Of a stretch of DNA of 64,000 nt, positions 1 through 64,000 are shown piece after piece. The notes beneath the pieces were generated by a model. The model did not search any database and had not been told where the DNA came from. It saw only the letters and a program-made list of their open reading frames with translations. The position numbers and the translations under genes are program-made. Source of the DNA: Geosiphon pyriformis uo1 (lineage: Eukaryota > Fungi > Glomeromycota); contig JAAOMT010000400.1 in the NCBI GenBank assembly GCA_016748015.1, positions 310,001 to 374,000 of the forward strand. Direction: 5' to 3'. Position 1 is the stretch's first letter; each line of letters starts with the position of its first letter.

Positions 1-3000
1 AGGTATTATCATGCCTTTAAGCTTGCCAAATCTTTGTGAGCCAAGAAGTCGGGCATTAGATCAGCTATTGAGAGAAAGATAGAGAGTTTTGTGGTCAACA
101 AAGACCACACAATCCATAGTGTTTTGGAATGCCCATTCCGCAAAGTGGTGTTAGATCATTTGGTCTCTGATGGCGGCTTGATTTTGGACTCGGTAGAGAT
201 TAAAAATAAGGTTGATAGTATAATAGAGAGCTGGACAAGGAAGAGGGCCATGTTGAAAAGTGTTCCCAATTTGTGGCAGTGTCAATACCTGCCATTGGAT
301 TATGTTGATAATAATGCTTTTTTGGATGTGATGAATGCTATTAATTTGGATGACTTGACATGTGTGATTAAGAATTTGCCAAATGGTAAAGCTGCTGGCT
401 TGTCTGGCATTTCAAATGAACTTTGAAAACATTGTGATAGTTCTGTGCTAGGCTTGCTTTTGGACCTTCTGAACATTTGTTTGGTGTGTAAGTCAATTCC
501 CTATTGTTGGAAGGAAGCTTGGGTGTCAATGATTCCCAAGTCCTATGAGTGAGAAGGTGTTTTAACAAATACTAAACTGATTGCTTTAATTGAGACTGCC
601 CATAAGATTCTTTCTAAGTTGTTGTCTAACAGAATTTCTTTAACATGTAGTCTATTCAACGTACTCCATGGAAACAATTTTTTAGTGCTTAAGGGAACAA
701 CCACTTAGTCTCCTATTTTTGCCATTGGTTCGGTTGTTGAATACACTTTGAAGAAGGATCATGAGCTTTGGCTTGTGCTACAAGATATGCACAAAGCCTA
801 TGACTCTGTAGGTTGGCATTACTTGCATAATAGTTTGGTTTGAATCAAAATGTGTGGGCATTTTATTAGATTTTTTGGTTCAATTCACAATGACCACATT
901 AACTGAGTTATGACTGATTTTGGTCTAATGGATGGCTACTGGGTGCATGATAGTCTTGATCAGAGTGAGGTTTTCTCTCCTTTGCTGTGAAGAATCTTTT
1001 ATGACCCTCTTTTGTGTGAGGTTAAGAGACAAAAAAGTTTGTGTGGTTACCAAATTGATACTAAATTTGTAGCTAAGACTGGCAGAATAGAAAACCAAAG
1101 CAGTTTGACTTTTTTTTTGGCTGCTGGTGTATTCGTGGATGATACCATCTGGATGGAAAGCAGTCAGGCTGCCACTTAGTATATCTTAAACACAGCGAGT
1201 AAATTTTTTAAAATAAACAACATTTCTATCAATAATGAAAAAACTGTAGCCATTCTTATCAATCAGAAGGTTAGTAATACTTCATTGTTAATTAGTGGTC
1301 TGCCAATTTCAATTGCTTGCAGGAAGAAGTCTCATCAATACCTTGGCATTTATTTGTCATCTGAGGAGTTGTCCAAACCGAGCTTGGCTAAGGTGCACAT
1401 GGATGTTAGGTTTTTTGTCAATTTGGTTTTTAAGAAAGCTATTTTGGACAAGCAGTTTCTTTATCTAGTATCAGCTGTGTTGTAACCAATTATCAGTTAC
1501 AGGACTCAGTTTAGCTTTGTCTCTAGGAATGTGTATATAAAGTGGAATACATTGATCAGAAGAAAGTTGAGACTTAAAACTGGTCTTCCAAGAGACTTTC
1601 CCAATGAGGCCCTTTATCATTCTTTTTTGTATGATTTAAGATCTTTTGAGCAGTTGCAAACTGAATGCAAGGTGGCTTCTGTGTTGTGTTTCTTAAACGC
1701 TGATGGTATTCTTGGTCATTTGTTCAATCATAGATTTCTGGATCTTTAAGTCTTGGGTTGGTCACCTATTCACCCTCTACATTGTCTGATTAGGTTACGT
1801 GTCAGTCCAGTCAATAATTTTTTGGCAAAAGTCATTAGAATTTTTTTGGACTGTGGCATGTTTCTTGGCAATTTCTTTGTTTCTGCATTCCAATTTTCTG
1901 GTAGAACACCAATATCTGTAGTCCTAGATGCTTCTTTGTTTTATGATGTCTCTTTGTCTCTCAGAAAGTTTGGGATCACCTTTGCTGAGCAGTTATATAC
2001 CAAAAAGGGTTTAATTTTTAATTGGAAAAGCTTTTGTCATTGGAAAAGACTTGATTCGAGGGGTCCTGTCCCTCATTGGTTCACTTTAATTTGTGACTTT
2101 TTGGATTGATCTTCTACTTCTGATGGTTTGTACATTGAAGGTTCACAAGATATAGATGTTTGCAGTTTGGGTGCAGTTTTCGGATTGAGCCATTGTTTCT
2201 TTTCAGCAAATATGAGGGTAGTCAATGTTTACACTGATGGATCATTGAAAAATTTGAGTTATGTGAAATGAAATATGATGCTGCTGCTTATTTCTTGGAT
2301 TTGCACATGAGTATTGGTGCTAAGATTGGTGGATTGGTGTCTTCGACTATGGCAAAACTGCAGACAATTGCTTTGGCATTAGAGTGTGTTCCTCCTGACA
2401 GTTCTGTGGTGGTTTATTCAGACAGTCAGGCTGTATTGGATGCATGTGTGGCTGAATCTGCTCTGGTGTCTCTGGATTTCTGTAACTGTTGTTGGATGGA
2501 ATGACATGGCATTGTCAATTTAATTAGAGAAAAGTGGCTTGTTGTTTCTTGGCATAAGGTAAAAGGACATTTAGGTGTTGTAGGTAATGAGTGTGCTGAT
2601 AAGTTGGCTGGTCTAACTGTGAACTCTTCTTTGGTGCTTTCTGTTTTAGTTAAAGAAAAATTTATCATGGCTACCAGGAAGGCAGTGTCTGAGAACGTTC
2701 ATTATTTTGCTCATGAGATTTTTAGGTCTATTAATCAGGTCTGCTGGGAGGTTAGTCCTGGTTTCAACATTGTTGATGACAGTTTGCTTGGTAATGTGAA
2801 CTGGTTTTGTACTGCTTCAGTGTGGCATCTTGACTTCCATATGGCAGCCAGCTTTACCAGTAAATCTACGGCTGGTTTGCGCTCTTATTTTTTAAAGGCT
2901 TTCTACTGTTGTCTCCCAGTTGCTGTGTGAAAACATCTGTATAGTAAAGTCTACCCGAGTGTCTCATGTCTGCATTGTGATAAGATGGAAAGTTCCAACC

Positions 3001-3509
3001 ATTTTTTTGTTTGCACATTTGATTCTGATGCTCATAAGAGCATTCTCAAGTCTCATCTGGCTAAGTGGCAAAGTGTTTCTGGATTGGACTTGCGTGTGTC
3101 TTATGTTTTACAAGTGCTCTCTCTGTACACATCTGATGATGTGTTGTATACTACTGTGGGCAAAGATTTTGTGTTTAGGGATTGGGTTTAGAAAGCTTCA
3201 TCTATTCTAGGTCATACCAAGGTTGTGGGAAAGTTTATTGTTGATTTTGTTTGTGAATTGGGTGCTGCTCACTGCTTGAATATTTGGGTGGTTAGAGTTA
3301 AATATAGGGCTTTGATGGAAAAAGGTGGTTTAATTCCACTTGATCATTCTGTGTATCCTGTAACTCATGGTTTGTTATGCATGTTTTCTGCTGGGGTGAT
3401 TAGGTTGCTTGGAATTTCCAAGGCAGTTGGTGTCTGTTTTGGTTTTTATAAACATAGCTGCTTTTTTTTTGGTATAAATGGTATGGTTTCTGTTCTGATA
3501 GATTCATAG
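1..3509 (+). pseudogene. LINE ORF2 (reverse transcriptase, RNase H, CCHC zinc motif), with multiple stops and frameshifts
   Basis: ORF fragments 91-426, 1285-1485, 1531-1749, 1753-2109, 2268-2504, 2604-2930, 2985-3191 and 3225-3509 are collinear pieces of one polyprotein. Many breaks look like TGG>TGA, CAA>TAA or CGA>TGA changes. Confidence 0.9.
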
Positions 3510-3647
3510 TGTTGCTCTGATTGGTCTGAGTGACTGGTCATGTATAGAAAGTGCATGATTAGTGCTTAGTTTAGATTGCTTAGTTTAATATATTGCACTA
3601 GGTGGCTTTTGGGCCTCATTCATTAAACGTTAATAATAATAAAAAAA
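1..3647 (+). mobile_element. Non-LTR (LINE) retrotransposon, 3' portion (5' part lies upstream of the window), decayed
   Basis: RT motifs GKAAGLSGISNEL, LQDMHKAYDSV and FVDD (1132-1143). RNase H motifs VYTDGSL (2221-2247), VYSDSQA and KVKGHLGVVGNECADKLA. C-terminal CLHC-x7-H-x3-C (2967-3014), stop at 3509, short 3' UTR, then a TAA/poly-A tail at 3631-3647. Confidence 0.93.
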
Positions 3648-4126
3648 TTTTTACAATTTTTTTAAGTTATTTTGGTATTTTTAAAATTTTTGGCATTTTT
3701 GTTAGTATTTTTGAAATTTTTAAAATTTCTAAAATTTTTAATATTATATGTTTTGATACTTTTTTATTCTGTTTTTAATTATTTATATTATTATTATTTT
3801 TTATTTTTCTATATAAGTAATATTATTAAAAATATGTGGTGTTCAAAAATCCAATTTTAAAAGTAAAAATAAAAAAATTATTAAAAGATTTATAAAAAAA
3901 ATATAACTAAATATTTAATTAATTAAAATATTATTTTTAAGATTATATTTTTAACAATATAATATTTTTTATTATTTTATTACTTTATTAATATTATAAT
4001 AAAAACAAAAAACTAATAATTTATTTAGTAAAATAAGATATAATATAAAATATTAATAATATGTGTTTAAAAATCAAAAAATAATAGAAAATTTAAAATA
4101 CTAATAAGAAATATTTTGAGCTTTAA

Positions 4127-4153
4127 ATATATATATATATATATATATATATA
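4127..4153. repeat. (AT)n microsatellite inside an extremely AT-rich tract (3648-4593)
   Basis: Perfect alternating AT run read directly from the sequence. Confidence 0.9.
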
Positions 4154-4593
4154 ATAATTAACTGTTTATTATAAAATTATAAAAAAAAATTGGCTTATGA
4201 TAAAACTAATACTTTTTTTAACTTATAAAAAAGCTGTATATATAATTAAATTACATAAAATTTATATATTATATTAAAATTATTTTAAATATATTAATTA
4301 TTTATATATATTAAATTAATTAATTCGATTATAAGCTTATTTAACATATTATTTTTTTAGAAACTAATAATTTAAATAATTAGATTTTAATAACTAAATT
4401 TAAAACTATAATTATATATTATTAATATTAATTATAATTATGATTAATATAAATAAATATAGATTAATTAATTATATTTTTTGATATCTATTTTTAAATA
4501 ATAATTACAAATCTGAAATATTAAATTATATAAATAAGAACATATAAGAATTATAAAATATAATAAAATCTGTTATTATTAAATTATATATGT

Positions 4594-5519
4594 TGTTACA
4601 AATAATTATTTAAGGTGTTGGAACAAATAACAAACTTGTAACTTGGTGTTTAATAGTTGGTAATGTTGGTAATTTTTAAAAGTTTTGAAGTCTAAAGATT
4701 TTGGTTAAGTTTTTTATATAATAGACAAAGATTTAATTAATAATTTTTTCCATAAATTTTTTTTTTCAGCATAATAGCTGGTTTATTTTAATAGTTGTAT
4801 TCTTCTGATAAGCTATTCTTAAATTTTTACTTTTATTCCTAAGTTTTTTATCAGACTATTTTTGATATCAAATACTTAATACTTAATTTCTTTAATCAAT
4901 TAGTAAACAACAAAGAAATAAAACAAAATAAATAAATAAAAATAAATAAAAAATAAGAAAAAAAATAAAAAATTAATATTTTATCAATAATTATAATCAA
5001 GAGTTATTAATTTAATATAGTTAAGTATTAAATTCTATTAATATTGAGTATTAATAATATAAAATTGAGTAATATTTCTTAATTAAGTAATAGTAATATG
5101 GATTTCAGATGATAATTAATATTTTATTAATATGTAAGTTAATTCTATTTTAAGTTGTAGAAAACTACCTTTTAAAGAAAAAGATATTGAATAATTAATG
5201 AATTTTATTAATTTTGTCTGTATTGATTCTGTTTTTTCTGTTTCTAACATTTTTGCTATATATACATAATTTTTGTTATATAAAATCTCATCTTTTTTTA
5301 AGCAATATGCCCTATTTTCTTTGATAATATGCTTATTGCTAAGCAATATATTATAATTTTCTAACAATGTGTTCATTGTTAAGCAGTATGTTATAATTTA
5401 CTAACAATATGTCATAATTTTCTGACATTATATTTATTTACTAAGTATTATTCTTCTATTGATCTATTTTTCTATCTGTTTTTCTTACTTTCTTTTTTGT
5501 ACTTTTTCTATGAATAACA
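4594..5519 (-). mobile_element. Solo LTR (B/D/G-type), heavily decayed
   Basis: TGTTA...TAACA termini. Homologous to the LTR at 58318-59121 and to the reverse complement of 38756-39585. Flanked by 4-bp TSD ATGT (4590-4593 and 5520-5523). Confidence 0.85.
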
Positions 5520-5776
5520 ATGTTAATTCTTAATTTTTATTGGTGTTTCTTAATTTGTTAGATTTTTTGTATCTATTTTAACTAAATAACTAGATTGTAT
5601 TATGTTTTTTTGTTATTATTAAACTAATTATTAATCTTTTATTTTTTATTTATTAACTAATTTTATTAATTAAATATAATAATATAGGCTTTTTTTATAT
5701 AATTTTAATGATAATTTTTATAGTATATATTGTAATTTTTGTATTAAAAACCATAAAAATTTACTAATAATATTAA

Positions 5777-5940
5777 TTTTTATTTTTTTTATTTTTATTT
5801 TTTATTATTATTTAATAAGTAAGATTTAAATACTATTTAGTACAATACATTAAACCAAGTAATCTAAACTAAGCACAAATTATGCATTTTTTATACATAA
5901 CCAGCCATGTGAATCAGTTAAAGTAATACTATAAATTTAT
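5777..5940 (-). mobile_element. Severely 5'-truncated LINE copy (3' UTR plus A-rich tail only)
   Basis: The reverse complement (…GTGCTTAGTTTAGATTACTTGGTTTAATGTATTGTACTA…TAATAATAAAAAA) aligns with the LINE 3' end at about 3497-3647. Differences are mostly C>T/G>A. Confidence 0.82.
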
Positions 5941-5952
5941 TTTTATAGATAT

Positions 5953-6823
5953 TTTTATTCATAAAATATAAAAATTATATATTAGTACATAAATTAGCCA
6001 ATCAGAATAGACATAGTAAAAGTGAAATTTTAGGATTCTTTTTAGAGAAATTGCAGGATTTCAAAATTACAGGATTTTCATATAAAGAATTACAGAATTC
6101 AAGAATTTCTGAATTTCTGGCTAGAAAATTGAGAAATTCAAAAAATCTCATATAATAAAATTTATATATATATAATGATAGTATTAAAAGCAAAAAAAAG
6201 AATTCTTAATTAGAATCTCCAGTTTCAATTCCATATTTATTCTTTTATATAATAATATTTTATGACTTGAAATAAGAACATCAAATATTAATAAAAATAT
6301 TTATTACTATTACAATCTATTTTTTGCTATTAACAATTTATGTTAATAATTGCTAATACTTAACTATACTAGACCAATAGTTCTTAATCATGGCTATTAA
6401 CAGGATATTAATTCTTATTTTCTTTTTTTTTTTTTTTATTTTCACTTATTTTTTTTATTTCTTTGTTGTTTGTTGATTTACTAACTGATTAAAAAAATTA
6501 AGCACTAAGTAATTAATATCAAAAATAGCTTAGTAAAAGACTCCAAAAAAAGAGTATAGAGTTTAAAAAATTTATAAATAAGCTTACCAAAAGAGCACAA
6601 CTGCCAGAATAAACTAGCCATCATGCTAAAAAAAAAAATTTGTCAAAATTGCAATTCTGGAAGGCTATTAACACAACCAGTAAATTTCTGTTCATTATAC
6701 AAAGAACTCAATTAAAATCTTCAAATTACAAAAATCTTTAGATATTACTAATTATATCACTTATTAAGCACCAAGTTATGGGTTTTTTATTTGTTTTCAG
6801 ACCCCAAATAAACATCTGTAATA
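5953..6823 (+). repeat. 5' LTR of B1 (U3 with GAAATT(G/T)CAGGATT-type tandem repeats)
   Basis: Homologous to the reverse complement of LTR 62041-62897. Ends TGTAATA and is followed by TT-TGG (PBS). The left end is decayed, so it is approximate. Confidence 0.8.
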
Positions 6824-6825
6824 TT

Positions 6826-6840
6826 TGGTGCTCTCTGTAA
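6826..6840 (+). promoter_or_regulatory. Primer-binding site of B1 (TGGTGCTCTCTGTAA)
   Basis: TGG start 2 nt after the LTR end, complementary to a tRNA 3' CCA end. Confidence 0.75.
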
Positions 6841-6887
6841 AATATAATCTAACAGAAAACTAACACCAACAACAATCATTCAAAACA

Positions 6888-9800
6888 GTAACAAAATCAG
6901 AAAAAATAGAACAAACCACTTGGGATTTGTGAAATTCTTATTTCAATATTACAAAAATTATTTTGGATTAACAGATAACAGTTGGCTAATGGAATTAGCT
7001 TTCAATTATTACATTAATAAAAAAATTACATATTATTTGAGAGATCAAGAAGATCCAAAATCTATTTTTAATAATTTTTTTAGTGAACTATTCCAATACA
7101 TCACACTTCCACAAAACTATTTATTTACATCTCTAATTATAGAAATAAACAGAAAAATTAAAAAATACACTAAACAAAGATTTTTTATCACTTTTGTTAA
7201 CAAAAGAAAAAGAAGATTGCAAACACCAACAAAAACTCCAAAGCAAATACAACCACCTATTTAGAAAAAACCAAGAGTTGAATTATCCATATACTTATTA
7301 TACCATTACATACCTGAAAGTACTATTAACATAATATCAGCAGATACATCCACATTAAACACAAAAACACTATTAGCCAGAATTTTGTTCTAAAGTAAAC
7401 AAAAAAAAACTAAACTATTGAGAACCTACAGTAATTATTTCGAGAGATTTAATTCATGATTAATAACACTATTAGAACTTTAATTATCACTATTATTACC
7501 AGATTTTGGAGCTACCAGTTCATAAAAAATAACAATTAAAAAAGTAATATTTCAAACCTGATCTTAAAAAACCTGGAAATTCAAACTTTAATTGTTTAAA
7601 TCCAGCAAAACCTAAACAATTCAAACTCTGCTCCTATTGTTCCACAAAACCTATCTCTAGTAATTATAATAAACTCACCAGTTGCTCTAATCACTAAACA
7701 ACAACAACAGCCACAACTACTACTTTAATAATCACAACTATTGCCACTAGTACCGATGATCTATGCTCCAATCACAAAACTCAAAAAATTTATTGATGAA
7801 GAAGATAATGTTCAAGTATGACTCAATAATGTAAAAAAAGCCATTGCAGCCAATGGATGGAATAACATTTGAGCATTATAGGCAATTTTATACTTTCTCC
7901 AAGATATTACCAACTTGTAGTATTAAAGCTTGGCCCAAAAACCCCAAAATTTCAATATATTCAAAGTTGAATTTTTGAGATATTTTAATAATAATAATAG
8001 TATCAATTAACTAGCAAATACATTTACAACTATTAAACAAGGAGATACTGAAACAGTCATTACTTACCTAGAATGCTTTTATAAAAATCTATGCCAAATA
8101 CAAGCAATTAACACAAATTACTTTACAGTACCACAGATTTTGAATCAGTTTATCTGTAGGCTACACAGTAATATTCTCTAATGCATATGTCCAATGTATT
8201 CACAAACTTTTCAAGATGCAGTTACTTATGCTTGAGATTTCAAATCAACTAAACTGGAAGCTAACTATGCTCAAACTGTTAGTCTAGTAATAAATGAATC
8301 ATTTAAATTGAACTCCAAGTTAAAACAATTCAGTGATTTCATTAATCAGAAATTAAAGAAATACTTAACTAACAATCAGACAATTTATCAACTATTACAA
8401 TGTTGCAATAACCCAAAAAACCAAAATAGTCTCTAAAATCAACCACATTTATTATTATTATCTATTAATCAACAGTGGTAACAAGAAACACATAGTTGTC
8501 ATTATTGTGATAAACAAGGACATTTGCAATTTAAATATCACAAATGGTTAAGTAATCAACAATTGAAAAATCAGTATTGAAACTCCAATCATCAATTTCA
8601 AACTCAAAATTATGTTAGTAATCAATCATTTAAACAATATTAACATCAACTGTATTATGCTTAAATAATGTAGCCAATTTATTAACTACCTATTTATTAG
8701 TCACCAACACTAATAATTTATCAACTATCTCAGCCCAAATTATTTATTAGTCCTAATCAAATCAAAATCAGTTGTAAAACTTACCTCAAAATAGAAACCA
8801 AAGACCAAAAACTACTTAGATCTATCAGAATTGGCAATCAGTAATGGTAATACACCAACTGATTTTTAGTTTAGCCACCTAGCAAACAGGATCTCAACAG
8901 CAAAATTTGGAAACTAGCTATATATAAAATCCAACCACTCAACACTATTTAAGTCTCTTAGTATTTCCAGAAACAACCACACCTAATTTATTGAAATCCA
9001 ATCAAACTCAACTACCTCTCAACAATATTCTACTAGCAACAATTACTAAAGATGAATTATTTACCACTATATTCTTTTTTAAATTTGAGGAAACAGTTGA
9101 AATACTCTTATTTAATAGAGCCACTCTTAAATCAAAACTCATCACTACAATGTATATCAATACCAAAGTTAATGGTCAGTTCATCAAATTAATCTTAGAC
9201 AATAGATTAGTCAGCAGTATTATCACATGACAACTCATGCACTAATTAGATTACTAAGTTGAATACACTACCAATACTAAAATTATTACAGCCAATGAAG
9301 CAATAAAAACACCTATTGGTAAGATTTACAACTTTTTTTTTGAAGTTAATGACATTATCATACTTATCAAAATATTGGTAATAGAAGCCATATAGTACTA
9401 AGTTCTAGTTGATAATGACTGGCTGTTTAAAACCAATGTTATACTTAACTAAACCATTCAAAAATTGCAACTCAGCCAAAATGATCAACATACTTGAGTA
9501 CCAACCACTTGTAGTCATTTCAAATCCAACACCACATTGGCACTATGTATTGAATTTAAGAAAAAAGAGAGAAAACCTACTTAAGAAGTTTACCAAGTCT
9601 CATGGGCTAATATTGATCACAATAAGCTATTACTAATACTCTTGTGGAATGACAAGAGAAAAAAGAAAAAAAAAACAAGCTCTAAGAAAACAATACCTCT
9701 ACCAAAACCACCAGTGACTGAGAAAAATTCTACTCAATCAACACCAGATCCAAACCATTATATATTCCACTTAAATATAAAGACTGCAAAAAAAAATTGT

Positions 9801-12800
9801 TTTTTATGGAAGCCTGGATCTTATCTGATGAAGATTACTGGACCAAAACCTATTATTACTGCAAGCTGTACTATAGAAAACACTATGGCTATCCAAAAAA
9901 ACAAGGCAAATAGGACAACAAATTATGTCTTGCTTATAGAGAATAGTTATTTGATAAAGAAATATAGAATGACATTCCTAGATGAAGAGAAATGTGTGAT
10001 GCTTCATGCCAGTACATGATCCTTATAAATGATTGGATGAATTACAAGACACTCATCAATACAGTCTAACATTGAGCAATTTTTTACTTGAATGGTTATT
10101 CACACGATAAAAACAAAATCTGGAAAATAACAAATGCCAAAATAGAAGGTGCTTTACCCAGTAAGATTCTTGAAATAAAAATAACCCACTAGAACCAGTT
10201 GATATTATTCTTATCCTCAATCCTGATGTATTTCTTGAAATTGAAACAGGCCCAAAAAAATTCTACAAACATTACCAAAACTTAGCATTTATCAAACAAA
10301 AGCAAAAACAGTATTTAAAACAGCTAAATACTTAACTTTGTCAATACTGTTTAATTCTTTGTAACTTTCAATATTGTAATAATTGTGATCTTATTTACAA
10401 TTTACCACCATACATAATTTATATAATTCCAAAAGAAAAAGAACCAATCAACAGCTGCAAAATGAAATTGGAATTACCATTTAATTGCAATTTAAACTTT
10501 AACAAAGATGATAATAACAATAGTTCTAGCTTCATTTAAAATAACAATAACAACAGCAATAATTCAAACTCCAATTTAAACCCAAAACAATATATTGTGC
10601 TTCTTAATTTTTTCAAGAAGCAGAAACCAAAATGGTTTAGTGATAATAATAAAGGTATTAAATCAGAATGAGCACATAATACTGATACAAAGTTTGATTT
10701 AAGATATTCAAGAAAAGATGTTATCAAATTAAAACTATATTTATGTACCTATATAGATTTAAAATTAATACTGGAAATTTTAACAACTATGATCCAATTA
10801 GTCTTGAAATTTAATCTAGTGAAACAAAAAATCAACATCAAAGAAGAAATAATTAATGCAGAATATATAGAAAATATTATTATAATACTACAAAATAACT
10901 TGAAAAAAGAATATATTATTGAACTAAATGAAAAAATAGCACAGACAATATTTCTATTTTTGATGAAAATAGCTCAGTTAATATTAGTAAGAACAAGAGA
11001 AAAACTAAGAATAACTGCAAAAAAAATAAATGGATTTGAATTTATGGATAAAATAAACATACCAGTTAATATGATAAAAAAAAAACTAATTAACAAAGAA
11101 GAAATTATTTCTACCAGTCAATCAATTTCTATTCTATTATATAACTAGTATTTAGTAGTTATAGAAAGGAAAGTGAGAGATCAACCCCAAATTTTTGAAG
11201 TAGAAGTCACTATTTGTAAATTAGGAGAGATTATCACTACCAATCTTTATATATCATTGTTACAGGTAATTATTTGGATAGTTGGGATAAATAACAAATT
11301 CATAACTTAGTGCTCAATAGCTAATATAATAATGTTGTATCTAAAAGTTTTGGTTGTTTGAAGATTTAGGTTGTCTAAAAATTTAGGTTGAGTTTTTTGT
11401 ATAATAAACAGAGATTTCTGTATTATTTTATCTGTAGCTTTCTGAAATTACAATTCTGTCAATTTTTTTCTTAGCTTGATGGCTGGCAATCCTCTAGTAA
11501 GCAATCCGTAATTTTTACACATTTTATCCACTCACAGGAGTTTTTTACTAGGCAATTCTTAATGTTAATAACTCAGTGCTTAATCTTTAATCAATTAGTC
11601 AACAACAAGAAATAACAAAATAAAAGAAAATAAAAGAAAAGAAAAAAATAAGCCAAGGCAATAAATGTTAATATTCTGTCAATAGTCGTGATCAAAAGCT
11701 ATTGTTCCTATATGATTAAATATCAATTACTATCAACATTTAGAGTTGATAGTGAGCAATTAGATTTGAGATATTGAATAAGTATATTTATTGATATTTT
11801 AGAATGATATGTTTTTAACTAGAAATAATAACTAATGAATTTCTGTCTGAGGATTTTCTCTTTTTTGCTTCTATTGCTACTGCTATATATACATATTTTC
11901 TAGTTTTACAGAATTGCTTTGGATTGTCTATTTTTGCTAGCTATTGCTTCGTTTTCTTATATTATAACTAATTATTTTATGTTATAACATGTTATCTAAC
12001 ATTATTACATATTATTCTGTATTATTCTGTATTATAACACATTATTCTATATTATAACGTGTTATCTAACATTATTGTAGATTATTTTGTGTTTTTTTAT
12101 GTTTCATTATATTTTTTAGGTCATGTTTTTCTTTTTTTCTTTAATAGACTTTTTTTCTTCAAATAACACCACTTAAAAATAACAAGCACATTAAAATTCT
12201 CATTTACAACATGATGGGAGACATCATTGAAATACTAAAGAAAACTACTATCAAATACTTAAACACTGAAATTGAAGACCAATCACCAAGCACCATTCCA
12301 GATTTTCTACAACTGTGTAGATATGTGGATATCATATTATAAGCAATATATAAATGAGAAAAATATTACTTGTTCCAACCAAAATAATTAGAACAAATGA
12401 ACTTGGGAAATTTAGACTTACTTCAATGTATACAACTCAAGATACTACTTAACAATTTCACTAATATCTTTGCCAGTGAAAATGAATTTCCAGAATTGAC
12501 ATTATCCAACATCAAATTAAAACTGGAGATACAATGTCAATTAAACAAAAAGCATACAGAGTACTATTAGCAAGCCATAAGATCATCCAACAAAAAATCA
12601 ACAGAATATTAGACAATAAATTAATTTAATTATCAATAAGTCTATAATCATCACTAGTGATACTAGTTTGGAAAAAAAATAGAAAGATCTGTTTTTGTGT
12701 AGATTACAGAAAACTCAACAGTGTAACTCATGAAAACAGCTATCTAATTTCGCAAATCCAAGAATTATTTGATGTATTTGGAGAAAAGAAATAATTCTCA

Positions 12801-13795
12801 ACACTGAATTTAAATAGTGGTTACTAACAAGTAGTCATGAATTCAGCCAACAAAGAAAAGATTGTATTCACCACCAAAAAGAGAAACTTTGAGTTTGAAA
12901 TAATACCATTTGGCTTAACCAATGCTCCAGCCACTTTCCAATGGCTAATAAAAATTGTTTACACTAGACTACTATGAAAATCAGTAGTTATGTATTTGGA
13001 TAACACTAATGTGTTCTTAAAAACATTTGATAATCATTTTCATTATTTACAGTAAGTGTTTGAAAAACTAAGACAAACAAAGCTAAAGTTAAATGCCACT
13101 AAATGCTTTTTTGGTAAAACAGAACTGAAATTTTTGAGATATGTCATAAGCAAAAATAACATCAAAACAAATCCAGATAAAATTAAGATAATAAAAAACT
13201 TTTTAGTATCAACAAATTTGATAGAACTATGAGCATTCTTGGAATTTGTTGAATATTACCACTGCTTTATTCAGAATTTTTCCAAACTGGTTCAACCACT
13301 TAACTAGCTCCAAACCAAAAATGTGAAATATAAATGGACAAAAACTTAGCAAGAAGCTTTTGATATACTAAGAAGAAAGCTTATCTAAGTTTTAATACTG
13401 ATCTATTCAAATTATACCAAGTCATTTATAATCATTACTGATACATTTGGTTAAGCATTGTGAGCCATACTATTTCAAAGAAGACCAGATGATAAGAATA
13501 TTCAGTAGTATACACCAGCTAAAGTTTGAGTTTAGCTAAAAAGAACTATGGAATGTTAACACTAAAACACTTAGCTATCTATTGGGCAGTCATCAAATAG
13601 AAAGAGTATTTAAGCCAAAAGTTTGATATATATACTGATCACAAAGAATTGACATCAATCCAGAAGTAAAAATTTGAAGATAATTGTCATATTAAATAGA
13701 AAATAGAACTTTTATCATTCAAATATACAGTACATTATAAAAAGAGAAAAAAAAATGAAAATGTTAACAGTTTGTCATGAATAAAACAAATCTAA
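6888..13795 (+). pseudogene. gag-pol: B1 gag-PR-Cys-dUTPase-RT-RNaseH polyprotein, heavily decayed
   Basis: ORF fragments 6920-7264 (N-domain), 8991-9230 (protease) and 10789-11148 (dUTPase remnant KIAQTIF). RT remnant FCVDYRKLN near 12690 and YLDN near 12992. Confidence 0.82.
11258..12168 (-). mobile_element. Solo LTR inserted in B1 pol
   Basis: TGTTACAGG…TAACA termini, with R/U5 homologous to B/D/G LTRs. Flanks TCAT and CCAC fit a CCAC TSD with two C>T changes. The host reading (NLYI…KNNKHIKI) rejoins across it. Confidence 0.85.
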
Positions 13796-13825
13796 AAACA
13801 TTTTAACTCTAAAATATAACAAAAA

Positions 13826-14975
13826 ATGAACACACAAAAATATTTACAATTTCAACATTATATTAATATTTAATAATTCAAGAGAAAATTATCTCAAAAG
13901 AAATTAAACAACATAAAACAACAATCAAAATATTTTATTACTCACCAAAATATACTATATTAGAAAAACAAAAAAAATCCAGATTAACTACTCAAAATAA
14001 TCACAAAACCAAAGAAAAAAACAATACTATACAACATGTACTCAGATCTAACAGCAGAACATTTTCATAAAAAAACAATCATAAAAAGAATCAAAAAAAG
14101 ATATTATTGGCTATTAATATATTTAGATATTATCTAATACATTCAAAATTGTAATACTTGTCAAAAAAAAGAAGGAATAAGACCCAATAAATTACTAAAA
14201 CCAATTAGAATGAGATAACTATTTGATTGAATTGGAATTAACTTAGTCAGACCATTAACAATAACTAACAAAAACAATTGTTATATAGTAGTAATCATGA
14301 ATTATTTCACAAAATAGCCAGAAGTGAAAGCAATTCAAAGAGCAGATGCAGAATCTATAGTCAAATTTGTTTACCAAAATTTGATTTGTTAACATAGATG
14401 TCCAAAAAAATTATTATCAAACCAAGAAATCTACTTTGTAAACAGAATATTAACAGAATTAAGTCAAAGATTTAGAATCAAAAAACCATTATTATTATTA
14501 TATCATTTATAAACAAATGGCTTAGTTAAAAAGTTCAACAGAACATTGTGTGAAACAATAGCAAAAATCAGCCAAGAAAACCAAAATGAATGAAATTTGT
14601 TTATATTATCAATACTATTTGCTTATCAAACAATGAAACAAGATACTACACAAGCAACACTATTTGAACTTGTTTATGATAAAACAGCAATATTACCAGT
14701 GAAAATAGACATCAACACATATCCAACTGAACCAATAATAGAAGGCAACTTTCAAAAAACATTGCTAAAAAAACATATAACTTAATAAAAACTCTAGAAA
14801 ACAAAAGATAAAAAACAGTTAAAAATATACAAAAGTCACAAGAAAAGCAAAAAAAGTGACATAATAACCAACTATTAGACAAACCAGTTAAATTCAAAAT
14901 TGAAGACAAAGTACTTTTACATTATACCAAAGTAGAAAAACAATGGAATGGAAAATTCGATCTCAAATGAGATGG
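13826..14975 (+). pseudogene. B1 integrase (separate ORF), truncated
   Basis: ATG at 13826 (MNTQKYLQ). HHCC remnant (H..H..CNTC) and core remnants IGINLV and QTNGLV; ORF fragment 14597-14785. Confidence 0.8.
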
Positions 14976-16017
14976 TATTACTGGAAGTTTTTGGTCTTTT
15001 TTCTTGAATATTGTTAATATCTATTTGTTGTGACTTTACATTTTCTGAAAGTAGTTGAACCTTTGATAACTGAATTTATCTTCAAATTATCTCTTATAAT
15101 TTAAACTACTGGGCTTATAAGTGGAATAGCCAATTTTATGCCAATTACTTTGTGTAATTATGTTGTAGTAAACATCAATTTTTTCCCAAAAATTGCTCAT
15201 CTGGAAGCTTACTAAAATGTATAGTTACTTTGCTGTGAAAATCAACTCTTCTATAAAAATCTTGTCTATAAGCTACTCTAATAATTATTATAAAAAAAAT
15301 AGAATTTTGTTAAGGAAAACGTTTTCTATTCAGGCCTGAAGTTACTAACAGATTACTGAAATTGGTAGCTAATTAATTTTAAAATGTTAGTTGTATTGAG
15401 GGAATTTCAAGTGTAATAATCAAAGAATTTGGTTTTTGAATATTTAATTTTTATTTGATATGTGTAAAAAAAAATTTGTTTCAATTAAGATATCTAAAGT
15501 AAGATACTATAGTAAGATACATTTTCTTGAAAAAAGAAGCTTTTTTTTATACAACTTGTTGTAATATTAGTCTTTGAACTTGCATTTTTCTTTTTGCTAT
15601 AATTTTGGTAAACTAAAGATACATTTTAACAAACTACAAGTTATTTCTACAAATTATTAATTATTTCGGCCAATTTTTATTAATTTCAGCAAATTTTGAC
15701 TATATTAAATAGTTCAGAGTATTGTGTAATTTGATTATTTTAATTTCTATAGTACAAATCAAATTATTAATTGAATAATAATATTTGATAATTGGATTAA
15801 ATAATAAGTGATAATTAAAATGATAATAATATATACTAATTAATAATAAAAATTATAAAGATAACTTCATATTAATTAATAGCTAAAATTTTACTGGTAA
15901 TATAATCTTCTCTTTAAAACTGAGCTTTGTCAAAGTCCAAGTATTATCTGTGATGTTAAAATAGTGGTCCAAAATAATTGAAGTAATCTGGTTAAAAATT
16001 GTTAAAATTTCAGTTTT
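14976..16017 (-). mobile_element. A': 3' LTR (14976-15902) plus PPT and ORF3 end of an A-family element, truncated at about 16017
   Basis: The reverse complement aligns with 36825-37904 of element A (ORF3 end, GAGCTCAG motif, PPT, LTR). Confidence 0.87.
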
Positions 16018-17401
16018 AAATACTGGTTATATAATAGAAATTAATTAATGAGTGGAGATAATTTCTCCCTTGTTAATAACTTCTTCCTTTGTTATATTAA
16101 TTGATATATCTATTCTACTCATAAATCCAAATCCATTTTTCTCTTTGGCTGTAATCCTTAATTATTTTTTTGTTTCTACTGATATTAACTGAACTATTTT
16201 TACCAGAGATAGGAATATTGTCTGTGCTATCTTTTTATTTAGTTTAATAATATATTCTTTTTCCAAGTTATTTTGTAGTATTACAATAATATTTTTTACA
16301 TATCCTGTATTAATTATTTTTTCTCTAATGTTGATTTTTTTTTTGCTAAACTAGATCTAGATATTAATTGAACCATTGTTGTTGCTAGAATTTCTAATGT
16401 TATTTTTAAATCAATGCAGATGCATAAATATAGTTCCAATTTGATGACATCTTTTTTTGAATATTTCAAATTGAATTCTGTATTGGTATTATGTGTGTAT
16501 TCTGACATAATACTTTCATTGTTATTGCTAAACCATTCAGAATTATAATCAAAGTTTGAATTGTCATTATTATAGTCATAGTAAATAGAGTTAGAACCAT
16601 TATTGTTATCATTGTCAGAGTCTGAATTGGGATTAAATTTTAATCCTAATTTTTCTGTGTATTTGCTGATTGGTTTTTCCTCTTTGGAAATTAAATAGAT
16701 TATGCATAATAGTGGATTGTAAATAATATTACAATTATTACAATACTAAAAGTCATATAGTATTAAACAATGATTACATAGGCAAGTATTAAGCTGTTCT
16801 AAATATTGCTTTTGTTCCTTTCTAGTGAGTGCTAATTTTTAGTAGTGTTTATGAAATTGTTCAGGATCTATTACATTAAGAATAATATTGGGGTTTGGGA
16901 TTCAAATAATTTCTTTGGATTTTGATAAGTTGTTTTTGATTGTTTTTATTTTTTTTGGTATTGTACCTTCGATTTTGGCTATTGCTATTCTTCATATTTT
17001 ATTATCATTGTGTTGACAGTTATTTAAACATTTCAAAGTTCTTTGCCAGACAGCATCTATTAAGATATTTTTTTTATCTAATTACTGATTAGAATCATGT
17101 ATTGATACAATTTATTACATATTTTTCTATGACCAGAAATGTCATTCCACATTTCTTTATCTAGAAAAGTTTCTCCACATGCAAAACATGATTTGTTGTT
17201 CCATTTTTCTTGTCTTTTTAGTCATTCAAAGCATTCAAAAACACATAGGCAGCAGTAGTATTTTGTGGCTATTGGCTATTTCTTATTATTACCATAATAT
17301 GCACTCATTGTTGACAATTTTTTGCCATAATCAATGCAAATTAGCTTGGGTTAATGATAATTTGGCTGTAGTTAAATGGTAATAATGTATGGTGTATATG
17401 T

Positions 17402-18395
17402 TGTTATCAGTAGAATTTTAGCTATCAATTAGCATGAAATTACTCTTATAATTTCTATAAATTAATTAATATATTAATATTATTTCAAATTATCACTTAT
17501 TATTTAATCAATTATCACATATCACAATTCAATTAAATAATCCAATTAGTATGACAGAAAGTAGAATGATCAAATTACACAATACCCTGAACTTTGTAAC
17601 ATTCTAAAATTCGCCGAAATTTACAGAAATTCGCCGAAATTTATAAAAATTCGCCAAAATTATGAATAGTTCACCCAAATTAATCAATAGTTCAGTGAAA
17701 TAACTTATAGTTCATCAAAATGTATCTTTAGTTTGCCAAAATTTAAGCAAAGAAAAAAAGTGCAAGTCCATAGACTAGTACTACAACAAGTTGTATAAAA
17801 GAAGAGCTTTTCTCTTTAAGAAAATGTATCTTACTTTAGATTTATCACTTAGAATCATTCCTACACACAAAAAAAAGAAATAAATATCAAATAATTCGAA
17901 AAACCAAATTCTTTAATTATTGCACTTGGAACATCCCCAAAACCCAACTAGCATTTTGAAATTGATTAGCTACCAATTTCAGTAAACTGTTAGTGACTCC
18001 AGGCCTGGATAGAAAACGTTTCCCTTGACAGAATTCTATTTCTTTTACATTTTTTTTACTTTTCTTTTATTTTCTTATTATAATTATTAGGGTAGTCTAC
18101 AGACAAGATTCTTGTAGAAGAGTTAACTTTCACAACAAAGTAACTACACATTTTTAGTGAGCTTCCAGATGAGCAATTCCTGGGAAAGAGTTGATGTTTA
18201 CTACAATGTAACTACATAAAGTAACTGGCAAGAAATTGCCCATTTCACTTATAAGCCCAGCAAATTCAAATTATAGAAGATAATTTGAAAATAAATTCAG
18301 TTACTGGAGGTCCAACTACTTCCTAGAAACGTAAATTCACAGCAAATCAACATTAACAACATTCAAGAAAAGAGACCAAAAAACCTTCAGTAACA
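17402..18395 (+). repeat. 5' LTR of A
   Basis: Near-identical to 36942-37904. Has 3 copies of a 20-bp AATTCGCCGAAATTTACAGA-type unit, against 2 in the 3' LTR. Confidence 0.95.
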
Positions 18396-18397
18396 TT

Positions 18398-18413
18398 TGG
18401 TGCTCTCCCACGG
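18398..18413 (+). promoter_or_regulatory. Primer-binding site of A (TGGTGCTCTCCCACGG)
   Basis: TGG start 2 nt after the LTR. Confidence 0.8.
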
Positions 18414-21400
18414 AAATAACACAGCAACAACAAATTCAAAGTGGTGACCATACCAGACACAGCAACTCTAGAATATTACCAGTCAATTTACACCCACTGC
18501 AAGCAAAGATTCAACATTTCAGACGGAATTGAAGTTGTCAAGAAATCAGTATACCAATACATTGAAAACTGCATCAACAATTATTTTTTTGGAAACTACA
18601 ACATTTCAGAAGTCAGAAGCAATCTCTACAATAATTTAGTGCACTATTCACGATTGAGAACAGAAGACCTGAACAGTGAAACACTTGCTATCTACTTCCA
18701 AAAACTTAATTTTAATATTATTGAGTATTGTGAAGAAAAATACCCAGTACAGTCTCAATACTCTATTGACTTTGAATCAGAGACAAAAACAAGCAACAAA
18801 GGCAAACAAAGATTGAAGCAATACTCAAAAACCACTCTAAACACTCTAACACTACAAAAGACAACTGCCAAACATTTGCAAACACCTGAACAAAGAACCA
18901 GTGTCAAATTACCATTTTCTATTACACCATTTCCAATTTTACTTGTTCAACCACAAACACCAAATTTACCACTCAACCACTTCTTCAGACCAGAAGATTT
19001 TCAGTCACCTAATCCTACTCAACAGCAGAAACCAATATCAACAAGTGCTAATATCATTGATTACTTATAGGAAAATGAAAGTAATCATTTAGAAAGCTTG
19101 GAAAGTAAAGAAACTGAATCTGAACCAGAAGAAATTATAGAAAATGAAGAAGAAATAACAACTGCTTACATTGCAAAAATCTCAGAATTTACTGGTAAAG
19201 ACAATGATACCAGTCCTCAAGAATGGCTTAACAAAGGTTAAAAAGCAAGAAATGCAAATGGTTGGATTGCAGCAAGAATGCTCAAAGCAATCCCATACTT
19301 TCTTTAAGGAACTGCAGGAGAATAGTTTGAAAACTTAGAAGAACTATTTGAAAACTGGCAAGCATTCAAAGATGCTTTCTTACAACAATTTACTAACAAC
19401 AACACCTTTATTACTCTCCACAATCACTTTCACAATATCAAACAAGAAACATCTGAAACTGTCATGACCTATCTTGGAAGATTCAACAAACTTCTCAAAC
19501 AAATTTGACAATTGAAAACCAATGACTACTATTCAAATGCCCAAATTCTGGATCAGTTTATAACAGGATTAAAAGACAAACTGATTAAGAAAGTCTGCCC
19601 ACATGCTCCAGCAGACTTAGCAACTGCCATTAGACATGCAAAGAGCTATGAAATGGCAATGGAAGAAGCAAATCACACCAAGCTTGTAAATCTTGCAATT
19701 GGAGAAACCAGCTTAGCAGCTGAAAAAAAGATAGACTAACTCACAAAGAAGGTTGAAAGCTATTTTACAAACCAACAACAACAGCAGCAACAACCACAAA
19801 GATATCAACCACCACAACGATGCAACCAAAACAATTTTGGATTATTCTCCAACAACCAACCTCAAAATTGTCATTATTGTGGAATTCCAGGACACTGGAA
19901 ACGAGATTGCAGAAAATTGCAAAGAGACCAACAAAACAGAAGTAATCAACATTATTCTTTACCACAACAATTTTACTACCAACCTCTACCACCAACTTAT
20001 TATTTACCAAGACCACAAAATCAAAACAGTTACTATCAACCAGTTTCACAACCAATGCAGCAACAATATTAGCAACTTTTATTAATTCAACCATATCAGA
20101 CACCACCAATTCAACAATATTAAGTACCAGCAAAAAGATTGGTTCAACATAACCAATTTACACCCCAAAATCAATTTCAGAATAACAATAACAGAATCAA
20201 TTCCAATAACCAGTTGGTTCTCCGAAATTCTGGTCAGCAAAAACCCAATCACTATTACACTCAATCCAGTTATCTTACAATACCAGAGAAATCGGATTTT
20301 CAACAACTTGCACTTTTTGAAGGTGAAGTTGCAGCATCCAGATCAAACCCTTCCAACAACACTATTCTACCAGTTCAAATTGCCCAAAATGCCAACCTTT
20401 CAGATATATTCCCATTCGAATTTAAAGCAAATAAATCACCATTTTTACTTAGTAATACAACAGCTAATAAACAAAAAGCTATTACTGTCATGTACACTGA
20501 AACTACAGTAGAAGGAAAACCCATCCGACTAATTCTAGACAGTGGATCAGCTGGAAGTATTATCACTTACCAGTTAATACAACAGCTTCAAAGAACTGTT
20601 AACAGACCAGCCCAAACTGTAATTGTTACAGCAGATAGTATGAAAAAGACACCAGTAGGAGAAATTGACAATTTTCTATTTACCATTGATGAAATCACCA
20701 TTCCAGTTAAAGTTCTAGTCATGGATGCACCCCAATACCAAGCTCTGGTCAGAAATGATTGGCTTCTTAAGGCCAATGCAAACTTGGACTGAGAAACTCA
20801 GGAACTAAAAATCTCATACCAAAAACAATACACCATAGTATCTGCTACTTGTGGTACTTTTAACAAACAATTAGAAAAAGCCCCAGTATTTGAATTTGAA
20901 GAGGAGAAAGAAATACCACTTACTGAAACCTACACAGCTCTTGGATTAACATTCAATTGGGCTGAAAAAACAGAACAAGAGATTTTTAAAGAATCAAGAG
21001 AATGGAAGAAAGTTAGATATTCTATACCAGAACCACAGAAACAACCACCTTATATTCCACTTAAATGCAAAGATTACAACAAAAAACTTTCATCAATGGG
21101 AGCATGTATTTCTCCAGAAGAGGAATATGAAACTCATATCTGTTACTTTTGCAAAGCATGCCATAGAGAACGATTTGGATTTCCAAAAAGAAATGGAAAA
21201 TGGGACAAGACATCTTGCCTTACATGTGGAGATATGCTACCAGAAGAATGCAACTGAATTAATGTTGCAATGAGAGGAAAAGTATGTAATCAAACCTGTT
21301 AATATGCTTTATCAATTTCAGAAAAAGTCAGAAGAGGAACACCATTTGATGCAGCATACAACAGTGCTCTCAATAAACTTTACCACTATCCTCATGATGC

Positions 21401-21776
21401 TGAAATAATTTTTGACCTAGCAATAGCATTAATCAATAGAGCTATACAAAAAGATGTCCACCAAATGAAAGAAGCTGAATACATTGAGTATATCATAGAA
21501 TTAACTGGATTTGATTATGAAGATAAAGTAGAAACCTACCACCAAATTGCAAGTCACACATATTCGACCCAAGAAGCTCAAATTCAATGATTAGAGCAAA
21601 TAAACATTCAATTATGTAAAGAATACATCATGCTTTGTAATGACAAATGGTGTTCAGAATACTATGCTCTTAGCATTCTCCTGCCTAGTGAAAATAACCA
21701 GAAAGAAATTGAATTTGGGAAACCAGAAACAAAAGAAGAAATTGCAACCATACTAATTTATCTTACTAAAAACCAG

Positions 21777-22606
21777 TGTTACGGTTTAAGAATTTAGTAA
21801 AAAGAATCATAAAAATAATACAAATTATTCAATCATAATATAGCACAGTAATAATTTTAGAAAGGTAATAATTAACATAGTAGCAAACACCATCTCACGA
21901 TAGTGGCAAGCACCAGTTCACAATAGCAGCCAACACCAACTGGTGATAGCAGCAAACACCAGGTTGAAATATCAAAAAAAAAGTATTTTCTCATAGAACT
22001 ACAAACATGTATATATACAGTAGTTTTAATATTGGGAAATAATCAATCAAGTAATAAAAAATCATAACTTATCAAATCATACTTTCAAATTAAATATCCC
22101 AAGAAACCTTTAAAAATCAAAAAGAAATGAAAAAGAATATTTAAAACGGAACTATCACAACCCAAAGTATTAAGAAACTTACTTGTATTATTTATTGAAT
22201 GAAACTATCATTCATCAACTGAATCCCTTGGAAGAATAATCCTTGATCAAAATTATTCACGTTGTTACTAATTGATAAAAGCTTTATTGTGAGAATTAGA
22301 AAAGCACTAAAGACTATTAACATTCTGTGTTTCTAGATTAGAGAAACACATCAGGCAATTGCAAAGATAGCCTCAGAGAAGACCCCAGACAGTGGATAGA
22401 TTTCAGTTCAGCCTCTAAGAAAGAGTACATAAACACACACAACAATTAAGAATTAAAGAATAACTTATATCGCAACAGTAAAAAGAAAGCCTTCAGTGTA
22501 ACAGTGACATTATCACACAAATAGAATTGAAGAACTCACAAAAGACTGATTGCAATTAAAGCAAGATATCAGCAATTAAATATAACAAGAAAACCATCCT
22601 GTAACA
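21777..22606 (+). repeat. 5' LTR of E
   Basis: Matches 31494-32361 except for a 38-bp indel and transition substitutions. Confidence 0.95.
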
Positions 22607-22608
22607 TT

Positions 22609-22625
22609 TGGTGAACCCTACGAGG
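22609..22625 (+). promoter_or_regulatory. Primer-binding site of E (TGGTGAACCCTACGAGG)
   Basis: TGG start 2 nt after the LTR. Its complement ends …GGGUUCACCA. Confidence 0.8.
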
Positions 22626-22688
22626 AAAAAAAATCAAAAAGGAAATAATAATTAGCAATAATTCATTGCTAAAAAGGAAAAGACAAAA

Positions 22689-25600
22689 GTGGTGACAAAA
22701 ACCCCTAATCTTACTGTTCTTGAATTTTGCCGTGCTATTTACACACAAAATCAAAGTGATCTTGGATTACCAAAAGGGTGTTGTCCAGCAGAATCTGCCC
22801 TCACTTATTATATCAACGCCAGAATAAATTATCATATAGGAAAGGAAGAAGAACCACACGACGCAAAACTTGGATTGTATAGAGAATTATCACAATACAC
22901 TACAAAAGAAGTAGCAGTAATAGCCGCAACTATTGTCAAAATCCATCGAGAAATTGAGCAATACGCCAACAAAAATTTTCTAATATCCACAGGAAACACT
23001 AGGGAACACGCCAACAAAACCAAAGAAAATTTAGAAACTAATCAGGAAAGTAACCAGCAAAAACTAGGAACACCAGCTCAAACGCCAAAGAAAACTGTCA
23101 CTCAATCAATAAAGAAACAACGTATTTATTCACCAGAAGATAAATCATACCATTTTTCACTAGAAAATAAGATACAAATTCCATTAGGAGCTGCATCATC
23201 ATCAACATCAACTCCACAAATGCCAAAAACTCCTAGTTATATTGATAAAATTAAACAACGTAACTGGGGAGACATACCAATTACAGGAGGATATTCATCA
23301 CTATTCCAAAACCCTCTTTTTCAGCCAAAATTTAGAACGGGGTTTGAAAACCGTGAAGAGGAGTCTGAATCGGAATCCGAAAAAGAGACCAGCGAAAAAA
23401 CAATCACAAGACCAGTCACTGAAACAAGCAGCCAGTCCAGAAACCAAGAAACTCGTGATTAAGAGGAAGAACCGGATATAAGGGAAGCCACCTTTAGGAA
23501 CGCTCAAGGAAATATCATCCCACCTCCTCTTAAACCAATAAACCCACCAGCAGAAAACGGCAATGAAATGACCACACCATATATTATAAGACTAACAGAT
23601 TTCTCAGGAGAGGAAGAAGAAATGGATGTGCACACATGGCTCAGAGAAGCACAAAAAGCCATCCAGGCAAATAACTGGAACAACCAAAGAGCAATTCAAA
23701 CATTACCTTTCTTCCTGAAAGGCACAGCCGACTCGTGGTATTAAAGCCTGGAAACAAAACCCACGAGCTTCGCCAAATTTAAAAATGCACTCCTGGAGTA
23801 TTTTAGCGACCCAAATGCCGTAATCCAACTACAGAACGAATTCAATACTATCAAGCAAAATACCAGTGAAACTGTCACCCAATACCTTGCTCGATTCAAT
23901 CAAATTTGCCATTAAATTGAAATGATTGAACAAGAATACTACACTGATCCTCAGGTCTGTCTCTTATACACATCTCAAGAATTCCTCCAAATTGAGCCAG
24001 ACAATACCACCAGCAGTTGCCACCGAAAATAGCAGCCTCGCAGCTATTTTTCCTTTTGAATTAGAGGAAAACAAGGCTATGTTCAGTGGAGCAGCATTGG
24101 ATGAAAAACACCCAATCACTGCTATGTATACAGAAGCCACTGTAAACAATACCCCAATTAAACTTATCTTAGACAGCGGATCCGCTGGAAGCATCGTAAC
24201 GCTTCAACTAGTAAACCAACTGGGTTTCAAAGTTGATCGTGCCGCGACGTCCCAAATCATAACAGCCAATGGAAGTACAAAGCTGCCTCATGGCGAAATT
24301 GACTCATTCCCTTTCGAAATTAATGGCATAGTAATACCTACAAAAGTATTAGTAATGGATGCTACACAATATCAAGCGTTAGTAGGGAATGACTGGCTAA
24401 CAAAAGCCAATGCCACCTTAGACTGGACCACCCAAGAGCTTCTGATCAATTATAATGGCCACCAGGCCAAAATTCCAGCCACCTGTGGCCACTTCTAAAA
24501 ACCCAGTGCCAACCAAAGACCTACCTTNNNNNNNNNNNNNNNNNNNNTCAGATTGAAGCGATTGAACAAGGATACTACACTGATCCTCAGGTTTTAAATC
24601 AGTTTATTAGAGGATTAAAAAGCAGCATTTTAGGAAGAGTACGTCCTGCCCACCCTAATTCCTTACCAGAAGCCGTTACGCTCGCCAGAGCCCTTGAATC
24701 AGCTGAGAAAGAAGCTAACCATAGTCAAATAGTTAACATGGTAATGGAGGAAAATAAGACAGAAACATTAAAGAAAAGAGTAACGCGATTAGGGGAGGAA
24801 CTCTTTAAGAAAATAGAAAGTTACCTCATCCCGGATCCGAGAAAAAATACATACCAACCACTTCAAAGACGCAGCCAGGAAGTCAGCAACAGTCGAAATA
24901 ATCGCTCGTTGCGCCAGGAATTCAGAACAGAAACACACGCCTGCCATTTTTGCAAACGCGTAGGACATTTGATTAGTCAATGTCGAACATGAATGATGCA
25001 GGAAGCATGCGAAAATAATTACTACGTGCCACTCCAAATGTCCAGAAGCCAGTACATGCCAATACCACGCCAATATTCTACCACGTATCAAAATCAAAGA
25101 GCTTACCAGCAACAGCCCATGATAGCCAACCCGAATTGGCGTTCCGAGGCCCGAAATCAGCCCATGTAGAACCAAAACGCATTGGTCCAGAGGAATTCAA
25201 ACCGCGCCAGAACCAATCAGCAAACCAATCCAAACTACCAAAATTATCAACAAACTTACCTTAATATACCGGAAAACCTGATCATCGGAAACAATGATGG
25301 TAGAAACATAAACAGAACCAAAAATTCCTCCAAATTGAGCCAGACAATACCACCAGCAGTTGCCACCGAAAATAGCAGCCTCGCAGCTATTTTTCCTTTT
25401 GAATTAGAGGAAAACAAGGCTATGTTCAGTGGAGCAGCATTGGATGAAAAACACCCAATCACTGCTATGTATACAGAAGCCACTGTAAACAATACCCCAA
25501 TTAAACTTATCTTAGACAGCGGATCCGCTGGAAGCATCGTAACGCTTCAACTAGTAAACCAACTGGGTTTCAAAGTTGATCGTGCCGCGACGTCCCAAAT

Positions 25601-28600
25601 CATAACAGCCAATGGAAGTACAAAGCTGCCTCATGGCGAAATTGACTCATTCCCTTTCGAAATTAATGGCATAGTAATACCTACAAAAGTATTAGTAATG
25701 GATGCTACACAATATCAAGCGTTAGTAGAGAATGACTGGCTAACAAAAGCCAATGCCACCTTAGACTGGACCACCCAAGAGCTTCTGATCAATTATAATG
25801 GCCACCAGGCCAAAATTCCAGCCACCTGTGGCCACTTCTAAAAACCCAGTGCCAACCAAAGACCTACCTTCAAATTTGAGGAAAATCCAGCACTACCAGC
25901 CATCAAAACCTATCAGCTCTCTTGGGCTGATGACCAAAGAACAGGACTACCAGCCATACCAACGTGGACCAGCGAAGAAAGATCTGAATGGAACCAGGTA
26001 AGTTCACAAAGAAACCACCAGCGATGCAGACCAAAGCTAGAATGTTTGGTTTGCAAGAAGAAACTCTTGTCTATGACTATGTGCAGCACACCAGACGAAG
26101 ACCCAAGAAACCCCACCCACTACTATTGTAACCATTGTAACAAAGAAAAATATGGTTACCCAGAAAGACACGGAAAATGGGACGAGGAACCGTGCCTCGC
26201 TTGTGGAGAACCGTTACCAAGAAGGTGCGACTGAAATGACTTACCAGGCAGAGGAGGAACATGTGACGCAACTTGCCAATACACGATCCTCATCTGTGAC
26301 TGGGTAAGAGGAGGAACGCCATTCAAAGCAGCGTTCAACAGAGCATTAAAAAGACTACAGCACTACCCACACAATGAGGATGAGTTGTACAACACCACAC
26401 AAGCCAAAGTAAGAGGAGGAACTGCCGAAGAAATACGACGTTGGAAAGAGTCAGCCAAAGTAGCCGACAAAGTCACCAACTACAACATGTTCGACCCAGT
26501 GGACGAATTCCAGGACTACTACCAACAACTATGCCTCACTCGACAAGAGCAAGAACAATACCTTGCCCAAATCAACACTTACCTCTGCAAAAACTGTCTC
26601 ATTCCATGCCAAAATCAGTGCTGTGAAGAGTGTCAAGACGAAAGGGACTTAGAAAGAAAAATGGAAATTGAGAATCAGCAGTCTCAAAATCAATCAATAA
26701 ATCAACAAGACTCACCTGACGGTCCCGAGTCAGAAAAATTTGTAGCCTATACTGACCTAGAACAGGTGACCGACATCCAATACTTCGACAACGGGCACTT
26801 AGGAATAATATCCGAAAGAGCCCATCCAACCAACGCCGGATTCGATCTACGTTATCTGGAAGACCAATCCACAACATTACCACCCAGGAACATCACCAAA
26901 ATCGACCTAAAAATAGCAGTTGAAATTCCGCCAGGAATAATGGTTCAAATGGCGTCGCGATCAAGCCTCGTGAAAAAAGGAATAAGTATTCAAGGAGGAG
27001 TAATTGACTCCGAATACACTGGAAATTTGATGGTTTTGCTACAGAACAATTCAGAAAAGCCTTATACCATTGAATCTAAGGAAAAGATTGCACAAGCAAT
27101 TTTCCTATCATTGGTAAAAATTGGGAAATTTGTGCCAGTAGAAAATTGTGAGGAATTGTCACAAACAACGAGAGGAACTTTTGGTTTCGGATCGATAGGA
27201 AAAGGAATTGAAGCGAATTTCACTGAAACAATAGAGGAAAAAGGCGAAGTAATTAAAAATGAGTGGTCCATCACGCTCCTATCATATGGAAAATCAGAAA
27301 TAAGAATAAAAAGGACAATTAAAAAAAAAGACCTAATATTTGAGCCCTACCCAGAAACTTGCCAACAGTTTCTCATAGGACTTACTAACCTTTTTATTCC
27401 AGCTGATAAAGCTCAATGGATAAAAATTCCTATTGCAAACACCACAGAAGAACCCGTCTACATTCCGGAAGATACTATCATTGGATACCTCGGAATAGAA
27501 CTAGAAAACGCGTCAACACCACAAGAAATTCTAAATTTTCCAGAAATTGCCCTCTACTGTGAACTCACTTTAATAAATTGGCAACAACTGGTAGAATGCT
27601 ATCAATTTACGCCAGAAGAATTGGCCAAATTAAACATTGGAACAATGGATCCTGACCAACAGCGACAATTAAAAGCATTAATTTTAAAATACTCTGATAT
27701 ATTTTCAAGAAATGGCGAATTTGGAAGAACCAACTTGGTTCAACACCAAATCCCCACTGGAGACGCCAGATCTGAAAAACAACGCACTTACCATGTCCCA
27801 CCAATGGAGCATAATTTTATCAGAGAAGAAGTCCAAAGCATGTTAGAAAAAGGAATAATACAACCATCAATGAGCCCATGGTCCTCACCAGTTGTTTTAG
27901 TAAAGAAAAAGAACAGAAAAATTAGATTTTGTGTCGACTATCACAAACTAAACAGCAAAACAACCAAAGACTCATACCCAATACCGTTAATTGACGAAAT
28001 CTTCGACGTTTTTGGAGGAGCAAAATGGTTTTCTACACTGGACTTGACCAGTGGGTACTGGCAAGTGGAAATGGACCCAAAGAACAGGCATAAAACAGCA
28101 TTCACAACACAAAATGGCAATTATGAGTTCAATGTAATGCCATTTGGATNNNNNNNNNNNNNNNNNNNNNNNNNNNNNNNNNNNNNNNNNNNNNNNNNNC
28201 AAAGACTAATGGACGTAATTTACTCCAGAATCCTGTGGCAATCCGTTGTTGTCTACTTGGATGATACAAATGTTTTCTCGTCAAAATTCACAGATTATCT
28301 CCAACATTTACAACAAGTTTTTGAGAGATTGAGACACACTGGACTTAAACTAAATCTAGAAAAATGTTTCTTTGGGAAAAATAAGCTAGTATTTTTAGGA
28401 CACGTAATTGGAAAAGATGGAATAAAACCAGATCCATCAAAAATAGACAAAGTGAAAAATTTTCCAGTACCTCGAAACGTTTTAGAAGTTAGAAGCTTTT
28501 TAGGACTCGCATCTTACTATCGCCGCTTTGTAGAAAACTTTTCAAACATCACCAAACCCTTTAATTACCTACTATCTAAAAATGTGAAGTTTGAATGGAC

Positions 28601-29060
28601 TGAAGCACAACAAAAAGCTTTTGAGTATCTTAGACAAAAGCTCATTGAATCACCAATAATGATCTATCCGAATTTCAACAAGAAATTCATTTTGGCCACA
28701 GATGCCTCTGGAACTGGACTTAGAGCCATTCTGTTACAAAAAGATGATAATAGAAGAGAACATATAATCACTTATGTCAGCAAAAGTCTCAGTACGGCAG
28801 AACAAAACTACGCAGCACATGAACTTGAATGCTTAGCAGTAGTCTGGAGTTGTGTTCACTTTGACACATATTTACGGTACCAATCCTTTGAGATTACGAC
28901 AGATCATAGAGGTCTGGTCTGGTTAAATAACAAGAAAGCGCTAAAAGGAAAATATGCCAGATGGTCACAAACGTTAGCACCATACGATTATATTATCAAA
29001 TACAAAGAAGGTACCAAAAATGCTAATGCTAACTGTTTGTCAAAAATGAGACACACATAA
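22689..29060 (+). pseudogene. gag-pol: E ORF1: N-domain, Gag, CCHC, protease, Cys-rich domain, dUTPase, RT and RNase H in a single frame with a few nonsense changes
   Basis: Fragments 22689-23462, 24738-24992, 25182-25841, 26046-26234 and 26385-29060 are all in the same frame. Motifs CHFCKRVGHLISQC, LILDSGSAGS, AGFDL, RSS, GGVIDSEYTG, KIAQ, RGTFGFGS, YLDD (28254-28265), TDASG, ELECLA and TDH. Confidence 0.93.
23957..23975 (+). other. Nextera/Tn5 mosaic-end adapter remnant (assembly artefact)
   Basis: Exact CTGTCTCTTATACACATCT, joining gag to a duplicate of the protease region next to an N gap. Confidence 0.97.
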
Positions 29061-29092
29061 AAAAAATCACCAACCCACCTGCCACAACAACA

Positions 29093-30895
29093 ATGAACAA
29101 CCACCTTTACAAAAACCTCAGCCAATACTTGGAAACACTACAAATAGACGAAGAAATGCCAGTAAAAAAGCTAATTAAGCTCCAAAAATTAGCAAAACAC
29201 TATTTCATCCAAAATCACATACTTTATTACCGGAATCGACAAAATCCAGATAATCCATTAAGAGTTATAACCACGGATGAAAAAGAAACTATCTTATTTA
29301 ACATGCACTCAGATATTCATTCAGGCCACTTTGGAAAAACAGCAACCATCCAACGTGCAATTAGCCGTTACTATTGGCCAAAAATGAGTTCAGACATAAT
29401 CCAATACATAAGAAATTGTGACCCGTGCCAACGAAGAGGAGGAGCAAAAACAACGGAATTATTAAGACCAATAAAAGTTGGACAGCCATTTGACAGAATC
29501 GGAATTGATTTAGTTGGACCCTTACCAATAACAACAAGAAACAACCATTATATTGCAGTAGCCATGGACTATCTCACCAAATGGCCAGAAGCTAGAGCTA
29601 TTAAAACAGCTGATGCTATTTCCATAGCTCAATTCATACATAAAAACTTNNNNNNNNNNNNNNNNNNNNTTACCTGTTGAACTTACTATCCCAACTTATC
29701 CAAGTGACACTATCATGGAAGCAACATTCCAGGAAACACTACTTAGAAGAACATACGAATTAATGAGAACTTTAGAAAACAAAAGAAGAAAAGCAGCACA
29801 AAATATTGAACAATCACAAGAACAACAAAAAGTGAGACATGATAACCAGTTACCAGATAATATAATTAGCTACAAAATTGGAGATAAAGTATTGTTGCAT
29901 CGTATAAAAAAGATGTGTATAAGAGACAGGATTTAGTTGGACCCTTACCAATAACAACAAGAAACAACCATTATATTGCAGTAGCCATGGACTATCTCAC
30001 CAAATGGCCAGAAGCTAGAGCTATTAAAACAGCTGATGCTATTTCCATAGCTCAATTCATACATAAAAACTTAATTTGCCGACATGGATGTCCACAAGAA
30101 TTGCTATCAGATCAAGGCACACACTTCGTAAACAGCACCTTAAAAGAACTTAGCCAAAAATTTGGAATCAAGCGACCACTGTCATCACCATACCACTCTC
30201 AAACAAATGGATTAGTTGAAAGATTTAATCGCACATTATGTGAATCACTGGCGAAAATTAGTAATAAACATGAAAAAGAATGGGATTTGTTCATACCAGC
30301 AGTACTACTAGCATATAGAACAGTAAAACAAGATACTATACAATTCACACCGTTTGAACTAGTTTATGGAAGAAAAGCCACATTACCCGTTGAACTTACT
30401 ATTCCAACTTATCCAAGTGACACTATCACGGAAGCAACATTTTAGGAAACACTACTAAGAAGAACATACGAATTAATGGGAACTTTAGAAAACAAAAGAA
30501 GAAAAGCAGCACAAAATATTGAACAATCACAAGAACAACAAAAAGTGAGACATGATAACCAGTTACCAGATAATATAATTAGCTACAAAATTGGAGATAA
30601 AGTATTGTTGCATCGTATAAAAATGGAAAAACAGTGGAGTGGAAAATTTGATCACAAGTGGAATGGACCATTTTATATTCATGAAATACTTGGAAATAGA
30701 GCATACAAGTTAAAACTAGATGATAAAATATTAAGAAAAGCAGCACATGGTAACCGGCTGAAATTCTATTACAGTAAACCAGTAATAACAACAAAAACAC
30801 CCAGAATTGGAACACAATTACCTTTAATTCTACCAGAACAAATTCCACGAGATTTAGAACCAATAGTTTTAATTGAACATTATTCGAAAAAATAA
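29093..30895 (+). pseudogene. E integrase (separate ORF), locally duplicated by gap-fill artefact
   Basis: ATG at 29093. HHCC motif (HSDIHSGH…CDPC), catalytic core IGIDL / SDQG / QTNGLVERFN, GPF motif (KWNGPFYI), stop at 30895. Confidence 0.9.
29911..29929 (+). other. Nextera/Tn5 mosaic-end adapter remnant (assembly artefact)
   Basis: Exact AGATGTGTATAAGAGACAG at the junction of two overlapping integrase segments. Confidence 0.97.
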
Positions 30896-30979
30896 TTAAT
30901 TTTAGATCACAGCAAAAATGATTTAACAACCATAAAAACGCATGCAAAAGATTCCAAAATAACAGTCAAAATTAAAACA

Positions 30980-31480
30980 ATGATACTTATTCCAGAAAAC
31001 ATCAACAATATAACTCAACAATTAGTTGAAAGCTTACAACAATTAAAATCCGATCTAGAAATCACAGTTAATAGCTCCAAAATAACATACATAAAAAGAA
31101 CAATAGAAAATCCAAAAACAAGAAAAGAACATAATTTCGAACNNNNNNNNNNNNNNNNNNNNATACAAACATTATACTCAAAAGACTTAACTAGAGTGTT
31201 TGACAAAACAACTATCCAACTATTAGAACCTTTCATTGGAAAAACCAACATTACATTCCATTCACAAACAGTTTACAGAATTTTCAAAGCATTTGAAAAC
31301 TGTCACAAATTATTGTTGGACCCAACCATGAACATAATAACAACCAACAGTATTGGACGACTTACCAACTTGCAATTTCAAGAATTACAACAACAAATTA
31401 ATAACACAGTATTGAACCATTATAGTAACTTAGAATTTAATGAAGAAATTAACTTCGATTTCGACGGAGCTCAATCTTGA
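30980..31480 (+). CDS. E ORF3, unknown function, in the env position (spans an N gap)
   Basis: ATG in AAAACAATG context, ending at the PPT. Homologous to ORF3 of A, D and I. Confidence 0.75.
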   Translation: MILIPENINNITQQLVESLQQLKSDLEITVNSSKITYIKRTIENPKTRKEHNFEXXXXXXXIQTLYSKDLTRVFDKTTIQLLEPFIGKTNITFHSQTVYRIFKAFENCHKLLLDPTMNIITTNSIGRLTNLQFQELQQQINNTVLNHYSNLEFNEEINFDFDGAQS

Positions 31481-31493
31481 AAGGAGGGGATAA

Positions 31494-32361
31494 TGTTATG
31501 GTTTAAGAATTTAGCAAAAAGAATCATAAAAATAATACAAATTATTTAATCATAATATAGCACAGTAATAATCTTAGAAAGGTAATGATTAACATAGTAG
31601 CAAACACCATCTCGCGATAGTGGCAAGCACCAGTTCACAATAGCAGCCAACACCAACTGGTGATAGTAGCAAACACCAGGTTGAAATATCAAAAAGAAAG
31701 TATTTTCTCATAGAACTACAAACATGTATATATATAGTAGTTTTAATATTGGGAAATAATCAATCAAGTAATAAAAAATCATAACTTATCAAGCAACAGA
31801 TCCAATTTTATCCAACAAACTCCACTTTAAATCATATTTTCAAATTAAATATCCCAAGAAACCTTTAAAAATCAAAAAGAAATGAAAAAGAATATTTAAA
31901 ACAGAACTATCACAACCCAAAGTATTAAGAAACTTACTTGTATTATTTATTGAATGAAACTATCATTCATCAACTAAATCCCTTGGAAGAATAATCCTTG
32001 ATCAAGATTATTCATGTTGTTACTAATTGATAAAAGCTTTATTGTGAGAATTAAAAAAGCGCTAAAGACCATTAACATTCTGTGTTTCTAGATTAGAGAA
32101 ACACATCAGGCAATTGCAAGGATAGCCTCAGAGAAGACCTCAGACAGTGGGTAGATTTTAGTTCAGCCTCTGAGAAGGAGTACATAAACACACACAACAA
32201 TCAAGAATTAAAGAATAACTTATATCGCAACAGTAAAAAAAAAGCCTTCAGTGTAACAGTAACATTATCACACAAATAGAATTGAGGAACTCACGAAAGA
32301 CTGATTGCAATTAAAGCGAGATATCAGCAATTAAATATAACAAGAAAACCATCCCGTAACA
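31494..32361 (+). repeat. 3' LTR of E
   Basis: Preceded by PPT GAAAGGAGGGGA and followed by TSD CCAG. Confidence 0.95.
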
Positions 32362-34709
32362 CCAGCCTGCTATACAACTCAAATACTTTAACAACAATAG
32401 AAAAGGAATAAAACCAGAAAAAGTCTACGAAATTAATGCAAGATATAACCTAAGATATCCTGGCAAAGACACTTTGATTCTCCAACCAAAATCTTTAACA
32501 AAAATCAATCTCAAAATCGCTCTTGAAATTCTACCTGGAGCAATGGTTCAAATTGCATCCAGATCATTATTGGCAAGCAAAAAAATCAATGTCAAAGGAG
32601 GAATTATAGATGCAGAATATACTGAAGACATTACTATCATGTTGCAGAATGAAACAGACAAACCATTCAAGATTGAACATGCTGAAAAAATTGCCCAAGC
32701 AATTTACCTACCTTTAATCAACATTTCGGGTTTACAATCAATTAATAACAGAGAACAATTGGGAAAAAGTGAAAGAGGAATACAAGGTTTTGGTTCAACT
32801 GAACAATTTACAGTACCAGTAAACATAGCTCTTAATATACAAAATGAATCTTACCAGATTCTTCAACTTCTACAACCAATTACCATTTCACCTTTTGGAG
32901 AATATCACAAAATTTACACTTGCTTAAAACCCACTACTACTCAACAAATTTTTGAATCCAATGAACAAATTTGTTTGAAGCATGAAATATCAATTCTAAA
33001 CGTTTATATTCCCAAAGAAATAAAAAAATTTTGAGTTATATTCTACAACCCCAATAATTATCTTATTGTCTTATTAAACAAATTAGAAATTGGAATCATA
33101 CACAGCAATATTTTTCAAGATAAAAACCCTCAAATTGTCTCTAATTTCATCGAAATTGTAAAGCACACTCTACTCCCAAATCCAAATATTATTTCTACCA
33201 CTGAAAACTACCATCTTTTGGAAGAAAAACTCTCTTGAATCAACATGAGTCCCTTGGAACCCCAACAACAAAGACAATTGAAACAATTAATAGCTGAATT
33301 TGCAGATATATTTGCAAAAGACAACAATAACTTGGGAAAAATGGATATTGTTCAACATCAGATCCATACAGGAGATGCTCCACTAAAATGTTAGCAAGCT
33401 TACAGAGTGCCACCTGTCAGCCACCAATTTATTAGAGAAGAAGTCCAAAGAATGCTTAATAACGAATTGATTCAACTATCAAGAAGTTCTTGGGCCTCAC
33501 TAGTAGTCCTGGTTAAAACGAAAAACTGAAAAATCAGATTTTGTGTTGACTATCGCCAACTGAATAGTGTGACAATTAGAGATGTCTACCCTTTTCCAAG
33601 AATTAATAACATGCTAGATGCTCTAGGAAAAGCCAAGTTCTTTTTAACTTTAGACTTGGAAAGTGGATACTGGCAAGTCGAAATGGACCCAAAAGATAGA
33701 CCCAAAACAGCATTCACCACTCAAAGAAGAAACTATGAGTTCAATGTTATGTCTTTTGGACTCTGCAATACACCAGCAACATTTTAGCAACTCATGGATG
33801 TTGTATATGAAAGGCTCTTGTGGCAATCAGTAGTTGTCTATCTTGATGATACTGATGTATACTCACCAAGCTTTGAAGCCTATCTCATTTACCTGCGAGA
33901 AGTTTTTCAACAATTATGGAAAGCAGGATTAAAGTTAAACATTGAGAAATGTCACTTTGGAAAAACAAGCTTGATTTTTCTTGGACACATAGTTAGTAAA
34001 GATGGAATCAAATCAAATCCAGGAACAATCAGTGCTGTCAAAAACTTTCAAATCCCCAGAAATACCACAGAACTAAGAGGATTTGTAGGATTAGCCTCTT
34101 ACTATCAAAAATTCATTAAAAAATTCTCAGAAATTGCCAAACTACTCAATTATCTTATCAACAAAAATGTGCCATACAAATGGACTGAAGAACAACAAAA
34201 AGCTTTTGAAACTCTCAAAACAAAATTGACAACAGCCCTAGTTTTTGCTTATCTAGACTTCAACAAATAATTCTAATTAGCCACTGATGCTTCACACATA
34301 GCATTTGGTGCCATTTTATCACAATTGAATGAAAATGGCCAGGAACAAATTATTGCCTATGCCAGTAGAACACTCAAGCCAACAGAACTCAAATATGGCT
34401 CAACTGAATTGGAAGCTATTGCAGTCATTTGGGCTCTTAAATATTTTCAACAATATCTAAAGAATAGAAAAAAATTTGACATAATAATTGACAATATTGG
34501 CCTCAAATGGCTTAATAAAAAAAAAAACTGAACAAAGTGCCAAACAGTCTTGATAGAATGACTTCCTAGCAGACTACAGATATATTGTACATCACAAACC
34601 AATAAAACTACACACCAATGTTGATAGTCTCTTAAGAATAAGACAAGACTAACACCAACAACAATTCCATTATAACTTACTAACCTACCAACAAAATAAC
34701 CAAACAACA

Positions 34710-36095
34710 ATGAATTCCAGAAACTACAGCAATCTTAAAAACTATTTGGAGACTCTTACCATGCCAAAAAATTGGTCTTCAAATGAAAAATATCATTTAC
34801 AACACCAATCAAAGCAATATTTCATACACCATAACAAAATCTATTATAAAAATCACAGAAACCCAAACCAACCACTCAAATTAGTACAAAAGAATGAAAA
34901 AGAAACAATTTTATATAACATGCACACAGATCCATCTTCAGCACACTTGGGAAGAGATAGAACAATTCAAAGAACTTTTGAACATTATTTTTGGCCTTAT
35001 ATGCAAAAAGACATTCGACAATATGTAGAATCTTGTAATAGTTGTCAAAGAAGAGGAGGAACTTGCCTTACAGAACCTTTAAATCCAATCAAAGTTGGAC
35101 AACCTTTTGACAAAGTTGGAATTGATTTAGTCGGACCATTACCTATTACAATCCAAAAAAATTGCTATATTGCAGTAGCAGTAGATTATCTCACTAAATG
35201 GTCTGAAGCTAGAGCCATCCAAAAAGCAGATGCAAAATTAGTAGTAAATTTCATCTATAAAGACATTATTTGTAGACATAAATGTTCAATTGAACTTTTA
35301 TCTGATCAAGAAACACATTTTGTGAACAACTTGATACAAGAAATTTGTGAACAATTCAATGTCAAAAAACCTCTATTATCACCTTATCATCCTCAAACAA
35401 ATGGACTTGTAGAATGTTTTAACAGAACATTGTGTGAATCTCTAGCCAAAGTCTCAACAGACTTTGAGCAGGAATGGGATATCTTTATTCCATCAGTGTT
35501 ACTAGCATACAGAACACTAAAACAAAATACTATGAAACACACACTATTTGATTTAACTTATGGAAGGACAGCAACATTACCAATTAATTTCACAGTGAAA
35601 ACATACTCTGTGCAACCAATTAATGAAGAAAACTTTCAAGAAACACTCCAAAAAAGAGCCTACACTCTTTTTAGTATACTGGAAGGAAAAAGAAGAATAG
35701 CAGCAACTCATATCAAATATTCTCAAGCTCAACAAAAAGAAAGACATGACAACAAATTACCACTCATTACCAACGAATTTAAAGTTGGAAATAAAGTTCT
35801 CTTACACAGAACCAAGACTAAAAAACAATGGAATGGAAAATTTGAAAACAAATAAAATAGACCATTTTATATCCATGAAATTCTAAGCAATAAATCATAC
35901 AAGTTAAGACTTAATGACAAAATACTAACAAAAGTTGCACATAGAGACAGATTGAAACACTATCATTCCAGAAACAATTCTGAACCATTAATTCCACAAA
36001 TTGGTACACATTCCCCTTTAATTAATTCTGAAGATATTCCCTGAAATTTAGAACCAATAATTATAATAGAACAACAACTAAACTTGAATACTTAA
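34710..36095 (+). pseudogene. A integrase (ORF 34710-35855 plus a C-terminal part beyond premature stops)
   Basis: HTDPSSAH…CNSC, VGIDLV, SDQE and QTNGLVE motifs. The same frame continues to NLEPIIIIEQ and a stop at 36095. Confidence 0.9.
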
Positions 36096-36254
36096 ATTTT
36101 ACAATAATTCTTTAATAAAAAAAAACACAATGACAAAAATAGTAAATAATTACACAAGAAAAAAAAAAAACACCCAAATCCGAAAACAAATAAAAATCTC
36201 ATACCCAAAAATAATTTTCTTTATTCTCTCTTTTTATAATTAGTCAATTTTACC

Positions 36255-36961
36255 ATGATTATTGCTTGAAATATTCAACAAATATCCCAAAAGTTAATGT
36301 TAGCCTTGAAAACACTTCCTGACTTATCCATAACAATTAATCGAAGTCAAATTAATTATATTTAGAAAAAAACCACAGCCCCAGTAGTAAATCATCCACA
36401 GAACTATCACCCCTATAGAAAAAAACAAAAAGTCACTCTGAAAATAGGTTACTAAGACTTTTGAAGCAAGCACTAAAAGAAAATCTTTTAATTGCCCCTA
36501 TTGACATTTCACCAAATGCTACAATGCAACAAAAACTTCTACTACTTCTCAATGAACAGAACAATGAACACACCCCTATCTATAAATACTTTCACATTGA
36601 AAAGACACTTTATGAACAAAAACTGGAACTTGAAGCAACAAATTTTACTCCTGAAGCTATACAAAAACAAATTCACAATGAATTTAAAACAGCAGCTGGA
36701 CCAACAAACACTTGCTACAAACTTAGAACAGCTTTTAGACTTTATGATTTGTTTAATACTTGTGAAAATATTCTACAAAATCCAATACTGCAACCAATGA
36801 AAATCCAATATATTGGCAAACTCACAAAACTAAAATTTCAACAATTTTCAGACCAGATTACTTCAATTATTTTGGATTACTATCTCAATATCACAGATAG
36901 TGCTTGGACTTTGACAGAGCTCAGTTTTGAGGAGGAGATTATGTTACCAGTAGAATTTTAG
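36255..36961 (+). pseudogene. A ORF3, unknown function, frameshifted; runs through the PPT into the LTR
   Basis: ATG at 36255 (MIIA*NIQQISQKL…LSITINRSQINY). C-terminal ORF 36461-36961 is homologous to E ORF3. Confidence 0.72.
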
Positions 36962-37904
36962 CTATTAATTAGCATGAAATTACTCTTATAATTTCTATAA
37001 ATTAATTAGTATATTAATATTATTTCAAATTATTACTTATTATTTAATCAATTATTACATATCACAATTTAATTAAATAATCCAATTAGTATGACAGAAA
37101 GTAAAATGATTAAATTACACAATACCCTGAACTTTGTAACATTCTAAAATTCACCGAAATTTACAGAAATTCGCCGAAATTATGAATAGTTTACCCAAAT
37201 TAATCAATAGTTCAGTGAAATAACTTGTAATTCATCAAAATGTATCTTTAGTTCACTGAAATTTGATCAAAAAGAAAAAGTGCAAGTCCATAGACTAGTA
37301 CTACAACAAGTTGTATAAAAGAAGAGCTTTTCTTTTCAAGAAAATGTATCTTACTTTAGATTTATCACTTAGAACCATTCCTACACACAAAAAAAAGAAA
37401 TAAATATCAAATAATTCGAAAAACCAAATTCTTTAATTATTGCACTTGGAACATCCCCAAAACCCAACTAGCATTTTGAAATTGATTAGCTACCAATTTC
37501 AGTAAACTGTTAGTGACTCCAGGCCTGGATAGAAAACGTTTCCCTTAACAAAATTCTATTTCTTTTACATTTCTTTTATTTTCTTATTATAATCATTAAG
37601 ATAGTCTACAGACAAGATTCCTGTAGAAGAGTTAACTTTCACAGCAAAGTAACTACACATTTTTAGTGAGCTTCCAGATGAGCAATTCCTGGGAAAAAGT
37701 TGACATTTACTACAATGTAACTACATAAAGTAACTGGCAAGGAATTGGTCATTCTACTTATAAGCCCAGCAAGTTCAAATTATAGAAGATAATTTGAAAA
37801 TAAATTCAGTTACTGGAGGTCCAACTACTTCCTGGAAACGTGAATTCACAGCAAATCAATATTAACAACATTCAAGAAAAAAGACCAAAAAACCTCCAGT
37901 AACA
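36942..37904 (+). repeat. 3' LTR of A
   Basis: Matches 17402-18395 and is followed by TSD ATGT. Confidence 0.95.
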
Positions 37905-38755
37905 ATGTAGAGATAATTGCTTGGAGTTTTTTTTCTTTTTTTCTTTTCTTTCTATATAAGTACTAGTAATAAATTGTTGTGGTCAGTGTTAGTTTATAAG
38001 ACTTAATAGGCTTCTCAGGTAGATTTTTTTTCTTTTTTTAAAATTTGATTAGTGGTGGCAGTTAAGTAGTATTTGTCCTAAAATAGCCATAAGTGGCAAG
38101 TACCTAAATTTGCTGGTTATTTTGACTAAATTAGAACTTTTATATGGTTCAATCAAAAATGACATTGGTCTTAAATAACCAGTCATTACCAACTAATATT
38201 TGGTATTGTGTGGCTTTCATAATAAGAACTTTTATAAGTATGATGATGCTATTGACTTCAAAAAAAAAGTTATCAATTTCACCAATAGGTGTTTTTGTCA
38301 CTCTATTGGTGGTAATAATTCTGGTACTGGCAGCATAATCAATTTGGTGACCTAATTTGTTCATAAGTTGTTATGTAATAATATTGTCTGCTAAACTACT
38401 ATCAAGAATAAGCTTGATAGGATAGCCATTAACTTTGGCATCAGTATACATAACAGTAATAAGTTTAATATTAAAAGTGATTTTACTAAATAGTAGTATA
38501 ATGATTGATTTTTCTATTTTGAAAAAAAATATAGTTGTAAGTAACTTGTTTTTAGTAACTATTGCTGATAGAATATTATTGGTGAGTAAGTAGTTACTGG
38601 ATTCTAGATTATGGAATGTGGTATTTACTGGAATAACCAAAAGGCTTAAATAGTTCTGTATATTCAGGTTTTGGACATAGTGATTTTCTGGATTTCTGAA
38701 AATTGGTTGCTGTGATTCCAAAAGTTGGTTTGAGAAACTGAAGATCAGTTAGTGT

Positions 38756-39585
38756 TGTTACTCATAAAAAGAAAAAACAGATATAGAAAATAGTAGACCA
38801 ATAGGAAAGTAATAGTCAGCACATAAGCATATTGCTTAGTAATATAGAGCAATATCAGAAATCACAGCATATTGCTCAGCAATGTAGAGCAATGTTAGAA
38901 AATTAGGGCACATTGCTCAAGAAATTATAGCACATTGCTCGAGAATGTGAGTAATCTCATAGAATATTAATTATGTATATATATAGCAGTAGTATTAAAA
39001 GAAGAAAAGACAGATCTTTCAGTTTAGATTTGATTTAAGCAACCTTCTATTCACAAATATCAATAAATAATTATTCACTATCTTAATCTACTTTCTACTA
39101 TCAATATAAAGTGTTAATAGTAATTGATACTTAACTACACTGGAACAATAGCTCTTGATTATGGCTATTAACAAGATACTAGCACTTATTGCCTTGGCTT
39201 GTTTCTTTATTTCTTTTTATTTTTTTTGTTATTTTTTTTTGTTTTACTAATTGATTAAAGAGAAAAAGCACTGAATTATTAACATCAAGAATAATCTGGT
39301 AAAAAACTCCAAAGAAAGAGTATAATATTGAGAATTTAAGAATAGTTTATTAGAAAAGCATTTTTGCTAGATTACTGATTACTATGCTGAAAAAGAAATT
39401 GGACAAAATTGCAATTCTGGGAGATTACTGAAATAACTATTGAATCTCTGTTTATTATACAAAAAACTTCACAACAAAACCTTCAGATCAACCAAAACTT
39501 TTAGATATTAACATCATTATATCAATTAAGCACCAAGTTATAAGTTTGTTATTTGCTTTGAGACCCCAAGTAATTACTTGTAATA
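38756..39585 (+). repeat. 5' LTR of D
   Basis: Collinear with 55393-56222. U3 carries GCACATTGCT-type tandem units. Confidence 0.93.
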
Positions 39586-39647
39586 TTTGGTACTTCTTGT
39601 AAGATATAATCTTACAAAGAACCAGTACCAACAACAATCATTCAAAA

Positions 39648-42600
39648 GTGGCAGAATCAGAAATAATAAGAACAAACCATTTAGAATTTGCTAAATTCTT
39701 ATTTTAATAATACAGCAAACAATTAGGCTTAACCAACAACCATTATCCAGCAGAATCAGCTTTTAATTTTTACATCAATAAAAGAATCACAGATTTTCTG
39801 AAAAGACCAGTTGACATTGAATCAGCAAGAAAAAATTTCTATACAGATTTAATTCAACACACCAGCCTATTATGAAATCACAGTTTTGCACCAATTATCA
39901 AAGAAATTAATCAAGAAATTAAAAGATACACTTAACAACAATTTCCTATCACCTATGTAGATAAAGGTAAAGAAAAGTTACAAACACCAGTAGCAACTCC
40001 AAAAAAAATACAATTACTAATGTAGAAGAAGCAAAGAATTGAATCTTTCCTACATCCATCATATTATCATATACCTGGAAGTACCATTAACATCTCATTA
40101 GCAGGCACGTCTACATCAAATGCGACATTAGCATTTGGACAACTCTTATTTCAAAGTAAACAAAAGAAAGCAGAATTATTAGGAACTTATGGCAATTACT
40201 TTGAAAGATTTAAATTGCAATCACCAATATCATCAGGATTTTGATCACCACCACCCCAACCAAATTTTGAAATAGCTGATCTGTGAGAGATAATGGCATC
40301 AGAAGAAAAGGATAAAGAGGATCAAGAATTTAATTATTAAAACCTGATTTCAAAAAACCCAGAAATTGAAAAACTGAACAATTTAAACTCCAATAATATT
40401 AATTAGCAAAATCAGAATAATCAAAACCCCAATTTAATTAATTAGCTGAACTTATCTCCAGAAATTGGCATCAATTAGCCATTCATTGAACTGATTTAGC
40501 AACCATTTTAACAACCTCACTTATTACCAGTACAACAATTACAACCAATTATGCAAATAACATATGTATCAATTATAAAACTTGAAAAATTCATGGGCAA
40601 AGAAAATAACACTTAAGTATGGCTCAATAATATGGAAAAAGCCATCGCAGCTAATGGATAGAATAATGTCCAAGTCATACAAGCCATTCCATATTTTTTT
40701 TAAAATACTATCAACTCTTGATATCAAAGCTTGGCTAACAAACCCCAAGATTTCAATACATTCAAGCTTGTATTTCTGCAATATTTCAGCAATAATAATA
40801 ACATCAATCAATTGGTTAACACTTTTACCACCATCAAGCAAGAAAAAAATAAAGCAATCACTACTTATTTAGAACATTTCTACAGAAATCTGCACCAAAT
40901 TCAGGCCATACAGGCTGATTATTTTACAGTGCCACAAATTCTAAATCAATTCATTAGAGGCCTGCACAATAGCATCCTCCAACATGTACATCTAATGCAT
41001 CCAGCAGATCTTCAAGCTGCAGTTACAAATGTCAGAAATTTTGAAACAGCTAAACTTCAAGCCAATCATGTCCAAACTGTAAATTTAGTGATGAATAGAT
41101 CATCTGACTTGGATTCCAAATTGAAGCAATTCAGTAAATCAATCAATCAGAAATTAGAGAAATACTTAGCTAACAACAATTAGGCAATTTATCAATCTCT
41201 TCAATGATGCAATAATCAAGGAAACTCTAATTATACCCAAAATCAACCATGTTCAGCATCAGCAACCAATCATTAGTGGCAGCAGAAAATGCATATATGC
41301 CACTATTGTAGTAAACAAAGACATTTGCAATTTGAATATCAAAAAAAAATAAGTGATCTAAGATCAATTAATCAGTATTGAAACTCTGATTACTAAATAC
41401 AAACTCAGAATTACATCAGTAATCAATTACCAGAACAATACCAACTTCAATTACATTACTCTCTGGTGATACAGCCAATTTATCAAATCCCAATGATGCA
41501 GCAATTATACTCACCTCCAGTATATCAGTCTCTAGCATTAATCTATTAACTGACAACACCCATAATCTATCAACCACCATAGCCACAAGTAATTTATCAG
41601 ACACTGACAATTTTAAACCCAAACTCAGCTTAAATAACATCAGAAAATTCCAGATTCAGAGTTATTCAAAGCTGGAGATTGGTAATGGTTGTTCACCAAC
41701 TGATTCTCAGCTTCTTAAACCAGCCATCAAAATCATAACAGTAGAGTTCAGGAAACAAGTATACCCAAAACCCAAGTTTCCAGAACTATTTAAGTCTCCT
41801 AATAATTTCAGAAGATGCCTTATCCAACAACACAGAACCCAACCAAAAACAACCACCTACTAGCAACATACCTCCAGCCACTGTGACCAATGACAAATTA
41901 CTTGCAGCTATCTTTCTGTTCAAACTTGAGGAACTGACATCCATGCTCTTGTTCAGTGGAGCCATGCTTAAAGAAAAACCAATCACCACTATGTACACAA
42001 ATATTAAAGTGAATGGTCATCTCATCAAACTGATCCTAAATAGTAAATTAGCTGGCAGTATTATCACAAGACAACTCAATTAGGTTACCAAGTTGATTGT
42101 GCTGTCAGTGCTAGGATAATAATAGCTGATAGAGTGACCAAAACCCTTATTGGTGAGATTGATAACTTCCCATTTGAAGTCAATGATATTATTACATCCA
42201 TCAAGGTTTTGGTAATAAAAGCTATGCAGTATCAAGCACTAGTTGGTAATGACTAACTAGTTAAAACCAATTCTGTGCTCAACTGGAACATACAGAAACT
42301 ACAGCTCAGTCAGGATGACTATGTGTAACCATTTCAAACCAAACAACACCATATTAGCACCACTAATCAAATTTGAGAAAGAAAAAAAGAAACCCACCTG
42401 AGAAGTTTACCAAGTCTCATGGGCCAATGAAGACCATAATGAGCTACTACCAATACTCTTTTGAGATGACAATAAGAAAAAAAAGCAAAAAAAAGAACTT
42501 ACCTGGAATTTTGACCAAAGTTTGAGGAACTAACAATGACCAAGAAGAGCTAATAACTTAAGAGAGGAAAAAAAGTAATAAGGGAAAAGAAAAAGAGAAG

Positions 42601-45600
42601 AAGAAAGAAACAACATTCACCAACACCACTACTTATAATTCCTACACATATACTACACTACAATGATCTACCTATTACCAACTAAAACTCATATGCATTG
42701 ATTGTAACAAGAAATTGTTGTTGATGAGTGCATGTTGTAATAACAACAACAAAAAATACTCCATTGCAACAAAATTTTACTGTCACTTATGCATCATAGA
42801 ATGCTTTAGATGACCAAAACAGCAAGAAAAATAGGACAATGAACTATGTCTTGTATGTGGAACTATTTTGTCTGATAAAGAAATATGGAATAACATTCCT
42901 GAGTATAGAAAAATGTGCAACAAAATGTGCCAGTATATGATTCTAATTAATGACTGGGTATGCAAGGAAATACCAATTAACAATGTTTGGAAATGAGCAT
43001 TGCAATGATTAGAAAGATATCCCCACAACAAACATGAAATCTGGAAAATGGCAAGTGCAAAAGCAGAAGGCGTGACAACCAGTGAACTATTGGAAATCAA
43101 AAATAACTCTCTATCTCTTTCTGAATCTAAATACGTCCAAACTTTTGACATCTTTGGCAACATTGAAGACAATTTGGAAGAATTCCACGAACACTACTAG
43201 TAATTAGCACTCACTAGAGAAAAACAAGAGCAGTATTTAGAGTAGTTGAATACTCGATTATGTCAACATTGTTTAATTCTATGTGACTTCCAATATTGTA
43301 ATGAGTGTGACTTTATTTACAATTCACTACCATGTATGATTTACATAATTCCAGAGAAAGATAAACTAATCAGTAGCTGCACATCAGAATCAAAATCAAC
43401 TTTCAATCCCAATTCAAACTTTGACAATGATAATGACAAAAATAATAGTTTCAGCTCCATTTAAAATGGCAATGAAAATTACAATGATTTGAACTCCAAT
43501 TTAAATCCTAAACAATACATTGTGCTCTCTGACCTCTCCAAGAAGCAGGAACTAAAATGGTTTAGCAACAATGATAAGAGTATTATGCCAGAACATGTGT
43601 ATAATATTGATGTAGGGTTTGATCTGAGATATCCGAGAAAAGATGCCATTAAATTGAAACCACATTTGCACACCTATATTGATCTTAAAATAGCATTGGA
43701 AATTTTAGCAACAACAATAGTTCAATTAGCATTTAGAAGTAGTTTAGCAAAAAAGGAAATTAACATCAAAGAAAGAATAATTGATGCAGGATATGTAAAA
43801 AATATTATTGCAATGCTACAAAATAATTCAGAAAAGACTTACATTATAGAGCCAAATAAAAGATAGCACAGGCAATATTCCTGCTTCTGGTCAAAATAGC
43901 TTAATTAATATTAATGGGAAACAGAGAAAAATTAGAGATTACAGCTAAAAAAATACAGAGTTTCGGATCCATGAGTAAAATAAATATACCAGTTAATATG
44001 GCAAAGGAAAAAATTATTGACAAAAAAGAAATTATCTCCACTTATTAATTAATTTCTATTCCACCATATGACCAGTACATGTTAACTATAGAGAGAAAGA
44101 TGAAAGATCAAGTTTAGATGTTTAAAGCAGAAACAATTATTTGTGAATCAGGAGAGATTAGATTTATTAATCTTTACATAATAGCCAAAAGCTGCAAACA
44201 CACCAAAATTTCCATCTACAATACAATGGGACATGTTATCAAGATACCAAAAGAGACCACAATCAGATACTTAAACACTGAAATCGAAAATCAATCACCA
44301 AACACCATTCCAGACTTTCCACAACTTTGTGAATATGTGGATATCACATTACAAACAATATACAGACAAGAAAAATGTTATCTACTTCAACCAAAACAAT
44401 TGGAACAGATAAATTTGGAAAATTTAGACCCATTTCAATATATGCAGCTTAAGATATTACTCAACAATTTTAACAACATCTTTGCCAGCAAAAACAAATT
44501 TGGCCATACTGATATCATCCAGCATCAAATTAAGACTGAAAATACAATATCAATCAAACAAAGAGCATACAGAATACCACCAGCCAGTCATAAGATCATT
44601 TGTCAAGAAATCAATTGAATGCTTGACAACAGGTTAATTCAACCATCAATGAATCCATAGTTGTTATCAGTGATATTAGTCCATAAGAAAAATGGAAAAA
44701 TCTGTTTTTGTGTAGATTACTGGAAACTGAATGGAGTAACAAAAAGAAATAACTACCCAACTCCAAAGATCCAAGATCTGTTCGATGCTTTTGGAGAAAA
44801 AAAATGGTTTTCAATATTGGACTTAGACAGTGGTTATTGGCAGGTAGCCATAAAACCAGAAGATAAAGAGAAAACAGCTTCTACAACACAAGAAGAGAAT
44901 TTTAAATTCGAAGTAATGCCATTTGGCTTAATGAATGCTCCCATCACATTTTAATGACTCATGAAAATTGTCTATACTAGACTGCTATGGAAATTAGTAG
45001 TTGTATATTTGGATAACACCAATGTGTTCTCCAAAATATTTAATGATCATCTACATATTTTCAACAAGTATTTGAAAGACTCAAACAAGCAGAATTGAAA
45101 TTAAATGCCAACAAATGCTTCTTTGGCAAAACAGAACTCAAGTTTTTGGAACATGTTGTAAGTAAAGACAGTATCAAAACAGATTCAGACAAAATTGAGA
45201 TTGTTAAGAACTTTCCAATACCAAATAATCTCATAGAATTAAAAGCATTCTTGGGATTTGCTGAATACTACTGCTGCTTTATTAAAGACTTTTCTAAAAT
45301 AGCTCAACTATTACACCAATTCCAAACAAAGAACACCAAATATGAATGAACAGAAACACAGCAAAAAGCTTTTGATACATTAAGAAAAAAGCTTATTCAA
45401 ACTTCAGTACTAATCTATTCAGATTATAGCAAGCCATTCATAATCACAACTGATGCATCTGGTCAAGCATTAAGAGTGGTACTATCTTAAAAAAGACCAA
45501 ATAGATGAGAACACCCAATAGCTTACACCAGTAGAAGCTTAAGTTCAGCTGAAAAAAACTATGAAACTTTAGCACTAAACCACTTAGCTATCTATTGGGC

Positions 45601-45807
45601 TGTTATCAAATGAAAAAATACTTGAGTCAAAAATTTGATGTGTATACTGATTATAAAAGATTGACTTCAATCCAGAAGCAAGAATTTGCAGATGATCATT
45701 ATGCCAGATAGAAAATAGAGCTTTCATCATTTAATTATATGATACATTACAAAAAAGGAAAAGAAAAAGAAAATGCCAATGAACTGTCACAAATAAGACA
45801 AATTTAA
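39648..45807 (+). pseudogene. gag-pol: D gag-PR-Cys-dUTPase-RT-RNaseH polyprotein, decayed
   Basis: Gag 40731-41183, protease 41883-42083, Cys cluster 43246-43464, dUTPase VGFDL…IIDAGY (43489-43866), RT 44661-45349, stop at 45807. Confidence 0.88.
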
Positions 45808-45847
45808 AAACATTTCAACCCAAAAATATAACAAAAGATGAATATAC

Positions 45848-46468
45848 TGTTATGGATTAGAGTAACAAACTAATGGATAGCAAGGGAGAACAGGATTGTA
45901 AAGTAATAGAAATAATTAAAGAGAATTCAACTTTAAAGAGCGAATTGAATAAGTATAGATTCAATGTGTAAGATCAGTCTTATAAAATATCTCAGTCACT
46001 ATTTTTTTCAAAAAAAGGTAACTGAGGAATCTAAAGATAGAGGGATAGTCTATACTGTCAACAAATGATTACACTTGGTATAATTCTATGCTTCACATTA
46101 GTGCTCTTAAAATTTAATATCAAGTATTAAATGTGCTCTTCAGTCATATTTTATTCAATAATCTTCAAATGTTACACTTATACATTTCAGAAAAAGGGTA
46201 AAAATTAACCAACAAGTAATTTTTTATCTCAAGATGCTTGGATACTTAAAGGTAAGGAAAGGAAAATTAGCAATAAGAGAATAATTGAGATGAAAGTTGT
46301 TATTTTATTTATTCTTAATTATTTTGAACATGCTTTTCTATAGCTAAAAGATTTATCACTTATATAGCTGTCAAAAGTGGTCAATGATTAGGTCAATGAT
46401 CACTATCTAAAAATAGAGTGGCTAATACATGTGATAATTAATAAGAAGTATAAGTTTCAACCATAACA
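45848..46468 (-). repeat. 3' LTR of F
   Basis: Collinear with 52684-53350 but 46 bp shorter. Confidence 0.92.
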
Positions 46469-47094
46469 TCTTCTTCTTCAAAGAGATTGAGCTCCAACAA
46501 AACCAGGCTATTCATAAGATAATCTATTTGAAGAGTTTTATCTAACTCAAAGCTAACTAGTTTGTTAAAGTCTTTTGTAAATAAGGTATATAACACTTGA
46601 AGCGAAATAAGTTTTGTATTTAAGAGACCAAATCTTTGTATTAGAGTTTTGGCTCTTCTAACAATAGTTAAAACTCTTGGGATATTTAACTGTATAATAC
46701 TTAAAATTTCTGCCTGTATCTTTGAAATTGTTTTTTTCATGAGTTTTATATTTTCTATAATTTCACCAAAGTGATCATAGAGTTTTAATTGTTTTCCATA
46801 TAACAAGTTTTTGTCTATGAGTAAGATTTCTTGAAGTGTTTTTCCAATTGTGCTGGAAAGTGGAAGTATAGCTGCTATTATACTTTCTAACAAATATTTA
46901 TCCATTTTGCTACCAATTTTTTCTTTTTTGGTAGTAGTTTTTTTTGGTCTAATAACAGTATGTGTTTTATTGTTATCAGTTATGGTGGTTTGTTTTCCAA
47001 TAGTCAAAGTAGCATTTGGATAGTTTTTGATCTAATACTCATAGAGAGTATAGAAAACATTTTGAATGTTTTGATCCAGAAAATAATTGTTCAT
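46438..47094 (-). pseudogene. F ORF3, unknown function; ends inside the 3' LTR
   Basis: ORF 46438-47007 plus upstream in-frame sequence. Same position as the other ORF3s, with weak N-terminal similarity (DQNIQN…LTIG). The start is uncertain. Confidence 0.6.
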
Positions 47095-47135
47095 GTTGAT
47101 TAAAGATACTTCTGTTTTGGGAATGATGCATTTAT

Positions 47136-48362
47136 TTATACTTGATTTTTGCTGATCAATTGAGTCGGTATTACCACAACAGACAGCCAATTAGGTCGTT
47201 TATAATATTTTTTAAGTCGTGTACCATAAACATAATGATCATTGAAGATTGTTCTGGATTGATCTTGAAGAATATAAGAACCATTGTTTAAAACTTTGTT
47301 GACTATAAAGAGTTTTTTTTATTGGCTAGAAAATTTATTATCATAAACATTGTTTCTGTTAGAATGGTATTCTATTTATGCTTTTATCAAGGAGTTAAGA
47401 ATAGTACCAAGTCTTTTTTGCAAAATGTCTTTGTAATTTCTTATTGTGATCTTTTCAAAGAGTATTGTCTCAATATCAGTTTCTATTGGTAGTATTGTCA
47501 TGTGTTTATAGAGCAGATAAAAAGGTTCATAACTTGTTATGTCATGATTCACAGTTCTATAAGCAAACAAAGCTGAAAGCAGTACTTTGTTTCATAAGTT
47601 TGTTTCTTTACTGGTTTTGGCTAAGGTTTTACATAGTGTTCTATTGAAACATTCTATTAGGCCATTTGTTTGGAGGTCATAAGGAGAGGAAAGTTTATAA
47701 TGTATTCCCATTTTTCTACAAAGTTCTTCAACCAGTGTACTGAGAAAAGCTCTTTTTCTATCAGATAAAAGTTCTTTAGGGCAGTCATAATGACAAATAA
47801 TATCTTCATAAATGAAATTGGCTATTAAGACTGCTGTTTGATTTGGAGTGGCTCTTGCTTCTACTTATTTTGTAAGATAGTCAGTAACTGTAATAATGTA
47901 TTTGTTATTATTAGGAGTTATTGTTAAAAGTCCAACAACATTTATACCAATTCTGTCAAATGATTGACCAACAGAGATTGGATGGATATCTTCTTTGTGA
48001 TTGGGTTTGCCTCTTCTTTGGCAGATGTCACAGGTTTTAATGTATTCAGCAATATCTTTTCTCAAGATAGGCCAATAATAGCGAGCTAAGGTTTTTTGAA
48101 TTGTTTTTGTTTTTCCAAAGTGTCTAGCTAATGGATCAGTGGGTATGTTGTATATTACAATTTCTCTTTCTTTAAATCTGATAACTTTTTAAAGATGGTT
48201 AGGATCTTTTCTATTTCTTTTATATAATTGGTTCTGGTGAATTAAATAGAAATTTGATTGTTTATGCAAATGTTCTCTTTGCTGTTAAGTGTATTCTAGT
48301 GGGTATTGTCCTTTATTCAAAAATTCTATTAAGACAGAGTAATTGTCTAAGTCTATTATCAT
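47136..48362 (-). pseudogene. F integrase (separate ORF)
   Basis: ATG at 48362 (MIIDLDNYSVL). Motifs CDICQRRG, IGINVVG and QTNGLIE; fragments 47865-48065 and 47376-47570. Confidence 0.85.
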
Positions 48363-48421
48363 GTTTGTTTGTGAAGAAGTTACTAATAATTAAGTTGGTT
48401 TAAGTTTGAGAGGTTGTACTG

Positions 48422-51400
48422 TTACTGAATAGTAAGTCTAAAGAGAGCGTTGGCATTTTAATGATTTGCTTCTTTGCAGTGTTGAATATTATAATTGAAT
48501 TCATCTAAGTGGAGTATTCAGTGAGTTATTTGTTTGTGTTCCAGTTTCTTTTTATTGTGCAGCCAAACCAAGGCTTAATGATTTGTACTACTAAGAATTT
48601 TGCACCAAGAAAATATTGATTCCAGTAGCTAGTAGTCCAAACTACTGCTAAGCATTCCTGTTCAGTAACTGAATAGTTTTTTTCTGCTGGTATAAGAGAT
48701 CTACTGACATATGCTATGGCATGTTCTCTGCCATTTTTATTTTTTTGTGAAAAGACAGCACCAAGTTCATAGCCAGATGTATCAGTGTGAAGGATGAAAG
48801 ATTGGTCCAGATCAGATTGCTTGAGAATTGGTTTAGTTACAAGTTTTTTCTTCAGAATTTCAAAAGCTTTTTGTTAATAAGTGCTTCAATAATAATTGAT
48901 ATTTTTCCTGAGTAGCTGATTGAGAGGAAAGGCAATTTTGGAGAAATCCTTGATAAATTTGCGATAATAAGAGACCAAACCAAGGAAAGAACATAGTTTA
49001 GAAACATTTATTGGTTGTTTAATGTTCTGAACTTTTTCAACTTTAGCTGGGTCAGGAAACATTCCATTTTTTGTAATAAAATAACCAAGGAACTGGATGA
49101 ATTGGCATCCAAAGAAAGATTTGATTGGGTTGATCTTAAGACCAGCATTTCTGAACAGGTCAAAAACTTTCTGTAAATGTTTAAGGTGTTCATTCCAGAT
49201 TTTTGAATATACTATTATGTTGTCCAAATAAATCAGAACAAAGTTTTCTTTTATTGATTCAAACACTTTATCCATTAGGCACTAAAAAGTAGAAAGAGCA
49301 TTGATAAAACCAAAAGACATAACTGTAAATTCATAGATGCCATATTTGGTAATAAAGGCAGTTTTCTTTCTGCTTTCTGGATCTATCTCTACTTGCCAGA
49401 ATTCAGCAGTTAAGTCAATGGTTGAGAAGAAAGCAGCACTATTGAATTTATCTAACATTGTATCAATTTTGGAAAATGGATACATGTCTTTTACAGTGAT
49501 GGCATTTAATTGGTAATAGTCAACACAAAAGCATAGGGTTCCATCTTTTTTGGATACCACTACAACTGGGAAAGCCCATTTACTCTTGGTTTCTTGTATA
49601 AATCCAAGATCTTTTATCTGGTTTATCTCTTTTTTAATAAACTCATCATTATGTTAATTGGATTAATAAGACTTCAAATAGATGAAGTGAATTTTTTTTG
49701 TAGTAATGGTGTGTTATATCACATGGGTTTGTTCAGAGTGTCACCTTCTTTTGAAATAACTGGGCTATTCTTAGCCAACAGATTTTCAATGTCTACTTTT
49801 TTTTCTTCAAAGAAAGGTTTTTTTTGTTCTATAACTAGTGATTGGATTTCAGGTGGTTCACTTTTAAAGGACTTTTGTACTTCTTTTAGTTCTTCTCTGG
49901 ATATCAAACTAATTGGCTTCTAATCTTTGTAATAGATTAGACAGGACTTGTATTTATTACTAAGAGAATACAAAGGTTTATCACACCAGCACTTGGCACA
50001 AAGACCATGCCACCAATAGCTGTATTTGGCTTTCTTGCCAGGTTTTCTATCAAAGGTTTTTCTGAAGATGTCATAGTAAGGCCAGCAGATCAGCTTGCCA
50101 TTTATCATGATTCCTTCTTTGTTAGTTTTAACATTGTTCAGTGGCTTGCCATTGCTGGTGAAGATGGTATAGGTAAGTTCAGTAGTTTCTTCTTGTTTTT
50201 CTTGATCTTCTTCATCATCACTTTCATTATCATCTGATTTATCTGATTGTTCTTTTTCTTGGTTTTGTTTAGTTACTGGAAAAGTTGTTCAATGATGGCA
50301 TTTAACCATAATGGGTTTCTCATCACATCTGATGGTTAGCTCGCAAAGTTTATAGTCAAGTAATGCTTTGGCTTTCTTAAGCCACTCATTACCAACAATG
50401 ATAGTATACTCTTTTGCTTTAGATACTTCCATGTCTGTTTTGATGCTGATACCATTAATGTGAACAGAAACAGCTTTGGCTATACCCAGATTTTTCTTTT
50501 TGTTACCATGTATATTGGTCATAAGCTGGGTGGAAGATTCATCAATCTTTCTTTCAATAGCTTCCAAAAAGTGTTTGGCAATTACACTGACAGATGATCT
50601 ACTGTCTAGGATTAAATCAATGAAGTAGCCAGCCACTTGGGCTTTACAAATCAGAGGAGTAACATTGCTGTTGTTAGCAAATCCAGCTTGACGAGAGCAC
50701 TTGTTGGTTTTTGGTGTCTTTTTCTTTGGTATTAAGAATTTGTGAAGATCTTTTCTAAACTGTGAATGGGTCATTAGTTAGCCAAATGTAATGTGTACTG
50801 GGGTTTTTATAAGATCTTTAACAACAAAATAGGGGCCAGATTTTTGTACTATTTCTGAAGGTTCCAACTTTGGAGAATTTTTAAAAACTTTAACTTTTGG
50901 TGGCTCATTGTTGTCAGCAGCAGAAGTTGAGACTTTGTTGGAATTTAGAACGAAATCAACCTTGGCTTTTTTCTTTTTTCTTGTTAAGTCAAAGGTGTTA
51001 ATTGCCAGTTTATTCATATTATGATCATTATCTGTTAGATTAAAAGTGTAAAAGAGGTTTTCTTTTGGTTGGCTTGTACTCTCATTCTTTGGAGGTGCAT
51101 CTACTAGTTTAAAGGCTAATAAACAGTGGCTTCAACTAGGAGATTCTCTCCAAAGAAATTAATATTGGCATGATTGGGGCTTTAATTGAGAACATTATTA
51201 TTGTTGGGTCTATTATTCTGAGTGTTATTATTTCTAGAAACTGGAAGAGACAGAGGAGGATTGTTACAATCTCTAAAAAAATGTTCAATTAATCCACAAC
51301 AGTAACACACAGATAGGCCACAATTTTGTTGTCTTTGATATGAGAGTTGCTGGGATTAATTAAAATGGGATTCAAATCTGGGTCTTTGGGATTGTTGATT

Positions 51401-52600
51401 CTCTTTGACAGCTTGGACTAAGGGTTCTAGTAACTGAGCAAGATTAGCTGTGAGTCTATCTATTAACTGTTTATTTGGGTCTTGAGTTTGGGCAGCAAAA
51501 GAGGCAGCAGCCATTTGTAGAGCTAAAGCCATGGCAGGAACAGGAGCAAAAACTGGAAGTGTGAATCCCAAATGCATCTTTTGGTTATCTTTAATTTTTT
51601 GTGCCAGTTCAATAGCCATGTCTATTGTTGAGTTGTTTTTTAAAGCCAAAAGAGGCCAAAAAGCATATGATAGATCAGTTCTTAATCTTTTTGTGAAAAA
51701 ATAGATCTTTTGCTCTTTTGTCCAGTTTCTCTTAAAGTCTACACATTTGATTAGCTTTCTAATAGCTTTGGCATATTTAGTTACTACTTCTCTAGGGCCT
51801 TGGGTTCTTCTTTCCAATTCCATGTGCCATTTGGATATTAATATTGGGGTTCTGAACTTGGTCTTAAACTGGGTAGTGAAAGAGGTATTTTCTTTTCCAG
51901 CATTGGTTGGTGTCCATCTGATTATTTGGTGTTGAGCATTGGCATCTGTTTTTTGTGAAAACCAGATAGCAGAAGAGCTTTGAAAATAGCCACCAACGAT
52001 TTGGAACTGGCTATGGCAGCTCTTTCAAAATCATCCAACCATTCAATTGGATCTTGTGTATTATCTCTAAATAGTAGTAGTGGGGTATTGTTTCTTCTTC
52101 CTAAAACAGTTTGTATATCTTGAAAAGTGACCAGAATGTTTGCTTACATGAAGTTATTAGCCATTGGTTCAGGAGTAACTGTTTGTGTAGATAAGTCTGA
52201 TTTGTTGGATAAAAAGTCAAAACAAAAGCAGTTTGGTAGCTTTCTTCTTCTGTTTCAAAGAGAGTTTCAGTTGCTTGATGGGCAGCAATCCAAATGTGGA
52301 TTTGATGATTCAGATATTCGGAATCAGAAGGCTGTTGTTCAAAAGTTGTGGAGTATAAAAGTTGATTGATGCTATTGTTTTTTTCTTTAAAGTTGTCTTC
52401 AAAATAAGCTTGATCAAAGTAATAAGTTGTATAGGCTGTGTAGGTTTCAGCTGAATGCTTGTTCAAGAACCAGTTCCAAAAATCTTGGAATTGTCTACTG
52501 AATTGATTTTCAATGGGGAAGCAAATCAAACAGGAGGGCAAAAGATTGAGTTCAATAAAGTCTAGATTGTTTTTGTTATGTGCTTCAAAGTGTTTTTCTT
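48422..52600 (-). pseudogene. gag-pol: F gag-PR-RT-RNaseH polyprotein
   Basis: Gag 51356-51823, knuckle CYCCGLIEHFFRDC near 51270-51310, protease LILDSRSSVS (50289-50774), RT 48886-49560 (YLDN), RNase H ending NANALFR with a stop at 48422. The start is approximate. Confidence 0.87.
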
Positions 52601-52683
52601 ATTGTTGTAACAGATATGAATAATCACCAATACAATAGGAAACAAAGTGGATTTTGACAACCTTACAGGGAACACTACTTTTA

Positions 52684-53350
52684 TGTTATGGGTTGAAGTA
52701 ACAAGCTAATAGATAGCAAAAGAGAACAGGATTGCAAAGTGATAGAAATAATCAAAAAGAATTCAACTTCAAAGAGCGAATTGAATAAGTATGAATTCAA
52801 TGTACAAGATCAGTTTCATAAAATATTTCAGTCACTATTTTTTTCAAAAAAAGATAACTGGGGAATCTAAAGATAAAGAAATAGTCCATATTGTCAACAA
52901 ATGATTACACTTAATATAATTTTATGCTTCACATTGGTGCTTTTAGAATTCAATATCAAGTATTAGATGTGCTCTTCAGTCACATTTTATTTAATAATCT
53001 TCAAATACTACACTTATACATTTCAGAAAAAGGGTAAGAAATAACTAACAAGTAATCTTTTATTCCAAGATGTTCAGATACTTGAAGGTAAGGAAAGAAA
53101 AATTAGTGATAAGAAAATGATTGAGATGAAAGTTGTTATTTTATTTATTTTTGATTATTTTAAACATGCTTTTCTACAGCTAAAAGATTCATTGCTTATA
53201 TAGCTGTCAAAAGTAGTCAATGATCAGGTCAACAGTCAGGTTATTGATCAGATTAATGATTACTATCTAAAAATAGAATGGCTAATTTATATGACATTAG
53301 TGGCTAATACATGTGATAATTAATAAGAAATATAAGTTTCAACCATAATA
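52684..53350 (-). repeat. 5' LTR of F
   Basis: TGTTATGGGTTGAA…TTCAACCATAATA, with the PBS adjacent at 52661-52677. Confidence 0.92.
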
Positions 53351-54744
53351 ATACAAAAATACCAACAACTCCAACATTATATAAATACTCAATTGTTCAA
53401 AGAGAAATTATCTCAAAAAAAACAAAACAACATAAAACAGCAATCAAAATATATTTTACTGGAAAAACAAAAAAAATCTAGATTAACCAACCAAAGTAGT
53501 TACAGAACTAGAAAAAGAGACAATATTATTCAACATGTACTCAGATTCAACAGCAGGACATTTTCACAAAGAAACAACTATAAAAAAAATCAGAAAAAGA
53601 TACTATTGGCTATCAATGTATCTGGACATTGTTCAATATGTTCAAAATTGTAATACTTGTTAGAGAAGAGAAGAAACAAGGCCAAGTAAACCATTAAGAC
53701 CAATTAAAGTAGGACAACTATTCAATTACATCAGAATTGACTTAGTTGGACCATTAACAATAACTAGCAGAGGAAACAGATATATTACAGTAGCCATGGA
53801 TTATCTTATAAAATGGCCAAAAGCAAAAGCCATTCAAAGAGCAAATGCAGAATCTGTTGTCAAATTCATTCATCAAGATTTAATCTGTCAACATGGATGT
53901 TCAAAAAAATTGTTATCTGATCAAAGAACTTACTTTGTGAATAGAATATTAACAGAATTGAGTCAAAGATTTGGGATAAAAAGATCATTATTATCACCAT
54001 ACCATTCACAAACAAATGGGTTAGTTGAAAGATTCAACAAAACACTGTATAAAGCAATAGCCAAAAAAACCAGGACAAATAGAATTTGTTCATACTATTG
54101 GTATTATTTGCTTATAGAACAATGAAACAAGACACTACACAAGCAACACCATTTGAATTAGTATATAGTAGAATAGCAATATTATCAGTTAAAATAGAAG
54201 TCAAAACATATCTAACAGAACCAATAACAGAAGAGAATTTTCAAAAAACATTACTAAGAAGAACATATAACTTAATGGAAACACTAGAAAACAAATGGCG
54301 AAAGGCAGTTGATAACATCCAAAAGTCACAAGAGAAACAAAAAAAAAGACATAATAACCAACTACCAGATAAACCAGTCGAATTTAAGAATAGAGACAAA
54401 GTACTTCTACATCATACCAAAGTAGAAAAACAATGGAGTGAAAAATTTAATCTCAAATGGAACAGACCATTTCACATAGAAAAAATTCTAGGAAATAAAG
54501 CTTATAAATTAAGGTTGAACAACAAAATATTAACCAAAGCAGCACATAGAGATCAACTGAAATTATATCAAAACATAATATCAATACTTACCAGTAATAT
54601 TTCACAACTGAGAGCACAGAAAATATTGGTTTAACCAAATAAGATTTTATGAGATCTGGAACCAATCATAGTTATTAAACCAAACATGTCAAATTGAAAA
54701 TATATAAAGACACAGTATATGTGACAAAAGCAACAAGAAAAAAA

Positions 54745-55379
54745 ATAGAAATACCAAACCATATTTATACTTTAGCTCAACAATTGTTTCAGATGTTAAG
54801 TCAACAGCAAGTAAACATGGAAATTATTATTAACAACCAAACAATCTGTTATCAAAACACCAAACAAAAAGGAAAAAACACACTATACCAGTAACCACAG
54901 AAACAGTCAATAAACTGGTCAGATAAAATAGTAAAAAAAGTAAAGAACACTTTTGGAAAGATAACCATTATGATTCCAACAGAAAAACTGGTAAAAAAAA
55001 TTGGAACCAATGAATAAACCAATTTTCAATACTATACTGCTACTATCAATTGGAACAAAAAGTAGATATTCAGAAGTTATATCTTGACAAATCTAAGAGA
55101 ATCTTTAATCAAGAGATAATCTGGAATATTGAAGACATTATTGGAAAAAAAACAAATTTAACACTACATATTAAGACCATTTATTGACTACACACTATAT
55201 TCCAAAACTACCCAGAAGTATTGTTACACTCTAATATAGAAACAATAATCATCAACCAATGGAGAAGAATAAACAACTCACAAATTAAAGAAATAAAGAG
55301 TAGAGTGAAACAGATGTTACTTGAAAAAGAAGTATTCAACATAATTCAAAATAAAAATTTTAACAGAGTTCAATATTAA
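54745..55379 (+). pseudogene. D ORF3, unknown function, decayed
   Basis: IEIPNHIYTLAQQLFQ…MEIIINNQTICY, ending RVQY* just before the PPT. Homologous to I ORF3. Confidence 0.75.
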
Positions 55380-55392
55380 AAGGAGGAGATAA

Positions 55393-56222
55393 TGTTACTC
55401 ATAAAAAGAAAAAACAGATATAGAAAATAGTAGACCAATAAGAGAGTAGTAGTCAGCACATAAGTATATTGCTTAGTAATGTAAAGCAATATCAGAAATT
55501 ACAGCACATTGTTCAGCAATGTAGAGCAATATTAGAAAATTAGTGCACATTGCTTAAGAAATCATAACACATTGCTTGAGAATGTGAATGATCTCATAGA
55601 ACATCAATTATGTATATATATAGTGGTAGTATTAGAAGAAAAAAAAACAGACCTCTTAGTTTAGATTTGATCTAAGCAATCTTCTATTCACAAATATCAA
55701 TAAATAATTATTCATTATTTCAATCCACTCTTTACTATCAATATTTTATGTTGATAGTAATTGATACTTAATTACACTAGAACAATAGCTCTTAATTATG
55801 ACTATTAACAAGATACTAACACTTATTATCTTGGCTTGTTTCTTTATTTCTTTTCATTTTTTTTGTTATTTCTTTTTGTTTTACTAATTGATTAAAGAGA
55901 AAAAGTGCTGAATTATTGATGTCAAGGATAGCCTGGTAAAAGACCCCAAAGGAAGAGTATAACATTGAGAATTTAAAGATAGCTTACCAGAAAAGCATCT
56001 CTGCCAGATTACCAGCCACTACATTGTGAAAAAAATTGGACAGAATTGCAATTCTGGAAGGCTACTGAAACAACTATTGAATCTCTGTTTATTATACAAA
56101 AAACTTTACAACAAAACTTTCAGACCAACCAAAACCTTCAGATATTAACATCATTATATCAATTGAGCACCAAGTTACAGGTTTGTTATTTGTTTTGAGA
56201 CCTCAAATAATTACTTATAACA
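55393..56222 (+). repeat. 3' LTR of D
   Basis: Preceded by AAGGAGGAGA PPT and matches 38756-39585. Confidence 0.93.
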
Positions 56223-58317
56223 GTATATTACTATTGCCAATCTTCAATTTTGTTTAATCTGAATAGTTTTCAGCCTTTGGTTTCCAGTTTGAGATAAGTT
56301 TTGGAACTGGATTTGAATTGGTTGGGGCTAATAAATTAGCTGAAGTTGGGACAACTAATAGATTACTAATACTGGATTTTAATAAATTGGTGCTTAATAC
56401 ATTGGCTGTGTCATTTGAGAATAATAAGGCTGATGTGAATATTGTTCAGATAATTAATTACTAATATAATTCTGAGTTTAAAATTAGCAATCAGAGTTTC
56501 AATACTAATTTTCTGATTGTTGATTGCTTAATTGTTTGTGACATTTGAATTACAGATGTTTTTGTTTATTACAATAGTAACAATTACATGTTTTTTGTTG
56601 TCATGATTGATTAATAATAATTAATGTGATTAATTTTGGATACTATTTGAGTTTCTTGGATTATTGTAATATTGTGGTAGTTGATAAATTGTCTAATTGT
56701 TAGCTAAGTATTTCTCTAGTTTTTAATTAATGAAATTACTGAATTGTTTCAACTTGGAGTCTAATTTAGATGATCCATTTATTGTTAAATTAATGGCTTG
56801 AGCATGATTAACTTCTAGCTTGGCCAATTCAAAATTTTGGACATAAGTAACTGTATCTTGAAGAATTTGCAAATATATGGGACATATGTGCTAAAGAATA
56901 CTACTATATAGTTTATAGATAAACTGGTTCAAGATTTGTGATGCTATAATGTAATTTATGTCAATTGCTTGTATTTGGTACAGATTTCTATAAACGTGTC
57001 TTAGATAAGTAGTAACTGCTTTAGTTTCTCTTTGTTTTATGGTTGTGAAAGTATAAATTAGATGATTAATGCTATTATTGTTACTAAAATATTTCAAGAA
57101 TTTAACTTTGAATATATTGAAATCTTGGAGTTTCTGAATCAGACTTTGATATTATAAATTGGCAGTATTTTAAAGAAAATATGGAATTGTCTATAATGCT
57201 TTGGCATTGTTTTATCTGTTGGCTGCAATGGCTTTTTTTACATTATTAAACTATACTTGCATATTGTCTTTCTTATCAGTAAATTTCTCAAATTTTGCAA
57301 TTGGTACATATGCTATTAGTGCTAATAGTAGTTGTTGTTATAGTTGTGATTGCTGTTGAAGTTGCATTTGAAGTTGCTGTTGGGGTAGTAGTTATGGCTA
57401 TTGTTGTTGCTATTTGGCAATTGGTGCACCTGGTGGTAGATTAATCATAATTACTAAAGGTAAGTTTTGGGAAACAATAAGAACAGTGCTTGGATTGTTC
57501 TAATTTTATGGAGTTGGAACAATTGAGATTTGTATTTTCAGGTTTTCTGAAATTGGGTTTTAATTATTAATTTCCTAATTGCTATTTTTCTTTTCCTTAG
57601 AGTTGGTTACTTTCCAAGGACTAATGATTCCGAAATCTGGTTGTGGTAATAGTAATCAAACTCTTGATGATATTGGAGATTATGATTTAAATCTCTTAAA
57701 ATAATTGCCATATGTTTCTAATAATTCTGTTTTCTTCTGTTTACTTTAGAATAAGATTCTGTTTAATAGTGTTGTTGTATTGACTGTAGATGACACTTAT
57801 TAATATTATATTGATGGTGCTTCTGGATGTGTGGTAATATAATAGTTTAGCAGATAAATCAACTTTCTGTTTCTTTTAAGTAGGTAATTGTATTTGCTTT
57901 GGGATTTCTGTTGGTGTTTGTAATCTTCTTTTTCTTTTGTCAGCAAAAGTAATAGAAAATTTTTGTTTAGTGTACTTTTTAATTTTTCTGTTTATTTTTG
58001 TGATTAGTGGTGTAAATAAATAATTTTTTGGCAGTGTAGTGCTTTGGAATAGTTTATCAAAGAAATTGTTAAAGACAAATTCTGGATCTTTTTGGCCTCC
58101 TAAATAATATATGATTCTTTTGTTGATATAACAATTGAAAGCTGATTTTGCTGACCAGTTATTATTTATCAATCTGAGATAATTTTTGTAATACTGAAAT
58201 AAGGATTTCGCAAATCCCAAGTAGTTTGTTCTTATTTCTTCTGATTCTGCCACTGTTTTGAATAGTTGTTGTTAGTACTGGTTTTTTGTTGAATTATACC
58301 TTACAGGAAGCATCAAA

Positions 58318-59121
58318 TGTTACAAATAATTATTTGAGGTCTCAAAACAAATAACAAATCTGTAATTTGGTGCTTAATAGTTAATACAATTGATATTATT
58401 TAAAGGTTTTGGTATCTGAAGATGTTGGTTTGAGTTTTTTATATAATAGACAGAGATTTAATGATAGTTTCATCTTTCATTTTCTAGAATCACAATTCTG
58501 TCAATTTCTTTTTTAGTATGGTGGTCAGTAATTCTTTTGGTAAGCTATTCTCAATTCTGAGTGTTTATTCTTATTTCTGGATTTTTTACTAGTGCTATAT
58601 TTTAACATTAGTATCTCTGCATGTTAATTAATTAGTAAACAATAAAAATAAATAAATAAAAGAAAAGAAAGAAAGAAAATAAAAAAAATAAAGAAAATAA
58701 GCTAAGACAATAAAAAGTTAGTATTCTGTTAATAGCTATTATTAAGAGCTATTGGTTCAGTGTGATTAAGTATTGAATACTATTAACATTAAGTATTAAT
58801 AATAAAAAATAGATTTAGATAGTGAATAATTATTTTATTGATATTTAATAATTGTTTAACTAAAGATTTTTGAGGTTAATTATACTAAGATGTTTTTACT
58901 GTCAGATCTTTGTATTGATTCTGTCTTTTTTGCTTCTAATGCTCTTGCTATATATATATAATTTGAATTTTATGAGATCATTCACATTCCCAAGTGATAT
59001 ACTATAATTTATTAAGCAATACTTATATTGCTAAGCAATATGTTTATGTGTTAACTATTATTCTTCTATTAGTCTATCTGTTTTTCTATTATTTTTTTGT
59101 ATGTTTTTTCTATAAGTAACA
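58318..59121 (-). repeat. 5' LTR of G
   Basis: TGTTA…TAACA termini, PBS adjacent at 58299-58315, homologous to the D LTRs. Confidence 0.88.
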
Positions 59122-62040
59122 ACAAAGTGCTTTCAATTTTGGCATTGGTCATTCTCCAAATTTTATTTTCATTGTGAAGATAACCATCTAAACAGAAAAT
59201 TGCTCTATGCCAAGCTGTATTTAATAAGATTTTACAACTTACCCAGTCACTTATAAGGATCGTGTATTAACACAATATATTATACATCTCTCTTTGACCA
59301 AAAATGTTATTCCACATTCTTTTGTCGAGTAATTGTTTGCCACAAGTGAAACATGGTTTGTTGTCCTACTTGTCTTGTTATTTTGGGTAGTTATATTGTT
59401 TTTTATAATATAACTTACAATAGTAGTGTGTGTGAATCCAATAGTTTTTGTCTAATACAATCTATGTTTTCATAAAGAACAGTTTTTTCTTACAGTCCTT
59501 ATATTTAAGTAGAATATAAGATGATTTTTTTATTGGTTCATGTGAATATAATCTTTTTTAGCCATTTGTTATTTCTTTGTTATTGGTTTTATTTGGGTTT
59601 TCCTCTTCTTTTTCTTTTTTTTTATCATTTTATGAAAGTACTAGTAGTAATTCATTGTAATTATTGTTAGTTTATGAAACTTGGTAGGCTTTCCAGATAG
59701 GTTTTTTTACTTTTTTGTTGAATTCAATTAGTAATTATATGATAGTTGGTTTGAAGTGGCTGCAAATAGCTGGTACTTATATATGCTTGTTGTTTTGGCT
59801 AAGTTAGAGCTTTTGTGTAGTCTATTCAAGTATGGCATTTGTTTTTATCAGCCAATTGTTGCCAACAAAAGCTTAGTATTAGATAGTGTTCATTACAAAG
59901 ACTTTGATTGGTATGATAATTCCATTGACTTCAAATGGGAAGTTATTTATTTAGCCTATTAGAGTCTTTGTTGCTCCATTAGCAGTAATTATTTATGTAT
60001 TGGCAGTTCAGTTAACTTGGCAACCTAATTGGTCCATGAGTTGTCATGTGATAATACTACTTGTTAACTTACTATTCAGAATTAGTTTAATGAACTGTCC
60101 ATTAACTTTAGCATTAGTGTATATTGCAGTAATAGATTTGGTATCAAAGGCAGCTCTACTAAATAAAAGTGTTATTGTTGGCTTTTCTAGTTTAAAAAAA
60201 AATATTGTGGCTAGTAATTTATCATTGGTAACAATTGCTAGTAGTATATTGCTGGTAAGTGGGTTATGATTAGTTTTTAAGTTTCTGAATGAGGCATTTT
60301 CTGGAGTAACTAAAAGACTTAAATAGTTTTGGAAATTCAGGTTTTGAATGTATTCTATTTCTGAACTCCACTGACATAATCCTAATGGTTGACTTGCTAA
60401 GCTGAGAATTGGTTGGTACATTACTATTGCCAATTGTCAAGTTTGTTGGGTATGCACCATTTTTGGTCTTGGATTTCCAATTGGTACAGTAGTCTGAGGT
60501 GGTGTTTAAATTTGTTGGGGCTGATAGATTACCTGAGACTACAACTAATAGATAGGTTGTGGCTGTAGTTGATAAATTACTGGTGTGACAGTTTGATATA
60601 CTGGAGGTATATATATTGGTTGCTATGTTATTTGGGTGTAATAAAGTGAGTACTGATCTTAATTTAGGTAATAGTTTGGAGTTTAAAACTGGCAATCAGG
60701 ATTTTGATATTGATTTTTCAATTATTAATTATTACTTTTGGTGTGGCAATTTATTCTCAAATGGTCTTGTTTCTTATAGTTGTAACAGACATGTATCTCT
60801 AATTGCCATAGTTAATTTGCTAAGGATGATGATGACAATAAATGTGGTTAATGCTGAAATCAATTAGTATTTTCTAAATTGTAATGCTATAACAGCTAAT
60901 AAATTGTCTAATTGTTAGCTAAGTATTCTTTTAATTTCTAATTAATGGATTGCTGAATTGCTTTAGCTTAGAATCCAATTCAGATAATTCATTTATTACT
61001 AAGTTAATGGCTTGGGCATAGTTAACTTCTAGTTCAGCTGATTTAAAATCTCTGGCATGATTGACTGCATTTTGAAGTGTATTTGGGTACATTGGACATA
61101 TTTGCTATAACAAACTGTTGCATAAGCTTTAGATAAATTGATTCAAAATCTGTGGTGCTGTAAAATAGTTGGCTTCAATTGCTTGGATCTGGTGCAGATT
61201 TCTGTGGAAATGTCCCAAGTAAGTAGTGACTGCTTTAGTATCTCTTTGCTTGATAGTAGTAAAGCTAGTGACTAAGTGATTAATACTATTATGATTACTA
61301 AAATTTTGTAGAAATGTGACTTTGAATGCATTAAAATTCTGGGATTTGTTTACAAGATTTTGATACCATAAATTAGTCATATCTTAAAAAAAATATAGAA
61401 TTGCCTAAAGAGCTTTGGTGTCATCCCAATTATTGGCTGCAAATGCTTTAGTAATATTGTTTAACTATGCTTAAATATTGTCCTCTTTATCTGTGAATTT
61501 TTCAATTTTGGCAATTGGTACATATATTATTGGTGTTAATTGTTGTGATTACTGTGGGTTTTGATAATGAAAAACAGAGTTTGGGACTACTAATAGATTA
61601 ATTTGAATAACTGAAGGTAAGTTTTGCTGAATAATAGGGGCAGAATTTGGATTGATCAGATTTTGCTAAGCCTGAACTGTTAAGGTTAGTATTTCTGGGT
61701 TTTTGAAAATCAGGTTTTAAGTATTAATTTCTTGATTGCTATTTTTTTTTTCTGAGTTAGTTATTTCCCAAGGACTGGTATTTCCAAAATCTGGTTGTGG
61801 TAATAGTAATTGACATTCTAATGATATAATCAGTTGCAAATTAAATCTCTTAAAATAATTGCTATAGGTTTCCAATAGTTTGGTTTTTTTTTGTTTACTT
61901 TGAAACAGAATTTTAGCTAATAATGTTTTTGTATTTACTGTGGATGTGCCTGTTGATGTTATGTTAATGGTACTTCTGGGTGTGTGATAGTATGATGAAT
62001 TAATTGGTGAATTGACTTTTGGTTTCTTTCAAGTAGGTGG
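59122..62040 (-). mobile_element. Internal fragment of Gypsy-like element H (gag, protease, Cys-rich region); host of G and I
   Basis: Gag 61129-61380, protease 60044-60433, Cys-rich remnant about 59130-59500. Cut on both sides exactly by LTR termini. Confidence 0.82.
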
Positions 62041-64000
62041 TATTACAGATGATTATTTGGGATCTCAAATCAAATAACAAATCCATAACTTGGTGCTCAA
62101 TATCTTGATAATGTTAATAATATTGGTATGTTGGTTGTATTTGAAGGTTTTTTAGAGTTGAGTCTTTTGTATAATAGACAGAGGTTCAATGATGATGTAG
62201 TTGATTGGTAAGTTGTGTTCCCAATTTTTGTCTTCAGTATAGTGGCCAGTTTATTCTGGCAGTCATGCCTTTCTGGTAAGCTATCTGTTAATATATATAT
62301 AATTCTACCCTTATTTCTGGGTCTTTTACCAGGCTATCCATGACGTTAATAACTCAGTTCTTTAATCTCTGATCAATTAGTATACAACAATAAAATCAAA
62401 GAAAAGAAAAAATAAAAGAAATAAAGAAATGAGCCAAGGCAATGCACAAGTTAGTATTCTATCAATAGCCATGATCAAGAGCTATTGTTCCAGTATGGTT
62501 AAGTGTCAATAACTATTAACATAAAGTGTTAATAGTGGAGAGGTGATTGGAAATATTAAACAATAATTATTTATTGATGTGGAAGGTTGTTTAGATTAAA
62601 TCTAAACTGAAAAGTCTGTCTTTTTTACTTCTAATGCTACTGTTATATATACATAATTGAGATTCTTCAATTCCTCAATTCTTCACACCAGAAATCTTGG
62701 AATTTCTGGAATCCTGCAATTCCTTTTGAGAAGAATCCTGGAATTCTGGAATTTTGCGATTTCTTGTATGAGAATCCTGAAATTTCTGGAATCCTGCAAT
62801 TTCTCTTGAAAGGAATCCTGGAATTCCACATTTACTATGGCTACTTCTGATTGGCTAATTTATATCCTAATATATTTCCTATATTCTATGAGTAACATTA
62901 TTCCTTTCTTTTTAATATTGAACTCTATCAAGATCTCTCAAATCTCTTAGCTCTAAATTTTCATTCTTGAGTAGTTCTTGGACTTTTTTTCCGAGAATTA
63001 TTTGTGTTATCTTGTTCTGTAATTCTTCAAATTGGGCATTGGTTATTTTTCCCATTTGGTTGACAATAACAGTATCCATTTTAGTGTTGAGCAAAATTTC
63101 TGGTCGATCTTGAAATCCAATATGTAGCCAATAAATGGCTCTTGCTTGTATGGTTAAATTGTTTTTCCCCACAAATTGTTCTAATTGTTGTAGTATTGTT
63201 GTATTAAATAATCGTCTTGTTTTATCCATATATAGATTTTGAATATTCACATATTGTCCCAAGTAAAAGTAATAAAAGTTTCTTGAAAATTGTTGTATCC
63301 ATCAATTCCAGGTTTCTATAGTCAACTCTTGATATTGGGTAATTTTGGGTTGTGTTTCTATTGCCAGTTTCACTTTTGCCATTATTTTGTCAACAGTGTT
63401 TTCTGTTTTTCTCCATACTTTATCTTGTGGTCTTTTTTTGGTGTTTGTGTATCTGATAGTTTGTTGATTAATTGTGATTTCCATTTCTTGTTGTTGGATC
63501 AATTGAAAGAGTTGTTGTGCTAGTAAGTGAATATTGTCAGTAATTTCCATTTTTTTGCAGTTTTCTATCATGTTTACTATGTCTTTATATACTTTTTTTA
63601 TTGTTCAATTTTACATGTTTGGTTTGATGATGATGATTGGTTTCAGATCTTGTGGAATCTCATCTGGTTGTACTAGTATTTTCTGTACTTCTAATTGTGG
63701 AATATTACTGATAGATGGTAATACTATATGGTAATATGATTTCAGTCAATCACTATGTGCTGCTTTGGCTAAGATTTTGTTGTCTTATCTTAATTTATAA
63801 GCTCCATTTCCAAGAATTTTTTTTATGTGAAATGGTCCATCCTATTTGGAGTCAAATTTTTCACTTCATTGTTTTTCTGCTTTAGTATGATATAAAAATA
63901 CTTTGTCTCCGATCTTGAATTCAACTGGTTTATCTGGTAGTTGGTTATCGTGTCTTTTTTTTTGTTTCTCTTGTGACTTTTGAATGTTATCAGCTGCTTT
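62041..64000 (-). mobile_element. 3' end of Gypsy-like element I (3' LTR 62041-62897, PPT, ORF3, integrase C-terminus); continues beyond the window
   Basis: LTR homologous to 5953-6823, PPT at about 62901-62913, integrase tail GPFHI…DLKPIIIIKP at 63605-64000. Confidence 0.9.
62912..63550 (-). pseudogene. I ORF3, unknown function, disrupted between the two fragments
   Basis: ORFs 63302-63571 (MEITDNIHLLAQQLFQ…EITINQQTIRY) and 62912-63262 (…MGKITNAQFEELQ…RVQY*). Confidence 0.78.

Follow-up and report, generated by a model that had tools for sequence, protein, structure and literature searches.

A separate integrase gene and a conserved third reading frame in a clade of Ty3/Gypsy-like retrotransposons from fungi

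In a 64,000-nucleotide stretch of the Geosiphon pyriformis genome (hereafter the window) and in related metagenome loci, we found Ty3/Gypsy-like LTR retrotransposons whose Gag-Pol frame stops after RNase H (RH), whose integrase (IN) is encoded by a separate, ATG-started gene, and which carry a third reading frame, ORF3, behind it. The layout, with its stop after RH and its separate IN, is confirmed as real. We put at roughly 0.6 the probability that, in this one clade, IN is produced by downstream initiation or reinitiation and ORF3 from an internal promoter.

The layout is best described from element E (21777-32361, plus strand). Its TG...CA LTRs (21777-22606 and 31494-32361) are 96.4% identical, differing by 30 transitions and 0 transversions, and are flanked by a 4-bp target-site duplication, CCAG (21773-21776 and 32362-32365). 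A putative TGG-type primer binding site (PBS) lies at 22609-22626 and a polypurine tract (PPT) at 31481-31493; a tRNA gene search of the 64-kb window found none, and no primer tRNA was matched to the PBS. The polyprotein frame (22689-29060) encodes Gag, protease (PR), a Cys-rich domain, dUTPase (26808-27194; PF00692, E 1.3e-23), reverse transcriptase (RT) and RH, contains copy-specific stops and ends at a conserved TAA (29058-29060). Gag likely begins at a GUG codon (22689-22691) in this dUTPase-bearing sub-lineage; the GTG is kept in 4 copies, and there is no ATG in any frame within 610 nt downstream of the PBS of E. A 32-nt A/C-rich spacer (29061-29092), free of ATGs and of significant structure, leads to the IN frame (29093-30895), which has HHCC and DDE motifs and a GPY/F-SH3 type C-terminus without a chromodomain match, and which is broken in E by one assembly artefact and one copy-specific TAG. 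ORF3 (30980-31480, with a 20-N gap inside) is a divergent member of a conserved helical family. The Pfam domains follow the order weak Ty3 capsid, CCHC, Asp protease, dUTPase, RVT_1, RT_RNaseH, IN H2C2, rve and SH3_Tf2.

Element E is nested in another element of its lineage (17402-37904, plus strand; LTRs 17402-18395 and 36942-37904, target-site duplication ATGT), which has a GTG at 18441, an RH stop at 34650, an IN ATG at 34710 and an ORF3 running to 36961. The third complete dUTPase element (38756-56222, plus strand; LTRs 38756-39583 and 55393-56222, RH stop 45805, IN ATG 45838) is split by a minus-strand member of the wider lineage (45848-53350; RH stop 48424, IN ATG 48362, target-site duplication ATAC); the latter has a separate IN, a very divergent ORF3 and an HHCC-like Gag N-domain, and gave no match for dUTPase or the Cys-rich linker. 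Two partial copies complete the set, one keeping the layout through IN (6282-14976, plus strand; RH stop 13793, IN ATG 13826) and one with the IN C-terminus, ORF3, PPT and LTR (62043-64000, minus strand). The stop falls at the homologous RH codon in all 5 copies in which the junction is preserved (13793, 29058, 34650, 45805 and, on the minus strand, 48424), with the IN ATG 30, 32, 57, 30 and 59 nt further on, respectively. Behind IN lies an ORF3 that stops at, or extends into, the PPT or LTR in E and at 36.3-36.96 kb, 54.7-55.4 kb, 63 kb (minus) and 46.4-47.1 kb (minus). The original observation of a shared LTR-PBS-polyprotein-stop-IN-ORF3-PPT-LTR order is thereby borne out, as is its statement that the families have unrelated LTRs and different PBSs: the PBS sequences of the three complete dUTPase elements differ, and their LTRs have no blastn match to each other's copies.

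The window is both hypermutated (216 transitions against 10 transversions in 4 LTR pairs) and imperfectly assembled. E is mis-assembled at two places, 23957-24548 (junction adapter, duplicated PR segment, N gap) and 29650-29929 (N gap, duplicated IN segment, junction adapter). The adapter, which we take to be of the Nextera junction type, lies at 23957-23975 and 29911-29929, and the adjoining duplications pair 23976-24527 with 25319-25870, 29507-29649 with 29930-30072, and 29670-29910 with 30383-30623. Such damage could raise the suspicion that the stop and ORF3 are themselves by-products of C-to-T decay and mis-assembly. In DNA reads (run X1), three polyprotein stops of E, at 24990, 25167 and 25839, correspond to sense codons in the majority of other copies (3 of 3 among the variants listed), and E has a further stop at 26232; no variant of the RH stop is found among those listed, and a 3-nt indel in an A-run at 29059 preserves it. 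The same junction recurs in 53 independent metagenome loci with open reading frames, among them the terminally redundant and apparently complete L023, L036, L056, L069 and L070, and ORF3 is under purifying selection. We give an origin by decay or mis-assembly practically no weight; the intact metagenome loci and the selection on ORF3 refute it.

The metagenome set comprises 80 loci, 53 of which span RH and IN, the contigs of the other 27 having no RH. The conventional continuous Gag-Pol-IN is not what these loci contain: RH and IN are fused in 0 of the 53, as in 0 of the 5 window copies, and ORF3 is conserved. The domain order PR-RT-RH-IN is kept in the window and in the metagenome loci, and in L056 and L069 Gag through RH form one ORF, with no env-like ORF; the Ty3-type Gag, weak in E, scores above cut-off (PF19259) in L056, L069 and L023. 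An ATG stands at the IN N-terminus in 52 of the 53 spanning loci, in a context with A at -3 (37/52) and G at +4 (40/52), and the INs terminate ~40-50 aa past GPY/F. The layout is older than the window families, as first proposed, and the RT-RH and IN clade shows it to be wider and older than the window alone suggested. In one Rhizophagus irregularis gene model, P0169, a linker of ~140 aa connects a complete RH with IN; this may be a genuine fusion.

The gap between RH and IN ranges from -20 to +446 nt (below 0 nt in 17 loci, 0-30 nt in 4, 31-100 nt in 21 and above 100 nt in 10), and IN lies in all three relative frames (11, 19 and 22 loci). This variation argues against a frameshift or readthrough into IN. 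Recoding is apparently used elsewhere in these elements, as 8 of 23 loci have an in-frame TGA-CTA 5' of RT, and might be imagined to bypass the RH stop as well, giving an ordinary Gag-Pol-IN polyprotein; with the IN frame mostly closed just 5' of an ATG that is almost always retained, we consider this very improbable. Downstream initiation is the likely mechanism. Ribosomes would restart at, or enter, a downstream site on the element RNA, and termination-reinitiation would yield IN wherever the stop overlaps the start or is near it, as in the TAATG (5 loci) and ATGA (3 loci) overlaps, which recur in several branches, and at the window junctions with their short A/C-rich spacers. Spacers are poor in ATGs (2 against 15.6 expected in 20 spacers). 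UGGGA, a calicivirus-type motif, is not enriched before IN (1 against 1.5 expected). Simple reinitiation is a poor fit to the 10 loci with gaps above 100 nt, 6 of which have 1-10 ATGs within the gap.

A 40-nt RNA hairpin, one per locus, lies directly 5' of the IN ATG in 20 of the 80 metagenome loci. Its covariation is 0.475 against 0.204, with 0 of 500 shuffles as high and 31 compensatory cells, although one of five covariation measures does not exceed the shuffles (94/500). It is mostly restricted to one branch, occurs in 0 of 21 loci with short gaps and 7 of 31 with long ones (p 0.03, kinship ignored), is missing from all window copies and has 0 matches in viral contigs; an Rfam search of 12 loci, 10 of them with the hairpin, gave 2 weak matches elsewhere and none at the hairpin. 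In one long-spacer branch it may guide initiation or keep the newly made IN on the RNA, and free IN would join the particle by binding RNA or Gag, not within Gag-Pol.

The long spacers with their upstream ATGs, the strong start context of IN and the position of the hairpin, 3-32 nt 5' of the IN ATG, would also suit an IN translated from its own subgenomic RNA, made from a TATA-less internal promoter, by splicing as for foamy-virus Pol, or by processing to a 5' end that the hairpin protects or creates. There is a precedent in foamy viruses, whose Pol comes from a spliced mRNA and is packaged via RNA signals (available text of PMC7828637). Against such an RNA, TATAWAW is seen before the ATG of IN in no more than 4 of 56 cases (2.5 expected), a splice acceptor is unsupported (AG in the last 30 nt in 40 of 62 cases against 48 expected), 3 of 16 hairpins carry a compensatory CGG in place of the CAG, and the recurrence of stop-start overlaps across branches fits translational coupling. 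We consider a subgenomic origin of IN less likely and retain downstream initiation on the element RNA.

ORF3 belongs to a conserved, unannotated, all-helical family of ~140 aa with 643 clusters at 50% identity. It was detected in 33 of the 80 loci and in 22 of the 32 with at least 800 nt after IN; in the other 10 long loci it was at first undetected. Other ORFs occur in some loci (NUDIX in L015, HTH in L036). A link between the window ORF3s and the family comes from hhalign (E 1.9e-5) and, in 4 copies, from tblastn against the ORF3 of L001 (E 7e-12 to 7e-4). In all 7 pairs compared, substitutions are biased towards third positions, evidence of purifying selection. AF2 models (pLDDT 96 and 82) give soluble proteins with an identical order of eight helices, and none of 30 members has a transmembrane segment (no 19-residue window above KD 1.6). 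ORF3 is therefore not an env, and a membrane glycoprotein of the errantivirus or env-bearing three-ORF type is rejected. The "retrovirus-like complexity" first ascribed to these elements was overstated on this count, and also because a dUTPase is already known from fungal Gypsy elements, between PR and RT (PMC2864245, as far as available).

TATAWAW lies 25-75 nt 5' of the ORF3 ATG in 22 of the 33 loci (shuffles 2.7, maximum 7), about half of the matches overlapping the C-terminal codons of IN; the exact motif is missing in E and in the 17402-37904 element. An internal TATA promoter of its own thus likely drives ORF3, whose product may be an accessory protein for regulation or packaging. Database searches gave single weak matches, none consistent, in Pfam, PHROGs and NCBIfam, no consistent match among PDB sequences and phages, and no clear fold match in Foldseek (pdb and viral), with best Z scores of 5.2 and 4.7 in VIA; one ESM Atlas query returned weak leads below recognition level. 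Structure searches gave weak ParB/KorB and MIT-like hits (Z 3.5-4.3), and a resemblance to DUF3102/ParB-like HTH proteins is a tentative lead. To judge only by its conserved Arg/Lys and aromatic residues, the most likely role of ORF3 is that of a regulator that binds nucleic acids. One might see in it a structural adaptor that brings free IN into the particle instead of a nuclear regulator, as it goes with the separate-IN clade, directly behind IN, and one database protein, P0293, joins an rve domain to ORF3. We find this improbable, since several separate-IN elements have no match to the ORF3 family, the separate promoter suggests separate regulation, and P0293 is perhaps a mis-called or mutated gene.

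The separate-IN elements form one clade in the RT-RH tree (support 98/92, IQ-TREE, 60 rows; SH 99, 105 rows; 23 near-duplicate plant polyproteins and fragments below 300 aa were left out, and 45 more rows for the 60-row tree) and in the IN tree (SH 96). In both they stand apart from Gmr1-like, chromodomain and plant elements. The clade falls among Gypsy-type polyproteins, in trees built without named GyDB references or a non-Gypsy outgroup. Its named relatives are Glomeromycotina, and it likely belongs to arbuscular-mycorrhizal and related fungi; viral contigs gave only 2 distant IN matches. A dUTPase is found in none of the 80 related loci, although 14 cover the stretch from PR to RT, and is a sub-lineage marker; what defines the lineage is the separate IN together with ORF3, and not the full domain string that had been taken as common to the lineage. 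No separate-IN Gypsy clade is described in the literature covered, including the available parts of PMC2774666, PMC5718144, PMC13465315, PMC10508981, PMC10886601 and bioRxiv 10.1101/2021.03.30.436303, with Repbase, Dfam, GyDB, supplements and subscription journals outside the search. The layout is apparently undescribed. The original interpretation is partly supported: a single clade without a description in that literature stands, and its place within Metaviridae is tentative.

These elements share with Ty3/Gypsy (Metaviridae) the TG...CA LTRs, 4-bp target-site duplication, PBS and PPT, a Ty3-type capsid with CCHC, the PR-RT-RH-IN order and the HHCC, DDE and GPY/F features of IN. They differ in having IN outside Pol and an extra conserved ORF3, whereas Ty3/Gypsy elements encode one or two proteins with IN within Pol (PMC12440569 and PMC3248453, in part). 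Tmt1, PosPlaTy3-5 and Phanerochaete and bdelloid elements also have a dUTPase between PR and RT, and bdelloid three-ORF lineages have extra ORF3s, of env, GDSL or DEDDy types; compared by description, the agreement of Tmt1 and PosPlaTy3 with the window elements is limited to the dUTPase position, and no separate IN is described for the dUTPase-bearing elements in the accessible text (PMC2864245, PMC5408684). Gmr1-like elements are among the nearer long relatives of the window IN and have a rearranged IN, but within the polyprotein, upstream of RT, and they form a separate clade (100/100); membership is rejected on both grounds. Chromoviruses are rejected as well, as no chromodomain was matched in the window IN pieces or the Pfam annotation of 120 stand-alone INs. 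Ginger and GingerRoot DNA transposons have a stand-alone Gypsy-like integrase (PMC6839031, in part), but with TIRs and no RT; here IN lies behind RT-RH within LTRs, with RH directly 5' of IN in 53 of 80 loci, and Ginger-type membership is rejected. Cer1 offers in CERV a functional analogy to ORF3, as a small novel LTR-retrotransposon accessory protein, which is however the product of a spliced mRNA (PMC10309623, in part). As proposed here, the elements would share with foamy viruses an enzyme made apart from Gag that needs RNA-mediated packaging, and an internal promoter located towards the 3' end (PMC7828637, in part). Foamy viruses differ in that the whole of Pol is separate and spliced and env is present, and the single Gag-to-RH ORF and lack of an env-like ORF in L056 and L069 exclude Spumaretrovirinae. 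The foamy-virus internal promoter drives accessory genes. Fungal RNA viruses use stop-restart translation, at AUGA in victoriviruses and UAAUG in hypoviruses, and the ATGA and TAATG overlaps found here are of the same types, but many separate-IN members have long spacers. For retrotransposons, our literature search found no such translation.

Classical LTR elements place integrase in the particle by fusing it to Gag-Pol, and a clade with a free IN gene must translate and package it in another way. A more far-reaching scheme, to which we give slightly less than even odds, is a polycistronic virus-like plan in an ancient undescribed fungal LTR group. Free IN would be made by stop-restart or through a new RNA element of 40 nt that serves initiation or packaging, an internal promoter would give a Rev/Tas-like accessory protein belonging to a new family, and individual branches would use GUG starts and UGA readthrough. 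If true, this would be the first LTR retrotransposon group to package integrase independently of Gag-Pol. Three parts lend themselves to direct experiment: the protein family, unannotated and hundreds of clusters strong, the short RNA element with its covariation, and the stop-restart junctions. Many "stand-alone integrase" and orphan genes in annotations of mycorrhizal fungi are likely parts of such elements, and the clade offers a living model of the step between separate and fused DDE integrases, in either direction, in LTR-element evolution.

In element E, an LTR retroelement at 21777-32361, the RNase H (RH) domain closes at TAA 29058 and the integrase (IN) opens at an ATG 32 nt downstream, in a different frame. 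As the original prediction had it, an RH stop followed by an ATG-initiated IN is kept in all five window copies that retain the junction (gaps of 30, 32, 57, 30 and 59 nt). Related metagenome loci (the best 80 of 546) were retrieved with IN core peptides, and are thus biased toward the lineage and unbiased as to junction state. The junction is spanned in 53 of the 80. Not one of these shows a fusion, and an ATG marks the IN N-terminus in 52, whose gaps are negative in 17, 0-30 nt in 4, 31-100 nt in 21 and above 100 nt in 10; overlapping junctions include TAATG (5 loci) and ATGA (3 loci), and IN occurs in all three frames relative to RH. The start context has A at -3 in 37/52 and G at +4 in 40/52, and ATG occurs only twice across 20 RH-IN spacers, where 15.6 would be expected. 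The HHCC and DDE residues are conserved across 22 INs, and in the 6 displayed GPY/F lies close to the IN end. Six loci (L052, L055, L056, L057, L058 and L060) carry a 216-343 aa C-terminal extension behind RH, Cys/His-rich in L058; the two that were scanned match nothing in Pfam.

Among 1335 homologs of similar length to the window IN, the best 120 are stand-alone INs (334-408 bits), the species-named ones coming from Rhizophagus irregularis and R. clarus. In a control search of longer proteins, only 4 of 120 matches reached at least 245 bits, all of them glomeromycete gene models. In three of them the end of RH, the start of IN or both are missing, which is what a predicted intron across the junction would produce; the remaining one, the R. 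irregularis model P0169, joins RH to IN and could be a true fusion. Judged from these sequences, the separate IN is a lineage-wide character.

All separate-IN rows and two glomeromycete models form one clade in a 105-row RT-RH tree (SH 99) and again in a 60-row tree (98/92, the bootstrap not fully settled). It is separate from plant elements, from those with a chromodomain and from the Gmr1-like type, in which IN comes first. These trees contain no named GyDB references or outgroups, and the place of the clade inside Metaviridae is therefore provisional. The IN tree agrees (SH 96) and puts a "fused" R. clarus model next to a nearly identical stand-alone R. clarus IN. The elements work like Ty3/Gypsy elements and share their defining structure, but their IN lies outside Pol, whereas passages of PMC12440569 give an IN inside Pol as a canonical Ty3/Gypsy feature. 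Chromoviruses, Gmr1 elements, foamy viruses and Ginger transposons were also considered as identities and rejected on their membership characters.

The predicted third ORF (ORF3) is likewise conserved. It lies between IN and the PPT at five window places, and one family of about 140 aa follows IN in 33 of 80 loci by iterated profile (22 of the 32 with enough DNA), or in 37 by a wider profile. The family comprises 643 clusters at 50% identity, with named homologs in Rhizophagus and Dentiscutata, and most change falls at third codon positions in 7/7 pairs. The window ORF3s match it (hhalign probability 77.5, E 1.9e-5) with aligned motifs, and four copies match the ORF3 of locus L001 (tblastn E 7e-12 to 7e-4); by these similarities they are divergent members, with only a weak link for the minus-strand copy. 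The same order of eight helices appears in two AF2 models. None of 30 members has a transmembrane segment, and an env-bearing element was rejected on this ground. Several of the conserved columns are Arg/Lys or aromatic; the protein likely binds nucleic acid. Additional captured ORFs were seen in single loci: a NUDIX ORF (L015:1945-2889) and an HTH ORF (L036:6546-6944) behind IN, and a coiled-coil-like ORF ahead of ORF3 (L023:7458-8258).

TATAWAW occurs 25-75 nt ahead of the ORF3 ATG in 22/33 loci (2.7 in shuffles), about half of the matches within non-coding spacers, and ahead of IN in only 4/56. In the window, an exact TATAWAW lies 41-46 nt before the likely start of three of the five ORF3s; those of E and of its host element (17402-37904) have none. 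ORF3 would be expressed from its own short mRNA, which would start at an internal promoter and end within the 3' LTR. The main rival for IN is a dedicated subgenomic RNA of its own, which we consider less likely.

From layout, conservation, clade, selection and motif enrichment, all observed, we infer instead that the LTR transcript would encode Gag-Pol as far as RH, and that ribosomes would restart beyond the RH stop to translate IN when its start codon lies near that stop. Where the two are far apart, an RNA element would assist. A motif of about 40 nt stands just upstream of the IN ATG in 20 loci, one copy each (distance 3-32 nt in 16 pattern matches), and forms two stacked stems with 31 compensatory cells and a possible 2-bp pseudoknot; covariation is 0.475, versus 0.204 shuffled and at most 0.149 when slid. 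It was seen only with long spacers (0/21 short vs 7/31 long), chiefly within a single branch and also in L026 and L030. The window copies lack it; their RH-IN spacers are short and A/C-rich, with no significant structure. Two more conserved motifs, one pseudoknot-like, precede the IN ATG elsewhere (L046:3780-3830, L080:320-370; spacers of L029, L053, L065 and L076). A free IN would need packaging through RNA or Gag, much as PMC7828637 describes for foamy-virus Pol.

The prediction of a shared layout held for the separate IN and ORF3, and for dUTPase only within a sub-lineage: dUTPase was matched in none of the 80 loci (14 spanning protease (PR) to RT) and is missing from the minus-strand window element. 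The window dUTPase families form a subclade (100/99), and L069 has a NUDIX domain within Pol at the same place between PR and RT. dUTPase is a side trait of the lineage. Passages of PMC2864245 (Postia, Phanerochaete, Tuber) and PMC5408684 (bdelloids) already place dUTPase between PR and RT. A putative HHCC-like zinc motif occurs at the extreme Gag N-terminus in the window (52104-52598, minus strand) and in L007, L036, L054, L056, L057 and L069; Pfam gave no match for those scanned.

In four window copies (22689, 18441, 39648 and ~58253 on the minus strand) a GTG in A-rich context opens the Gag frame, and no ATG in any frame follows the PBS for 610 nt in E and 679 nt in its host element (about 8 expected; 0/500 shuffles), which suggests GUG initiation. 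TGA-CTA is a known readthrough context. It stands in frame upstream of RT in 8/23 loci (L028, L029, L033, L034, L053, L054, L064, L065), between PR and RT wherever PR was detected, and the upstream frame stays open for 259-1031 further codons in 6 of the 8; readthrough is likely there, and would yield Gag-PR, RT-RH and IN tiers.

The window is AT-rich and crowded with nested, decayed LTR elements. E has LTRs 96.4% identical, TSD CCAG, a TGG-type PBS and a PPT, and encodes (Pfam) capsid and CCHC (both weak), protease, dUTPase, RT, RH, and IN zinc finger, core and SH3-type C-terminus. The LTRs of E, its host and a third element (38756-56222), broken up by the minus-strand element, share no match and their PBSs differ. 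The minus-strand insertion point lies a few bases behind its host's IN ATG (45838-45847, 53351-53354). Two exact copies of a junction adapter, presumably of Nextera type, stand beside duplicated segments (23957-23975, 29911-29929), and contigs of sequencing run X1 link the second to numerous unrelated positions; E is therefore mis-assembled at both, and further such artefacts in the assembly are likely. At three internal stops of E (24990, 25167 and 25839) most other copies in X1 have a sense codon, and among the variants listed none falls on the RH stop, so that the family likely has one uninterrupted frame from Gag to RH, closed by an original stop. A 2.9-kb contig of run X2 (record 12) jumps from early IN (29417) to the ORF3 end and PPT (~31452), likely a non-autonomous deletion derivative of the E family. 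Four LTR pairs (17402/36942, 21777/31494, 38756/55393, 45848/52684) show 216 transitions but only 10 transversions, most at CpA and CpT, not CpG; this points to a RIP-like or deamination process, which would distort LTR dating. Translation of 1-3900 (+) reads as a decayed LINE-like non-LTR RT plus RNase H region.

No description of a separate-IN Gypsy lineage was found in full-text literature; Repbase, Dfam, GyDB and subscription journals lay outside this search and may already list some of the families. The predicted undescribed Metaviridae clade stands in part: the lineage is real, as a variant probably undescribed, and its host is likely glomeromycete. Five terminally redundant contigs of 6.7-9.7 kb (L023, L036, L056, L069, L070) appear complete and intact, and are good references for the clade.

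Follow-up and report, generated by a model that had tools for sequence, protein, structure and literature searches.

The stretch of DNA analyzed here (the window; 64,000 nucleotides of the Geosiphon pyriformis uo1 genome) consists wholly of transposons, with nested Ty3/gypsy elements and LINE-like DNA identified by self-comparison and Pfam. The same searches found no host gene in the 64-kb window, and no tRNA was found in it. The elements and their parts, in window coordinates, are as follows.

1..3500, plus strand: decayed non-LTR RT/RNase H element, which we take from its motifs to be LINE-like
17402..18395, plus strand: 5' LTR of element D, the host of E; target duplication ATGT
18420..19067, plus strand: N-terminal gag frame of D, against which 119 copies of the family were compared
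21777..22606, plus strand: 5' LTR of element E; TG...CA ends; 17 private T/A states relative to the 3' LTR
22607..31493, plus strand: interior of E, with gag, protease, dUTPase, RT/RNase H, integrase and an extra 3' frame
22662..23459, plus strand: N-terminal gag frame of E, against which 63 copies of the family were compared
26808-27194 and 32360-33034: dUTPase of E (Pfam) and of D (via alignment to E), between protease and RT
31494..32361, plus strand: 3' LTR of E; purine tract before it; 13 private T/A states; 38 extra bases
36942..37904, plus strand: 3' LTR of D, partner of 17402..18395
38756..39585, plus strand: 5' LTR of element F, the host of G (element D of an earlier note on this DNA)
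45848..46468, minus strand: one LTR of element G (element F of the earlier note); its gag and protease are encoded on the minus strand; target duplication ATAC
52684..53350, minus strand: other LTR of G, partner of 45848..46468
55393..56222, plus strand: 3' LTR of F; target duplication GTGT/GTAT, itself G>A different between the ends

Element E is a Ty3/gypsy LTR retrotransposon, with TG..CA LTRs, a 4-base target duplication (CCAG) and the order gag-PR-RT-RH-IN. TG..CA-type ends and a 4-base target duplication are present in each of E, D, F and G. E (21777-32361) lies inside D (17402-37904) and G (45848-53350) inside F (38756-56222), and the inner element of either nest has the less diverged LTR pair, in agreement with the nesting order. 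In E, D and G an extra frame of ~190 codons without a Pfam match precedes the 3' LTR (30896-31480, 36419-36961 and 46438-47031), and relatives of the frame in E occur at 55068-55364 and 62993-63604. The very AT-rich stretch at 3600-6280 (14% GC), which has faint LTR similarity at 4584-5075, is probably an end state of decay.

The interior of E contains four N gaps. A 19-base sequence at 23957-23975, with its reverse complement at 29911-29929, lies beside N gaps and is presumably a Nextera/Tn5 end, and near-identical duplicated pieces are found at 23976-24527/25319-25870 and 29507-29910/29930-30623. The 19-mers and the duplicated pieces are assembly artefacts. The interior may also be partly collapsed from young copies, as its CpG o/e is 0.61 compared with 0.11-0.13 in D.

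The two LTRs of E differ at 30 of 830 aligned columns (13 C/T, 17 G/A and no transversion). Eight of the differences are at CpG, 12 at TCA/TCT and ten in other contexts, on both strands. These counts reproduce those made by hand in the earlier note, which did not record a 38-base indel between the two LTRs. The D pair shows 42 transitions and 2 transversions, the F pair (38756/55393) 92 and 5, with three of the transversions adjacent at 39108-39110, and the G pair (45848/52684) 63 and 1. The first ~215 bp of two further pairs had been described in the earlier note, and the 19 differences with one transversion and the 26 with none given there are found in F and G, respectively. The four pairs together hold 227 transitions (112 C/T, 115 G/A) and 8 transversions, for a Ts/Tv of about 28; even at a Ts/Tv of 4, the probability of at most 8 transversions among 235 differences is 6e-14. 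The LINE family is transition-rich too, its copies differing at 996 transition and 109 transversion places.

The earlier note ascribed most broken reading frames to CAA>TAA, CGA>TGA and TGG>TGA/TAA. When the stops in older copies are aligned to element E, in alignments that are only about 45% identical, 44 of 67 lie opposite Q, W or R of E, which is a majority but not nearly all. The LTRs of D are only 4.6% apart, but its interior is without most CpGs and departs from the majority of the family in 20 of some 186 codons. D possibly transposed from an already mutated parent, or its LTRs underwent conversion.

Among metagenome relatives, 79 loci that are at most 58% identical, no usable diverged LTR pair was found. 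Control pairs of unrelated retroelements mostly have a Ts/Tv of 1.3-4. A few low-GC coding groups are higher, and some of these reach 8-26 but with balanced direction, so that Ts/Tv alone is not diagnostic in coding DNA. The elements with high Ts/Tv and balanced direction (L022, L027, L029-L032, L034 and L038) are low-GC intact Ty3/gypsy elements from metagenomes. Singleton C>T/T>C counts are balanced in three of four unrelated groups (67/62, 121/118 and 224/206), and the counting method thus does not create the bias; the fourth group shows a CpG-centred excess.

An LTR pair alone gives no direction, and polarity was taken from other copies of the E and D families. Contigs from a sequencing run (run X1) contain other copies of the E family. 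Of the 17 places with T/A in the 5' LTR, 13 have C/G as the majority base in these contigs, the remaining four being outside the places listed; the places listed comprise 150 transitions and 3 transversions. Of the runs listed that hold the LTR, none is recorded as RNA. A protein search with the E gag frame gave 63 matches, all named Geosiphon pyriformis, and the D gag frame gave 150, of which the 120 listed all carry the same name. One D homolog is 100% identical to D's own letters over 44% of the frame, and P0169, a probable gene model of D's own locus, was excluded from the D set. Codons were counted where the reference element agrees with the majority residue and the substitution can be explained by a single possible base change; only residues within 11-residue windows that are free of gaps and hold 8 or more identities, and only columns covered by 8 or more copies, entered the count. 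Substitutions that were ambiguous (34 and 59) or multi-step (11 and 55) were not counted.

Among the 63 proteins of the E gag family, over 230 codons, C>T is found at 402 of 5013 opportunities (8.0%) and T>C at 11 of 7939 (0.14%), with transversions at 2-15 of 4455-7635 per class (0.04-0.2%). Family copies share ancestry and these counts are not independent events; we therefore also give counts by site, with 118 of 163 possible C>T sites mutated and 6 of 263 T>C sites. In the D gag family (119 proteins, 166 codons, from the 120 listed of 150 matches) the figures are 447 of 6921 for C>T and 107 of 15411 for T>C, the latter probably inflated by the heavier mutation of D itself. The changes run in one direction, C:G to T:A; they arose after insertion, on both strands and singly. 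The earlier note's description of near-pure C>T/G>A hypermutation between LTR pairs thus stands, with its polarity confirmed in both gag families. Mutation load per copy runs smoothly from 0 to 16%, and the rates imply an equilibrium GC of 2-4%. Both E LTRs share three T/A states where the family majority is C/G, which indicates that a lightly mutated parent probably still transposed.

Contigs of two further runs (X2 and X3) lack six segments around the start of gag and the LTR (21777-23900, minus strand). Five of these segments have GT..AG ends on the minus strand; for the sixth, E has lost the donor at 22468, a position that is C in most of the family. The copy behind these contigs has C/G at 33 places where E has T/A and is nearly unmutated. 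The contigs look like a spliced antisense transcript of that copy, an RNA origin that we infer for runs labelled as probably DNA. In E's own letters the spliced minus-strand form has no open frame of more than 120 codons. The X2 and X3 contigs had no match to the LINE, and another run (X4) had none to E.

The earlier note held that the mutation is not limited to CpG and has a broad context. Every cytosine context is indeed mutated; however, CpG is the top target per site, with 32 of 59 changed in the LTR pairs compared with 193 of 943 non-CpG sites. After correction for multiple hits, CpG mutates 4-6 fold faster than other cytosines in two young LTR pairs (0.29 vs 0.05 per copy in the E LTRs), and among E gag copies the rate is 0.236 vs 0.061-0.088. 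Most raw differences fall outside CpG because CpG is depleted in the old elements (o/e 0.07-0.15). Outside CpG, C>T is about 50 times T>C in the E family, and enrichment after normalisation is not confined to CpG.

CA does not differ from CC and CT, either in the LTR pairs (odds 1.04, p 0.81) or in the gag families (p 0.12 and 0.47). CC and CT cannot be hidden CpGs on that strand, yet they mutate as fast as CA, and we therefore count non-CpG change in favor of all-context methylation. CHG is lower than CHH in the LTR pairs (p 0.051) and E gag and equal to it in D gag. The 5' base does have an effect. The rates for TC, CC, AC and GC are 0.113, 0.078, 0.035 and 0.031 in E, 0.096, 0.079, 0.035 and 0.064 in D, and 0.275, 0.241, 0.123 and 0.166 in the LTR pairs, where YC and RC differ with odds of 2.25 (p 1.6e-6). 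With a pyrimidine on the 5' side the rate is 2-3 fold higher on either strand, and the effect is kept within CC/CT sites alone, except for 5 GC sites in D. At CpG itself TCG is not above the others (8/18 vs 24/41 in the LTRs; 0.27 vs 0.25 for GCG in E gag), a comparison of few CpG sites (59 and 8). The prominence of TCA/TCT in the earlier note is present as a raw excess, but it is partly composition, and the real bias is the 5' pyrimidine.

Cytosines with a 5' pyrimidine are where APOBEC-type enzymes act and UV lesions form, and Geosiphon has a surface-dwelling, light-exposed habit. Sunlight could act on this soil-surface fungus, adding UV dimers at TC and CC to the decay of methyl-CpG. In the UV pattern a 5' pyrimidine raises the rate and a 3' T does not, as is observed here. 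However, UV also leaves CC>TT doublets and spares non-dipyrimidine sites. We find no excess of CC>TT, with 5 same-copy and 6 opposite-copy doublets in 151 CC sites, and ACA and GCA, which have no pyrimidine neighbour, keep rates of 2.1% and 3.7%, or 15 times the T>C rate in E. We regard a contribution of this kind as very unlikely.

Strand-coordinated runs were not found in the LTR pairs (p 0.36), nor under a site-rate null (p 0.68 and 0.48); a p of 0.02 for D, obtained with a cruder within-copy shuffle, is gone under the better site-rate null. At the 11 doubly changed CpGs, one LTR has TG and the other CA in every case, and both changes never occur in one copy. This is expected if the first change removes the methylation site, and the pattern is a mark of methyl-CpG decay. 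In the E gag family C>G shows no excess over background (3/4840). The composite RIP index is negative in all eight regions (-0.33 to -0.82).

APOBEC/AID-type editing prefers TC or CC and leaves strand-coordinated clusters, strand asymmetry and a C>G by-product. Editing of retroelement cDNA would account for the preference for TC over CC, which is present here, and an assembly or alignment artefact might be suspected from the N gaps, adapter-like 19-mer and duplicated pieces of E. However, the changes separate two LTRs of a single insertion, affect both strands to an equal extent and include one in a target duplication; the clusters, strand asymmetry and C>G by-product are absent; the X1 contigs confirm both the variants and their direction; and the same counting is balanced in three of the four unrelated retroelement groups. 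Both forms of this explanation are largely refuted, and we consider it the least probable of those weighed here.

Canonical RIP depends on RID/DIM-2 and a premeiotic stage, spares single-copy DNA and leaves strand-coordinated tracts in each round, although many light rounds could blur them. Relative to the spliced X3 copy, the E LTR has more differences per G/C site than E gag (15 in 135 sites vs 19 in 358, p 0.048), which is one hint of a repeat-pairing process. Canonical RIP, APOBEC-type editing and UV all fit poorly. The earlier note had proposed a RIP-like or deaminase-driven process, and part of this holds, in that the change is one-way C:G>T:A, on both strands, after insertion and in all contexts. 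However, the signature features of such processes, CpA bias, strand runs and C>G excess, are not seen, and methylation followed by decay fits better.

The explanation that we favor, with a probability of roughly 0.55, is that the host methylates repeat cytosines, heavily at CpG and more lightly elsewhere, and that 5-methylcytosine then deaminates to T. A DNMT1-type enzyme would mark CpG and a DIM-2-type enzyme the rest, where cytosines after a pyrimidine are predicted to be preferred. The methylated cytosines would deaminate to thymine one at a time. Single-copy genes would be spared, and the decay itself may silence the copies rather than being a by-product of silencing. The pattern agrees with what is expected of methyl-decay: CpG mutates fastest and is depleted with age, the doubly changed sites end as TG and CA, the events are independent and on both strands, and there is no C>G by-product. 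LTR families are affected. We infer 5-methylcytosine as the intermediate, and the non-CpG share would arise like the CpG share, from non-CG methylation by the DIM-2-type enzyme.

The genome of the arbuscular mycorrhizal (AM) fungus Rhizophagus irregularis is roughly 28% GC. By LC-MS, 32.5-49.5% of its cytosines have been reported as methylated (PMC8298701), which would be more than CpG alone could hold at that composition. The same source states that the AM fungal clade has DNMT1, DNMT5, DIM-2 and RID. A 2026 review places RID in Ascomycota only and DIM-2 in Ascomycota and Phycomyces, and describes 5mC as near-undetectable in early-diverging fungi (PMC13297926); on RID in AM fungi and on 5mC levels the available parts of the two sources conflict. 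DIM-2 is reported to methylate CG and non-CG DNA, with its flanking preference stated to be unknown (PMC11315935), Phycomyces transposons are reported to carry CG and CHH methylation (PMC11258239), and patterns of CG and non-CG methylation are described as following enzyme sets (PMC7862722). In the literature examined we found no methyltransferase preference matching the 5' pyrimidine bias. Additionally, a non-CpG C>T/T>C ratio near 50 is very high for passive decay, which counts against methylation and decay as the explanation.

A genome-wide bias from weak repair of deaminated cytosine, such as through loss of uracil-DNA glycosylase or T:G repair, would be seen in transposons only since these are free of selection. 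It is consistent with the mutation of all cytosine contexts in the LTR elements, with the matching excess of transitions in the LINE family, with the distributive, strand-random pattern lacking a C>G excess, with the 11.9% GC of the spacer at 4001-5000, and with the dUTPase that the elements carry. However, the equilibrium GC would be hard to square with functional genes, and the CpG excess needs methylation anyway. The rates come from transposon DNA. We think it unlikely that such a defect is the cause.

A mutator dedicated to repeats and with a new context, either RID/DIM-2-like or a deaminase, would actively turn C into T at YpC and CpG where DNA is duplicated; it would be RIP-like in function and not in signature. 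The purity and size of the C>T bias argue for it, as does the sharp 5' context seen on both strands in three data sets, and the higher load of the LTR points weakly the same way. RID and DIM-2 are stated for AM fungi (PMC8298701), and a Dim2-dependent mitotic mutator is known in Zymoseptoria, where the mutations are reported not to follow methylation level (PMC8016269), so that an active step is possible in Geosiphon too. However, strand-coordinated tracts are absent, the loads are low and smooth, the lightly mutated parent of E probably still transposed, and CpG behaves as in ordinary methyl-CpG decay. A kingdom-wide screen reported RIP-like k-mer signatures only in Ascomycota, with Geosiphon absent from its species table (PMC12543289). 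We therefore hold this mutator to be a possibility of clearly lower probability than methylation and decay. It is similarly doubtful whether Geosiphon, and perhaps other AM fungi, have an active mutator of YpC plus CpG in repeats, a further RIP-like defence outside Dikarya to which CpA-based indices would be blind.

Whichever step produces it, the strong one-way cytosine mutation described here scores negative on the composite RIP index, and claims of absence that are built on that index would miss it. AM fungi have been reported to be without RIP signatures (PMC8647823). From the spectrum, methylation of repeats is predicted to include non-CpG 5mC ranked TC > CC > AC/GC. LTR sequence makes up 41.2% of the Geosiphon genome (PMC11952901), and ages taken from LTR pairs or divergence landscapes would be inflated several-fold or more; the Geosiphon LTR expansion may therefore be younger than it looks. 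The 63 and 150 gag matches suggest that many Geosiphon 'hypothetical proteins' are gene models on decayed gag copies.

We found no paper on the transposon mutation spectrum of Geosiphon or on a TpC-biased mutator of fungal repeats in the literature searched, subscription papers being outside the search. The main text of a transposon survey of AM fungi mentions neither RIP nor deamination (PMC11952901). Gigaspora and Mucoromycotina are reported to lack RIP signatures (PMC8647823), Entomophthorales show index-based hints of RIP (PMC11105155), and rusts have negative RIP scores (PMC12210899), as far as the available parts of these sources extend. In Rhizophagus irregularis and Gigaspora margarita, which belong to the same subphylum (Glomeromycotina), transposons are heavily CG-methylated (PMC8647823, PMC8298701, PMC13443276). 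The available portions of these studies give CG sites or bulk 5mC and no mutation spectrum.

Canonical RIP in Neurospora and other Pezizomycotina (PMC12543289, PMC13297926) shares with the pattern in Geosiphon the one-way C:G>T:A change in duplicated DNA, the mutation of both LTRs and the AT-rich relics. In contrast, Geosiphon shows no CpA preference, has a negative composite index and no strand tracts, and is strongly depleted in CpG. The Dim2-dependent mitotic mutation of Zymoseptoria tritici is likewise C>T in repeats (>95% C>T, without a need for sex). However, >98% of it is reported at CA with CG spared (PMC8016269), whereas in Geosiphon CG is the top target and CA, CC and CT are equal. 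The TpCpG hypermutation of transposons in Pucciniomycotina (PMC3318451) shares the 5' T effect and CpG as a target, but in Geosiphon TCG does not exceed the other CpGs, and CpG accounts for a minority of the changes. The decay of methylated repeats described in Arabidopsis (PMC4090718) shares C>T loss in repeats methylated at CG, CHG and CHH, a GC content that falls with age, and the distortion of LTR dating. Geosiphon differs in being a fungus, in the Ts/Tv of its LTR pairs and in its 5' pyrimidine bias, and the decay is known here from sequence. The pattern in Geosiphon is therefore distinct from canonical RIP, from the CA-specific mutator of Zymoseptoria and from the TpCpG pattern of Pucciniomycotina, and most likely represents a form of methylation-linked repeat decay that shows an unexplained bias towards a 5' pyrimidine, in a lineage believed to lack repeat mutation.
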